DNA from: Dendrobates tinctorius
Taxonomy: Eukaryota
Length of the DNA stretch: 64,000 nucleotides
Assembly: GCF_039654945.1 (NCBI RefSeq)
Contig: NW_027361910.1
Span: forward strand, 1,550,001 to 1,614,000
Direction: 5' to 3'
Shown here: one piece after another, positions 1-64,000 of the stretch
How positions within the stretch are numbered: position 1 is the stretch's first letter
How the letters are laid out: the number at the start of each line of letters is the position of its first letter
Translations under genes and position numbers: made by a program
The notes under the pieces: generated by a model
Databases searched by the model: none
The model's input: only the letters and a program-made list of their open reading frames with translations
What the model was told of the DNA's origin: nothing

Positions 1-909
1 ATTTTTGGTTACCTTTTTGGCATGCCTGCCCTTTTTCAAGATGGCATGTTTTGTTTCATATGCCCCTTGCCTTCCTGCATTATAACTCCACCCCATACTC
101 TAGCCTTTGCTAGAGTATTCTGCCTGTGTTCTGCTCCTGGTGGTTTCCTGGCATTCTAGCGGCTCCTGCAAACCTGTGTGAATATCGTGCTCCTCGCTCT
201 CTGAGTTCTGCTGTTTTCATCTGTGCCAGTGTTCCTCTTGCTCAGGACTGCTTAATCTGAGACTTCCTACCCAGGCCTCCCTGGATAATCTAACACCTTG
301 TTTGGACTTGCTCATCCATGCATAGACTAGAAACGGACCTACTTGTTTCCAGCATTCTCAAGTGCAAACTGCACTTCACAGACTGTTTTGCTGGTTGCAT
401 TTCTCTCTGAGGTTTCCACATATTTAAGTAGTTATTCTAAGTGTTATGGACTTGAGTTTTCTCTGCACTTGTTTGAAGCACCATGTGTTTATAACATAGA
501 CTTTTTCACCTACAAACTGTGGTGTTCTGTTGTGTCTTGCGCCATGCAAAAAGACTCCTGAGTCCTCCAGTATAATTATTACAGATAATTCTCTTTCTTC
601 TCAAACTTTGGTTTAACCCCATCCTCCACTCACCGATGCACTACTCTCTTGTCTGTGTGAGTATACTTGTATGTTTGGTATTTTCCGTTATCACTGTTCG
701 TATTCTGCATCGGGCGTGGGAAACACAGGTACCCTGGAAGTTGTTTAAATACACAGGAATATCCATATAATTACAAACCTATCTTATTCCTCCACTTAAT
801 ATCTTTCCCCGGTAGCAATAAGCAAAACATTTCAGCTTTTGCCTATTACCTACATTATGTGTTTCTCCTTTGAGAAATAAATGATGTAAGTTTTTACTAT
901 CTGCATTTA

Positions 910-1240
910 CACACGGGGTCAAAATTGTTGGTACACCTCATTTAATGACATCAAAACCCACAAAGGTGATGTGATGCTAATTAGTGGACACATCTTGATT
1001 TAACATGTCCCTTTTGTCACATTATTTTCAGGGGTACCATCATTTCTGTCCAGGCCTATTTCATGTGTTTTATTTTTAAAAAAAATTCTGTGGAAGCATG
1101 GTTGAAAAGCAATGTCTGACTTCATTTTCATAGATTTTTTTTTAGATATTATTACTTTTGTCAGATTCAAGTTATTTCTGTGACCATTGTAGGTTTTTCT
1201 GCCATTAAACGAGGGGTAAAAACAATTTTGACCACGTGTG
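910..1240. mobile_element. Internally deleted Tc1/mariner-type non-autonomous element
   Basis: Imperfect ~40-bp TIRs (CACACGGGGTCAAAATTGTTGGTAC... / ...AAACAATTTTGACCACGTGTG), flanked by TA on both sides. Confidence 0.8.
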
Positions 1241-2118
1241 TATCTCTTTTTTACCCAGGAGATTCATGTACAACCAGTATGTATTTACACATCTTTATAT
1301 ACTGGATACACTACTGCAGCCACACTCTGATTTTCACATGCCTATCGTACCCCTTTCCACTAGCTAATGGGGTTTTCAATATAATTGTAATAAAAGTTAC
1401 ATTTTATATCTGATTTTTGCTTTTACTAATTTAACAAACATAGATGCGCAGAATAAAACTATTGCTGGCATTACTAAGACTTAAATTAGTTTTGAAGTCA
1501 TTTAAAGGCAACCTGTTAAAACAATTTTAACTACTGAAACTAGTATAACTGAATAGCTCCAAGAATAAACAATAAAATGTAACTAGCTTTCCAGCAATGA
1601 AATGTACCTGTACTGAGAAATCAAGCTTTGAAAGCATAATTCAAATTAGTCTGGAAGTGCATTGGAGGCATGTAGATGCAATCTGAGTGCACTGACATGA
1701 CATGACATTTCAATATAAGAAAAAATATAGAATGATGAGATGATATAATGCTAAAGTCAAGGGCTCATGCAGATGACTGCAATATTCAGACGAGGGCTTT
1801 TTATCGCTTTATAATAAATACTTGTATCCCACACAAAAAAAAATATCTGGAGCATCTTTCTGACTTTACCCTATATTGTGCTGTTCCTCTGTTATTTCTT
1901 GGATATTTATAGATAAAATGACAACTGGGTGTTACCATTCCTGTTTGTCAAAAGGTGTGTGTCTCTACAGAGTCTGACATTCTCAGCCCTTAATGGACAA
2001 TTTCATATTTATTAATACATTTCTAGTAATAATAAGAGACATATGGCACAATTCAAAGTTTTAAGAAAAGAAGTCCAAGTTTTTTTATGAAGAATACAGG
2101 TATTGATTAAAACACACG

Positions 2119-2707
2119 TGTCACGACTCTGTTGTCGGGTGACCCAGTACCAGGTGCTCCTCCTCTGTCCCTAACGATAGGGGTATCCTAGCTCGCCCTG
2201 TTCCCCAGATTACTTCTGATAGTGAAGGCGCTGAGGCCACGTACCTTGCCTTAGCTCTTGAATCCACCCTCAGTCTGTACCCTTACTCCACCCAGGGAAG
2301 TGGGGAGTAGTAGTGTACCATAATACACCAACCAGACAAACAAGGTAATGCGAACAGGGGTAACGAAAAATACCTAACAGAACAATATACTCACACATAC
2401 AACAGAGGAATGCATCCGGGAGTAGAGGGGTTAAACCAAAGTAAACCAAAAATAGAAGAAAGGGAATTATCATATACTATCCAGGACCCAGTTTATAAAG
2501 GAGATGGAAGTGGCCAGCAGTGAACAGCTGAGAGTCTTAATGCAGGAAAGCTTCCAGGAGCTCTCAACTGAGCATATTAACCATTGTACTGCTAAAAGAA
2601 ACCTGCACTGTTTAATATGAAGGTGAAATGCTTGTAACCGGTGCAAGAATAGGAGAATCAGATGCTGTGGTCTTCTGGGTCCTCTCTGTTAAGGCAAACT
2701 CGTAACA
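2119..2707. mobile_element. Solo LTR (Gypsy-like)
   Basis: TGTCACGA...TCGTAACA termini; near-perfect 5-bp TSD ACACG/ACATG. Confidence 0.65.
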
Positions 2708-2774
2708 ACATGTCAGTAGAGCAGATGGGTCCTTATTAAAGAAAAATACAGTCTGTTAATAATCGCTAGTGTTG

Positions 2775-5011
2775 TGTAAGGAGGTGGCGGTGACCCTCAT
2801 GTACCTTCTCTCTCCTGAATGCTGTTCACCTGTGGCACATGTGGCACCTCATTGTTCTTTAATGTGAAATGCCATGTTTATGTACTGTGATGTCATGTAT
2901 TTGCCATGTACTGTGTATATGTTTAGAAATAGGGATAGAAGTAGCATAATGTAATAGTTGGGTTAGAATAGAGGGGGGCACATTAGAGATTGAGGCTAGT
3001 ATAGATAATAGTATTAGTTTAGGCACAGGCAGCAAGGGGTTATTCAGAAGGGAGGAGTCGGAGCAGAGCAGCACAGAGCAGGGAGATATAAGAAGGGCAC
3101 TTTCTGTTTGGAAGCAGACTCCTGGGCAGCCTGCCTAAGGGCAGGGTGCATGCATTTCAGAAGATAGTTACAGGCCGTGGGGGTAAAGCTGTAGATGGCA
3201 GTAGAAGACTCCAGGCTGGAGAATAGTATAGTCGGGCACCAGCTCAAGAGGATCATCCCCAGGAAGGACAAGGGGCTGACAGGGAGCTGGTGATGCTTTA
3301 TGTATTGATGGGACATGAACTGTCCAAAGGGACTGCCCGGAAGGCAGAGGAAAGGAAAGTGCAGAGAGAGAATAAAGTCTGCCCTCAAGGCAGGGAAAGT
3401 ACAGGAAATGTTGTCATGTGTGAACTGTGCTGCTGATGTGATGGATGCCTTACTCTTTAGTAAAGTTCAACTGTTGGAAAAGAACTGTGACACCGTGGTG
3501 CTTCATGGGACTAAAATTCCAGCAGGCACAGTGAGTACCCATCTCTCTATGTGCAAGGTGCCGGGGTGTTCACTGTGTTTTGCTTAATAAACTCACCCAC
3601 GACTACCCCCTGTGCCACTTTGCTACATTTCACGTAGTTAGCAGGATCGAGCCCAGAATCCCTGCAACTACAGGACTGGTAGAGAAGATTCCCGAGATTT
3701 GAGGATTGGTGACAGCTGTGAAAGAGTTAAAGATGGCTGCTGACAGTGACTTTAAGATGGCGCTGAACACTGACATGGTGACAGTAAGTGGCGTGAAAAT
3801 GGAGGGTGGTGCCACCTTTCGTGGGCATCCTAGAAAGAAACTGGCACAAAAAGTAAGGAGGCCGTGGCCTAAGCAGGGGCCACATCCCACAGTGATTAAT
3901 GTCCGCCCGAAATGGGTGCGGGCGAAGAAGCTTCAGCCCTTACAGCCGAGTGTGAGGAAATGGGTGGAGCAGCCGGAAGTGACTCCACCCAAAAATGGGA
4001 GGAGCCCAGAAAGACGGGACAGTGTGTCGGGAGAGGAGGCGTCATTGCCTGACAACATGCAGAGGTGAAGCATATCCTTCCGCGGTGGCATCGGATGCCA
4101 GGTCTGGGAGCGGTCTGTGGCTCGGGCGGAGACGAGCCCACGTCATGGACGCTGGCATCGAGGGACCTAGATGAATGGCTCCCCTTCAGATGGCGGTGGA
4201 ATGAGTTTTCCGGGAACCTGAGCATCATGCGACCTGAGGAACTGGAAGAGGCTCGAAAGACATTGGAAGCCATGTTGCAAGGAGTCATCACAACTCTCGT
4301 CCCTGGTTCACGCAACCGCGTGAGAGGATCGTCATCGGACGCAGCGTCAGTGAGTGCGGAATTTGTGCCCATCCCAGTGGCCGTACTGACTCTTGTGCTG
4401 TCACCTTCTTCAGCTCCATTCACCCTGGCTCTGCCGCTGGATGAGTTGGAGCAGAGCAGCCCAGAGCAGGGAGATATAGGAAGGGCACTTCCTGTTTGGA
4501 AGCAGACTTCGGAGCAGCCTGCCTAAGGGCAGGGTGCATGCAGTTCAGAAGACAGTTACAGGCCATGAGGGTAAAGCTGCAGATGGTAGTAAGAGACCCA
4601 AGGTTGGAAATAGTACAGTCGGGCACCAGCTCAACAGGATCATCCCCAGGACGAACAAGGGACTGAAAGGGAGCTGTGATGCTGAAGGTGCAGATGGGAC
4701 ATGAACTGTCCAAAGGGACTACCCGGACGGCAGAGGAAAGTAAAGCACAGAGAGAATAGAGTCTGCTCGCAAGGCAGGGAAAATACAGGAAACGTTGCCC
4801 TGTATGAACTTTGCTGCCGATGTGATGGATGCCTTACTGTTTAGTAAAGTTCAACTGTTGGAAAAGACCTGTGACAACGTGGTGTTTCATGGGACCAGAA
4901 TTCCAGCAGACACAGTGAGTACCCATCTCTCCATGTACAAGGTGCCAGGGTGTTCTCTGTCTGTTGCTTAATAGACTCACCCATGACTACCCCCCCATAC
5001 CACCTTGTTAC
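2775..5011 (+). mobile_element. Deleted LTR retrotransposon: full 5' LTR (2775-3627), degenerate PBS, short internal remnant, 5'-truncated 3' LTR (~4440-5011)
   Basis: ~3055-3627 is repeated at ~4440-5011. The LTR begins TGTAAG and ends GCTACA. CACGTAGTTAGCAGGAT follows and resembles the tRNA-Ser PBS TGGCGTAGTCGGCAGGAT. Confidence 0.75.
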
Positions 5012-5014
5012 TGC

Positions 5015-5255
5015 ATAATGTCTCTAAACATGACCCGTAGGGCACAGCATGATTTCCCCACACATGCCTCATAGGGCGTAGCATGATATCCACACGCATG
5101 TCCCTTAGGGCCCAGTATCATGACTCCAAACATGTCCCATAAGGCACATCATGATGTTCCCAGGCATGTGCCATAGGGCACAGCATGGTGTCCCTAAACA
5201 TATCCCATTGTGCACAGCATGGTGTCCCTAAACATGTCCCATAGGGCACAGCATC
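5015..5255. repeat. ~34-bp minisatellite, ~7 degenerate copies
   Basis: CATGTCCCATAGGGCACAGCATG...-like unit recurs at 5029, 5063, 5097, 5131, 5165, 5199 and 5232. Confidence 0.85.
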
Positions 5256-5894
5256 TGCCACTAAAACGTAGGAAACATCTGTCTCTTCCAGGTTCAATAT
5301 AAACCTTATGGCATTCATTACTGCTGCCAATAATGGGATATTTTTTAAATAAGCTTATTTAATTATTCTTATCATTTAAGAAAAAAAATCTATCCAATGA
5401 AAATGCTCTATTTCTGAATACAACATGCCTACTTATACAAATGAGTGGTGGAATAGAGTAACTGATCCTATTACTACAGTAGCTGCCCGTTCCACGAGCT
5501 TCGAAAATACCTCAAAATAGATACAAGTTAGCGAGCAGGCAACTGGCAGGCCCTTGTAAGAAAAGCATATTCTCCATTTCAACAATAAAAAAATAAATCC
5601 ATTGAATAGCATGCTGGTACTTTATTGGAAACTTTTATCTGTGAAACTTCCCAGTAGTCAGACAGCCGCATTTTAATGATGTATGATAACTATAAATAAT
5701 TGAGTTTTAATATATCATTAAAATGCTTTGCTCTTGGCAAGGAAAAATGTCTACAGTTACATTATATTTTTTTTACTAATTCTGAAAGGTATATAAAAAG
5801 GCTAAAATTGTATCTTAGTTCCACTTATATTTGAGTAAGCATGTTATTCCTCTATGTGAAATGCATCATATTACTGCAGGAAGCGTCTGGATTA

Positions 5895-7104
5895 GGCTAG
5901 TTTCACACTTGCTTTTTTTTGCAGCGCGTTTTTCCCGCAAAAAAACGCATTGAAAAAACGCATACATAAGCATACAACTGCTGCGTTTTTTTCAAGCATT
6001 TTTATGAGCATGCATGAAAAAAACGCAGCGTTTTTATGCGTTTGTATGCGTTTTTAGTGCGTTTTTACCGCGTTTGTGTTTTTTTCCAACATTTTTAGGT
6101 GGCCCCTCACACTACCCAAACCATGACTTTACTAACCCTAACCCTGACCCTAACCCTAACCCTGACCCTAACCCTTAACCAAATCATACTTAACCCTAAC
6201 CCAAACCCTAAACCCTAACTAACCCTAACCCTAACCCTGACCCTAACCCTAACCCTAACCCTGACCCTAACCCTAACCCTAACCCTAACCCTGACCCTAA
6301 CCCTTAACAAAACCATACTTAACCCTAATCCTGACCCTAACCCTGACCCTAATCCTTAACAAAACCATACTTAACCCTAACCCTGACCCTAACCCTAACC
6401 CTGACCCTAACCCTAACCCTAACCCTGACCCTAACCCTAACCCTAACCCTGACCCTAACCCTTAACAAAACCATACTTAACCCTAATCCTGACCCTAACC
6501 CTGACCCTAACCCTTAACAAAACCATACTTAACCCTAACTCTGACCCTAACCCTAACCCTGACCCTAACCCTAACCCTAACCCTAACCCTGACCCTAACC
6601 CTTAACAAAACCATACTTAACCCTAATCCTGACCCTAACCCTGACCCTAACCCTTAACCAAACCATACTTAACCCTAACCCTGACCCAAACCCCAACCCT
6701 AACCCTGACCCTGACCATAACCCTAACCCTAAACCCCCTTAACTAACCCTAACTCTAACCCAAACCCCTAAATTCCATGGTTAAAAAAAAAAAAACGCAT
6801 ATGCAAAAAAAGCATACATGAGCATGCCAGTGCGCACATATGCGCATCCATAGGCTATAATGGCCATTTTTAGCGCAAAACGTGCGCATATGTGCGCATG
6901 CGCTTTTTTGCAGGGCCAAAAAATGCAACATGCTGCGTCTGGAAAATACCAACGCACACCCCAAAAAAACGCAGCGCATGAAAATCGCATACATGCGCTT
7001 ACCAGGGCACAGGTATGCGCACCCATGTTAAATATAGGGGAAAAAACGCATGCGCAGGTATGCGTTTTTTTCCAGCGCTAAAAAACGCAAATGTGAAACC
7101 AGCC
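5895..7104. mobile_element. Non-autonomous PIF/Harbinger-type element carrying a telomere-like array
   Basis: TIRs GGCTAGTTTCACACTTGC / GCAAATGTGAAACCAGCC, TTA TSD on both sides, subterminal AAAAACGCA repeats. Confidence 0.8.
6130..6770. repeat. Interstitial telomere-like (CCCTAA/CCCTGA)n array with a higher-order CCCTTAACAAAACCATACTTAA unit
   Basis: Read directly from the sequence. Confidence 0.95.
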
Positions 7105-7422
7105 TTACTGCCTGACACTGTGCACATATAATACTGACACATTTCACACAATTCATTTAAGTTTGAGCTAAAAATATGTGAGAACCACACAAATATGTCA
7201 TAAAGCTGTAAATAGATTTTAAACCACTTGACTTGTTATATTCAATATGAATCTGGATAGAAAATCCACACTTTCCCATCTTCATTTCCTGCAATTACAA
7301 ACAACACTGGTTCATTTAAAGGGAATCTGTCACCATGTTTTTGCTACCCCATCTGAGCGCAACGTGATGTAGGTGCAAACACTCTGATTCCAATGATGTC
7401 CAGGTTACTTTGTAACAAGGTG

Positions 7423-9677
7423 CATATCATCAAGAAAATATGAGAGTTTAAATTCCCTCCAAAGAAAGGAAAATATCAGAAAAATACTAATAATACATTT
7501 TGTCGTCTATACAAAAAGTTCACTTTATTAAATATAAAAACAGTTCATCAAATGACAAAACATACAATTACAAAAAATATTATACAAATGTAAGAGGCAG
7601 ATAATGATGCAACCGTGGTTGTGACATGGAGACATATGTAAACAATGGACCAGAAACTCCCATGTAAAAATCAATAGTTATAATGCTAACAACAATAAGT
7701 GTCATCTATTAAATATTAATGTAAACATAAATAGAAAATTTTTTTAAATTTTAATAGAGACACACTACCTTAAAAAGAGGGGAGGAAACATCCCAGTATA
7801 ATCCATTAAGTAGTGTTAGCAAAAAAGATCATGTGTATAAACATCAAGAGTTCCCTTACCCATAATAAAGAAATGTCGCCACGTCACACAAAACACCCGG
7901 ACGCGCGTTTCGCACCTCGCTTCCTCGGGGGGCGATATAATCCCTCCTGAAATTGTTCACCTTAAATAGGCCCTCATATATAAGTCCGGCACCACTACAT
8001 CACTTCCGGCGTCGGGCGTGCCATGTCCCAGGAACAATTGCTCCACTGACGTCAGTGGAACATGGGCGCGTCATATCGACACCTTCCGTGGTGAGGGTAA
8101 CCTAGGAGACGCCGTCAACATGCGCACACACAGAGCGATAATATTGAAGAAACAACCAATAATGATGAAATCCATATAAGATACAAAAACCGCATATCAA
8201 ACTAAAACCCATACATACAAACTGCATAAATGCAAATATATACATTATTATATTTATATGTTATATATTAAATTATACCGCATCCATGCATATTATCAAG
8301 AGATAATAGACATACTAAACACCCCCACTGAAACGCATATACAAACAATAAAAACACATATAAATATACAAAGGAGGAACAAAAAAACAAAAAAAAAACT
8401 TTTTAATAATACCAAAAAATAATAATAATAATGACATATAATATACAAAAAACACAAAACAACACTCATATGGAAAACATGAAAGCAAAATAGAGATGGT
8501 TCCAATCCAGAAGATAAAGGGCCCATTCAAACGAACAAGTCATCTGCTGCAATACTGTGAATATAAAATACAAAAATACATACAATTAAAATCAGGGAGG
8601 ATAAAAAGACTCACATAAGCGAATATTGACTAATAAGATGCAAGGCTGAAAATAACACATGCACATACATAAGCCATGTGTATATATGTGCACATAAATT
8701 GTGCACACAATATTACCAATATATAGGTGAATATTTGTCAAACAAAAGCAAAAAGAGAAATATATACAAAAAAATATAAATAAAATAAAATCAAATAAAT
8801 TGGAGGAGGAAAATGGGGGGTGGAAAAACTATATAAAGTGAATCACATATCACAAAAAAGATGAGAAACTAAGTTTCTCATTTAATCCAGATGGTGTCAT
8901 TGTGCCCAACCTCACAATCCACTTACATTCAAGTTGGGATAATTTACGTTTCAAATTACCACCCCTAATCCCTCCATGGATACGGTCAATCCCCCGTACC
9001 TTGAGTAGGTCCGGGTTGGATGCATGTTTTAACCTGAAGTGACGTGGGATGGTCTTCAAAGAGGCTATATCCTGAACAGTTGGAGCTGACATAATGTCCC
9101 TTACATGTTCCCTCACACGCACTCGCAATTGTTTTGTGTGACGTGGCGACATTTCTTTATTATGGGTAAGGGAACTCTTGATGTTTATACACATGATCTT
9201 TTTTGCTAACACTACTTAATGGATTATACTGGGATGTTTCCTCCCCTCTTTTTAAGGTAGTGTGTCTCTATTAAAATTTAAAAAAAATTTCTATTTATGT
9301 TTACATTAATATTTAATAGATGACACTTATTGTTGTTAGCATTATAACTATTGATTTTTACATGGGAGTTTCTGGTCCCTTGTTTACATATGTCTCCATG
9401 TCACAACCACGGTTGCATCATTATCTGCCTCTTACATTTGTATAATATTTTTTGTAATTGTATGTTTTGTCATTTGATGAACTGTTTTTATATTTAATAA
9501 AGTGAACTTTTTGTATAGACGACAAAATGTATTATTAGTATTTTTCTGATATTTTCCTTTCTTTGGAGGGAATTTAAACTCTCATATTTTCTTGATGATA
9601 TGCTATTTGGACAGAGAGTGTCCCTAATTAAATTATGGTATTTTTGTATATCCACATTCCTGGCTATGTATTTATGA
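7423..9677 (-). mobile_element. 5'-truncated Penelope-like element with an inverted pLTR arm
   Basis: GIY-YIG C-terminus on the minus strand (TKQLRVRVREH...PRHF...WIVRLGTMTPSGLNE, 8850-9137). 474-bp inverted arms 7422-7895 / 9130-9603. 14-bp TSD TTTGTAACAAGGTG at 7409-7422 and 9678-9691. Confidence 0.9.
7894..7934 (-). ncRNA. Minimal type I hammerhead ribozyme motif (U4C core variant) in PLE pLTR
   Basis: Minus strand reads CGCCCC-CCGAGGA-AGCGAGGTGC-GAAA-CGCGCG-TC-CGGGTG: stem I CGCCC/GGGTG, palindromic stem III. Confidence 0.75.
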
Positions 9678-10084
9678 TTTGTAACAAGGTGGTACGGGGT
9701 GGTAGTCATAGCTGAGTCCACTAGGTTACAGTCTGTGAGCACCCCGGCCCCTTGCACATAAATAGACAATTCCAGTCCAGCCCCAGGTCACAGTGGGTTA
9801 CCTCAGAATCACGGTTGCTCTCCATGTTGGAACAGCATCCTCCGGATGCACAACATGTCACACTCTTTAGGGCCCAACAGTGGCAACTTGTTTAATGAAG
9901 ATAAAGCATAGAAGAATATAATATAATTCCTGAACTGTCCCTATTCAGAGATGCTGCTCCTTCAGCAGCAGTAGCAAAAGCATCAGCTCCCAACGGCTCC
10001 TGGAAGCTCACAGTCACCAAGATGGCAAAATCACAATTCCCGTGCCCTGTTCCACTGCCCGGCAGTCCTTGGCAGTTTGAACTC

Positions 10085-10310
10085 CCCAGGCGGGGGTCTC
10101 TTCTGTCCCATACGGGGATCCACATATATCCCAAATGGGGTTCCTCACTGTTCCAGATGGGAACACACTTATGCCCCAAACGGGGATCCTCATATACCCC
10201 AAACGGGGGTCCTCCTCACTGTTCCAGACAGGAACACACTTATGCCCCAAACGGAAGTCTCTTCTGTCCCAGACAGGGACGCACATATGCCCCAGACGGG
10301 GACACACATC
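10085..10310. repeat. Degenerate tandem repeats inside the LTR (..CCCCAAACGGGG.. / TTCTGTCCCAGACAGG..)
   Basis: Repeated motifs read directly; they give repetitive spurious ORFs. Confidence 0.7.
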
Positions 10311-10478
10311 CTGCCTCAGGCCGTCCGGCCTGGGCTCTGCTGCTGGAAGCAGGAGCTTCCTGCTTCTTTGAGGCTGCTAACCCAGCTTCTTCCATTAACT
10401 CTCTCTATCCCTGAACTAATCATGTCTAATACAGTGCAGTGGCAATATACAGTATATTGACATGACAGATATAAAACA

Positions 10479-11933
10479 CTAGATGGTGGCCCGATTCTAA
10501 CGCATCGGGTATTCTAGAATATACATGCAGTTTATTTTTGAAGATTTAATAATAATGCAATAATGCACCCCCCAATCCTGATATGTATGGTTCTCTCACC
10601 CCCAATCCTGATATGTATGGTTCTCTCACCCCCAATTCTGATATGCATGCTACCCCTCAACCCCCTATCCTGGTGGTGCATGGTCCCCTGACCCCCCAAT
10701 CCTAGAATGCATGGTCCTCTCACCCCCCAATCCTGGTATGCATGGTCCTCTCACCTCTCTTTCCTGGTATGCATGGTCCTCTTACCCCCCTTTGGGGTAT
10801 ACATGGTCCCCTCACCCCCCAATCCTGGTATGCATGGTCCCCTCACCCCCCTATCTTGGTATGCATGGTCCTCTCACCCCCCTTTCTTGGTATGCATGGT
10901 CTCCTCACCCCCTTTGCTGGTATGCATGGTCCTCTCACACCCCAATCCTGGTATGTATGCTCACCGTCACCCCCTTTCCTGGTATATATGGTCCCCTCAC
11001 CCCCCAATCCTGGTATGCATGGTCCCCTCACCCCCCTATCCTGGTATGCATGGTCCCCTCACCCCCCTTTCCTGATATGCATGGTCCCCTCACCCCCCAA
11101 TCCTGGTATGCATGGTCCTCTTACCCTCCTTTTGGGGTATGCATGGTCCCCTCACCCCCAGTCCTGGTATACATGGTCCCCTCACCCCCTAATCCTGGTA
11201 TGCATGGTCCCCTCACCCCCCAATCCTGGTATGCATGGTCCCCTCACCCCCCAATCCTGGTATGCATGGTTTCCTCACCCCCCTTTCCTGGTATGCATGG
11301 TCCCCTCACCCCCTTTCCTGGTATGCATGGTCCCCTCACCCCCCTTTCCGTGTAGCTGCGACAAATCAGCGTTGCGGCCCTGCAGCCGCGACCAATCACT
11401 GCTGTGGCCCTGTACAAAAATAATTTTAAAAATTAAAAAAATTTATTCTCACCTTCCGACGGCCTCCTGTCTTCTTTCCACGCGCCCGGCCTCGCGTTCC
11501 CAGCAATGCTTTGCGGCTTAGACCGCTGATGACGTCGGTCTTCTTTCTCGCTCTCGCGAGAGTGACGTTGGTCTTCTTTCTCGCTCTCGCGAGAGTGACG
11601 TCATCAGCGGTCTAAGCCGCAAAGCATTACTGGGAACGCGAGGCTGGGTGCGGTGCGTGGAAAGAAGACATGAGGCTGTCGGAAGGTGAGAATAACTTTT
11701 TAAAATTTTAATTCTCTTTTTTACAGATTAAGGCCTGCGCCTGCCGCTGATTGGTTGCGGCCTTTCGGCCACGACCATTCAGCAGCAGGCGCAGCTTACC
11801 ATTACAAACAGCTGCGCCTGTCGCTGATTGGTTGCGGCCTGGCGGGGGCCTGGCGGCCGTGACCAATCAGCGGCCCGCGATTTCAGTTACAGACAGACAC
11901 GATAAGGCGTTTATATATATATATATATATATA
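10479..11933 (-). mobile_element. Non-autonomous Helitron-like element
   Basis: Minus-strand 3' end has hairpin CCCGAT-GCGTTAGA-ATCGGG followed by CCACCAT-CTAG. Inserted between A and T with no TSD. (TA)n-rich 5' end; the canonical 5' TC is not clearly seen. Confidence 0.75.
10560..11350. repeat. ~31-bp minisatellite (TCCTGGTATGCATGGTCCCCTCACCCCCCAA) within the Helitron
   Basis: About 25 tandem copies read directly. Confidence 0.95.
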
Positions 11934-12109
11934 TTTCACATTACACAGTACATATGAGACATGGCACATTAACACAATTAAGCATAAGGGAACCATTCAG
12001 GTGCCGCACGGGCTACATGTGCCGGATATACAGGAAGGCACGTGAGGTTCCTTGCCACCTCCTTACAACTTTTCTTTGCCTTTCTCCACCAACTGTACAT
12101 TTTGTCACT

Positions 12110-12785
12110 AAATTAACTATAACAAAATGTTATGTGTTTTGAGGAGATCATCCAGACCTTTTATAAAAACTGTTATAGTGTCTGCCATTAATACCTCTTG
12201 TGGTAGGGCATTCCACAGTTTGACTGCTCTAACTGTAAAGAACCCTTTCCTATTTAGCTGTTGGAATCACCTTTCTTCCATCCATAATGAATGCCCCCTG
12301 GTCCTACGTATAGTCCTTGGAAGGAATAAGTCATGCACCAGTCCTATGTACTGACCTCACATATATTTGTACATATAAATGAGATCCAGTCTGAAGCATC
12401 TTTTTCTAAGCTAAACAAGCCCAACTTTTCCATCCTCTCATCATCTAAGAGGGCTTCCATTCCTTGTAGTAATCTAGTTGCCCACCTTTGAACTGACACT
12501 AATTTCTAAATGTCCTTTTTTAAATGTAGGGCCCAAAACTGTATTCCATATTTTAGATGTGGCCTCACATGCGATTTACAAAGGGGTGACGATACGTTGT
12601 GATTGCAGGATTTTATCTCTCTTTTTATATACACCCTAAAATCTTGTTTGCTTTTGCGGCTGATGCTTGATCTAGAGTACTGCTGCTCAGCTTACGTGTA
12701 ACCACCAAAACTCCCAAGTCCTTCTCCTGTTCTGTAGTCCTGAGTATACTCCCATTTATTGTATATGCAGCAATGGGATTACATT
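12110..12785 (-). mobile_element. Degenerate CR1 LINE 3' fragment
   Basis: Reverse complement resembles the CR1 ORF2 C-terminus (FFTVRAVKLWNALP-type motif) and the copy at 47840-48453. Confidence 0.7.
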
Positions 12786-13015
12786 TATACTTGTATACTT
12801 GTATATTTATAATTTTACTTTAGAATGACACCTTTTGTTTTACTATGCTGTATATTTGAAAACAGGAAAAAAAATTCCAGATGCGGTGAAATTGTAAAAA
12901 AAAGTGCAATTCTACAACTGTTTTGTGCATTTTTTTTACCATGTTCACCAAATGCTAAAACTGACCTACCACTATGGTTCTCCAGGTCATTACAAGTTCA
13001 TAGATTGTTTTTTAT

Positions 13016-16000
13016 TTAACCCCTTAGTTACATTGGACGTACTATTCCGTCCATGTGACCTGGGAGTTAAGTCCCATGGACGGAATAGTACGTCATACGC
13101 GATCAGCTGCGCTCATGGGGGGAGTGCAGCTGATCACGGCAGGGTGTCAGCTGATTATAACAGCTGACACCCGGCACTATGTGCCAGGAGTGGTCACGGA
13201 CTGCTCCCGACGCATTAACCCCAGGCACACTGTGATCAAACATGATTACAGTGTACCGGGGGCATAGGGAAGAATCGTGCAAGGAGGGGGCTCCATCCTG
13301 CAGGCCCCCGGATCCAATATAGCCGCAGGGGCTTTTGAGGTCCTGCAGGGAGGCAGCTTTCTCAGTGCCTGCTGAGAAGCCGCCTGCAGTGCCTGTCAGA
13401 TCGATAATCTGACACAGTGCACTGCAAAGTGTCAGATCAGCCATCTGACACTATGTAGTAATGTCCCCACCTGGAACAATATAATAAAGTTAAAAAAAAA
13501 TCATGTGTAAAAATAATTTTTTAAAAATTCCTAAATAAATAAATAAAAAAATTCCCTAATAAATTCTATTTTTTGTAAAAAAAACCCCAATAAAAGTACA
13601 CATATTTAGTATTGCTGCATCTGTAACAACCCGCCCTATAAAACTGTCCCACTAGTTAACCCTTTTAGTGAACCCTTTAAAAAAAAACAAGGTAAAGAAC
13701 AATGCTTTATCATCATACCGCCGAACAAAAAGTGCAATAACACGCGATTAAAAGACGGATATAAATAAAAATGGTACCGCTGAAAACGTCATCTTGTCCC
13801 GCAAAAAACGAGCTGCCATACAGTGTCATCAGCAAAAAAATAAAAAAGTTATAGCTCGCAGAATAAAGCGATGCAAAAATAATTATTTTTTTATATAAAA
13901 TTGTTTTTATTGTATAAAAGCGCCAAAACATAGAAAAATATATAAATGAGGTATAGCTGTAATCATACTGACCCAAAAAATAAAACCGCTTTATCAATTT
14001 AACCACACGCCAAATGGTGTAAGCGCCCTGTTATGATTGAGTCACCGTAGGAGGCAGACACAAAAATAGAAGCTACGTCCAGAAAACCAGAGAAGTTGGC
14101 AACTATCAGATTGCAGACCCCTGAACCTATCAACACAACTAGCAGTAGCCGTGGGGGGTTCCTACGATGCCTTAGACCCCTCGATCACAGCCAGAGTGCT
14201 ACATAGCCTAAAGACAGAAAAGGAAATCTAAACTGCCCCAGAGCTGACCCCAAAGTAAAAGGCAGCCCACAACATATAATGACGGTGAAGCAAGATGAAA
14301 AAACACTCACACAGATAGAAAGATAGGCTGAGCAAACGATGGGGCCCAAGCTAGCTAAACAGTACAGGAAAGGAAGGTTGCTGTCTGCAATCTGCCAAAA
14401 CCCTATCAAAGACATAAGGCAACAAGCTGATATGAAAAAGACCCTGAAGCAGCTAGGCTTCAAAAACTAAATCAGCACTCAGGTATTTTCAGAAGACAGA
14501 GCTAAAGAAATTCAGCACACCCCAGCAGGGAATGGCAGAAATCCAGAAAAACAAAGCAAAACAAAGTCTAAGCACAAATGCAAAAAGCCGAGCAGAAAAC
14601 ATAGCTTTAGAGGAGCAGGAATTCAGACTGGTCTCCAAGGATCCCACAGAGAAATCACCCACAGGGCAGAAGGGCGTTGGCAGCCTTATATCCAGTCAGT
14701 GACTCCACTCAGCTAGTCATCATCATCAGACTCAGGTGTTTGATAATCAGGCTCACTACCTTTCTTTACCAGAAGAGGGAGTTCCTTGGGCCTCAGTACT
14801 GAAGGGGAAAATGAACTCACAACAGCGCCCCCCCAAAAGAAATTCATTAAACGCTGGTTTTTGTTCATTCTGCGTCCCAAAAATCGGAATAAAAAGCATT
14901 CAAAAAATGTCACGTGCCCGAAAATGGTACCAATAAAAACGTTAACTCATCCCTCAAAAAATAAGATCTCACATAACTCTGTGGGTCAAAATACGGAAAA
15001 ATTATGGCTCTCAAAATGTGGTGATGCAAAAACTATTTTTTGCAATAACAAGCTTTTTTTAGCGTGTGATAGCGGCCAAACATAAAAACCCGCTATAAAT
15101 AGTAAATCAAACCCCCTTTATCACCCCCTTAGTTAGGGAAAAATAATTAAAATAAAAAAATGTATTTCATTTTCCCATTAGGGTTAGGGCTAGGGTTAGG
15201 GGTGTGTTGGGGTTAGGGTTTGAGTTAGAATTGGGGGGTTTCCACTGTTCAGGGACATGACCTCTGATCTCAAGTCCAACCAATTCTGCATTGAAAAAGT
15301 CAAACAGTGCACCTTCCCTTCCAAGCTCTGCCATGCGCCCAAACAGTAGTTTACCCCCACATATGGGGTATCAGCCTACTCAGGACAAATTGAACAACAA
15401 CTTTTGGAGTCCAATTTCTCTTGTTACTCTTGGAAAATAAAAAAATTGGGGGCAAAAATGTCATTTTTTTGGAAAAAAAATATGATTTTTTTTATTTTTA
15501 TCGCTCTACGTTTTAAACTTCTGTGAAGCACTTGTGGGTACAAAGTGCTCACCACACATCTAGCTAACTTCCTTGGGGTTCTAGTTTCCAAAATGGGGTC
15601 ACTTGTGGGGGGTTTCCACTGTTTAGGCACATCAGGAGCTCTCCAAATGCGACATGAAACCCGCAGACCATTCCATCAAAATCTGCATTCCAAAACGTCA
15701 CTACTTCCATTCCGAGCCCCAACGTGTGCCCATACAGTAGTTTTCTCCCACATATGGGGTATCAGCGTACTCAGGACAAATTGGACAACAACTTTTGGGG
15801 TCCAATTTCTCCTGTTACCCTTGGGATAAAAAAATTGGGACTTAAAGATCATGTTTGTGGAAAAAATATGATTTTTTATTTTCACTCCCGGGAGTTATAA
15901 ACTTCTGTGAAGCACTCGGGGGGTTCAAAGTGCTCACCACACATCTAGATAAGTTCCTTCGGGGGTCTAGTTTTCAAAATGGCATCACTTGAGGGGGATT

Positions 16001-16165
16001 TCTACTGTTTAGGCACATTGGGGTCTCTCCAAACGCGACATGGTATCCAATCTCAATTCCAGCCAATTTTGCATTGAAAAAGTCAAACAGCGCTCCTTCC
16101 CTTCCAAGCTCTGCCATGAGCCCAAACAGTGGTTTACCCCTACATATGGGGTATCAGCGTACTAA
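13016..16165. mobile_element. piggyBac-like (TTAA-CCC) non-autonomous element, one end, with internal ~380-bp tandem units
   Basis: Starts TTAACCCCTTAG. ~380-bp units begin near 15235, 15610 and 15995. Short TTAGGG-like run at 15178-15230. A matching-type end (AAGGGGTTAA) occurs separately at 50541-50550. Confidence 0.55.
14029..14824. mobile_element. Solo LTR inserted in the piggyBac-like element
   Basis: TGTTATGA...TCACAACA termini; GCGCCC on both flanks. Confidence 0.65.
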
Positions 16166-18470
16166 ATCTGGTTTAACAAATAATTTATTGTTTTTAAGTA
16201 TGTGTAAGACCTGCCTGACATGTACCTGATGTGACTCGAGGTCAGTCGAATAAATCAATATGTCATCAAGATAAACCACCACAAATCTACCTGCCAGGTG
16301 ACAAAAAATGTAATTTACAAAGTGTTGAAAGACGGCGGATGCATTCGTCAACCCGAATGGCATGAAAAGGTTTTTACATTGTCCTTCAGGTGCATTAAAG
16401 GTTGTCTTCCACTTATCCCCCTCAATTTGAAAGAGATTATATGCAACCCCTGAGGCCCACTTTAGAAAACTATTTAACCCTGATGATCTGGTAAAAGAGG
16501 TCCAGATTGAGAGGGAGAGGATATGGATCCCAGACCGTGATCTGATTAAGTTTGCGGAAATCTAGGCAGGGGCATAAAGGGGCCCTTTACACATAGCGAT
16601 ATCGCTAAAGCGTCACCGATTTTGTGACGCAGCTGCGATATCGCTAGCAATATCGCTATGTGTGATACTTACCTCCGACCGGCTCCCCTGCTGTCTGTCG
16701 CTGATCACGCGAGATTGTGCAGCTCCATTTCTCATCGGGCGCTTCCTGCTGGGCTTCCTGCTGGCGCAGACGAGCGACGCGTGGACGCGGGCGGGAGGAC
16801 GTCAGGATCGCCGCGTCTGAAAGGTAAGTAACGACCGCTGCTGCATCGCTACATCGCTGTGAGATCTGCCTGTGTGGCAGCTCACTAGCGACCATTTAGC
16901 GATGCACCAGCGATCCTGACTGGGTCATATCGTTGTCGGGATCGCTGGTGCATCGCTAAATGTAAAGGGGCCTTAACCCACCCATCTTTTTTCTTAACAA
17001 AGAAAAAGCCCGCTGCAATAAAAGATTAGGAAGGTTTGATATGACCCTTTGCCAGACTTTTGGCGATATAGTCCTACATGCCCTGCCTCTCTGGTCCAGA
17101 AATATTATATAACCTGCTCTCAGGCAGCTTGGCCCCAGTAATAAGACTAATGGTGCAATCAGAAGGATGATGAGTAGGGAGTTCTTGACATTCCTGTTCT
17201 GAAAAAACATCCCCGAAATCAGGCAGGTATTCTGGTAGAGATCAGGTATCAACTCTGGCTAACTGGACGCTCAAGCAGTGACCTTGAGTCTGCCAGTTCA
17301 CTATGGGAATATGCAACATCAGCCATGGTAGTCCAAGAACCACAGGAGAGGGTAAGACCTTTAGCACATAACAATTGATTAATTCCAAGTGCATGGCTCC
17401 TACTTGTAGATGTATCCCTTTGACGACCTGAGTAAAATACCCCTGGCTAAAGTGTGCTGAGTCAACGGCAATTATGGGTATAGGTCTGAACAGTTTATGT
17501 GGCTGAACTTGGTCCAGGACAAACCTGGTGTCAATCAGATTAAACCCCACCCCACTGTCCAGAAAAGCTGAAAAAAAAACTGACTTTTGCCAAAATGGAT
17601 CTCGGCTGATAAAAAAATTGTGACCTACCCACTGAGGAAATATGTACACCCGGGTTGCTAAACTTACCACAACCCAGGCTCCCAAGTTTTCCATTGGCTG
17701 TTTTCGGTTAGGTATGGAAGCAAAAGTACCCGCAAAATGATTCTTCCCACCACAGAAAAAATACCCCTTCATGCCGAACTACAGAAGAATAAGTAAAACG
17801 AGTTATTCCCCCTTAACTGCATGGGTTCCTCTGCCCCAGGTTCCCTTGACCCCAGGTCACAAAAAAGGTTGAGTGTCTCTTTATGTTTCTGATGAAGACG
17901 GCAGTACACATGAATAGCCAAAGACATGGCCGCCTCCAGAGAAACTGAGGTCTCATACAGAAAAAAGGCATCCTTTACCCTCACAGAAAGCCCCCTGACA
18001 GAACTAACTACAAAGTGCAGAGTCATTCAACTTAGTATCTGTGGACCACCTACAGAATGCAGAAATATTCCTCCCTGCTGGATCTGACGTAGAGTAGATT
18101 TGGCTAGAGAGACACAATCAAGGTCGTCGTGTATATGACCCAGAGCAAGAAAAAATTCCTCAACCGTCTGAATCAACTGAGAGTCAGTTAGGAGAGGAAA
18201 TGCCCTAGCTTGGTGGTCACCCTGGAGGAGAGAAATTACGATCCCCTCCCATTGCTCCTTGGTACCTGTGGAATAAGTATGTAATTTAAAATAGCGTTTA
18301 CAGGCCTCTGTGAAAACAACAAACTTATCACGAGAGCGATCTTGAGCTTCTCCAGGGATTACCTGACAACCACAGGCACTAAACCTGAGGTGTATAGGTG
18401 CTGCTAAACAATGGTGAGTAAGTCTGCAACCTCCAGGCTGAGTTGCTACAGTTGCCATCAGAGCAGTGTT
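16165..18470 (-). mobile_element. Degenerate Gypsy/Ty3 internal region (gag, protease, RT fragments)
   Basis: RT MPFGLTNA...VVVYLDDILIYS; protease FLDSG...VVLGLPWL; gag-like ISLLQGD..RA; eroded zinc knuckle FFCGGKNHFA; many frameshifts. Confidence 0.9.
16578..16973. mobile_element. Harbinger-type MITE inserted in the Gypsy RT
   Basis: TIRs AGGGGCCCTTTACACATAGCGA / TCGCTAAATGTAAAGGGGCCT, TAA TSD, many AGCGAT/ATCGCT motifs. Confidence 0.75.
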
Positions 18471-18834
18471 AATGTCACAATGGTGTTGGGACTATGGGAG
18501 CTAACCAGATCCCTAGAATCCCTGTCCCCCAGATTACTCCTGAAGGTGGACACGCCACATTCACATGCCTTTTTATGCTCCTATATCAACCCTGATCTGT
18601 CCTTTCCCCCACCCAGCATAGTGGGAAGTAGAAATGTATAAGAACACACTATCCAAACAAACAAGAGAAGATGGACAGGGATAAATAAAAATACTAATAT
18701 GTAGAAAAGGGATATACAGCACTCGTAGTGAGTGATTCTGGTGCCTAGGTAGGGTTTCATTCTGTAATCCAATATTAGTAATAAACCTGGCACTCGGGAT
18801 AGTTTGAATGTATAACAGATTTATTGTCAATCCA

Positions 18835-18875
18835 CAATTTAACATTTCGGTCTGCTTAGACCTTCATCAGAACTG
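18835..18875 (-). ncRNA. Minimal type I hammerhead ribozyme motif
   Basis: Minus strand reads CAGTT-CTGATGA-A-GGTCT-AAGC-AGACC-GAAA-TGTT-A-AATTG. Canonical core, 5-bp stem II; stem III is probably CpG-decayed from AACGTT. Confidence 0.75.
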
Positions 18876-20094
18876 TTTGAAGTATACAAAAACAATAATT
18901 AATGACAAGATAACATAAAATAAAATGTAAAAAAAACAAAATAATAAATAGATGTGCCATTTGTGACAAGATTAACAATGCAAGATACAGCTAAATGTAT
19001 CAAAGTAATTTTTCAAAAGTATGAGCAATACACCCTTCAAAAGTACACATTATAAAAAAGAGTTCAGACAGGTCAAAATGCTTATCATAAGGGATCTGGA
19101 GTGAGGTCCCAAAAGACTATATCGCAATGGACGACTGTCCAAAAAGAGAAAGAATTAGCAAAAATTATAATACTGTCAATAATTGAGGCATCCAAACTAA
19201 ATGTGGAAGCTACATGAAGGAATCATAAAGTACCAAAAAAATCCCCTGTTAATGGGAAATAAGTAATAGCATAACTCAGAAAACAGTATATATCAACAAA
19301 GAGCCATATCTCAACTATTAAGTGAAAATTAAGGACCAAAAGAGTTTTAGCATAAAAAATAAATTTTATTGCATAATAATTAAAAACAACAGCAGAGCAA
19401 CAATGCTAAAACAGGCAGTGGTAGACATAAATGGTAGATGATATCTAGAAAAGAATCCAAGTGGAAAGGGCATTACTCCCTCAAAGTACTCAATGATAAA
19501 TCACATCCATGTAGTGTAAATATAATCTAGAGTGCCTTATTCATGAATCTGCCATATTTTATATAGTAGAGGTAATAGAGAGTATATCTTTTGCCAAAGA
19601 ATTTATTTTAATAAATTCACTAGAATGTTAATTCTCAGCTGAGAAAAAAATGGGACCAATATAGTGTAATGTACATGACGCCGTGAGCAGTAACCACCAC
19701 ACGGAGAATAGATTAAATAGGTTACAAAAAGCTGCACCAAACATATGAGCTCACATAAAGTGGCAAAAGTTACAAATAAATACAAGTAATTGCCACAATG
19801 TGAGCCGGCATATTCACGAAGAGCAACATAAATAAACAGTTAGTTGCTCAGCAGAATAAACCACATATTAATGTGAATAAAACTGGGTGCAAATTGAAAA
19901 GAAAATGCAAATAATAACCTCAGCAAATATTGGCGCAGATAAGCCCATACAAATGACCAAACTAAGGCCAAAGCAAAGTATTCTCTACTAGGCAGAGAAA
20001 AAAAGACCTATTCATGCAAGTTGAACCGGATAACAATTGAAAAATAGAGTAACGTAACACTTACATGAAGTGACTATGTGCTGCCACTGCCTGC

Positions 20095-20134
20095 CGCCTC
20101 TACGCGCGTTGCGCCTTGGCTTCCTCAGGAGGCG
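20095..20134 (-). ncRNA. Hammerhead ribozyme motif (GCAA core variant), left 3' pLTR
   Basis: Identical to 25375-25414 in reverse complement. Confidence 0.75.
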
Positions 20135-21008
20135 TAACTCACACTAGCCCCGGAATTGATATATATAGGGTCAATAGGCAATAAACCACATCGCGCAACA
20201 GGTGTCATCCCGATTGAGCACATGCGCAATGCCAGACCACAAGACTCCCCATTCAGAAGTCTGAAAGTAAGTGACGCATGCGCTGATGTATCCCGACTCA
20301 GTAAATCAGAGATCCTCCTTCAGCGCTCATAGGGAGCAAATGGATACCGCTGCATAAGCAGCAGAACACCACAAGCGCACCTGGTGAGCGTGTCAGGAGA
20401 TCTCAAGTAGGGAAAATCCTGGGCATGCGTACCAATCAGACAAAAAAACAAAAGAAAAAGATATGATCAAAATGTGAGCAACATTTGTAAAAATATTACT
20501 GAAAAAATGATAAAGTGTATGGAATAAAAACAAAAAATTGGATACTAGTGCCAAATGGATTATGCAGAAAATGAGACAAGTGATTTGGTGAATAAAATAC
20601 AGAAAATAATATCTATAATATCCCCAATAATCAATCCCAAAATAATGGGGACAAAAAGATGCTACCTAACAATAATGATAGTGATAAATAAGTACCAAAT
20701 AAATTGTACAGAATATGTAACTAACAGTATTGGTGAACAATAATAAAATACATAGAATATAATAATATTAATAATATCCCCAATGTTCATTCACTCAATC
20801 AATGAGGACAAATATCCCAAAGTCTTCTTCTTTGTGAGTGAGATACGCTTCATTTTCTGTGTAATAAACAAGATCCACAACCAAGAGCAGACTGAATGAG
20901 GTAAATCGAATGGAATGGAAACTAAAAATAATAAGAATAAAAAAAATATTAAAAACCGAAGCAAAAAATAAAAACCATGTATACACAATATGAGAAATTT
21001 TATTTATA

Positions 21009-24000
21009 TTATAAAAAGGATCCAAAACCATTATTCTCATTTAAACCCACTGGTATCATCGTGTTAAGCCTATAGATCCATCTGCTTTCTACCTGTGAAA
21101 GAGTTTGAAATAAATTTCCACCCCTCGTACCCAACGATACCTGATCAATTGCAAAAACACGAAGATCATCAGCACGAGAATGATGAAATGCACGAAAATG
21201 CCTCGGTAATGTCTTCAATTGGTCCAGATCCTTAGCCTCCTTAGATTTTTCGATATCTCGAACATGCTCGCGAATTCTAATTCTAAGCTCTCTTGTAGTC
21301 ATTCCTATGTAAATCTTTTTGCAAGAACAACTTGCATAATATATCACACCCTTAGATGAACAGGTAAGGCATTTTCTGATTGAAAAGGTCTTGGAATGAT
21401 CTGAATTTTGAAATGTATTCATTTTAAGTGTATTAGAACATGCTTTACAAGTTCGACAAGGGTAAAATCCTTGGAGTTCACCAAAAATACCCTTTTGTAC
21501 TTTTTCGTTGGAGGTTAGATGACTCCTTACAAGTAGATCAGAAAGATTTTTAGATCTTTTGGCTGTAATACAAGGTCTAGATGGCAATGTCTTTTTCAAA
21601 ATAGGATCTATTTGTAACACATGCCAGTGTTTATTGATTATACCAGTAAAGTTATCCCATTGATCATTAAACGGGGTAATTAGACGAACTTGATTATTAT
21701 CCCTAGGTTTGGAATTTCTCTTGTATAGCAATTGATCCCTAGGGATTTCTTGTACTCTATTATAAGCTCTACGAATTTGCCTATGACCATATCCTCTTTC
21801 TCTAAATCTGGAATATAAATCTGCAGCTTGATTTTGGTATGTCTTTTCCGAAGAGCAAATCCTCTTTGCTCGCAAAAACTGCCCCACTGGAATTGAGCGT
21901 ATAGTGGATTTTAGATGAGAGGACTTAGCGTGTAGAATTGAATTAGTGGCCGTAGGTTTTCTATATATATCAGTCGATACAGATCCATCATCATTGACTG
22001 AAATATCGATGTCCAAAAAACTAACTCTCTTCCCATAGGAATAAGTGAGTTTTATGTTCAGATCGTTATCATTCAATGCAGACATGAATGTTTTTAATTC
22101 ATCCAACGGGCCCTCCCATACAAACATCACATCATCTATGTATCTCATCCAATTGTGGGCCTTTTCAATATTGGTAACAGGAGAACACTGAAAGATTTCC
22201 CTCTCCCAAAAACCCAAAAATAAATTGGCATAAGCCGGAGCACAAGCCGCCCCCATGGCTGTACCTTGAGTTTGCAAAAATACTTGTTCTTTAAATAAAA
22301 AACAGTTGTGCGTCAGAATAAATTCTAACAGAATAATTATAAGGGCTGCCAAAAGGGGGTCCAAATTACTATTTCTCAAAAACCAGGAGGTAGCTCTAAG
22401 TCCCTGGTCATGGCGAATGGAGGTGTATAACGCCTCCACATCAGCCGTGACAAGGATCATATCATCTCCCAGATGTAGCTGGTCTAACCTCCGTAGAGCC
22501 GCAGTTGTATCAAGAATATGGGAGGGTAGAGTGGTCACCAAGGGCTTCAGATAGTAATCTACTATCTGACATATCAGTTCACTAAGTCCTTCCTTTCCGG
22601 ACACGATAGGACGGCCGGGCGGATCCTCAATGTTCTTATGTATTTTTGGGATTAAATATAAAGTGGGCAGTTTAGGTTTTAAAGATTCAACAAATTCCAA
22701 AAGTGATTTGGGGATAATACCCTTCTCATGTGCCTCTAACAGAATATCATTTAGTTCTTTATGATATGCAGGAAGAGGACTGAAAGTCAATTTTTTATAG
22801 CAATTAGTGTCCGATAATAATTTATGAGCCTGTTTTTCATAAAGGTCACGTGGCCAAAGAACAAGATTGCCACCTTTATCGGCTCTTTTAAAGATTACAT
22901 CTTTCCAACCTTGCATTTCCATAATTGCTTTTTTATCACTCATAAAAGTTGGATTAAAGCGATAGTTTTTCTTAAGTTCCTCTATATCATGAGTGACCAA
23001 TCTCACAAAAGTCTCAACTGCCGAGCATGTGTTAAGGTTAGGAAATTTTTTTGATTTATTAAACAAGGAAACGGGAAAAGAACTCACCGCTTCCATAGGG
23101 TTGCTCTCCTCTGCTAAGGATTCTAAAATTTCCAGAGCAGCTTTCTCTTCCTCAGAATTGAGTGACAATCCCATAGTACTTTTCTCATGGAATCTCTTTA
23201 GTATCAGTTTTCTCGCGAACAGGTGAACATCTTTTATGACCGTGAAGGAATCTAATTGTTGAGATGGAGAAAAGGATAAACCTTTTTCTAACAATTCTAC
23301 CTGTTCATTAGATAAAATATGCGAGGATAGATTAATTACCTTAGGTTTATCATTTCTCCTGGTACCAGAGTTAGATTGATATCTTGCACTTCCTCTGCCC
23401 CTACCACCATATCTTGTTTTAATACGTCTGGGAGTATAATATTCCCTTTCGTGAGTTGAAGTGGTATTACTGGATATAGAAGACACCGAAGACACAGATG
23501 AACTTCTTATCTCTGATTGTTTCTGATCTTCTACTGAAATTCTATTTTGCCAACGAAAGACTTTTTTCTGATCATAATCCATCACATCACGTTGATATTT
23601 TTTCATTTTATTTTTACTGATCTGTTGTTCCCATTTCTCCATATCATGATTGAGATCCTGAAAGAAATTTTCCAGGGCCTCTTTTGACAATTTGGCTACC
23701 AACTCTTCTTGTAATTTGTTCAGCTCAATATCCAATTCTTCCAAAATAGAAGCATTTTTGATATTGATGATCTCCATAAAAGACATAGAGCATGCTGAGG
23801 AAACACTTTCCCATTTAGATATTAACTCAGTATCATCCAGACTAAAGGTTGGATAGAGTTGTATCCGCAGGCCACGTGGAATGATTTTTTGTTTAATATA
23901 ATTATCTAGGGATGTTTTAGTCCACCAAATCCTAGTTTTTTTATTAACCAAGTTTTTATATTTCATCATTAATCCTTTATCATCATATTGGGTATGATTA

Positions 24001-24080
24001 AAATTAGCAATTGAGCTCTGTTTGAATAAATCCAATGCTTTATCCTGCCAGACCTTTTCCCTGGCTTTGAAATCCATCAT
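21009..24080 (-). CDS. PLE reverse transcriptase / GIY-YIG endonuclease, 1023 aa (Neptune-type)
   Basis: ADKGG, PKIHK, GRPIVS, DVEALYTSI, GTAMG, YIDD, FLD; Cys linker CRTCKAC; GVIY...IYIGMT; REH; no stops. Confidence 0.97.
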   Translation of the reverse strand: MMDFKAREKVWQDKALDLFKQSSIANFNHTQYDDKGLMMKYKNLVNKKTRIWWTKTSLDNYIKQKIIPRGLRIQLYPTFSLDDTELISKWESVSSACSMSFMEIINIKNASILEELDIELNKLQEELVAKLSKEALENFFQDLNHDMEKWEQQISKNKMKKYQRDVMDYDQKKVFRWQNRISVEDQKQSEIRSSSVSSVSSISSNTTSTHEREYYTPRRIKTRYGGRGRGSARYQSNSGTRRNDKPKVINLSSHILSNEQVELLEKGLSFSPSQQLDSFTVIKDVHLFARKLILKRFHEKSTMGLSLNSEEEKAALEILESLAEESNPMEAVSSFPVSLFNKSKKFPNLNTCSAVETFVRLVTHDIEELKKNYRFNPTFMSDKKAIMEMQGWKDVIFKRADKGGNLVLWPRDLYEKQAHKLLSDTNCYKKLTFSPLPAYHKELNDILLEAHEKGIIPKSLLEFVESLKPKLPTLYLIPKIHKNIEDPPGRPIVSGKEGLSELICQIVDYYLKPLVTTLPSHILDTTAALRRLDQLHLGDDMILVTADVEALYTSIRHDQGLRATSWFLRNSNLDPLLAALIIILLEFILTHNCFLFKEQVFLQTQGTAMGAACAPAYANLFLGFWEREIFQCSPVTNIEKAHNWMRYIDDVMFVWEGPLDELKTFMSALNDNDLNIKLTYSYGKRVSFLDIDISVNDDGSVSTDIYRKPTATNSILHAKSSHLKSTIRSIPVGQFLRAKRICSSEKTYQNQAADLYSRFRERGYGHRQIRRAYNRVQEIPRDQLLYKRNSKPRDNNQVRLITPFNDQWDNFTGIINKHWHVLQIDPILKKTLPSRPCITAKRSKNLSDLLVRSHLTSNEKVQKGIFGELQGFYPCRTCKACSNTLKMNTFQNSDHSKTFSIRKCLTCSSKGVIYYASCSCKKIYIGMTTRELRIRIREHVRDIEKSKEAKDLDQLKTLPRHFRAFHHSRADDLRVFAIDQVSLGTRGGNLFQTLSQVESRWIYRLNTMIPVGLNENNGFGSFL

Positions 24081-24984
24081 AGGGAATTAAACTGTGGTAA
24101 AACAGAAAATATACATTAAGTACCAAAAAAATCCCCTGTTAATGGGAAATAAGTAATAGCATAACTCAGAAAACAGTATATATCAACAAAGAGCCATATC
24201 TCAACTATTAAGTGAAAATTAAGGACCAAAAGAGTTTTAGCATAAAAAATAAATTTTATTGCATAATAATTAAAAACAACAGCAGAGCAACAATGCTAAA
24301 ACAGGCAGTGGTAGACATAAATGGTAGATGATATCTAGAAAAGAATCCAAGTGGAAAGGGCATTACTCCCTCAAAGTACTCAATGATAAATCACATCCAT
24401 GTAGTGTAAATATAATCTAGAGTGCCTTATTCATGAATCTGCCATATTTTATATAGTAGAGGTAATAGAGAGTATATCTTTTGCCAAAGAATTTATTTTA
24501 ATAAATTCACTAGAATGTTAATTCTCAGCTGAGAAAAAAATGGGACCAATATAGTGTAATGTACATGACGCCGTGAGCAGTAACCACCACACGGAGAATA
24601 GATTAAATAGGTTACAAAAAGCTGCACCAAACATATGAGCTCACATAAAGTGGCAAAAGTTACAAATAAATACAAGTAATTGCCACAATGTGAGCCGGCA
24701 TATTCACGAAGAGCAACATAAATAAACAGTTAGTTGCTCAGCAGAATAAACCACATATTAATGTGAATAAAACTGGGTGCAAATTGAAAAGAAAATGCAA
24801 ATAATAACCTCAGCAAATATTGGCGCAGATAAGCCCATACAAATGACCAAACTAAGGCCAAAGCAAAGTATTCTCTACTAGGCAGAGAAAAAAAGACCTA
24901 TTCATGCAAGTTGAACCGGATAACAATTGAAAAATAGAGTAACGTAACACTTACATGAAGTGACTATGTGCTGCCACTGCCTGC

Positions 24985-25024
24985 CGCCTCTACGCGCGTT
25001 GCGCCTTGGCTTCCTCAGGAGGCG
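24985..25024 (-). ncRNA. Hammerhead ribozyme motif (GCAA core variant), left 5' pLTR
   Basis: Identical to 25375-25414 in reverse complement. Confidence 0.75.
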
Positions 25025-25340
25025 TAACTCACACTAGCCCCGGAATTGATATATATAGGGTCAATAGGCAATAAACCACATCGCGCAACAGGTGTCATCC
25101 CGATTGAGCACATGCGCAATGCCAGACCACAAGACTCCCCATTCAGAAGTCTGAAAGTAAGTGACGCATGCGCTCCCTATGAGCGCTGAAGGAGGATCTC
25201 TGATTTACTGAGTCGGGATACATCAGCGCATGCGTCACTTACTTTCAGACTTCTGAATGGGGAGTCTTGTGGTCTGGCATTGCGCATGTGCTCAATCGGG
25301 ATGACACCTGTTGCGCGATGTGGTTTATTGCCTATTGACC

Positions 25341-25350
25341 CTATATATAT
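25341..25350 (+). promoter_or_regulatory. Candidate TATA box of the PLE pLTR promoter
   Basis: CTATATATAT ~25 nt upstream of the hammerhead. An analogous CCTATTTAAGG lies upstream of the 7894-7934 hammerhead. Confidence 0.5.
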
Positions 25351-25374
25351 CAATTCCGGGGCTAGTGTGAGTTA

Positions 25375-25414
25375 CGCCTCCTGAGGAAGCCAAGGCGCAA
25401 CGCGCGTAGAGGCG
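25375..25414 (+). ncRNA. Minimal type I hammerhead ribozyme motif (GCAA core variant), right 5' pLTR
   Basis: CGCCTC-CTGAGGA-A-GCC-AA-GGC-GCAA-CGCGCG-TA-GAGGCG: perfect 6-bp stem I, 3-bp stem II, palindromic stem III. Confidence 0.8.
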
Positions 25415-25444
25415 GCAGGCAGTGGCAGCACATAGTCACTTCAT

Positions 25445-26307
25445 GTAAGTGTTACGTTACTCTATTTTTCAATTGTTATCCGGTTCAACTTGCATGAATA
25501 GGTCTTTTTTTCTCTGCCTAGTAGAGAATACTTTGCTTTGGCCTTAGTTTGGTCATTTGTATGGGCTTATCTGCGCCAATATTTGCTGAGGTTATTATTT
25601 GCATTTTCTTTTCAATTTGCACCCAGTTTTATTCACATTAATATGTGGTTTATTCTGCTGAGCAACTAACTGTTTATTTATGTTGCTCTTCGTGAATATG
25701 CCGGCTCACATTGTGGCAATTACTTGTATTTATTTGTAACTTTTGCCACTTTATGTGAGCTCATATGTTTGGTGCAGCTTTTTGTAACCTATTTAATCTA
25801 TTCTCCGTGTGGTGGTTACTGCTCACGGCGTCATGTACATTACACTATATTGGTCCCATTTTTTTCTCAGCTGAGAATTAACATTCTAGTGAATTTATTA
25901 AAATAAATTCTTTGGCAAAAGATATACTCTCTATTACCTCTACTATATAAAATATGGCAGATTCATGAATAAGGCACTCTAGATTATATTTACACTACAT
26001 GGATGTGATTTATCATTGAGTACTTTGAGGGAGTAATGCCCTTTCCACTTGGATTCTTTTCTAGATATCATCTACCATTTATGTCTACCACTGCCTGTTT
26101 TAGCATTGTTGCTCTGCTGTTGTTTTTAATTATTATGCAATAAAATTTATTTTTTATGCTAAAACTCTTTTGGTCCTTAATTTTCACTTAATAGTTGAGA
26201 TATGGCTCTTTGTTGATATATACTGTTTTCTGAGTTATGCTATTACTTATTTCCCATTAACAGGGGATTTTTTTGGTACTTAATGTATATTTTCTGTTTT
26301 ACCACAG
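25445..26307 (+). other. Predicted 5'UTR intron of the PLE (mirrored at 24092-24954)
   Basis: Donor CAT|GTAAGT at 25445; acceptor TTTTCTGTTTTACCACAG| at 26307, 11 nt before the ATG at 26319. Confidence 0.65.
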
Positions 26308-26318
26308 TTTAATTCCCT

Positions 26319-29300
26319 ATGATGGATTTCAAAGCCAGGGAAAAGGTCTGGCAGGATAAAGCATTGGATTTATTCAAACAGAGCTCAATTGCTAATTTTA
26401 ATCATACCCAATATGATGATAAAGGATTAATGATGAAATATAAAAACTTGGTTAATAAAAAAACTAGGATTTGGTGGACTAAAACATCCCTAGATAATTA
26501 TATTAAACAAAAAATCATTCCACGTGGCCTGCGGATACAACTCTATCCAACCTTTAGTCTGGATGATACTGAGTTAATATCTAAATGGGAAAGTGTTTCC
26601 TCAGCATGCTCTATGTCTTTTATGGAGATCATCAATATCAAAAATGCTTCTATTTTGGAAGAATTGGATATTGAGCTGAACAAATTACAAGAAGAGTTGG
26701 TAGCCAAATTGTCAAAAGAGGCCCTGGAAAATTTCTTTCAGGATCTCAATCATGATATGGAGAAATGGGAACAACAGATCAGTAAAAATAAAATGAAAAA
26801 ATATCAACGTGATGTGATGGATTATGATCAGAAAAAAGTCTTTCGTTGGCAAAATAGAATTTCAGTAGAAGATCAGAAACAATCAGAGATAAGAAGTTCA
26901 TCTGTGTCTTCGGTGTCTTCTATATCCAGTAATACCACTTCAACTCACGAAAGGGAATATTATACTCCCAGACGTATTAAAACAAGATATGGTGGTAGGG
27001 GCAGAGGAAGTGCAAGATATCAATCTAACTCTGGTACCAGGAGAAATGATAAACCTAAGGTAATTAATCTATCCTCGCATATTTTATCTAATGAACAGGT
27101 AGAATTGTTAGAAAAAGGTTTATCCTTTTCTCCATCTCAACAATTAGATTCCTTCACGGTCATAAAAGATGTTCACCTGTTCGCGAGAAAACTGATACTA
27201 AAGAGATTCCATGAGAAAAGTACTATGGGATTGTCACTCAATTCTGAGGAAGAGAAAGCTGCTCTGGAAATTTTAGAATCCTTAGCAGAGGAGAGCAACC
27301 CTATGGAAGCGGTGAGTTCTTTTCCCGTTTCCTTGTTTAATAAATCAAAAAAATTTCCTAACCTTAACACATGCTCGGCAGTTGAGACTTTTGTGAGATT
27401 GGTCACTCATGATATAGAGGAACTTAAGAAAAACTATCGCTTTAATCCAACTTTTATGAGTGATAAAAAAGCAATTATGGAAATGCAAGGTTGGAAAGAT
27501 GTAATCTTTAAAAGAGCCGATAAAGGTGGCAATCTTGTTCTTTGGCCACGTGACCTTTATGAAAAACAGGCTCATAAATTATTATCGGACACTAATTGCT
27601 ATAAAAAATTGACTTTCAGTCCTCTTCCTGCATATCATAAAGAACTAAATGATATTCTGTTAGAGGCACATGAGAAGGGTATTATCCCCAAATCACTTTT
27701 GGAATTTGTTGAATCTTTAAAACCTAAACTGCCCACTTTATATTTAATCCCAAAAATACATAAGAACATTGAGGATCCGCCCGGCCGTCCTATCGTGTCC
27801 GGAAAGGAAGGACTTAGTGAACTGATATGTCAGATAGTAGATTACTATCTGAAGCCCTTGGTGACCACTCTACCCTCCCATATTCTTGATACAACTGCGG
27901 CTCTACGGAGGTTAGACCAGCTACATCTGGGAGATGATATGATCCTTGTCACGGCTGATGTGGAGGCGTTATACACCTCCATTCGCCATGACCAGGGACT
28001 TAGAGCTACCTCCTGGTTTTTGAGAAATAGTAATTTGGACCCCCTTTTGGCAGCCCTTATAATTATTCTGTTAGAATTTATTCTGACGCACAACTGTTTT
28101 TTATTTAAAGAACAAGTATTTTTGCAAACTCAAGGTACAGCCATGGGGGCGGCTTGTGCTCCGGCTTATGCCAATTTATTTTTGGGTTTTTGGGAGAGGG
28201 AAATCTTTCAGTGTTCTCCTGTTACCAATATTGAAAAGGCCCACAATTGGATGAGATACATAGATGATGTGATGTTTGTATGGGAGGGCCCGTTGGATGA
28301 ATTAAAAACATTCATGTCTGCATTGAATGATAACGATCTGAACATAAAACTCACTTATTCCTATGGGAAGAGAGTTAGTTTTTTGGACATCGATATTTCA
28401 GTCAATGATGATGGATCTGTATCGACTGATATATATAGAAAACCTACGGCCACTAATTCAATTCTACACGCTAAGTCCTCTCATCTAAAATCCACTATAC
28501 GCTCAATTCCAGTGGGGCAGTTTTTGCGAGCAAAGAGGATTTGCTCTTCGGAAAAGACATACCAAAATCAAGCTGCAGATTTATATTCCAGATTTAGAGA
28601 AAGAGGATATGGTCATAGGCAAATTCGTAGAGCTTATAATAGAGTACAAGAAATCCCTAGGGATCAATTGCTATACAAGAGAAATTCCAAACCTAGGGAT
28701 AATAATCAAGTTCGTCTAATTACCCCGTTTAATGATCAATGGGATAACTTTACTGGTATAATCAATAAACACTGGCATGTGTTACAAATAGATCCTATTT
28801 TGAAAAAGACATTGCCATCTAGACCTTGTATTACAGCCAAAAGATCTAAAAATCTTTCTGATCTACTTGTAAGGAGTCATCTAACCTCCAACGAAAAAGT
28901 ACAAAAGGGTATTTTTGGTGAACTCCAAGGATTTTACCCTTGTCGAACTTGTAAAGCATGTTCTAATACACTTAAAATGAATACATTTCAAAATTCAGAT
29001 CATTCCAAGACCTTTTCAATCAGAAAATGCCTTACCTGTTCATCTAAGGGTGTGATATATTATGCAAGTTGTTCTTGCAAAAAGATTTACATAGGAATGA
29101 CTACAAGAGAGCTTAGAATTAGAATTCGCGAGCATGTTCGAGATATCGAAAAATCTAAGGAGGCTAAGGATCTGGACCAATTGAAGACATTACCGAGGCA
29201 TTTTCGTGCATTTCATCATTCTCGTGCTGATGATCTTCGTGTTTTTGCAATTGATCAGGTATCGTTGGGTACGAGGGGTGGAAATTTATTTCAAACTCTT

Positions 29301-29390
29301 TCACAGGTAGAAAGCAGATGGATCTATAGGCTTAACACGATGATACCAGTGGGTTTAAATGAGAATAATGGTTTTGGATCCTTTTTATAA
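26319..29390 (+). CDS. PLE reverse transcriptase / GIY-YIG endonuclease, 1023 aa (Neptune-type)
   Basis: Translation identical to 21009-24080. Confidence 0.97.
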   Translation: MMDFKAREKVWQDKALDLFKQSSIANFNHTQYDDKGLMMKYKNLVNKKTRIWWTKTSLDNYIKQKIIPRGLRIQLYPTFSLDDTELISKWESVSSACSMSFMEIINIKNASILEELDIELNKLQEELVAKLSKEALENFFQDLNHDMEKWEQQISKNKMKKYQRDVMDYDQKKVFRWQNRISVEDQKQSEIRSSSVSSVSSISSNTTSTHEREYYTPRRIKTRYGGRGRGSARYQSNSGTRRNDKPKVINLSSHILSNEQVELLEKGLSFSPSQQLDSFTVIKDVHLFARKLILKRFHEKSTMGLSLNSEEEKAALEILESLAEESNPMEAVSSFPVSLFNKSKKFPNLNTCSAVETFVRLVTHDIEELKKNYRFNPTFMSDKKAIMEMQGWKDVIFKRADKGGNLVLWPRDLYEKQAHKLLSDTNCYKKLTFSPLPAYHKELNDILLEAHEKGIIPKSLLEFVESLKPKLPTLYLIPKIHKNIEDPPGRPIVSGKEGLSELICQIVDYYLKPLVTTLPSHILDTTAALRRLDQLHLGDDMILVTADVEALYTSIRHDQGLRATSWFLRNSNLDPLLAALIIILLEFILTHNCFLFKEQVFLQTQGTAMGAACAPAYANLFLGFWEREIFQCSPVTNIEKAHNWMRYIDDVMFVWEGPLDELKTFMSALNDNDLNIKLTYSYGKRVSFLDIDISVNDDGSVSTDIYRKPTATNSILHAKSSHLKSTIRSIPVGQFLRAKRICSSEKTYQNQAADLYSRFRERGYGHRQIRRAYNRVQEIPRDQLLYKRNSKPRDNNQVRLITPFNDQWDNFTGIINKHWHVLQIDPILKKTLPSRPCITAKRSKNLSDLLVRSHLTSNEKVQKGIFGELQGFYPCRTCKACSNTLKMNTFQNSDHSKTFSIRKCLTCSSKGVIYYASCSCKKIYIGMTTRELRIRIREHVRDIEKSKEAKDLDQLKTLPRHFRAFHHSRADDLRVFAIDQVSLGTRGGNLFQTLSQVESRWIYRLNTMIPVGLNENNGFGSFL

Positions 29391-30264
29391 TATAAATAAA
29401 ATTTCTCATATTGTGTATACATGGTTTTTATTTTTTGCTTCGGTTTTTAATATTTTTTTTATTCTTATTATTTTTAGTTTCCATTCCATTCGATTTACCT
29501 CATTCAGTCTGCTCTTGGTTGTGGATCTTGTTTATTACACAGAAAATGAAGCGTATCTCACTCACAAAGAAGAAGACTTTGGGATATTTGTCCTCATTGA
29601 TTGAGTGAATGAACATTGGGGATATTATTAATATTATTATATTCTATGTATTTTATTATTGTTCACCAATACTGTTAGTTACATATTCTGTACAATTTAT
29701 TTGGTACTTATTTATCACTATCATTATTGTTAGGTAGCATCTTTTTGTCCCCATTATTTTGGGATTGATTATTGGGGATATTATCGATATTATTTTCTGT
29801 ATTTTATTCACCAAATCACTTGTCTCATTTTCTGCATAATCCATTTGGCACTAGTATCCAATTTTTTGTTTTTATTCCATACACTTTATCATTTTTTCAG
29901 TAATATTTTTACAAATGTTGCTCACATTTTGATCATATCTTTTTCTTTTGTTTTTTTGTCTGATTGGTACGCATGCCCAGGATTTTCCCTACTTGAGATC
30001 TCCTGACACGCTCACCAGGTGCGCTTGTGGTGTTCTGCTGCTTATGCAGCGGTATCCATTTGCTCCCTATGAGCGCTGAAGGAGGATCTCTGATTTACTG
30101 AGTCGGGATACATCAGCGCATGCGTCACTTACTTTCAGACTTCTGAATGGGGAGTCTTGTGGTCTGGCATTGCGCATGTGCTCAATCGGGATGACACCTG
30201 TTGCGCGATGTGGTTTATTGCCTATTGACCCTATATATATCAATTCCGGGGCTAGTGTGAGTTA

Positions 30265-30304
30265 CGCCTCCTGAGGAAGCCAAGGCGCAACGCGCGTAGA
30301 GGCG
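30265..30304 (+). ncRNA. Hammerhead ribozyme motif (GCAA core variant), right 3' pLTR
   Basis: Identical to 25375-25414. Confidence 0.75.
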
Positions 30305-31115
30305 GCAGGCAGTGGCAGCACATAGTCACTTCATGTAAGTGTTACGTTACTCTATTTTTCAATTGTTATCCGGTTCAACTTGCATGAATAGGTCTTTTTT
30401 TCTCTGCCTAGTAGAGAATACTTTGCTTTGGCCTTAGTTTGGTCATTTGTATGGGCTTATCTGCGCCAATATTTGCTGAGGTTATTATTTGCATTTTCTT
30501 TTCAATTTGCACCCAGTTTTATTCACATTAATATGTGGTTTATTCTGCTGAGCAACTAACTGTTTATTTATGTTGCTCTTCGTGAATATGCCGGCTCACA
30601 TTGTGGCAATTACTTGTATTTATTTGTAACTTTTGCCACTTTATGTGAGCTCATATGTTTGGTGCAGCTTTTTGTAACCTATTTAATCTATTCTCCGTGT
30701 GGTGGTTACTGCTCACGGCGTCATGTACATTACACTATATTGGTCCCATTTTTTTCTCAGCTGAGAATTAACATTCTAGTGAATTTATTAAAATAAATTC
30801 TTTGGCAAAAGATATACTCTCTATTACCTCTACTATATAAAATATGGCAGATTCATGAATAAGGCACTCTAGATTATATTTACACTACATGGATGTGATT
30901 TATCATTGAGTACTTTGAGGGAGTAATGCCCTTTCCACTTGGATTCTTTTCTAGATATCATCTACCATTTATGTCTACCACTGCCTGTTTTAGCATTGTT
31001 GCTCTGCTGTTGTTTTTAATTATTATGCAATAAAATTTATTTTTTATGCTAAAACTCTTTTGGTCCTTAATTTTCACTTAATAGTTGAGATATGGCTCTT
31101 TGTTGATATATGAAG

Positions 31116-34100
31116 GAATCATAGAATCATAGAATCGTAGTGTTGGAAGGGACCTCCTGGGCCATCTGGTCCAACCCCCTGCTCAAAACAGGATTCGCTA
31201 AATCATCCCAGACAGATGTCTGTCCAGCCTCTGTTTGAAGACTTCTATTGAAGGAGAACGCACCACCTCTCGTGGCAGTCTGTTCCACTCATTGATCACT
31301 CTAACTGTCAAAAGGTTTTTTCTAATATCTAATCTGTGTCTCCTCCCATTCAGTTTCATCCCTTTGCTTCTAGTCTTTCCTTGTGCAAATGAGAATAAAA
31401 ATGATCCTTCTACAATGTGACAGCCCTTGAGCTATTTGTAGACAGCTATTAAGTCTCCTCTCTGTCTTCTCTTTTGCAAGCTAAACATTCCCAAATCCTG
31501 CAACCTTTCCTCATAAGACAGGGTTTGCAGACTGGTCACCATTCTGGTCGCTCTTTTCTGAATTTGCTCCAGTTTGTTGATGTCTTTTTTAAAATGTGGC
31601 ACCCAAAACTGGACACAGTATTCCAGATGAGGTCTGACCAAAGAGGAGTAGAGGGCAATAATGACTTCACGTGATCTAGACTGTATGCTTCTGTTAATAC
31701 ATCCTAGAATTGCATTTGCCTTTTTTGCTGCTGCATCACACTGCTGACTCATATTCAGTCTGTGATCTATTAGTATACCCAAGTCTTTTTCACATGTGCT
31801 GTTGCTTAGCCCTATTACTCCCATTCTGTATATGCTTTTTTCATTTTTATTGCCCAGATGTAGTACTTTGCATTTTTCCCTGTTAAAAACCATTCTGTTA
31901 GTTGCTGCCCACTGCTCCAGTTTATTTATATCTTTTTGAATCCTCTCCCTCTCTTCTCTAGTATTAGCTATCCCTCCTAGCTTTGTGTCATCAGCAAATT
32001 TAATCTTTTTGAATCCTCTCTCTTTCTTCTCTAGTATTAGCTATCCCTCCTAGCTTTGTGTCATCAGCAAATTTAATCAGTTTACCCCTAATTCCTTCAT
32101 CTAAATCGTTGATAAAGATGTTGAACAATACAGGGCCCAGGACAGAACCCTGTGGTACCCCACTTGAGACATTCTTCCTACTGGATGTGCAGCCATTTAC
32201 GACCACTCTTTTGGTCCGATCACTAAGCCAGTTATGATTCCACCTAACAGTTGCCTTGTCCATTCCATACTTAGTCATTTTTTCAATAAGGATTGTGTGA
32301 GATACTTTGTCAAATGCTTTGCTGAAGTCAAGATATACTATATCTACAGCATTTCCCTGATCCACCAATCAGTGATTCTGTCATAGAAGGAAATTAAGTT
32401 AGTCTGACATGACTTATTAGTTACAAACCCATGCTGACTCTGTTTAATCACTTCATTCTTATCTAGGTACTTACATACATGTTGTTTAATAATTTGTTCA
32501 AAGATCTTTCCTGGTATAGACGTCAGACTCACCGGCCTATAGTTGCCTGGGTCCACCTTCTTCCCCTTTTTGAAGATAGGAACAACATTTACTCTTCTCA
32601 AGTCTTCTGGGACTTCTCCTGATGTCCAAGAATTTTCAAAGATTATGGAGAGGGGTTCAAAAATTTCTTCTGCTATCTCCTTCAGCACTCTGGGGTGTAA
32701 TTCATCTGGACCTGGAGACTTGAATTCATTTAGGTTAGCTAAGTGTTTCCTCACTATCTTTCTGTTTATAGATATCCTGGATTCTTTTATTCCCTTAATA
32801 GGACAGTGAAGAACAGTTGATGTTACATTTCCTTTCTGAGAGTAAACAGATGCAAAATAGGAATTTAAAAGTTCGTCCATCTCAATATCCTGGCTTACCA
32901 TTTCATCATTTTCATCCTGTAAAAATCCTATAGTATCTTTGACTTTTCTTTTACTTTTGACATATCCCCAAAATCCTTCATTATTGCTTTTGACATCTCT
33001 TGCAAGCCTCAATTCATTGTCAGCTTTAATAATCTGATTTGTGCCCTGCAGGTTCTGCAGACAGCATTATATTCTTCTTTAGATATGCCTCCCTCTTTCC
33101 ATTTTATAAACATTTCTTTCTTCCTTTTTAGCATGTGCTTGTTCTGTGTTCATCCATCCTGGTTTCCTTAAATGCTTCCTATTCTTCCCTCTTTTCGGAA
33201 TTGTTAACAACTGTGCTTTAAGAATTTCATTTTTCAAGATTTCCCATCCTTCCTGTACATTTTTGTCTTTAAGGATATCCAGCCATTGGATCCCTTCAAT
33301 TCTCTTTCTGAGTCCCTTAAAATCTGCCTTTCAGAAATCTAACCTTGACGTCTGAGTCTTCACAGGTCTTCCTCCTCTAGTTATCCAAAATTCTAAAATA
33401 GCATGGTCGCTACCTCCTAGGGTCCCAGCCATTTTTACCTCCTCAACCATTTCCTCCCTGTTTATAAGGATTAGATCCAAGGTAGCAGTTCCCCTTGTTT
33501 TCTCCCCTACCTTTTGGAAGATAAAGTTGTCAGCAAGAGAGAATAAGAATTTCCTTGACCTGTTAGTTTTGCCTGAGAGAGATTCCCAACAAAGGTCTGG
33601 ATAGTTGAAATCTCCCATGACAACTATGTCATATTTTTTGAAGAACTTGGCCATTTGATGCATAAAGAGTTCATCCATACTTCAGCTTGCACAGGCGGTC
33701 TGTAGTAAATGCCTACAATGGTGTCCTTTCCATTGTTCTGTCCTTGTATTCTTACCCAAACAGTTTCCACAGAACTCCCAGTCTCTGAAGCTTCAATCTC
33801 TGTGCAGTTATATGCGTTTCTAACATACAATGCGACACCTCCTCCTCGTTTATCAAGTCTGTTTCTGGCAAATAAGTTGTATCCTTCTAGCCTTGTATTC
33901 CAATCATGTGTATTGTCCCACCAAGTTTCAGTGATTCCAATGACATCATATTTCTTTTCCTGTGTTAGTAGTTCCAATTCTCCTTGTTTGTTGCCCATGC
34001 TTTGTGCATTAGTATAGAAACATTTTAGTTTGTGATTGGCTTCTCTTTCTCCAATATTTGTATTAATTTGATTATTTTGTCTTTGTTCTTCCTTTCCACT

Positions 34101-34455
34101 TCTAATAGCAGAGTTCTCAATAACATTTATCAGGTGTATGGCTTTTTCTGGCCTTTTGCTTCCCTTCCCACATTGTTCTAGTTTAAAGCTCTCCTGATGA
34201 CTGTAGCAAGGCGACTTCCAAATACATGTTTTCCAGTCTTCGTAAGGTGCACCCCATCTCTAGCAAGTAGTCCATCGTTTAGGTAATTCACTCCGTGATC
34301 CAGAAATCCAAATCCTTGCTGACGGCACCATCGACGTTGCCAGTTGTTCACCTGCAGAATCTTATTCCACCTCCTTGTTCCATGGCCATCCACTGGGAGG
34401 ATGGAAGAGAAGACTACCTGTGCTCCCAGTTCTTTCACTTTCTTTCCTAAGTTTG
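31116..34455 (-). mobile_element. CR1 LINE: end of ORF1 (SGNH esterase-like) plus frameshifted ORF2 (APE + RT)
   Basis: [39 protein letters not shown]; ORF1 DGVHL; (ATTCTATG)n tail; ~73-bp internal tandem duplication near 31930-32075. Confidence 0.93.
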
Positions 34456-35589
34456 AAAGTATGAAAAGTAATGTGCCCATTTCAATGAGAAGGATGTATC
34501 TATAAAAATGAAATGAAACTATGTGCTATATGGTATATAAGACTGTTACTATTAGGGCCCAAAATCACAATAACCTGTGAAATGTTGGGTAAGTAAAGGA
34601 GAAAGGAATCACTAGAATGCCATGTGGGAACTGTCAGAGAAGAGCATTGACAGAAGGCGATTTGAATCATTTTAGAAAGGTGCTATGGTGTAATGGCATT
34701 CATGTAGCTTCCACATTTAGTTTGGATGTCTCACCTATTGACAAGAATTATAACTTTTTCTAATTCTTTCTCTGTTTGGACAGGCCTCCTTTGCGATATA
34801 GTTTTTTGGGACCGCTCTTCAGATCCCTTATGATATATTTTTTTTACCTCTCTGAACTTATTGTTATAATCTGCACTTTTGGAGGATATATTCTTCATAG
34901 TTTTGAAAAATTATTTTGATGCGTTTAATGTAGTTGTATCTTGCATTGTTAATCTCATCAGGAATGGCGTATCTCACACTGGCAATCCCTAAGTGCCAGA
35001 GGAGAGCATATATATCAGCGGGGAATGGTGAACACTGAGCAGCTGTGATAACCCAGGTAGGAAAGCTCCATGGAGCATCGACAGAACAGATTAAGCCTTG
35101 CACTGCTAGAAAGGAAAAAACCTGCACTTTAGAATGGTGAAGAACTTCTAACCAGCGCAGGTGTTCATGAATCCAGACATCGCACTTCTCTGGCCCTTCT
35201 CTGTGATGGTATTCCCATCACAGCAATTCTGGGGAAAGCAACTGAGCACAAAGTAAACTACATCAATAAGGTGTCTCTCAGGCAAAGATTTGAGAGCAGA
35301 CTCGGGTTTTAAGGTGTGCGGTTTAAACTCTCTTGAAGAAGCACCAAAAATGCAACATATTGAGGTTTGTAGGCAACAAAATCTTAGTTCAGCAAATGGA
35401 AGACACATCATACTTACCACCATTCATAATGAGAAGATGTCCAGCTGAGTCAGCAGCTGAAAACTAGCTGCAACAAAAGGTATCCAGCTACTCCCCTCAA
35501 CTATTTGGTCTTCATGGAAACATTGATACCAAAAGCCATATCTTCAACACGAAAACCAAGCTAATCGACTCAGATATGCATGAAAAGAT

Positions 35590-36020
35590 AACCCTAATTC
35601 CCAAGAAGTTTTGACACTGTGTAAAATGGAGAGAAAACAATAATACAATGATTTGGAAATCTCTTATAGCCATATTTATTGTACAACAGAACATAGAATA
35701 CAGATCAGAAGTTAAAAGACATTTTCCACTTTATTTAAAAAAATATCTAATTTAGAAATTGATGGCAGCAACACATCTCAAAAAAGTTGGGACAGGGTCA
35801 TGTCTACCATTGTTTAGCATCTTCTCTTCTTTTTGCAATAGTCTGTAATTGTGTAGGAAGTGAGAACAATTGCTGGAGTTTGGGGGAAAATAATTTGGTC
35901 CTATTCTTATCTGATGTAGGTTTCTAGCTGCTCAACAGTCCTGGGTCTACTTTGCTTGGAATTTCATAATGAGCCAAATGTTTTCTATTGGTGAAAGGTC
36001 AAAACTGCAGACATGTCAGT
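35590..36020. mobile_element. Degenerate Tc1-like end
   Basis: AACCCTAATTCCCAAGAAGTTTTGAC followed ~190 bp later by the inner repeat CTCAAAAAAGTTGGGAC. Confidence 0.5.
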
Positions 36021-36922
36021 TAATCACCCAAACATCAAGAGAAATAACAATTCTGTTTCATATTTGTGTTGCATTGAGCTATTTTTCTGTTATGACTCTG
36101 AAATATTCATGGACAGATTGACTATTGCAAATGCAAAATTGGGTGTTTCCCTAACCTGTCTAACATTGTCAGCACTGTTTGGACATTTTGAGACTTAGAA
36201 GAGAAACAACACGAGCTAGTAACATACCAGTATCAATGTATTTAAATGTTTTTAGGAATAGTAAAAGAAAATGCATAATAGTTTTAAGAAAAACTGCCCC
36301 AGCATTCGTATTTCATTATTTCTAGAAGACAAGTGGTCTTCTAGAGGGGCAGTCTTCCAATGTAATATATGGTGGCACTGAAAATCTGTCACAAGAAATC
36401 TGGTCTGGATGAGGGGTGATCTTCTCAAAATGGTGATTCCACTGTATTTACTAAAATAGACATGTCAAGAAGGCAGTCAGTTCTTCTTTAAATCAAAAAG
36501 TGCCCTAGTCTGAGGTCGAATTAGATAATTTCTTTATTATTTAAAGCAGAATAAATACCTGTACATTCATGTACATCTGATCTGGTGAAAACGTGAATGC
36601 TGTGCGACACTATATCTCTCCTTGTGTTTTTTTCTAAGTCTTAATTGTTTTCCATTTCAGAGTGATAAAAAAAGCTCAAAATTACTAAATTGCCACAGTA
36701 CTTTTCATTTCTATGATGTGTGAAAACACCTGTGATCTTTATATAGTGTAACTATATTTGGATGTCATAACTGGAATGAAAAAAGTACTTTGTAAACTGT
36801 AAATAAAACAGTATGTTTAGATTTTGTGTAGACTAGAGTCTGCATAGAGTTCAATGAAAACGGACATTTTATTTAACTATTTTTGCTGTTATTATTTTAG
36901 AATATTCTTACACCCATAAAAC

Positions 36923-37061
36923 NNNNNNNNNNNNNNNNNNNNNNNNNNNNNNNNNNNNNNNNNNNNNNNNNNNNNNNNNNNNNNNNNNNNNNNNNNNNNN
37001 NNNNNNNNNNNNNNNNNNNNNNNNNNNNNNNNNNNNNNNNNNNNNNNNNNNNNNNNNNNNN
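36923..37061. other. Assembly gap
   Basis: Run of N. Confidence 1.
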
Positions 37062-37667
37062 CAAGGGAAAGAGAAAATGCTGCTGCCAGACTCCATTGGT
37101 GATGGCCTACCTCCTCTGGAAATAAAAGTATGACAATCTGTAAAATTAGAGATGGGACACATATTTACACTTTAGATATTTGGTCACTCCCGCTAAAATC
37201 TGTAGGGTAGGCCAACAATAATCCAATGTGTTCAGCCATACAAGGGTGTATCTTGACTGTATGTAAATCACTAGCAGGCAGCAGTAAGACTGGTCATCAT
37301 AAAGGTAAAAGGGTGGTCCAGTTAGCTGGTCTACCAAATTTCTACCTAGCTTCAAGTAGGTACTGGTTTGATAATAGAACATCCACAGCTTGGCTTCATA
37401 TTGAAAATGACACCAATAATCCACTTTTAGCTAAAGATATTTTTTTCAGTTTCCTATTTCAGAAACCAACCAGGGAACCTTCCCACCCCATTTTTAGGGC
37501 TATGATACATGCTTTGATGATTCTTGCCAAACCCCCAAAACTTTAGTAGGTTATGAAATTCCCTCTTTCTCTATTAATTATGATATATAATATCCCACTG
37601 TCAGATTCCTGGATCAAATCAGGCATCAAAAGGATTGGAAACATTTATGATGGGACTAAATTCCTCA
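37062..37667 (+). mobile_element. Degenerate L1-like ORF2 3' fragment, probably continuing at ~42001-42450
   Basis: WIKSGIKRIGNIYDGTKFL-type post-RT motif near 37610; heavily decayed. Confidence 0.35.
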
Positions 37668-40600
37668 CGTCTCCCCAGCTACCTGGAGACTTCTCCTGGA
37701 CACATTGACACAACGCATCAGCAGTATCACTGCTGATCAACACACACATCAGTCTCCATCTCAAGGCCATCCACCTTGAGATACATAATGGTCATTCATG
37801 ACTCTGCCATTCATCCTCTCTCCTCAGACATCCACACAGCGCCCCTAACGGACACAGTGGTCACTACACCACATACCTCCCCCCTCTGTTCAAACCTGTG
37901 GGGTTGAACACACAGCATAACCCCAGGATCTCGAGACCGGGTACTCACTACACCTTGCCCCCCAGGTCGAGAGAACCATCTCCATCTGTCATACGCCTCA
38001 TTCCTACGTTAGGCCTCCCCCACCCCCAGCGGTCAGAATATCGGCCCTGATCTTTGGCCCTCCAGTCACAGCCTGTCTGCGTCATCAGACACTATTTAGT
38101 CACCACATACCTCTCCCTGTTTGTTCTGTTCCCCGACCAGCTCCCCCGGTCAGTACGGTCATTAGTCTTAGTTACGCCCACTGTCTTGCTTGAGTTTGAC
38201 TCATTCACCTTCTCACAGGAACTTCGGTCTCTCAATGTCATCCTGCCAGTCGAACTACCACTTGCTGACATTCTTCGGCCATCTGCCATGTCACTTCTTG
38301 GAGGAACAGTTCGGGTCCTTACATCTTGGGTTGAAGGCGGCCGCCACCTGGTGTTCCGTACCTCTTTATTGATTCGCCGACGGTCCCGCCTCAACTGCTC
38401 AATCTCTTGCAGGTACCCTACTCGATACTCCACGAGCATCCGAAAGTCTCTCAGGCTCTCCACGGAGCCAACCACCATGATGGGAATCCTTCTCACTTCA
38501 CTGGATACTTGGTCTTCATCATCAGGAGGGATCCTCTTCCTCACCACACTGGAGATATTGGCAAGGTCTTGCATTACCTTCCCGAGTCTTCCAACGATTC
38601 TCCCAATCAGAGCTTTGGGTACCGGAACCACATCTTTCCGCAAACCCAGCCGATCCATAGCTTCCTTTGCTAACTCTTGTCATCGAGCAGCTTTCATATT
38701 ACTCCGCCTGACCAGCTGTTTGGTGTGAAGACATTGCAGATGCATTTCTTTCAGGACAGCTACTTGGTTTGATGTATCCTCTCTGGCTGATATTATCACC
38801 AACTGCCGAGTCTCAGGCGCCCAGTGCACCTTACACGCTTTGACCGCCTCTTTGAAAGCCTCATGCACACCTTCCTCCGCACAGGCTTCTTGCATATCTT
38901 CTGGTACATTAATTACAGACTTGAAGGTCGTGGCCTTGCTCTCTTCCAGGCCAGGAGGCTCTGGCTTTACCATGGACACTTCCCCCACTACAGTTGACCC
39001 GACTGGGTGACTGTCTTCTTCAGTCCTTAGCTCACAAACTTCACAAGATTTTAGCTCTTCATGACTCTTTGCCAAGATGGATACTGGCCGTTCCGTCTTG
39101 TTATCACTCGCGCTCACCTGCGGTAAGTCTTTGTCCAACTTCCTCTCCTGCCAAAGATCTCTTACAGTTTCTTTGAGTTCTTCTATCTCTTCCCTAAGGG
39201 TCTTGTTCACACTTTGCAAGGTGGACAGGTGACCTCTGATCTCCAAGACTTCTTTCTCAAGCTCCTCGACCCTGTGCTCGGCCGTTTGTCTCAAGACTCT
39301 TTCTCATTTGACATGTTCATCCACCTCTTCTCTGAGGGCCTTATTTAGTCCTTGCCATGTTACCATGTGACCTTTTAGCTCAGAGACTTCTTTCTCAAGC
39401 CCTTCTACTCTGTGCTCCCTTTCTCTCTCAGAGCCACAGACACCCACAGAGATTGAGTCACCCCGACATGCCGAGTCATCCCTCCAGTTACCCACTAACC
39501 GTGTGAATACTTCAGCCGTCTTATCAACCAGGTCAACATCAGTCCAGTCACGAGATGTCAGGTCTGTCCATTGGGCAGGCGTACCCCTTCTGGTCACTTC
39601 TACCTCTGACCTCTCCACATCAGGAGCCGTCACCGTCTTAATATCTGTTAGCCCAACCGTAGAAACATCTCCATCCTCGTACCATAGGTCATCAAACACG
39701 ACAAAGTCCCGGTCCCCCTCCAAGGTATACACTAAGTCTGGTGGTATACCTCCATCTTGGCACTCACTGCCTCCGGGCCCCTCAAACACCACTCTGTCTA
39801 GCACATAGTTTACAGTGACCCCATGCTTACAGCAAACCTGGGCCATTTTCTCGGTCAGACAGAAAGTGAGAGGAGTTCCTAACAGAGTCACCTGACTCTT
39901 TGAGTCAAACCGTCCCGAGATTCCTCCCTGGTGCAGCATCACGGTACACACTTGCGGTCCGTCATGCACCAGAAAGTATAACCCACATTCTGAAAACACT
40001 CTACACGAACACTGCTGTTCCTCTTTTGACACACCGGCCCCTTTCTGGACCACCCTGATTTGGGTCATCACCCCCCTCTGGGACTCCACCCCCTTTTGGG
40101 CTACTACCCTGATTTGGGTCACCACCCGCCTCTGGGACTCCACTTCTTTTTGGGTTACCACCCCAACTTGGGACTCCACCCCCTTTTGGGCTACCACCCC
40201 GATTTGGGCCACCGCCCCCTTTCGGGATTTCCCCATGTCCAATATACCGGTCTTCTCAGACCACAGTTCACGCCACACAGTTTATGTCTCTTACGATACC
40301 ACACAAGTCCTTGTTGGCACCACCACAGCTCCTGCTGTCATCGATCTTCGACACCACCGGCTGCTGTTCACACACAGCTGCTGGTGTCACCTTTGCAACC
40401 CCACTGAGTTACCGGAAGCCGCTTGTCCCCTTTGTAACCCCACCGAGTTACAGCAAGCCGCTTGTCACATTCTTGACTCCCACTGAACCACCGCAGGCTG
40501 AGTGGAGAAAATAAAATAAAACACACCCCACAAAACTCACGTGTCCTGTCTATTCAGGACGTTCCGTCTCTGCCTGAGACCGTCCAACACACAGGGCGCA

Positions 40601-42000
40601 CCGGGTGCGATTCAGGGAGCGACCCTCCTCCCAGGGTCTCCCCACACACCGGCCTCACCAGGTCCAGGGGCTCTTCAGGGCATCTGTCTCCGCCTGAGAC
40701 TGCCCAGCACTCACGCCTCACCAGGTCCAAGGTCATACCACGTGCTCCCGGGATCTGATTCTTTCTCCTAGAATCTCCCAACACTGACCCTCCAGGACCT
40801 TTCCTCACTGAACCCTCCAGGTACACAGTCTTACTCACTGACCCAGGTCAGTACCACATGAACACCTGTCCATTACCTGTGTCGGTCACACAGGTCCTCG
40901 GGTACCTCTTCTCCTCAGAGGCACCCTAGCAGTCACCAGTCTCTTTCTCCTGGGGAAGCGGTCGCACTGGGCTCACCGATCCAGACAGTGCCTTACTCAC
41001 TAGGCCGCCCCATGGTTCCCGAACCACAGCCAGACAGTGACTTCCCCAAATGGAGGCTGTCACAGGCTCTGCTCACACACGTGGCCGGTCAGCATATTAC
41101 CCGGCTTTCTCGACCGTCAGCCCTCCTGGCTCAGCGTTGCCCTTAGCAACCGAATTTTGCAGTCCTCTTCCGTTGCTCCCAGCAACAAGGCTACAATATT
41201 GCCCTTTGCAATCTCCACCAATTGTGAGGTAGCGCTGTCATTCACATCGGGGATCACTCGCTTAGCCGCCACAAAACGAGATCCGGCACGGGTTTTCCAT
41301 AAAACCATTATAGTCCATGCAGTTTATTTATGCAGCATAAACCCAAGCAAGCAACATAAAGTTCATATCAGCATAGCGTCCTTGACAGAGCTTCTCTCTG
41401 TCCTCCCTGCGGTCACACAGGTTGGCATACAAAGACTCTTCAGCCTCATAGTTATCTCACCCACATCCGGGTTTCCTCATGGCTGTTTCTCCATGCTGCA
41501 GACATCCATTCCCTCCCGGGAATCACCAGGCACGTGCAGCCATTACGCACAGCCACTCCACATGCTGTTAGCCAGGAGACACATCTCCCAGTGGGACCTT
41601 TCACAACGGACCAACCAGGTCCCTGCATTCACCACATGTGACCTACCCGGGCCACCTTATATGGTCCGTAGCCACGCCCACCTGGTCACATGGCTATGAC
41701 CTCATCACAGGTCCTTGAACCATTCACACAAACTTTGGAATAGCGTTCTTAAACACACCCCCTGGGTGGGCTTGTAGGTAACTGGGTCCGTCCGTCTCCC
41801 CAGTTACCTGGAGACTTCTCCCGGACACATTGACACAACACGTCAGCAGTATCACTGCTGACCAACACACACATCGGTCTCCATCTCAAGGCCACCCACC
41901 TTGAGATACATAATGGTCATTCATGACTCTGCCATTCATCCTCTCTCCTCGGACATCCACACAGCACCCCTTAGCGGACACAGTGGTCACTACACCACAC
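37668..42000 (-). mobile_element. Non-autonomous LTR element carrying a fragile-X-family-derived ORF
   Basis: 5' LTR 42000-41223 (TGTGG...CTCACA); PBS TGGTGGAGATTGC (tRNA-Ala-like) at ~41203-41220; PPT AGAGGGGGGAGG just before the 3' LTR; 3' LTR 37872-37668 is truncated but highly similar to 42000-41793; no RT/IN motifs. Confidence 0.9.
38092..40236 (-). pseudogene. ~714-codon chimeric ORF: N-terminal repeats, Cys-containing domain, two coiled-coil repeats, FXR/FMR1-like KH0, KH2 and NES, Arg/Ser-rich tail; two in-frame TGA
   Basis: The 324-, 204- and 188-aa ORFs share one frame and are separated by single TGA codons (39304-39306, 38680-38682). VPEDMQEACAEEGVHEAFKEAVKAC, VPKALIGRIVGRLGKVMQD and LVEYRVGYLQEIEQLR align by eye to FXR1 as recalled. 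Confidence 0.85.
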
Positions 42001-43632
42001 TATCCATAGAGAGGAAACATGGCATACCTATCGTTATCTATTTGCCTTATATTAATTTGAAAAGTGCTGTCACAACCGTGACATAAGACAATGCGCTATG
42101 TTCGCTGCTTCAACAATACTCCAAAAATATTTATTTCATAACATTAGGACCCTTGCTGTTCATAAAAAAACTTTAACATTCATAACTGAAATAGAAAAAA
42201 GTAGTTTAATGTAGTTTGCCTGTCAATTCTGGTTGCTGCTAAGGCCATAAATCTGTCACCTCCACCATTCTTCTGCAGCTGAGGATAAAGGTGATCTCTA
42301 CCGACCATAAATCTGTCATATTCAAGAATTCTTCTGCAGTCAAGCCTGTTCTGTATCCATTTTCTTTAATTGCCTGTTCATACCAGGGGGGGTCCCCTTG
42401 CATCAGGGTCATATGGAGGTCATAGCCTTGCTTCAGTATTCAGTATTCAATATCGACTATGAAATGGCTTATATATTTTATCTCTATAACCGTCAATCAA
42501 TGTGTTCAAGAGTGGTGCCGAGATAGATGTCACAAGTAGAGATGAGCGAACCTTTCAAGGATCGGTTCAGTTCGGATCGGAATCTCAATGTTTGCCGAAC
42601 GGTTCGAAGAACATACCCAAACCCCAAACTTCAATGGGAGGCAGAACCAAATGCATAGACAACACCTTCAGGGCGGTAAAAAGCTTCCAAAACAGCTAAC
42701 ATTAGGGGCAGACACCAGGAAAAGTGGAATCAATTGACCCATCAATTGCACTATAGATAAACACTATAAACAAATTAATGTGGATTCCCCTGTATTTGTA
42801 ATAACCAGTCAGGAAAAACTGACAGTGGCAGGCTGCAGCCCTCAGCTGTCAGCATTAGTAAGGCTGGTTATTAATGAGATTGATGTGATATAATGGTTTC
42901 TGCCCTGTCAACAAACACCATGTGGTGGCAGTAAAGAAGAATTGAGTCACTTTAGAGACAAGTGATTCAGAAGATACAAACAGTGGCATGTACAATTTTG
43001 GACACTCCTTATCAAAATTACTGTTATTGTGAACAGCTAATAAAGTTGAAGATGAAATTATCTCTAAAGGCCAAAAGTTAAAGATGACACATCTCCTTTG
43101 TAATTTAGGCAAAATAAAAAGTATATTTTTTTCATCTTTAAAATGTTAAAAATTACAAAAAAGGAAAATGGACAGAAACAAAAATGTGTGCACCCTGCAT
43201 GGTTAGTACCTAGTAGCACCCTCTTTTGAAAGTATCACAACTTGTAAATGCTTTTTGCAGCCAGCCAAGAGTCTTTGAATTCTGGTTTGAGAGATTTTCA
43301 TGCATTCTTCTTTGGAAAATTCTTCCAGGTCTGTGAAATTCCTGGGTCATCTTGCAGGCACTGCTATTTTGAGGTCCAGCAACAGATTTTCAATGATGTC
43401 CAGATAAGAGGACTTTGAGAGCCATTGCACAATCTTCAGTTTGCACCTTTTGAGGTAGTCTAGTTTGACGTGTTTAGGATCATTATCCATTTGTAGAAGC
43501 CAGGCTAATTAAGGTCTGAAACCTTGGTCAAAGTTATCTGGGCACACAAATCTGCAAAGGTGACCAAACTTTTGCATCAGCCCATTTTCCTTTTTGTAAT
43601 TTTTGAAGTGTAAATAAATATATATATATATA

Positions 43633-44853
43633 CACTCACTGGCCACTTTATTAGGTACACCTGTCCAACTGTGTGTTAAGACTTAATTTCTAATCAGCCA
43701 ATCACATGGCGGCAACTCAGTGCATTTAGGCATGTAGACATGGTCAAGACAATCTCCTGCAGTTCAAACCGAGCATCAGTATGGGGAAGAAAGGTGATTT
43801 GAGTGCCTTTGAACATGGCATGATTGTTGGTGCCAGAAGGGCTGGTCTGAGAATTTCAGAAACTGCTGATCTACTGGGATTTTCACGCACAACCATCTCT
43901 AGGGTTTACAGAGAATGGTCCGAAAAAGAAAAAAAATCCAGTGAGCGGCAGTTCTGTGGCCGGAAATGCCATGTTGATGCCAGAGGTCAGAGGAGAATGG
44001 GCAGACTGGTTCGAGCTGATAGAAAGGCAACAGTGACTCAAATTGCCACCCGTTACAACCAAGGTAGGCAGAAGAGCATCTCTGAACGCACAGTGCGTCG
44101 AACTTTGAGGCAGATGGGCTACAGCAGCAGAAGACCACACTGGGTACCACTCCTCTCAGCTAAGAACAGGAAACTGAGGCTACAATTTGCACAAGCTCAT
44201 CGAAATTGGACAGTAGAAGATTGGAAAAACGTTGCCTGGTCTGATGAGTCTCGATTTCTGCTGCGACATTCGGATGGTAGGGTCAGAATTTGGCGTAAAC
44301 AACATGAAAGCATGGATCCATCCTGCCTTGTATCAACGGTTCAGGCTGGTGGTGGTGGTGTCATGGTGTGGGGAATTTTTTCTGGGCACTCTTTGGGCCC
44401 CTTGGTACCAATTGAGCATCGTTGCAACGCCACAGCCTACCTGAGTATTGTTGCTGACCATGTCCATCCCTTTATGACCACAATGTACCCAACATCTGAT
44501 GGCTACTTTCAGCAGGATAATGCGCCATGTCATAAAGCTCGAATCATCTCAGATTGGTTTCTTGAACATGACAATGAGTTTACTGTACTCAAATGGCCTC
44601 CTCAGTCACCAGATCTCAATCCAATAGAGCATCTTTGGGATGTGGTGGAACGGGAGATTCGCATCAGGGATGTGCAGCCGACAAATCTGCGCCAACTGTG
44701 TGATGCCATCATGTCAATATGGTCCAAAATCTCTGAGGAATGCTTCCAGCACCTTGTTGAATCTCTGCCACGAAGAATTGAGGCAGTTCTGAAGGCAAAA
44801 GGGGGTCCAACCCCTTACTAGCATGGTGTACCTAATAAAGTGGCCAGTGAGTG
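43633..44853 (+). mobile_element. Intact Tc1/mariner DD36E (Incomer-type) transposon, 1221 bp
   Basis: Perfect 29-bp TIR CACTCACTGGCCACTTTATTAGGTACACC; inserted in (TA)n. Confidence 0.95.
43781..44821 (+). CDS. DD36E transposase, 346 aa
   Basis: Paired-like [29 protein letters not shown], with 36 residues between the second D and the E. Confidence 0.95.
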
Positions 44854-44885
<32 letters not shown>

Positions 44886-46628
44886 GTATATGGCATACAA
44901 TACAAACTAAAAGTGTCATCTTTAAATATAGGCCATTTACAGATCATTAAATCTTCAACGTGCTTAACGGCTCACAATAACAGTAAATGTGATCAGGGGT
45001 GCCCAAACTTTTACATACCACTGTAACAGAAATGAGAGGATCTAACAAAATTCTAATTGGCCTGGGAAATTATTCTCTGCAAATGGAATGTTCATTATCT
45101 TGCTCAGGGATTTCTCCAGAATCCGGAGCATAATAAGCAAAAAAAAACCCTTAAACTCGCCTAAATGCTCATCTGTGCAGTCCCTCTGCTGCTCAATGCC
45201 TGCTGTCCAGCCTCTAGAGACACCTTTTCTTTCCGATGTCGCAAGTTGCGTCTCCAAAACTATTAACCAGACCTCAGAAATCACTGTGCATCACTTTACT
45301 GTCATGATATGCGACACGCAGTGACCCCTGAGATCTGGTCATGGATAGAAGATACAACCTAGAGTGACAAGGCCGGGAGATGTGGTTCATGAAGGAGGAA
45401 AGAAGGGGCAGCTCTGAGGACCAGACAGCGGGCAACGAGCAGCAGATGGGCCAAACAGGTTAGAGATGAGGTTAGTATAACTTTGTTTTTTAAGACTTTT
45501 GCTGGCCATCTATGGTTCAGCAAATTGGTGGCTAGGCGGCCGCCATTTGCGGAATCCGTTCAAAGCTAATTTACAAGTTTTGTATTCTCAAAAATGCCTA
45601 TATTTTGTATATTTAAGTAGAATTCAGTTCCACTAGAATAAATTGCTCATCTTTAGTATATAATGCTTAGCTATTAATTTTAAACCATATGTAGGCTGCT
45701 TTCAATTTTTTTCCTTTTTAACGAACCAGGACAACACCTTTAAGCAGCAGGAGCAAAGCAATCAGGTCAACAGTTAATGTCAGCCAAATCTATCAAAACA
45801 CAAAAACAGCATAGAGCAATCATTAGTTAAACTGGAGCAGAAAGCTAGAGAAACGGTACAATTATCACTATGGTGAGGAGTCATCACAGGTTACAGTTTG
45901 CATAATTCACATTGTTATAGCTGCATTCACTGGGGAAAGGCAAGGTCAAGTATAGGAATACTATCAAAGACAACAAATGGTGACATGCTCAACCCAGTGA
46001 TCTTTCTAGCTGTGCTCGCTGTTCATAAATCAAAGTACAGAAAATTCAGCTTGAACTAAAGAATGCAACTGAAAGTCAGTCATTAAAAAAAAAAGGAAAA
46101 AGTACCCCAGTGCAAACATATTCTGACATCTCAGCCACTAAAATGATCCTTAGACCCAGTTGTTGCAAGTAGTCACTCAAGGATCTTGTGATTTCAGTTT
46201 TAATCTCTTTGTAAAAATTTGAAAGAGGGTGGTAAAAGGTGCAATATAATAATAATTTTATTGTAATGTAACACCTATTTGTACCGAGATTGGTGCTTGA
46301 AATACTCAGACATTCACAGCAGCAGACATTAATGATTCTCTTGCTGCACTGCCCTGGACTACAACCCCCATAAGACATTATGCATCATAGGGGAGGTCGG
46401 AGGAGGTGTAGCAGAGGAAGGGACAGATTGGCTGGGCAGTTTGGAGACAAAGGTTGGAGCCAGCAACAGGGGGAGCAAAGCATGCAATCCTCCATTACCG
46501 ACATGTGAGTCTGATCTTGGAGTTCAGGGGACAGAGGCACAGAGTGAGTGCTAATCATCCAGCCACTCATTGTGTGAGTGCAGAAGATAGCCCTGCAGCT
46601 GAACCACATCTGCAGACCAGCCAAGTTA

Positions 46629-47204
46629 AGGGCCCGTCACACATAGCGACTCACCAGCAATCCCGACAACGATATCAACGTCTCAGGATCACTGGTGAGT
46701 CGCTGCATGATCGCTGGTGAGCTGTCAAACAGACAACTTCACCAGCAATCAGGGCCAGCGACGCCGAGCGCGCGGCGTTGCTGTGTACATTAGTTACCAG
46801 CGCGCTGATGCAGGGAGCTGGTAGCTAAGGTACACATCGGGTTTCTAAGGGACGTGCGTCACTTAGAAACCTGATGTGTACCTTAGTTACGAGCTCCCTG
46901 CATCAGCGCGCTGGTAACAAATGTACACAGAGGGTTTCTAAGCACAGCGCAGTGCTTAGAAACCCTGCGTTTACCTTAGTTACCAGCTGATCGCTGGTCT
47001 CCCGCCTGTCACACGCAGCAATGCATCCTGGCCAGCGGGAGACCAGCCACCAAAAAATGTCCAGGGCTTTCCTACAGCGATCAGCGATACCGGCAGGGGG
47101 GCCGGTAGCTGATCGCTGTCACACACAGTGATCTCGCTGGTGATATCGCTGTTACGTCGCAAAACTTGTGACTCAGCAGCGATCTCGTTAACGTGATGGG
47201 GCCT
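46629..47204. mobile_element. Harbinger-type MITE with an internal palindrome
   Basis: TIRs AGGGCCCGTCAC / GTGATGGGGCCT, TTA TSD, internal inverted repeat ~46780-46930. Confidence 0.75.
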
Positions 47205-47839
47205 TTACCAGGAGATTGTGTCTAAGGTATCCAGACCCTGCAGCCCCAAACTGGATCCCTGCGTGAACCCCAAACCTACTACATCAAGGAGTGAGTAGCT
47301 ATTGTTAGGACTTGTGGTTCCACTGTTGAGGAGTTAATAAGAGAACTGTTGCTGAAAGGATTTTATTTCTATTGTATTACGTGCACCAATGGCTTCTGCA
47401 AAGCGCGCCAACAACCGCAACAACTGGGCCTCCTCATTGGACTGTGTTACTGGCATTGCTGCAGCCATTATTGGGTGTTAATAGTTAGGAGTTTGTCTGT
47501 TGTCACTTAAAGGTGAAGTGTCATCATTACCATTCAGACCTATTGGAAAGTACATTTTGAAGCTGCATCATAGATTGTGTGATTTTATATGTTTTGCTGT
47601 TTCCTTGTTACGCCCTCTGAATGTAACACCATTTATTTCTCTGTAAGTAAACCTGTTAATTGTTGAAACTTCATCTTTTGAGAGTGTGTACGGAGCATGG
47701 ACAGGGGTTTCTTGAGTCGACCACTAGCAGAAGAAAACCCTCCTGCATACCACTACTGCTCCCAGCAAGATTCGGGTGGAGGCACTGTGCTATATTGAAG
47801 TAAGAACTAGCGAACACCCTGCCCACAAAGGCGACTTAA

Positions 47840-48453
47840 CGCCGGTGCTCAAGAAAGACATTACTGAACTTGAAAGGGTTCAAAGGCGGGCTACTAAAAT
47901 GATAAATGGAGTTGGTTCACTACAATACCCAGAAAGGTTATCAAAATTAGGTCTATTTACTCTGGAAAAGAGAAGACTTAGGGGAGACCTAATATATATG
48001 TACAAGTATATCAGAGGGCAATACAGAGATCTCTCCAATGAACTGTTTGTACCAAGGACTGTGACAAGAACAAGGGGGCATTCTCTTCGTTTGGAGGAAA
48101 GACAATTTCTGCACCAGCATAGAAGAGGGTTCTTCACGGTAAGAGCAGTGAGGCTCTGGAATTCTCTTCCTGAGGAAGTGGTGATGGCCAACTCACTGAA
48201 TGAATTTAAGAAAGGAATGGATGCTTTTCTTGTGAGTAACAGTATAGAAGGTTACGAATAACAGAATATTATAGGTAGATGATTGACCCAGCTTAGGGGA
48301 AGGAATTTTTTTCCCTATGCAGAAAATTGGCTTCTACTCTGTTGGTTTTTTGCTTTCCCCAGGATCAACAATGCAGAACAGCTGCACTAAAAATAGGCTG
48401 AACTAGATGGACATAAGGTCTTCCTTCAGCCTTCAAAAGTATGTTACTATGTT
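47840..48453 (+). mobile_element. CR1 LINE 3' fragment
   Basis: LERVQRRATKMI...LEKRRLRGDLI...RGFFTVRAVRLWNSLP; (TATGTTAC)n tail. Confidence 0.9.
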
Positions 48454-48545
48454 AAAGGGGTGTTACAGTAAACTTCATGGTCAGTTGTGAATTCAGAGCA
48501 TTGGAGAGCAAGGACCTGACCTAAATAACTTGATAAGAACATGTA

Positions 48546-50140
48546 CACGGTGCGCATAATTTTTAGGCAAGTGAGCATTGTGACCATATTATCATTTTTA
48601 TGCAGATTTTCCAGTTCCAAGATGTATAAATATGAATGATTATAGGATAAAGCAGATCAGGTTATGTGTCTTTGTGTAATGAAGGAGGGAGGTGCCTAAA
48701 GCCATCAACACAGTTTATCAAGGTGTGCACAATTAGTAGGCATCTTGTTTTCTTCAGGCAAAATGGACCAAAATAGAAACTTCCCTCACTCTAAAAAGTA
48801 AAAAATTGCCACGACTTACAAAGGGATGCAGCACTCTTGAAATTGCTAAAATATTGGGACATGCGCACAGAAGCATCAAAAGTTTTGTTGCAAATAGTCA
48901 ACAGGGTCCCAAAAAATGTGTTGAGAAAAAAAGATGCACATTATTTGCCAAAAATTTGAGAGGAATCAAATGTGAAGCAACCAGGAACCCATTATGATCC
49001 AAATCTTTCATACTTCAGAACTGCAACCTCCCTGGAGAGCCCAGAAGTACAAGGTGTATAGTGCTCAGAAACATGGCTGAGGTATGGAAGACTGAAACCC
49101 AACCACCACTGAAGAAGACCCACAAGTTTAAACATCAAGACTGAGCTAAAAATTATCTTAAAACAGATTTTTCAAAAGTTTTACAGACTGATGAGGTGAG
49201 AATGACTCTTCCTACTGCCAGTTTTTAAAAGACACTTTCTTACAGAAAAACATGACATTTTTGCAGTTCTCTACTGTTTCGCTTAGAGTAAAGGCCCTAA
49301 AGATGAAAGAATAATGACACGACCCCCTCCCTCACCTTAACCATACCCTATAGAGTACTTGTGGGCCCTTCTCTAGTGGGAGATTTACAATGAATGAACA
49401 CAGTACACCTCTATGTACAGTGTTTGGGAGGCTGTAGATGTGTTGCCTAAAAAGTTGATTGTCATCAAATTAAAGAAAAGCTTATGGCTGGTATTAAAAT
49501 GAAGTGAGGCTATATTGGTCACTGATATTTATATTTTTAAATGTGAAATGTATTTTTGTAAATTTTGAGTTGTTTGGCTATCATTTTCACTTTAACAGAT
49601 GAAAATAAATAATTGAGATGGGAAAATGTACATTTCTAATTCAGCTGCATAATAATTGTGCACACTAAGGGTGTGTGCACATGCTGCGGATTCTGCTGCG
49701 GATTTTGCAAAATCCGCAGGTCAAAAGACCTGCGGTTTATCTGCAGATTAGCCTGTGGTTTTCCCCTGTGGATTGACACCTCTACAATGGAGTAGGTGTA
49801 AAACCGCTGTGGATTCCGCACAAAGAAGTGACAAATCCGAGCTGAAAAATCCACACTGTGTGCACTGCGGTTTTTGTTTTCCATTGAAAATAATGGTACT
49901 ATAAACCACAGCAAAAACTGTTGCGGATCCGCAGGGCCAAAACCGCTTCGGATCTGCAGCAGAATCCGCAGCATGTGCACACACCCTAATAGTTGCCCAA
50001 CAACTATGCCTACACATAGTCTCCTAATAAAGACAAAACCTCACTTTTTTGTTCTTGAATATTCAGGTTTATTAACCTTTTGGAGTGACCGACAGCACTG
50101 GCATTGTTCAATAATAAAAATGAATCATTAAAAATACAAT
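48546..50140 (+). mobile_element. Degenerate Tc1-like transposon
   Basis: TIR-like CACGGTGCGCATAATTTTTAGGCAAGT; HTH remnant GCSTLEIAKILGH; eroded TDE and NPIE-like motifs. Confidence 0.65.
49669..49986. mobile_element. Young Harbinger-type MITE
   Basis: Perfect ~31-bp TIR GGGTGTGTGCACATGCTGCGGATTCTGCTGC; TAA TSD. Confidence 0.9.
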
Positions 50141-50144
50141 GCAA

Positions 50145-50550
50145 TGTCGCGACGACCAAAAAAAACATAATTATGGCGTTTTGATTTTTTTATTGCTACG
50201 CTGTTTAGCGATCAGGTTAATTCTTTTTTTATTGATAGATCAGGCGATTCTGAATGCGGCGATACCAAATATGTGTAGGTTTGATTTTTTTTTTATTGTT
50301 TTATTTTGATTGGGGCAAAAGGGGGTGATTTGAACTTTTATGTTTTTTTTTATTTTTTTATATTTTTAAACACTTTTTTTTTTTACTTTTGGCATGCTTC
50401 AATAGCCTCGATAGGAGGCTAGCTGCTGCCATAGCGCTATCGCCTCTGCTACATAGAGCTGAGGCTCAGATCTCACCGCCAGAGCCCACCTCAAAGCGGA
50501 GGATACTGCCAGCTGACGTACTATTCAGTCAGCTGGCAGTAAGGGGTTAA
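50145..50550. mobile_element. Terminal fragment of a piggyBac-like non-autonomous element
   Basis: Ends GACGTACTATTCAGTC...AAGGGGTTAA, resembling the reverse complement of the 13016 terminus. Confidence 0.5.
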
Positions 50551-50659
50551 GAAACAACAGTTTATAGTCTACATTATGATGTCCAAGACACTACATACAT
50601 GTGCATTGATGTCAGTAGCAAAAGCAATTGTTCAAAAGTGTTTTGCAGACGACTTTCGT

Positions 50660-50865
50660 TTATAATCCGTGTCAGATGCTTCTCGAATAAGATTCCAGCA
50701 AGAGTCAGCCAGCATTAACGTACTCCACTTTCCCAATGTCTTGGTGAAATCTTTCACCGTGTTCATCACTTTCGGCACCAAGATTGGCTGGAAAAAAGTC
50801 CAAGTGAGAATGTAGAAAATGCATTTTTAGTGATATATTGCATTTCATCAAATTATATGCTGTGA
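50660..50865 (-). pseudogene. C-terminal fragment of a DDE transposase, probably CMC/Chapaev3-like
   Basis: SLKMHFLHSHLDFFPANLGAESDEHGERFHQDI motif; family assignment is from memory. Confidence 0.6.
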
Positions 50866-52035
50866 ACAAGGTGTACCTAATCAGGATGGTCCCTAACTCT
50901 TGCACTCCAGCAGGCCTCAAACTAGACGGGTGCACAGTAGGACCCAGACCTGACAGTCTAAAAAACCTACCCATGGAAATTTATATAGACAAAACACACA
51001 GCCCAAAAGGGGATCCACACCCCTGTATGTGCAAAGAACAAAAACTATGCAATTGAGACTGCTCATCAGCATCTTTTTTTTCCTTCTGTGCAGTTTATAC
51101 ATTAAAATGACTCCATGTATATTGATTAAAGAAAATATTAGCCTTGTATTAATCTGGTGCTAGCTAGTCTAGTGTCAGGACTCGAATTTGGCGACTCTTG
51201 TGCACCATGCAGAAGCTCTTCCACTTGAGCTATTCAGCACTGTGGACAGCATCTTGCTAATCCAGATACCAGCAGCTGTCGTTCTGTTCAGCTCAACCCT
51301 GTATTTTCCTGATTGGGGCTCATCCCATGATTCCTGATTGGACGCCCTCTGCAAACCCGGCCTTGTACATCTTGCATCGCGAGATTATTGTGCTTCAAGC
51401 CCTTAAGGGCATTTTACACTAAGCAACGCACCAGCGATAACGATAGCGATCCGACCAGGCATAGATCGCTGTTGTGTCGTTACGTGATCTCTAGATAGCT
51501 TTCAAACAGTCCAATCTCGTCAACGACTCTAGAGAGATCAGCGATCTGCATAGCGACCTCGTTGCTCGTTGAGTACCTTTCACATTACTAAACAAAAACC
51601 GATTCAGACCTCGGTGGGCGTGCTTCAGCGTTTAATTTACAACGCCCCCCAAAGCGCCGATTGGTGGTCACCGCTGCGCTGTCATTGGCCGGCGGCGTCA
51701 TTAAAGAGGACGTAGTAGCGTTTCAATTTAAATCTCTGGAGCGCCGTGGTTAGCTTCTAAACCAGCATTTTTCTCCCTAGAGACAAAAGTGCATTTTTGG
51801 TTTGATTTTGCTATTCGTCCTTCAGCAACCCTCTTGAAGACTCATCAGCGTTGGTTATTTTCCAATACCTCCATTTTTTGAGACCATCTGAAGAATCAAC
51901 AGTGCAAATTTTTTTTTTTTTTTTTTTTCATAACTTTCGGATTTTTCACACCGTCAAAGGTAAGTTTATTTTGGTTCAAAAGTTTTATTTTTAGTGTATG
52001 TTTTTTTTTTGTTTTATTTTATTGTTTTATTTTAG

Positions 52036-55000
52036 TTTAGTTTAGAAACCGTGCCCGTCCCCATTTTTGTAAAGGGGGAATTGTTGAACGTGATACTTTT
52101 CTAGGACAGCGACCAAGCTTATGCGATTCAAACTCTTTTTTATCTTGTGTATGTCCATTTTGTCCATATGCACATGTTTGAGCAGCCATTTTAGATTTGA
52201 AACCGCGCCCGCCCCCATTTTTGTAATTGTAGAACATGATACTTTTCTAGGACAGCGACCAAGCTTATGCGATTCAAACTCTTTTTTATCTTGTGTATGT
52301 CCATTTTGTCCATATGCACATGTCTGAGCAGCCATTTTAGTTTAGAAACCGCGCCCGCCCCCATTTTTGTAAAGGGGGAATTGTTGAACGTGATACTTTT
52401 CTAGGACAGCGACCAAGCTTATGCGATTCAAACTCTTTTTTATCTTGTGTATGTCCATTTTGTCCATATGCACATGTCTGAGCAGCCATTTTAGATTTGA
52501 AACCGCGCCCGCCCCCATTTTTGTAATTGTAGAACATGATACTTTTCTAGGACAGCGACCAAGCTTATGCGATTCAAACTCTTTTTTATCTTGTGTATGT
52601 CCATTTTGTCCATATGCACATGTCTGAGCAGCCATTTTAGTTTAGAAACCGCGCCCGCCCCCATTTTTGTAAAGGGGGAATTGTTGAACGTGATACTTTT
52701 CTAGGACAGCGACCAAGCTTATGCGATTCAAACTCTTTTTTATCTTGTGTATGTCCATTTTGTCCATATGCACATGTCTGAGCAGCCATTTTAGATTTGA
52801 AACCGCGCCCGCCCCCATTTTTGTAATTGTTGAACGTGATACTTTTCTAGGACAGCGACCAAGCTTATGCGATTCAAACTCTTTTTTATCTTGTGTATGT
52901 CCATTTTGTCCATATGCACATGTCTGAGCAGCCATTTTAGTTTTGAAACCGCGCCCGCCCCCATTTTTGTAATTGTTGAACGTGATACTTTTCTAGGACA
53001 GCGAACAAGCTTATGCGATTCAAACTCTTTTTTATCTTGTGTATGTCCATTTTGTCCATATGCACATGTCTGAGCAGCCATTTTAGTTTAGAAACCGCGC
53101 CCGCCCCCATTTTTGTAATTGTTGAACGTGATACTTTTCTAGGACAGCGACCAAGCTTATGCGATTCAAACTCTTTTTTATCTTGTGTATGTCCATTTTG
53201 TCCATATGCACATGTTTGAGCAGCCATTTTAGATTTGAAACCGCGCCCGCCCCCATTTTTGTAATTGTTGAACGTGATACTTTTCTAGGACAGCGACCAA
53301 GCTTATGCGATTCAAACTCTTTTTTATCTTGTGTATGTCCATTTTGTCCATATGCACATGTCTGAGCAGCCATTTTAGTTTAGAAACCGCGCCCGCCCCC
53401 ATTTTTGTAATTGTTGAACGTGATACTTTTCTAGGACAGCGACCAAGCTTATGCGATTCAAACTCTTTTTTATCTTGTGTATGTCCATTTTGTCCATATG
53501 CACATGTCTGAGCAGCCATTTTAGATTTGAAACCGCGCCCGCCCCCATTTTTGTAATTGTTGAACGTGATACTTTTCTAGGACAGCGACCAAGCTTATGC
53601 GATTCAAACTCTTTTTTATCTTGTGTATGTCCATTTTGTCCATATGCACATGTCTGAGCAGCCATTTTAGTTTAGAAACCGCGCCCGCCCCCATTTTTGT
53701 AATTGTTGAACGTGATACTTTTCTAGGACAGCGACCAAGCTCATGCGATTCAAACTCTTTTTTATCTTGTGTATGTCCATTTTGTCCATATGCACATGTC
53801 TGAGCAGCCATTTTAGTTTAGAAACCGCGCCCGCCCCCATTTTTGTAATTGTTGAACGTGATACTTTTCTAGGACAGCAACCAAGCTTATGCGATTCAAA
53901 CTCTTTTTTATCTTGTGTATGTCCATTTTGTCCATATGCACATGTCTGAGCAGCCATTTTAGTTTAGAAACCGCGCCCGCCCCCATTTTTGTAATTGTTG
54001 AACGTGATACTTTTCTAGGACAGCGACCAAGCTTATGCGATTCAAACTCTTTTTTATCTTGTGTATGTCCATTTTGTCCATATGCACATGTCTGAGCAGC
54101 CATTTTAGTTTAGAAACCGCGCCCGCCCCCATTTTTGTAATTGTTGAACGTGATACTTTTCTAGGACAGCGACCAAGCTTATGCGATTCAAACTCTTTTT
54201 TATCTTGTGTATGTCCATTTTGTCCATATGCACATGTCTGAGCAGCCATTTTAGTTTAGAAACCGCGCCCGCCCCCATTTTTGTAATTGTTGAACGTGAT
54301 ACTTTTCTAGGACAGCGACCAAGCTCATGCGATTCAAACTCTTTTTTATCTTGTGTATGTCCATTTTGTCCATATGCACATGTCTGAGCAGCCATTTTAG
54401 TTTAGAAACCGCGCCCGCCCCCATTTTTGTAATTGTTGAACGTGATACTTTTCTAGGACAGCAACCAAGCTTATGCGATTCAAACTCTTTTTTATCTTGT
54501 GTATGTCCATTTTGTCCATATGCACATGTCTGAGCAGCCATTTTAGTTTAGAAACCGCGCCCGCCCCCATTTTTGTAATTGTTGAACGTGATACTTTTCT
54601 AGGACAGCGACCAAGCTTATGCGATTCAAACTCTTTTTTATCTTGTGTATGTCCATTTTGTCCATATGCACATGTCTGAGCAGCCATTTTAGTTTAGAAA
54701 CCGCGCCCGCCCCCATTTTTGTAATTGTTGAACGTGATACTTTTCTAGGACAGCAACCAAGCTTATGCGATTCAAACTCTTTTTTATCTTGTGTATGTCC
54801 ATTTTGTCCATATGCACATGTTTGAGCAGCCATTTTAGATTTGAAACCGCGCCCGCCCCCATTTTTGTAATTGTTGAACGTGATACTTTTCTAGGACAGC
54901 GACCAAGCTTATGCGATTCAAACTCTTTTTTATCTTGTGTATGTCCATTTTGTCCATATGCACATGTTTGAGCAGCCATTTTAGATTTGAAACCGTGCCC

Positions 55001-55230
55001 ATCCCCATTTTTGTAATTGTTGAACGTGATACTTTTCTAGGACAGCGACCAAGCTTATGCGATTCAAACTCTTTTTTATCTTGTGTATGTCCATTTTGTC
55101 CATATGCACATGTTTGAGCAGCCATTTTAGATTTGAAACCGCGCCCGCCCCCATTTTTGTAATTGTTGAACGTGATACTTTTCCAGGACAGCGACCAAGC
55201 GTATACGATTCAAACTCTTTTTTATCCAAT
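52036..55230. repeat. 146-bp satellite array (~22 units; the first units alternate 154/146 bp)
   Basis: ORF track periodicity of 300 then 146 bp; near-identical units. Confidence 0.97.
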
Positions 55231-55286
55231 GTATGTCCGTACCTAAATGAAACGTTCTCACCATTTCCTTTTTTTTTTTTTTAAAG

Positions 55287-56509
55287 ATGGCAGCAAGTAG
55301 CCAAGTAGCAAGCAGCCAAGACTTCATACGCCAATTTATTGAGATGTATCGGTCAATGCCCTGCCTCTGGAAGGTGAAGTCGCCAGACTACAGTAATAAG
55401 TACAAAAAGAAGGTTGCATATGAGAAACTTGTACATCTATATCAAGAACATCATCCCAGCGAAACGGTAGATGAGGCTGTTATTAAAAAAAAAATACAAG
55501 CTCTACGCACTGTGTTCAAGAAGGAATTGAACAAGGTGGAAAAGTCTACAAGGTCGGGGGCGGGTACCGATGAAGTGTATGTTCCGAAGTTGTGGTACTA
55601 CAACTTACTGGAGTTTACGCGAGACCAGGAAATCCCAAGGGTTATGCATTGTTCTATGTCACTGCCACAAGAGGAAGAAACAGTGACACGGCCTGATTCC
55701 CCTCTTGTCGATGTAAGTATGTTTTGGGTTTCCCTCAAAAAACCAATGATACATATATATGTACATGCTTCAGTTGAGTTTTAATGATTAAGTCGATGAT
55801 TTGAAACTTTGTTCACAGCTGATAATTGTACATCTGTAATTGGGTTATCATAACATAATTTCTAAAAATAGTCGATGTCAGTACATAGCCAGTACCACTT
55901 TCCCCCCCTCATAATAAATTATTGTTATGTGTTTAGAAAAAAATCTTTTTACTTTTTCAGTGTTTTAACCTGGTTTTTCTGTTCTTGCAGCATGTAACAG
56001 AAGAGGTCTCACCTACACCATGTGTCATACAGGAAACCCCTGCAACATCAAACGCAACCGACGACAGGATGTCCACTGTGCAAAGGCGTCTCCCAGAGAG
56101 TAGAAAAAGAAAGGCCACCGCTGCTCCTTTTCCAGAGTTTGTCGATTTAGCAAAGAACATATTGGTGCTGCAGGAAAAACAAGCAATTGGTGGCTTTGCA
56201 CACATGGTGGACGAAAGACTTCGGTCTCTCGACGTAACGCAAAGGCTTCAGGCCGAAAGAATAATATTTGAAGCGCTAAATAAAGCTGCTGTTGGACAAC
56301 TTACAGACAGTTATACTCTTGTGGATGCCAAGTCTATGTCACTAAACCCATGGCCGCAGACACAAGAACATGTAACCAGCACGCCAAGAAGGATGATTCA
56401 GCCAATACAGAGCATGAACTTTGGAACCCCACATTTGCAGTCTGCCCCATTCATAAATCCTGGAAGGCAGCAACTGAATGACTCTGACTGTTTTTACACT
56501 CAATTATAG
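55287..56509 (+). CDS. Harbinger MADF (Myb/SANT-like) protein, 2 coding exons (55287-55712, 55991-56509), ~314 aa
   Basis: FIEMYRSMPCLWKVKSPDYSNK...LRTVFKKE...SGAGTDEVYVPKLWYY; phase-0 GTAAGT...TTGCAG intron; BESS-like helical motif in exon 2. Confidence 0.88.
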
Positions 56510-57015
56510 TGTTTATGTTTACTTGTTGTATTAAAAAAATTAGTTTTCTATCCTTATTGTTTGTTTCAAAAAAAAGAAATAAAATTTAAATTTTTGCATT
56601 TCACATGATCACGATTTCAAGTCCTTTGTAGACTGAGACAAAGTGGTTTGCCACGCGATAAAGGCAGGTTTCCTAGTCTGGTGTGTAGTTAACTGCCAGC
56701 AATTATCCTGGTACGTGTAGTGTTCCATCTGGAAAAGTGTGTTATCTTATAAAATTACTATTCTATCTGTTACGATGACAAAAAAAGGTGCCACATGAGA
56801 GGTAGAATTGTTTTTTCGAAATAACATGTTTTTAATGTTTTAGTTACTGTCTGTGTCAGTTTCTTAATTTTTTTTTTTTTGGCTTTTTAATTCCTTTTTT
56901 CTGACAGATTTTTAAACAAACCTTTTTAGTTTTACATATGTCAACATGACATAGATATATTTTTGGAACCAAAAAATAAAAACAGGTAAAACTTTAAATA
57001 TAACGCGAAAGTAAA

Positions 57016-60000
57016 TTAAAGGTTTTCACCCTGCGGTTGGGCAGCCACAAATTGGTCCAGCATCACTCCGAGTTGGTGTAACGCAGACATCGCCCTCCTG
57101 TGTGCTGCCAAGAGTTCAGGTAAGGTTGGTATTTCTGTTGAGGAAATTTACATTGTTTAGGGCGTTTTATAAATGTGCATGCATATGGTGCCATAGTTTG
57201 TGGAGCAGCATATGGTGGCATAATGTAGGTGTGGTAGCAAATGGGGCCATATCCTATGGGTCGCAATATGGGGCCATAGTGTAAAGTGGCAGCAGATGGA
57301 TGCATACGGTTCATTCTTTTTTGTAAAAAACACTTACGTTTTTGTGCCGCCACTGACTCATCAGATGAGGAGATAACAGCCCTTCCACGTCGAGTGGCAA
57401 CACGTACTACAAAAGAAAATGTATATATATATACTATGTCAACAACTGTTACACAAATTATCATTTCACTCTCCCCTCTCCCCATCTGCTACTCACCTTT
57501 TATCTCTAACCTCCTCATTTGGCCTTTCGCAGCTTACTAATTCTCCAATGCATGAAGACGGAAACTCCCTCGACTTGGTCTTCTCTCGGCTTTGTGCAGT
57601 GGATGATTTTGCAAACTCCCCTCTCCCGCTCTCTGACCACAATCTTCTTTCATTCTCTATAAAGAACTGCCAGGCTGCTCAGGTCACCCCCACTGTCCAG
57701 ACTTATAGAAACATACAGGCCATTAACACCCAGAAACTTCTGAAGAACTTGCAGTCTTCATTGGCCCCTATCTCCTCCCTCTCATGTCCTGATTCTGCAT
57801 TGAAGCATTACAATGAAACACTTCAAACTGCCCTGGATGAATTTGCACCCCCTATAAATAGAACACCACAACGCAGACGGCGACAACCCTGGCACACGGT
57901 GCAAACACGTTTCCTGCAGCGGTGCTCCAGGTGCGCCGAACGTCTGTGGAGAAAATCCAATCTACACAAAGATTTCATCCATTTTAAGTTTATGCTTAGA
58001 ACATACAACACTGCCCTTCACCTCTCCAAACAAACCTATTTCAACACCCTCATCATCTCACTGTCCAATAACCCGAAACGTCTCTTTGACACTTTTCATT
58101 CTCTACTCAATCCAAGAGTACAGGCCCCAACCACGGAGCTCCGAGCTGACGATCTGGCCAATTACTTCAAAGAAAAAATTGACCAGATCCGACAGGAAAT
58201 TATCTCCAAATCCCCTCATACCATGCACTGTCCTCCCTCCCCCACTGCATCTAACTCACTCTCTGATTTTGAACCAGTCACAGAAGAAGAAGTAAGCAGG
58301 CTCCTTGCATCTTCTCGCCCAACTACTTGCACCAGTGACCCATTTCCGTCACATCTCCTCCAGTCCCTTTCCCCTGCTGTCACCCCTCACCTAACTAAAA
58401 TATTTAACCTCTCTCTCTCTTCTGGTATTTTTCCCTCCTCATTTAAGCATGCCATCATACATCCACTACTTAAAAAACCATCCCTCGACCAAAACTGTGC
58501 CGCTAACTATAGACCTGTCTCTAATCTTCCCTTCATCTCTAAACTCCTGGAACACCTGGTCCACTCCCGTCTTATCCGCTATCTCTCAGAAAACTCTGTT
58601 CTCGACCCTCTCCAATCCGGTTTCCGCTCTTTACACTCCACTGAAACTGCCCTCACTAAAGTCTCTAATGATCTGCTAAAAGCTAAATCAAATGGTCATT
58701 ACTCCATGCTAATTCTCTTGGATCTCTCTGCAGCATTCGACACTGTGGATCATCAGCTCCTCCTCACTATGCTCCATTCCATTGGCCTCAAGGACACCGT
58801 TCTCTCCTGGTTCTCCTCCTATCTCTCCGACCGCTCCTTTACTGTTTCTTTTGCCGGTTCCTCCTCCTCTCACCTTCCCCTTACTGTTGGGGTTCCTCAA
58901 GGATCGGTTCTAGGCCCCCTCCTCTTCTCCTTGTACACTGCCCCTATTGGTCAAACAATCAGTAGATTTGGTTTCCAGTACCATCTCTATGCTGATGACA
59001 CCCAATTATACGCTTCTTCTCCTGACATCACGCCAGCCTTTCTAGAAAACACTGGCGATTGTCTAAACGCTGTGTCTAATATCATGTCCTCACTATATCT
59101 GAAACTGAACCTGTCAAAGACTGAACTCCTTGTGTTTCCTCCCGCTACTAATGTACCTACACCCGACATTGCCATTTCCGTCTGTGGTTCCACTATTACT
59201 CCCCAGCAACATGCCCGCTGTCTTGGGGTCATACTTGATTCCGAGCTTTCCTTTGCCCCCCACATTCGATCACTGGCTCGCTCTTGTCATCTGCACCTCA
59301 AAAACATTTCTAGAATTCGACCTTTTCTTACTTTTGACTCTGCAAAAACTCTTACTGTTTCTCTTATTCATTCTCGTCTCGACTATTGTAACTCTCTTCT
59401 AATCGGTCTCCCTCTTACAAAATTCTCCTCTCTCCAATCTGTCTTGAATGCTGCAGCCAGGATCATATTCCTCACCAATCGTTACACCGATGCCTCTACC
59501 TTGTGCCAGTCATTACACTGGCTACCCATCCACTCCAGAATTCAGTATAAACTTATTACCCTCACCCACAAAGCCCTCCATGGCTCAGCACCACCCTACA
59601 TCTCCTCCCTTGTTTCAGTATACCACCCTACCCGCGCCCTCCGTTCTGCTGATGACCTGAGGTTAGTATCATCAATAGTCAGAACCTCCCACTCCCGTCT
59701 CCAAGACTTTACACGTGCCGCGCCAATTCTTTGGAATGCACTTCCCAGGTCAATACGATTAGTCCCCAATCCCCACAATTTTAAGCGTGTCCTGAAAACG
59801 CATTTATTCAGACTGGCCTATCGCCTCAACACATTAACCTAACCTATCCCTGTGTGGCAGAGTCAAAAGTTTTACCATAACCAGGTTCCCAGCATCATGT
59901 TCCCACATGCTTTATGCATCCATTAGCCCTCTGTGTCTGTACTGTTACACACTTAACATTATGGCTGGTCCATACAATCAGGGCAACTGTTACCACCCAC

Positions 60001-61292
60001 CTTTCGTGTCTACCTCTTTCCTCATAGACTGTAAGCTTGCGAGCAGGGCCCTCACTCCTCTTGGTATTTGTTATAATCTACTGTATGTGATTATTGTTAT
60101 GCTGTAATGTCTATTGTCTGTACAAATCCCCTCTGAAATGTAAAGTGCTGCGGAATATGTCGGCGCTATAAAAATAAAATTTATTATTATTATTATTATT
60201 ATTTCACACATGCTTCAAACAAAAATAAAAAAGTTAGTTGATTACCGGAGGTCGAGTCTGCTCCAGCTTCTCGGAGTGATGCTGGAGAAAACACACCCAT
60301 TGGGGATGAAGTGGAGGAAGCAATTTGTGGTTGAGGCGTTGAGGGGGGCGAGGGGGTCCTTACGGGCTCTGGTATCTAAAAATAGGAAATTGTGCATTGA
60401 GCATTTCCAAAGCGGTAAAAACATCCAAAAATGAAACGGTATTGTAATACTACATTATAAAAAGCGAATTCTTCTTGCAAAAGTTTTTATTATCTGTCTC
60501 TCCAACAAGCATCTTTTTTGTATCTAACTTTTTCTTTTTTTTTTTTTTTTTTTTTTAATTTTTACCATCAGGTCTGGTTACAATCTTTTTGCTTTTGTTT
60601 CCTCCCTGGATTACACTTTGGTTTTTATTTTCCGTTCGCCTTATGCGAACCTTGACTTCCTTCTCCCCCCCCACCTTTTCTTGTATTTTTCAACCCAATA
60701 AAAATACTAATAACATGAACAAACGTATTTTAAACACTTACGGACTCTGCTTCAGGAGATGCTTGCACCGCCGGGCTTGCGTGTGCTGCGGGGGCTGGTG
60801 GTGCTGCAGGTGCTGATGGGGCTGGGGCCGCCGCATGCGCTGCTGTTTGGAAAAAATTAATACTGAGCGCAATACCACTTCAATTTGAGTTGTGCAATTT
60901 CACATGTGCGAATGTAATTTTTTCTTTTTTTTACACTGTAAACCCTGTCGTAAATAAAAAAAAAAAAAAATTTAAAAACTAATATAACATATGTTTAAAA
61001 CATACTATGTGGAACACTCACCTCGGTCCCTCCGCACTTGTTGTTGGAGGCTGGTGAGGAGGTCTCTTGAGCGAAAGCGCAGATCCGCCAGTTTTTTCCT
61101 TATTTGCGTTGTGGTGCGCTCAACTCCGAAACGGCGTAACAGTCCTCGTCTGATCCTCCGCAACACAGCCCGCTTGTGTCTCATGGGGTGTGCATGCGCC
61201 TGTCCACACGCATAATCGCGCCTCTCCATCTCCTGTACCAGGAAACGCATTTCGGCCTCCCCCCAAGGTGTAGCTCTCTGTCTACCAGCCAT
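57016..61292 (-). CDS. Second Myb/SANT-like gene, five predicted exons (61292-61022, 60842-60742, 60375-60246, 57406-57338, 57134-57016), 229 aa
   Basis: Exon 1 [14 protein letters not shown]...[14 protein letters not shown] is trihelix/Myb-SANT-like. All four introns are GT-AG with compatible phases (1,0,1,1), giving 690 nt open to TAA. Confidence 0.75.
57470..60201 (+). mobile_element. 5'-truncated young L2-clade LINE
   Basis: Uninterrupted end of APE (LSDH) plus RT ([25 protein letters not shown]) to 59842; AATAAA + (TTA)n tail; ATTTCAC repeated at both junctions. Confidence 0.92.
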
Positions 61293-61636
61293 TGCTTCCT
61301 GTTTCGCTTTCACTACGCAGCAGGGACGCCCACAAGAACGTCGTGACGTCACGACGTTTTCGCGCCTCATTTGGTGACGCTACTGCGTTATTTAAGTTAT
61401 GGTACTACTGCGCGCTTATCGGTGACGCTATAGCGTCCACTTAAGGGCGGTTATAAAATGGCGTCTTAACGCCGATGCAACAGTGCTGATACTGTCGCAG
61501 GGCCATGTTCCCTTTTTTTTTTTTTTTTTTTCTTTTAAAAACCAGAAACACTTTGTAAAGTAGCAACTATTTGAATTTATTGTTGTTTTTATCACACAAG
61601 AATGAAATAAACATGTTAAATAAACACTTTTGCTGT

Positions 61637-62891
61637 CTAGATTTGATGCTGCCAAGTAACAGCACCAGGCCCATTAAAATATTGGCAGTATTGGTCCCTG
61701 CAGGCCTTTGCATCATCACGGTTTCTTCCCCTTGCCAGTGCTTGAAGTCCAGGTACTGCGGGATCATTGTCACGCCATCCACCAAGAAGAACCTGACCAT
61801 TTGTAGTGTCAACAGAGTCCACAAAGGCAGGCGGAGTGTAATCATTCGCATCGCGGCGCCGCAGAAAATTGTGCAGCACGCAACAAGCCATAACGACCGA
61901 GTCAATGGATTCCAACTTTAGGTTTATGGGTGTGTGGAAAATCCTAAAGCGGCTGGCCATGATGCCAAACGCATTCTCCACAACCCTTCGTGCCCTTGAC
62001 AAACGGTAGTTAAATATCCGTGTTTGCTCCGTCACACTTTTTTGGGGGTACGGTTTCAGCAGATTGGCATGCAGCGGGAAGGCTTCATCACCGACAAAAA
62101 CAAAGTTGAGGTTGCCGGTTGTCTCTGTGTTGGGAGGCAGGTTCAGGTCACAATTGGTCAATCGCTCTCCAAAAAGTGTATGTTCTAACACTCCCACATC
62201 TGAAACCCTGCCGTTCATGCCTACATCAACATTTATGAACTCGTAGTTAGCATTAACAAGGGCCATAAGGATTACACTAAAATAGCCCTTATAATTGTAA
62301 AAATAGGATCCACTTTTCGGCGGTTGGGTGATCCTCACATGTTTACCATCCAAAGCCCCCCCCACAGTTTGGGAACTGCCAAAGCCTCTGAAAATCAGAG
62401 GCAATATTTTTCCACTCCGCCTCTGTTTTTGGAAACTGGATGTAGCTCCTGAGGCTTTGAACTATGGCATTGCATGTTTCAGTAATCAAACTGCTGAGCA
62501 GTGACAAAGAAACGGCAGAAGAAAATTGCAGATCTTTCAGTGATCGTCCGGTGGCCAGGAATCTCAGCGTCACGGTCAATCGTTCGCCTACCGGCACAGC
62601 AGCTCGCATTTTGGTATTTCTCCTTTCAATCAATGGCGTCACCCTGGCTAGTAAAAATTTGAAAGAGTCCTCTGACATCCGCAGATAGTTCTTGAAATCC
62701 TGAGGATTGTTCTCCTGCAGTTCTCTTACGAGCTGCATGTGTGAGAATTCGGACCTCTTCGCCAGCCACTCTCTGGTCCACATGCACCGCTTTCTTTTGG
62801 ACCACCTCTCTTGCATCTGTGCCTCTTCATGTAGCCGACCAGCCTCCAACACCAAAGCAGCAGCCACAATAGCACGCTCTGCGCCGTTCAT
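61637..62891 (-). CDS. PIF/Harbinger (HARBI1-like) DDE transposase, ~417 aa, with one +1 frameshift in a G8 run
   Basis: YLRMS, LRFLATG, GALDGKH, YNYKGYFS, VGDEAFPL, FNYRLSRARRVVENAFG. Span is 1255 nt (418 codons + 1). Predicted 5'UTR intron ~63026-62902. Confidence 0.92.
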
Positions 62892-64000
62892 GATATACAA
62901 ACTGCAACATAAAATAAAATCATTAGACGATTTGGTAACAAGAGCTTCATTTGTAGAAAGCCAACACAATAATCAATAAAAGTATTACTCTAAAAAACAC
63001 CTTGCATGGTACTATTGAAATACATACCTGGCAAACAGAGTTGTTCTTTGATGAATAAAATGAATCCACTAATAAAAGCGCAATAGCGATTGCAATAGGG
63101 ACGCCGAAGCAACTGCGTTGTGAAAGCCGTTTAAATATTAACGCTGTAGCGACTCACACTGGAACGTTGAAGCCAAACCGGTTAACATCCACTATGCATG
63201 GGAACAAAGTGTTGAATGAGGCGCTCCAGCGTTGTCTTTTATACCTTTGTCAGATACATTTCGCACATTGTGAGTGCTGTAAAGACCAATAGGGCAGAGG
63301 AGGCGTGGCCGGTAAGTCACGCCTGTGTCGCTGAGCCATGCGTCGCTATCGACGTCGCTCGTCGTTTTTAAGCTTCAAACACAACGATAATTACTGGACA
63401 GCGGGACGCCAGCGATGGAAAAATGTACCTGCACATTCGAGCACGATCAGCGATAGCCGACGGGGGGTCCGGTCGCCGCTACATTTCACACTTAGCGAGA
63501 TCGCTAGCGTGATCGCTGTCGCGTCACAATATCGGTGACGCTTGAGCGATATCACTAGCGATCTCGCTTAGTGTAAAAACCCCTTTAGTCAAACTCTCTC
63601 ACTACCTGCTGTTTCAACATATCATACTGCTTGTATCTTGTACCGACCTCAGTCATTCACGTGGTCATCTTGTAATTCTATATTTTCCATACAAAGGCCA
63701 TTGCAGGAAAAATGTACAGCGAGCTGCTTCTTTAGATGTGCCATTGTTTCTGAAGCAGATTGTTGGGACGGCTAAAACCTCATAAATATAGTTTTATTTC
63801 TTTATTTCAAGCTTCTGGGAAAAGTAAGGAAAAGTAATCCTTTCTTTTATTGTTAGTTAGACCAATCTTTCAGTTGTACTTTTTTGTAGACATATAATTT
63901 TATAGGTATGCTGTAAACAGAGACATCCGAATATGGTCTTTAAGCGGTACAACAGTGGGGTTCAGCACAGCCTCTATTTGTCCCCCAGACTTGGAGATGG

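What the first reader, a model, noticed from the sequence alone, without database searches (positions are those of the whole stretch)
19214..31123. 11.9-kb palindrome of two complete, identical, head-to-head Penelope-like elements inserted as one event
Seen: position x pairs with 50399-x from ~19290 to 25174, around a 50-nt loop (25175-25224). Both 1023-aa ORFs are intact and identical. One 14-bp TSD (ATGAAGGAATCATA) flanks the pair. The arms join through GCT microhomology and differ by at least one base (20614 vs 29785). The left end is ~62 nt longer. Known: PLEs often carry an inverted 5' pLTR, but usually only a partial one. Inference: both target-strand nicks primed full-length cDNA (double TPRT) and the 5' ends were joined. 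The result is a very young, potentially active, divergently transcribed and cruciform-prone locus.
Basis: partly seen in the sequence, partly recalled or inferred. Interest (0 to 1): 0.85.

Follow-up and report, generated by a model that had tools for sequence, protein, structure and literature searches.

The report
Back-to-back intact Penelope retrotransposon pair
A very young jumping gene in a frog-like genome was copied into both DNA strands at once, leaving two intact mirror-image copies in an 11.9-kb palindrome; it is an unusually complete case of a known insertion pattern, and the same form occurs in a poison frog.

Summary
The palindrome is real: 5,887-bp arms, one mismatch, a 50-nt spacer, identical intact 1023-aa ORFs and one 14-bp TSD. 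The protein is a Neptune-type Penelope-like element (PLE): telomerase-like RT, CxxCxxC linker, GIY-YIG with CCHH. The 60-62-nt extra at the left end is the published PLE 'tail', the gap between two RT start sites. Inverted 5' copy, one-sided tail and TSD are textbook PLE; only the full length of the inverted copy is unusual. It is not unique: Ranitomeya imitator has a 10.1-kb head-to-head pair with two intact ORFs, 15-bp TSD and 51-nt tail. This scan noted shorter palindrome-tail-TSD insertions elsewhere in this genome. Most likely both nicked strands primed reverse transcription; whether the second arm is a second full cDNA or a fold-back copy is unresolved. By-product: in five diverged relatives the tail ends 24-27 nt before the intron acceptor, at the branch-point position.

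The parts
19214..19227 (+). Left target-site duplication, 14 bp
   Evidence: its first 5 nt continue the left-flank repeat (83% match to 34699-34974)
19228..19289 (-). PLE 'tail': pLTR positions ~1049-1110, present only at the left end; marks the outer RT start site
   Evidence: matches 26222-26281; tail concept from PMC11167929 and PMC8557442
19228..20337 (-). Left copy, 3' pLTR (positions 1-1110, includes tail)
   Evidence: identical to 25172-26281
20338..21008 (-). Left copy, 3' UTR; holds the single arm difference at 20614
21009..24080 (-). Left ORF, 1023 aa, RT + GIY-YIG, intact
   Evidence: identical to right ORF
24118..25174 (-). Left copy, 5' pLTR (positions 54-1110), with its own TATA-like box, hammerhead-like motif (24985-25024) and intron (24092-24954)
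25172..25174 (.). GCT microhomology at the head-to-head joint
25175..25224 (+). 50-nt spacer = pLTR positions 4-53 of the right copy; lies inside a predicted template hairpin (25183-25229)
25172..26281 (+). Right copy, 5' pLTR (positions 1-1110)
25342..25349 (+). TATA-like box, about 30 nt before the ribozyme motif (promoter inferred)
   Evidence: same motif described in PMC3846280
25375..25414 (+). Minimal type I hammerhead-like motif with GCAA (25397-25400) in place of GAAA; four copies
   Evidence: relatives L005, L009 and the small PLE at 7928 keep GAAA; no Rfam hammerhead hit
25445..26307 (+). Predicted retained 5' UTR intron, 863 nt (GTAAGT ... branch-like TTAAT at 26280-26284 ... pyrimidine tract, CAG)
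   Evidence: acceptor position conserved in relatives; splicing not tested
26319..29390 (+). Right ORF, 1023 aa: helical N-terminus, telomerase-like RT (D547, YIDD 647-650), CxxCxxC 875-881, GIY-YIG 911-926 with C918/C920/H939/H961
29391..30061 (+). Right copy, 3' UTR; holds 29785
30062..31109 (+). Right copy, 3' pLTR (positions 1-1048, match runs 2 nt into the TSD); no tail; marks the inner RT start site
31110..31123 (+). Right target-site duplication; its last 8 nt are in phase with the 8-mer tail of the flanking CR1
31116..34440 (-). Older, broken CR1-type LINE forming the right flank (target context, not part of the insert; far end approximate)

Best explanation
This is one very recent integration of an autonomous Neptune-type Penelope-like retrotransposon in a frog. 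The GIY-YIG endonuclease cut the two target strands 14 nt apart (inferred from the TSD). Each 3'-OH primed reverse transcription on unspliced, longer-than-unit element RNA: the top strand at the outer start site (pLTR 1110), the bottom strand at the inner one (about 1050), which is why one end has a 60-nt tail. Both cDNAs ran about 5.9 kb, through the ORF and almost the whole upstream pLTR; one stopped at position 54 inside a predicted RNA hairpin, the other at position 1. Their 3' ends annealed through GCT and each was filled in on the other, giving a head-to-head palindrome. Shown: anatomy, TSD, tail, microhomology, intact motifs, recurrence in another frog. From the literature: both-strand nicking and extension and two internal start sites in a Poseidon PLE. 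Inferred: that both arms are independent long cDNAs, and the promoter and intron. My confidence that it is a single PLE integration primed on both strands is about 0.9; the figure below is for the two-long-cDNA route.
For: Arms, TSD, tail, microhomology. The flanks were contiguous before insertion: left repeat runs into the TSD's first 5 nt, CR1 8-mer tail into its last 8. The tail cannot be copied from the right arm's end, so a second templated priming is needed. A PLE protein nicks and extends both strands, starts at two internal sites whose interval is the tail, and is modelled as a dimer (PMC11167929). Same form in R. imitator L007: 10.1 kb, two uninterrupted 1019-aa ORFs, 15-bp TSD, 51-nt tail. 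In L006 and the small PLE at 7409-9691 the arms start far apart on the template, so short-range fold-back cannot explain them and two cDNAs must have been joined. Relatives reach 1.8 to over 2.5 units, so 5.9 kb of synthesis is within reach.
Against: The two arms start only 53 nt apart on the template; in L005 it is 59 nt and in L007 about 130 nt with a template-switch patchwork, which suits fold-back. One mismatch and four identical pLTRs give no marker to tell the routes apart. No reads were seen. The in-vitro data are for a Poseidon, not a Neptune, protein.
Confidence: 0.5

Rival explanations
1. Same single integration, but only one long cDNA. The bottom-strand cDNA reached pLTR position 1, folded back on itself through 3 bp with a 50-nt loop and was copied along its whole length. 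The top-strand nick primed a short cDNA from the outer site (the tail plus a little more), which annealed to the fold-back strand and closed the insertion.
For: Short loop with microhomology and a template hairpin that brings positions 12-18 next to 52-58. Near-coincident arm starts in L005 and L007; the L007 centre reads like repeated snap-back. Self-priming was proposed for PLE palindromes in PMC3846280.
Against: Needs an extra step. A better 7-bp fold-back stem 11 nt away was not used. L006 and the small in-window PLE cannot be short-range fold-backs. The apparent coincidence of arm starts is partly selection bias (loci were chosen for full ORFs).
Confidence: 0.35
2. Assembly artefact: a fold-back chimeric long read or a mis-joined repeat created the mirror copy.
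For: Arms are 99.98% identical; tandem and inverted PLEs are known to trouble assemblers (PMC8557442). Reads could not be checked.
Against: Two different flanks, an exact 14-bp TSD that rebuilds a coherent empty site, a 60-nt tail on one arm only, an asymmetric templated spacer, and the same form in an independent assembly of another species. No gap within 5.8 kb.
Confidence: 0.05
3. An ordinary single insertion was later duplicated in inverted form by a replication or repair template switch.
For: pLTR repeats and hairpins offer substrates; host fold-back inversions are well known (own knowledge; papers listed).
Against: The duplication stops exactly at the element's ends, copies no flank, keeps the TSD intact and adds a tail that the other end lacks. 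The same geometry recurs in L007.
Confidence: 0.05

Closest known systems
Neptune clade of endonuclease-containing Penelope-like elements (Arkhipova 2006; Craig et al. 2021, PMC8557442)
   Same: Single ORF with telomerase-like RT and C-terminal GIY-YIG; CX2-5CxxC linker and CCHH motif; pLTRs from partial tandem; 5' UTR intron in pLTR; inverted copy at the 5' end; tail at one end; TSD.
   Different: The inverted copy is a full pLTR-ORF-pLTR, not the '5'-truncated' copy described as typical; the tail is 60 nt (44-74 in relatives here) against the 30-40 reported; the hammerhead core reads GCAA.
PAc, Poseidon element of Anolis carolinensis (Frangieh et al. 2024, PMC11167929)
   Same: Both target strands nicked and extended; two internal RT start sites whose interval is the genomic tail; ribozyme cleavage dispensable for insertion in vitro.
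   Different: Poseidon lacks the CxxCxxC linker; its start sites lie about 111-118 nt and further into the ORF, whereas here they lie in the 5' UTR intron, 86 and 26 nt before the acceptor.
Adineta vaga Pen2a, Pen3, Pen4 (Arkhipova et al. 2013, PMC3846280)
   Same: Head-to-head inverted pLTR that is a few tens of nt shorter than the direct one and overlaps it by microhomology; TATATATA box; tail; TSD; long tandem and inverted structures.
   Different: There the inverted part is a pLTR or a partial element, and the long forms could not be assembled whole.
Ranitomeya imitator locus L007
   Same: 10.1-kb head-to-head palindrome, two uninterrupted ORFs (49% identical to the window protein), one 15-bp TSD, one 51-nt tail, outer end 26 nt before the acceptor.
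   Different: Its 5' pLTRs are cut to under 200 nt, so neither arm keeps the promoter region; arms differ at 17 of 3060 ORF positions; complex centre.
L1 twin priming (own knowledge: Ostertag and Kazazian 2001)
   Same: Second target nick primes a second cDNA, giving a 5' inversion joined by microhomology under one TSD.
   Different: In L1 the two cDNAs cover different parts of one RNA; here they cover the same 5.9 kb, and the enzyme is a GIY-YIG, not an APE.

Membership tests
Penelope-like element (EN+) | RT most similar to telomerase RT | tested here: met
   Pfam RVT_1 E=2e-7; model pLDDT 85; the nine best Foldseek hits are telomerases, E 1.5e-9 to 3e-8, TM-scores low at 0.24-0.28
Penelope-like element (EN+) | C-terminal GIY-YIG endonuclease in the same ORF | tested here: met
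   Pfam GIY-YIG E=0.0016, 19.1 bits, below the curated 22.6; GVIYY...KIYIG, R935, E998, N1014 present
Penelope-like element (EN+) | pLTR direct repeats from a partial tandem | tested here: met
   Unit 4,890 bp; four copies of 1,050-1,110 nt
Penelope-like element (EN+) | Inverted 5' copy, one-sided tail, TSD | tested here: met
Penelope-like element (EN+) | Retained spliceosomal intron in the pLTR / 5' UTR | tested here: inconclusive
   Consensus donor, branch-like site and acceptor found, acceptor position conserved in relatives; splicing not shown, no RNA data
Penelope-like element (EN+) | Minimal hammerhead ribozyme in the pLTR | tested here: inconclusive
   Motif has stem I, CUGA-GA box, 2-bp stem II and palindromic stem III as in relatives, but GCAA for GAAA; no Rfam hammerhead hit; fold z-score 0.39
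Neptune clade | CX2-5CxxC linker before GIY-YIG (absent in Penelope/Poseidon) plus CCHH motif | tested here: met
   C875/C878/C881 and C918/C920/H939/H961 invariant in six frog proteins; definition from PMC8557442
Neptune clade | Phylogenetic placement with reference Neptune RTs (versus Nematis, which shares the linker) | not testable with these tools
   No named Repbase references are available here; vertebrates were reported to hold Neptune and Poseidon only (bioRxiv 10.64898/2026.07.22.740005)
Neptune clade | Bias for microsatellite targets | tested here: inconclusive
   Target overlaps a three-unit CR1 8-mer tail, but TSDs of L004, L005, L007 and the small PLE are not repeats
Penelope/Poseidon clade | Absence of the CX2-5CxxC linker | tested here: not met
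   Linker present at 875-881

The most novel reading that the evidence does not exclude
In Neptune elements the outer RT start site is set by the spliceosomal branch point of the pLTR intron: it lies 24-27 nt before the acceptor in five elements about 50% identical in protein. Recognition of the 3' splice region would then both position reverse transcription and keep the template unspliced, explaining why PLEs retain introns. Two enzymes in one dimer would copy the same RNA from the two sites into both target strands, with full head-to-head doubles as a regular product.
Probability: 0.15. Interest if true: 0.7.

Novelty: new variant of a known kind. Interest (0 to 1): 0.4.

Why it matters
The integration cycle of PLEs is still largely unresolved, and in the papers I could search only a Poseidon protein has been studied full-length in vitro. 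This locus is a clean fossil of one event: it fixes the cut stagger (14 nt), both RT start sites and the joint. It shows that the inverted 5' copy can be a whole coding element, so one jump can plant two complete copies and a 12-kb palindrome. It also supplies an intact, very young Neptune ORF for biochemistry, and hints that hammerhead cleavage may be dispensable in vivo, since all four ribozyme motifs carry a core change. It does not define a new kind of element.

Tried and rejected
The window protein is not on record in the contig collection, so no sister copies of this exact family were fetched; I could not tell which allele at 20614/29785 is parental. No solved structure matched by sequence. 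The Rfam MIR862 hit at the centre (E 1e-8, 49.9 bits against a cut-off of 100) only reflects the perfect hairpin and is rejected. The bacterial promoter scan does not apply. A binomial test for near-coincident arm starts gave p=0.002, but I reject it: loci were picked for full ORFs, which confines arm starts to the pLTR, so the real chance is nearer 0.3 per case. A mini-exon start codon was considered; the ATG at 25443 is split by the donor and the translation printed used a boundary one base off, so it is void. An exon-skipping lariat as sole template was considered and is not supported, because both arms continue upstream of the donor without a break. Microsatellite targeting is not supported by relatives' TSDs. 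L001-L004 and L008-L011 show no inverted arm of the element. Paper searches found no description of a head-to-head pair with two whole ORFs, but subscription journals are missing. The N stretch at 36923-37061 was not filled or looked up.
Full report
Observation. The pairing x with 50399-x holds from 19288 to 25174, 5,887 bp, with one mismatch at 20614/29785 and a 50-nt spacer. The two 1023-aa ORFs are identical in DNA, and the 14-mer ATGAAGGAATCATA occurs only at 19214 and 31110. The only N gap is at 36923-37061 and was left alone.

Self-comparison shows four copies of a ~1.1-kb repeat. Numbering it from 25172, the right copy is pLTR(1-1110) - ORF - 3' UTR - pLTR(1-1050), with a unit of 4,890 bp. 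The left copy, on the minus strand, is pLTR(54-1110) - ORF - 3' UTR - pLTR(1-1110). So the spacer is pLTR 4-53 of the right copy, the joint is a GCT microhomology, and the extra 60 nt at the left end are pLTR 1051-1110. In the pLTR lie a TATATATA box (25342), a minimal hammerhead-like motif (25375-25414) with GCAA for GAAA in all four copies, and a consensus intron 25445-26307 ending 11 nt before the ATG. Promoter, ribozyme and intron are predictions.

Protein. Pfam finds RVT_1 and, on the C-terminal piece, a weak GIY-YIG (E 0.0016). The model is confident (pLDDT 85) and its nine best structural matches are telomerases. RT motifs, the CxxCxxC linker and the CCHH residues are present and invariant among frog relatives. 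By the definitions in PMC8557442 this is a Neptune-type PLE; no tree with named references was possible. The best named homologues are from Ranitomeya, Anomaloglossus, Engystomops and Hyla at 43-57% identity, so the host is very probably a frog.

Target and reality. The left flank is a repeat whose second copy (34699-34974, 83%) matches through the first 5 nt of the TSD; the right flank is a broken CR1 whose 8-mer tail is in phase with the last 8 nt of the TSD. Removing the insert leaves a coherent empty site. A fold-back read would not give different flanks, a TSD, a one-sided tail and a templated spacer.

Relatives. Of 11 loci fetched around homologues, L007 in Ranitomeya imitator has the same form: a 10.1-kb head-to-head palindrome, two uninterrupted 1019-aa ORFs, a 15-bp TSD and a 51-nt tail on one end. 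L005 has the classic form, a 573-bp inverted pLTR with 14-bp TSD and 44-nt tail; L006 has a short inverted arm; L001-L004 are partial tandems. In the window itself a small PLE at 7409-9691 has a 474-bp arm, a 74-nt tail and a 14-bp TSD. Arm lengths therefore run from about 150 bp to the full element, and this locus is the long end. Earlier notes of this scan report similar palindrome-tail-TSD insertions elsewhere in this genome; those are unchecked leads.

Literature. An inverted 5'-truncated copy and a tail at one end are described as typical of PLEs (PMC8557442). Head-to-head joints with microhomology and a slightly shorter inverted pLTR are described in rotifers, with self-priming proposed (PMC3846280). 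A purified Poseidon protein nicks and extends both strands, starts at two internal sites whose interval is the tail, is modelled as a dimer, and does not need ribozyme cleavage (PMC11167929). Minimal hammerheads in pLTRs are variable and weak (PMC4209133); I saw no GCAA variant in the parts read. I found no paper describing two whole ORFs head to head, within the limits of the library.

Mechanism. The TSD implies a 14-nt staggered cut. The top strand continues from the TSD as antisense of the element from position 1110, the bottom strand from about 1050, so both nicks were extended with cDNA-sense sequence. The tail cannot come from copying the right arm's end. Both arms include the intron and sequence upstream of the TATA box, so the template was unspliced and longer than one unit, or RT jumped templates. 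The open point is the left arm. Route A (0.5): a second long cDNA that stalled at position 54, inside the predicted hairpin 12-58, and annealed by GCT. Route B (0.35): fold-back of the first cDNA with a 50-nt loop, captured by a short tail-bearing cDNA. L006 and the small PLE need two cDNAs; L005 and L007 look like fold-backs. One mismatch cannot decide. My own binomial test is biased and I discard it. Artefact and later duplication get 0.05 each.

Consequences. Each arm keeps a predicted promoter and an intact ORF, so either could supply protein (inference). The promoters face outward and make the same RNA; double-stranded RNA needs a transcript through the centre. Long palindromes with short spacers are unstable (own knowledge), which fits the near-zero divergence and suggests such doubles are short-lived.

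By-product. The outer end maps 26 nt before the acceptor AG here, and 27, 24, 25 and 26 nt in L001, L002, L005 and L007; L003 and L004 end elsewhere (98 and about 160 nt). Here and in L007 the end falls in TT|AAT, which fits a branch-point consensus but also the ATT cleavage preference reported for the Poseidon enzyme. In Poseidon the start sites are in the ORF, so a branch point is not a general need. A link between RT start and splicing is the most novel reading left open (0.15).

Verdict. Real, young, Neptune-type PLE double insertion; known mechanism family, unusual completeness, seen in a second frog. New variant of a known kind; interest 0.4.

Noticed in passing
window 7409-9691: Small 5'-truncated PLE of another Neptune-type family: 14-bp TSD, 474-bp inverted arm that starts next to the hammerhead cleavage site, 74-nt tail, GAAA hammerhead core with CCGA for CUGA; C-terminal ORF piece 55% identical to the window protein.
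   Followed up: partly
window 26280-26307; L001:10621, L002:9522, L005:3645, L007:9432: Outer (tail) end of five diverged frog elements lies 24-27 nt before the intron acceptor, at the branch-point position.
   Followed up: partly
L007:4390-14568: Second head-to-head double with two intact ORFs in Ranitomeya imitator; centre shows several short template switches.
   Followed up: yes
L001:6378-6812 / 15469-15903 and L003:8369-8604 / 14473-14708: Related elements are flanked by 435-bp and 236-bp direct duplications of flank DNA instead of a 14-16-bp TSD; perhaps widely staggered nicks.
   Followed up: no
window 18950-19218 and 34699-34974: Inverted pair of an older repeat (83%) brackets the palindrome and the CR1; identity unknown.
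   Followed up: partly
window 31116-34440 (-): Frameshifted CR1-type LINE with 8-mer 3' tail; CpG-depleted (o/e 0.21) against 0.54 in the PLE ORF and 0.81 in its promoter region.
   Followed up: partly
window 52036-55238: Tandem array of about 146-154-bp units, 92-98% identical.
   Followed up: no
window 43781-44821, 57419-59842, 61637-62404: Tc1-type transposase ORF (346 aa), an RT ORF (807 aa) and a Harbinger-type DDE transposase piece.
   Followed up: no
L005:2390-15631: A related PLE spans 13 kb between its 14-bp TSDs, with about 8 kb between ORF end and 3' pLTR (later insertions or captured DNA).
   Followed up: no

What the first reader, a model, noticed from the sequence alone, without database searches (positions are those of the whole stretch)
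37668..42000. LTR element whose only cargo is a captured, rearranged fragile-X-family (FXR1/FMR1) RNA-binding module
Seen in sequence: LTR, PBS, internal region, PPT, LTR on the minus strand with no gag/pol motifs. One frame runs 40236->38092 and is broken only by two TGA codons, both plausibly CGA->TGA decay. From knowledge (recalled sequence): the translation of 38928-38356 aligns with FXR1. FKSVINVPEDMQEACAEEGVHEAFKEAVKACKVHWAPETRQLVIISA..MHLQCLHTK matches KH0 ([47 protein letters not shown]). VPKALIGRIVGRLGKVMQD..SVVR matches KH2 (VPRNLVGKVIGKNGKVIQE..SGVVR) with the GxxG loop kept. LVEYRVGYLQEIEQLR matches the NES (LLEYHIAYLKEVEQLR). It is intronless, so probably captured through RNA. Inference: a mobile family that adopted a host translational-repressor/RNA-granule module, possibly as an RNA chaperone or a dominant-negative decoy of FMRP/FXR complexes. 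I do not know of a description of such an element.
Basis: partly seen in the sequence, partly recalled or inferred. Interest (0 to 1): 0.92.

Follow-up and report, generated by a model that had tools for sequence, protein, structure and literature searches.

The report
Frog LTR element carrying FXR1 module
This is a decayed copy of a very abundant poison-frog jumping-gene family that has no gag or pol genes and instead carries an RNA-binding piece of the host fragile-X-related gene FXR1, a cargo that natural selection has kept intact.

Summary
The finding is real and larger than one locus. Window 37668-41999 (minus strand) is an LTR retroelement. Its single frame (40236-38092, two internal TGA stops) holds FMRP-family KH0 (Pfam 5e-15) joined directly to KH2 (PDB 2qnd 2e-12).

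- The 5' LTR is 777 bp (41999-41223), not about 210 bp.
- The PBS-like site is at 41220, not 41790.
- The 3' LTR is cut to its first 206 bp, so there is no target-site duplication.
- The N-terminal part looks like a degenerate retropepsin remnant (inferred only).

The element belongs to a repeat family. Its depth in reads of three species labels is 100- to 10,000-fold that of the flanks. Intact, intronless, LTR-flanked copies (LTRs 98-99.6% identical, 4-bp duplications) are annotated in Dendrobates tinctorius, Ranitomeya imitator and R. variabilis.

All modules form one clade (100/100) inside tetrapod FXR1. The missing KH1 equals FXR1 exon 8, so a spliced mRNA was captured once. dN/dS of the module between subfamilies is 0.23-0.40.

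Best reading: a non-autonomous LTR family whose FXR1-derived protein serves its own propagation. No autonomous partner was found and the function is untested. I found no published description. The scan's first readers noted at least 15 similar elements elsewhere in this genome.

The parts
41223..41999 (-). Full 5' LTR (777 bp). It begins TGTGG and ends CACA. TATAAG lies at 41661-41656 and AATAAA at 41328-41323.
   Evidence: blastn against the LTRs of intact relatives L002 and L001. LTR ends were read. Read depth is highest here.
41203..41220 (-). PBS-like site. It begins TGGTGG, 2 nt after the LTR end. The tRNA was not assigned.
   Evidence: The same position and the same TGGTG start are seen in L001, L002, L003, L006, L007 and L008.
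40237..41202 (-). Non-coding leader. No gag was found.
   Evidence: ORF lists and Pfam on the window and on intact copies. No Rfam match.
40395..40473 (-). Two tandem 39-nt leader units. Each has a conserved 21-nt spacer and an 18-nt hairpin (7-bp stem). This is a candidate cis-acting RNA signal.
   Evidence: The motif is found in the window and in 7 of 8 element loci. 100% of cells pair, and 3 of 7 pairs show compensatory changes.
38092..40236 (-). Single long frame of 714 codons plus the terminal TAG. It is broken by TGA at 39306-39304 and at 38682-38680.
40041..40227 (-). 18-nt (hexapeptide) tandem repeats at the N-terminus of the ORF.
   Evidence: family D1. The same repeats occur in P0003, P0152, P0004 and P0005.
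39622..40017 (-). Degenerate retropepsin-like remnant. The active-site motif is lost in this copy.
   Evidence: It aligns with P0004 residues 62-186, which keep DSG and IIGRD about 64 residues apart. The Atlas feature search returns only retroviral aspartyl protease clusters, score 0.93. Pfam, PDB sequence search and AlphaFold do not confirm it.
39177..39417 (-). Two copies of a coiled-coil unit (103-nt repeat, 75% identical). The first internal stop lies between them.
   Evidence: family D3. Coiled-coil-type Pfam hits. Conserved in all relatives.
38683..38937 (-). KH0 domain derived from FXR1 (exons 5-7 of the host gene).
   Evidence: Pfam PF17904, 5e-15. PDB 4qw2, 1.4e-14. The model of a relative superposes on 4qvz at 1.3 A over 78 residues.
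38671..38676 (-). Junction that corresponds to FXR1 exon 7 joined to exon 9. Exon 8, which holds the KH1 core, is absent.
   Evidence: Alignment to FXR1. Exon map of the D. tinctorius FXR1 gene, L009.
38410..38643 (-). KH2 domain with the GxxG loop kept and a short variable loop as in FXR1.
   Evidence: PDB 2qnd, 1.9e-12. Foldseek 2qnd, 1.9e-11. Alignment.
38095..38421 (-). Helix after KH2 (NES region) and a basic, Ser/Arg-rich tail related to the FXR C-terminal core.
   Evidence: Pfam PF12235 is weak here, 18 bits. It passes in relative P0007, 33 bits.
37876..37887 (-). Polypurine tract, 2 nt upstream of the 3' LTR.
   Evidence: The same tract is seen in L001-L003 and L006-L008.
37668..37873 (-). 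3' LTR truncated to its first 206 nt. It is 94.7% identical to the 5' LTR.

Best explanation
The window holds an old, inactive copy of a high-copy LTR retroelement family of dendrobatid (poison) frogs. It has two stops, a truncated 3' LTR, and LTRs about 5% diverged.

The family has LTRs, a PBS-like site, a leader with conserved hairpin repeats, and a polypurine tract. It has no gag, reverse transcriptase, RNase H or integrase. It must therefore be copied by enzymes supplied in trans by an autonomous element that is still unidentified (inferred).

Its single ORF fuses four parts: hexapeptide repeats; a probable retropepsin remnant (inferred); a coiled coil; and a module derived from host FXR1, made of KH0 joined directly to KH2, the following helix and a basic tail.

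The module was acquired once, from a spliced FXR1 mRNA that lacked exon 8 (shown by tree and exon map). It has been kept under purifying selection while the family split into subfamilies in Dendrobates and Ranitomeya (shown). So the protein matters for the element's propagation.

Most likely mechanism (inferred, untested): the protein multimerises through its coiled coil and binds RNA through its KH domains and basic tail. It would then act as the element's own RNP-forming factor, analogous to Gag/nucleocapsid or LINE ORF1p. It would mark or protect the element's transcript, perhaps through the leader hairpin repeats, for reverse transcription by a helper.
For: Anatomy.

FXR identity: Pfam KH_9 5e-15; PDB 1.4e-14 and 1.9e-12. 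The model of a relative has pLDDT above 90 over residues 10-205 and matches 2qnd and 4qvz.

Repeat family: summed contig depth is 3,500-99,000 across the element against 0.5-20 in the unique flanks of run X1. The same pattern holds in 4 runs of 3 species labels, and 18,001 contig pieces at 85-100% identity were laid.

Intact relatives: the eight element-type representatives among 1.84 billion come only from three dendrobatid species. All eight fetched loci are intronless. Seven of the eight show an LTR pair; L005's was not delimited. LTR identity is 97.8-99.6% in the copies with one continuous pair, and four show 4-bp duplications.

Single capture from FXR1: the element clade has 100/100 support and is nested in tetrapod FXR1 at 97/92.

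Exon-8 loss is shared by all subfamilies.

Selection: module dN/dS is 0.23-0.40 between subfamilies, with upper bounds 0.33-0.61, at dS 0.5-1.4. ORFs of 700-917 codons stay open. The module is more constrained than the N-terminal part (0.3-0.75).

Leader hairpin with compensatory changes.
Against: - No autonomous partner was found, so trans-mobilisation is an inference.
- No direct evidence shows that the protein is made or binds RNA. The runs holding the element are only guessed to be RNA.
- The relatives used for dN/dS were chosen because they are annotated as intact genes. The pairs are not independent, and dS exceeds 1 for some pairs.
- The protease reading rests on two motifs and a language-model search. 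Pfam, PDB search and AlphaFold (pLDDT 34) gave nothing.
- The AU test does not reject an FMR1 origin (p 0.10) and only marginally rejects an FXR2 origin (p 0.047).
- The window copy itself is dead.
Confidence: 0.6

Rival explanations
1. The module works through the host's FXR1/FMRP/FXR2 network, not as a Gag substitute. Through the retained KH0 and helix region, the element's protein would pair with host FXR proteins. It could ride with them into germ-cell RNA granules or polysomes, or blunt their repression as a decoy. This can coexist with the best explanation.
For: KH0 and the following helix are retained and conserved; from prior knowledge, this is the region that mediates FXR-family dimerisation. 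The complex prediction of P0003 residues 455-740 with D. tinctorius FXR1 residues 1-420 scored 0.42, against a best control of 0.00. The runs agreed in at least 67% of contacts and partner pLDDT was at least 62. The tool rates this as weak support.
Against: A score of 0.60 or below is more often wrong than right by the tool's own calibration. The pass may also only reflect likeness to solved FMRP dimers. The Agenet domains, part of the host proteins' interaction surface, are missing. The long stem branch (1.15 changes per site) shows the module has drifted far from FXR1.
Confidence: 0.2
2. Neutral passenger. The FXR1 fragment was trapped in a non-autonomous element that amplifies only through its cis signals, and the coding sequence has no role.
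For: Many non-autonomous LTR families, such as ETn, VL30 and the plant LARDs, need no protein of their own (general knowledge). The window copy carries stops. Close pairs show dN/dS not distinguishable from 1, for example P0004/P0167 at 1.01 [0.24-4.17].
Against: Between subfamilies dS is 0.5-1.4, yet ORFs of 700-917 codons stay open and module dN/dS is 0.23-0.40, with upper bounds below 0.61. The GxxG loop is kept in 9 of 10 sequences.
Confidence: 0.07
3. The copies are an expanded host gene family of FXR1-like paralogues, or a one-off processed pseudogene that landed between two solo LTRs. On this reading the module is not cargo of a mobile element.
For: NCBI annotates several copies as genes, such as 'RNA-binding protein fxr1-like' and 'restin homolog'.
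Against: Seven of the eight fetched copies lie between a matched LTR pair, and PBS-like sites, polypurine tracts and 4-bp duplications were read where checked. Gene models even read into the 3' LTR. Read depth is 100- to 10,000-fold that of the flanks. Copies sit at unrelated loci, often in (AT)n tracts.
Confidence: 0.03

Closest known systems
Replication-defective transducing retroviruses (Gag-Onc fusions such as those of acutely transforming retroviruses)
   Same: A spliced host cDNA replaces pol sequences between two LTRs. It is fused in frame to a leftover viral ORF, and the element depends on a helper for its enzymes.
   Different: Here the carrier is a germline-amplified family with very high copy number, persisting across at least two frog genera. 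The cargo is an RNA-binding module, not a growth gene. It shows long-term purifying selection at the level of the element lineage. No gag is left.
Non-autonomous LTR elements mobilised in trans (mouse ETn/MusD, VL30; plant LARD, TRIM, BARE-2)
   Same: They have LTRs, a PBS, a polypurine tract and a leader but no reverse transcriptase or integrase. They reach high copy number through a helper.
   Different: Those elements carry non-coding fillers, or at most a defective gag. This family carries a long open frame with a host-derived domain pair that is under selection.
Gene capture by LTR retrotransposons in plants (for example maize Bs1) and extra ORFs in bdelloid rotifer LTR elements (PMC5408684, listed but not read)
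   Same: Host or foreign coding sequence is taken up inside an LTR element.
   Different: From general knowledge, plant cases are mostly low-copy fragments without clear selection. I found no vertebrate case with an FXR/KH cargo in the literature searches.
LINE-1 ORF1p
   Same: The architecture is analogous: a coiled coil followed by an RNA-binding domain and a basic C-terminal part. That architecture suits forming an RNP on the element's own RNA.
   Different: There is no homology: RRM in ORF1p, KH0-KH2 here. ORF1p belongs to an autonomous non-LTR element. The function here is only inferred.
Host FXR1 (D. tinctorius P0168)
   Same: KH0, KH2 with a short loop, the following helix and part of the C-terminal core are homologous. 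The module nests in the tetrapod FXR1 clade.
   Different: It lacks both Agenet/Tudor domains and KH1 (exon 8), is intronless, and is only 32-42% identical to FXR1. It is fused to element-derived sequence.

Membership tests
LTR retroelement | Pair of long terminal direct repeats with TG...CA ends | tested here: met
   The 5' LTR spans 41999-41223 and runs TGTGG...CACA. The 3' LTR is present but cut to 206 nt. Relatives have complete pairs of 677-913 bp.
LTR retroelement | Target-site duplication flanking the element | tested here: not met
   None is visible in the window because the 3' LTR end is missing. It is met in relatives: TAAC in L002; ATAT in L003, L006 and L007; 3 of 4 bases in L001.
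LTR retroelement | Primer-binding site after the 5' LTR and polypurine tract before the 3' LTR | tested here: met
   A TGG-initiated site lies 2 nt after the LTR (41220), and a purine tract lies at 37887-37876. Both are in the same places in relatives. The tRNA was not identified.
Autonomous LTR retrotransposon or retrovirus | gag, reverse transcriptase, RNase H and integrase coding capacity | tested here: not met
   No such Pfam family was found in the three ORF pieces, in the N-terminal parts of relatives or in leader ORFs. Intact copies have only one long ORF.
Retropepsin (A2 aspartic protease) | D-S/T-G active-site motif plus the downstream hydrophobic-G-R-D motif, and the fold | tested here: inconclusive
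   Both motifs are present about 64 residues apart in R. imitator P0004 and P0167. In the window copy and in D. tinctorius the active-site motif is degenerate. All ten top Atlas feature hits are retroviral proteases, score 0.93. Pfam, PDB search and AlphaFold (pLDDT 34) give nothing.
FMRP/FXR1/FXR2 protein family | Tandem Agenet (Tudor) domains at the N-terminus | tested here: not met
   No PF18336 or PF05641 hit in the window or in any element protein. Host FXR2 shows both.
FMRP/FXR1/FXR2 protein family | KH0 domain | tested here: met
   PF17904, 5e-15, above the cutoff. PDB 4qw2, 1.4e-14. Structural match at 1.3 A.
FMRP/FXR1/FXR2 protein family | KH1 domain | tested here: not met
   FXR1 exon 8 (residues 211-267) is absent from every element sequence.
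FMRP/FXR1/FXR2 protein family | KH2 domain with GxxG loop | tested here: met
   PDB 2qnd, 1.9e-12. Foldseek, 1.9e-11. GxxG is kept in 9 of 10 family members.
FMRP/FXR1/FXR2 protein family | C-terminal core (PF12235) and RGG-type region | tested here: inconclusive
   The window scores 18 bits against a cutoff of 29.6. Relative P0007 scores 33 bits. There is no FXR_C1 hit. The RGG box was not examined.
FXR1 orthologue group (as source of the module) | Branches within FXR1 rather than FXR2 or FMR1 | tested here: met
   It is nested in tetrapod FXR1 with 97/92 support and has a short KH2 loop like FXR1. However, the AU test gives p 0.047 (FXR2) and p 0.10 (FMR1), so the alternatives are not firmly excluded.

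The most novel reading that the evidence does not exclude
A vertebrate LTR retroelement lineage has replaced its capsid and nucleocapsid function with a protein built from a host fragile-X-family RNA-binding module. This protein would specifically recognise the conserved hairpin repeats in the element's own leader, and possibly also dock onto host FXR granules in germ cells. That would let a gag-less, pol-less element out-compete its helper and reach thousands of copies in poison-frog genomes. Unverified notes report cold-shock-domain-carrying LTR elements in the same genome. Together these would point to a general strategy of stealing host RNA-binding proteins.
Probability: 0.3. Interest if true: 0.9.

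Novelty: new variant of a known kind. Interest (0 to 1): 0.78.

Why it matters
Host-gene capture by retroelements is known. It is usually a dead end: single copies, fragments, or somatic oncogene transduction. Here a captured host RNA-binding module has been carried and kept under selection by a germline LTR family. That family spread to very high copy number in the giant genomes of poison frogs.

This gives a natural experiment on three questions:
- What is the minimum a retroelement must encode for itself?
- How do non-autonomous elements compete for a helper's machinery?
- What can the KH0-KH2 part of fragile-X proteins do without the Agenet and KH1 domains?

It also matters practically. 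Genome annotations of these frogs list such copies as 'fxr1-like', 'restin homolog' or uncharacterised genes.

Tried and rejected
- The search for homologous proteins with the 188-aa KH2 piece found nothing. The length window excludes full-length relatives, so this says nothing.
- The search for an autonomous partner failed. Using the protease-like part of P0004 found only two FXR-carrying proteins. tblastn of the N-terminal parts against all fetched loci and the window found only the elements themselves.
- Three tests of the protease reading gave no support. Pfam at E up to 10 returned nothing. PDB profile and single-sequence searches returned chance hits only. AlphaFold on a 7-row alignment gave pLDDT 34, so I did not use the model for a fold search.
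- Complex prediction of the module with host FXR1 gave weak support only: score 0.42, best control 0.00. It is reported under a rival explanation, not as evidence for binding.
- AU tests did not decisively exclude an FXR2 or FMR1 origin.
- Rfam has no match in the element.
- Leader ORFs of intact copies have no gag-like Pfam family.
- The X. tropicalis FXR1 gene was not on record. I used the D. tinctorius gene instead.
- Literature searches for FXR1 together with LTR capture or poison frogs found no description. The two poison-frog genome papers do not mention FXR.
- I did not assign the PBS to a tRNA, because recalled tRNA ends are unreliable.
- I did not determine the window's species. The run and organism names are coded.
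Full report
**1. What is in the window**

On the minus strand, a direct repeat at 41793-41971 and 37668-37846 brackets about 4.1 kb. Extended, the repeat is 207 nt long and 94.7% identical, with 10 mismatches and 1 gap. A purine tract at 37887-37876 sits 2 nt before the downstream repeat.

One frame runs from an ATG at 40236 to a TAG at 38094-38092. It has only two internal stops, both TGA, at 39306-39304 and 38682-38680. I read the frame through only with X at these breaks. I make no statement on how they arose.

**2. The fragile-X likeness is real**

- The middle ORF piece matches Pfam KH_9 (FMRP KH0) at 5e-15, 56 bits against a cutoff of 24. It matches FMRP N-terminal structures at 1.4e-14.
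- The last piece matches the FMRP KH1-KH2 crystal structure 2qnd over KH2 at 1.9e-12. It matches the FXR C-terminal core weakly (18 bits against a cutoff of 29.6).
- There are no Agenet/Tudor domains and no KH1.
- An AlphaFold model of the same module from intact relative P0003 is confident over residues 10-205 (pLDDT above 90). It shows two KH folds joined by one long helix.
- Foldseek returns 2qnd (1.9e-11) and the KH0 of 4qvz (1.3 A over 78 residues, 47% identity).

**3. Corrections to the anatomy**

Intact relatives (section 4) have LTRs of 677-913 bp. Aligned to them, the window's 5' LTR runs from 41999 to 41223 (777 bp). It starts TGTGG and ends CACA, with TATAAG at 41661-41656 and AATAAA at 41328-41323.

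The PBS-like site begins with TGG 2 nt after the LTR, at 41220. It is not at about 41790, which lies inside the LTR.

The 3' LTR is cut off after its first 206 nt at 37668. This explains why no target-site duplication is seen.

Between the PBS and the ATG lies a 1-kb leader without gag. Pfam finds no gag, RT, RNase H or integrase in the window or in relatives. Intact copies have a single long ORF.

**4. It is a family, not a one-off**

Contigs of four public runs from three coded species labels pile up on the element. In run X1 the summed depth is 3,500-99,000, against 0.5-20 on the unique flanks. In that run 18,001 pieces were laid:

| Identity to the window | Pieces |
|---|---|
| 99% or more | 2,094 |
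| 95-99% | 4,885 |
| 90-95% | 7,598 |
| below 90% | 3,424 |

. The tool warns that this depth is not a copy number, but the element is plainly a diverged high-copy repeat.

An exhaustive HMMER search of 1.84 billion representatives found eight element-type proteins, with KH0 joined directly to KH2. All come from Dendrobates tinctorius, Ranitomeya imitator or R. variabilis. They are annotated as uncharacterised, 'fxr1-like' or 'restin homolog'. One is a chimeric gene model.

I fetched eight loci. All eight coding regions are intronless. Seven of the eight show an LTR pair. I did not delimit L005's pair, because its self-matches were swamped by satellite repeats, and L008's pair is fragmentary. 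Where one continuous pair could be measured (L001, L002, L004, L006, L007), identity is 97.8-99.6%. 4-bp target duplications are present: TAAC in L002, and ATAT in L003, L006 and L007.

The scan's first readers independently noted at least 15 similar elements elsewhere in this genome. Those notes are unverified, but they agree with the depth data. So the scan has found this family before, on other DNA of the same genome.

**5. The rest of the ORF**

The ORF starts with 18-nt (hexapeptide) repeats.

The next 130 residues align with a segment that, in R. imitator copies, keeps a DSG motif and an IIGRD motif about 64 residues apart. That is the signature and spacing of retropepsins. In the window and in D. 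tinctorius the active-site motif is degenerate. A language-model feature search returns only retroviral aspartyl protease clusters (0.93). Pfam, PDB sequence searches and AlphaFold give no support. I therefore treat 'protease remnant' as probable (about 0.75), not shown. If it is correct, the host sequence replaced everything downstream of the protease.

A coiled coil, duplicated in the window, precedes KH0.

**6. Origin of the module**

In a maximum-likelihood tree (37 rows, 523 columns), all element modules form one clade with 100/100 support, on a long stem of 1.15 changes per site. This clade is nested inside tetrapod FXR1 with 97/92 support, apart from FXR2 and FMR1. AU tests give p 0.047 for a union with FXR2 and p 0.10 for a union with FMR1. 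FXR1 is therefore favoured but not proven. The short KH2 loop also fits FXR1 or FXR2 and not FMR1.

I mapped the D. tinctorius FXR1 protein onto its 83-kb gene. Exon 7 ends at residue 210, and exon 8 encodes residues 211-267, the KH1 core. In every element, the sequence matching the end of exon 7 is followed at once by the sequence matching the start of exon 9, with a further 3-residue loss.

The module also runs uninterrupted across the other exon junctions. So the template was a spliced FXR1 mRNA lacking exon 8, captured once before the subfamilies split.

**7. Selection**

I made codon alignments of seven intact relatives plus the window, using Nei-Gojobori estimates with bootstrap intervals.

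| Region | dN/dS between subfamilies | Notes |
|---|---|---|
| KH0-to-helix module | 0.23-0.40 | upper bounds 0.33-0.61, at dS 0.5-1.4 |
| N-terminal part | 0.3-0.75 | less constrained |
| Coiled-coil part | 0.3-0.7 | less constrained |

Very close pairs are uninformative.

ORFs of 700-917 codons remain open across this divergence. GxxG is kept in 9 of 10 sequences.

Caveats: the relatives were chosen because they are annotated as intact; the pairs share branches; and some dS values are near saturation. Even so, a neutral passenger is hard to reconcile with these numbers.

**8. A conserved leader signal**

The leader carries 1-5 tandem 39-nt units in the window (40473-40395) and in seven of the eight element loci, from all three species. 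Each unit has an almost invariant 21-nt spacer and an 18-nt hairpin.

Two hairpin versions differ at three stem positions by compensatory double changes. All 49 cells pair, against 14-57% when the partner is slid by 1-3 columns. In effect this is one compensated switch, so the support is moderate. Rfam has no match. The hairpin is a candidate packaging or recognition signal.

**9. How it most likely works**

Shown: this is a pol-less, gag-less LTR family with a selected FXR1-derived ORF.

Inferred: reverse transcriptase and integrase come from an unidentified helper. I could not find one.

The protein's parts are a coiled coil, two KH folds and a basic tail. This parallels the architecture of LINE ORF1p and the role of Gag/nucleocapsid. 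I therefore favour an RNP-forming factor acting on the element's own RNA.

A second, compatible possibility is pairing with host FXR proteins, as a hitch-hiker or a decoy. A complex prediction with host FXR1 scored 0.42 against a best control of 0.00. The runs agreed in at least 67% of contacts, and the partner's pLDDT was at least 62. The tool rates such a pass as weak and possibly driven by likeness to solved FMRP dimers.

**10. Novelty**

Full-text searches found no paper linking FXR1 with LTR capture or with dendrobatids. The D. tinctorius and Oophaga pumilio genome papers do not mention FXR.

The kind is known: transduction of host cDNA into an LTR element, and non-autonomous LTR families. 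The variant appears undescribed: a vertebrate, germline, high-copy family with a selected host RNA-binding module.

First-reader notes on cold-shock-domain-carrying LTR elements in the same genome (unverified) hint that this may be part of a wider pattern.

**11. Limits**

- The species of the window was not determined.
- Expression is not shown.

Noticed in passing
L003 about 6938 and 11305; L006 4187 and 9222; L007 4406 and 9209: Three of five readable insertions sit in (AT)n tracts with ATAT as the duplicated target. This suggests a preference for AT-microsatellite sites.
   Followed up: partly
L001 13971-18688; L004 1413-3155; L005 9513-13806: Long tandem arrays with periods of about 32-42 nt lie within a few kb of three element copies.
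   Followed up: no
window 42532-42900 and 37488-37681: The stretches just outside the element are themselves repeated. Depth is 6,000-20,000 for the first stretch and about 500-1,300 for the second in runs X1 and X5. The element is therefore nested among other repeats. The second stretch abuts the truncated 3' LTR.
   Followed up: no
protein P0036 (R. imitator, CAJ0932843.1): This gene model fuses an element-type KH2 fragment to a long-chain-fatty-acid-CoA ligase name. It is probably an annotation chimera caused by an element inserted in or near a host gene.
   Followed up: no
same genome, other pieces (notes s1-389091, s1-376854, s1-389101, s1-376935, s1-389160): First readers report other non-autonomous LTR elements whose only cargo is a cold-shock-domain protein. 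If true, this is a second host-type RNA-binding cargo in the same genome.
   Followed up: no
protein P0010 (Pyxicephalus adspersus, 483 aa): This frog KH protein groups with mammalian FMR1 at 100/100 in the tree but on a 0.24 branch. It is probably a frog FMR1 fragment.
   Followed up: no
window 7409-9691, 19214-31123, 57016-61292: First-reader notes list Penelope-like elements and a Harbinger transposon elsewhere in this window. I did not examine them.
   Followed up: no
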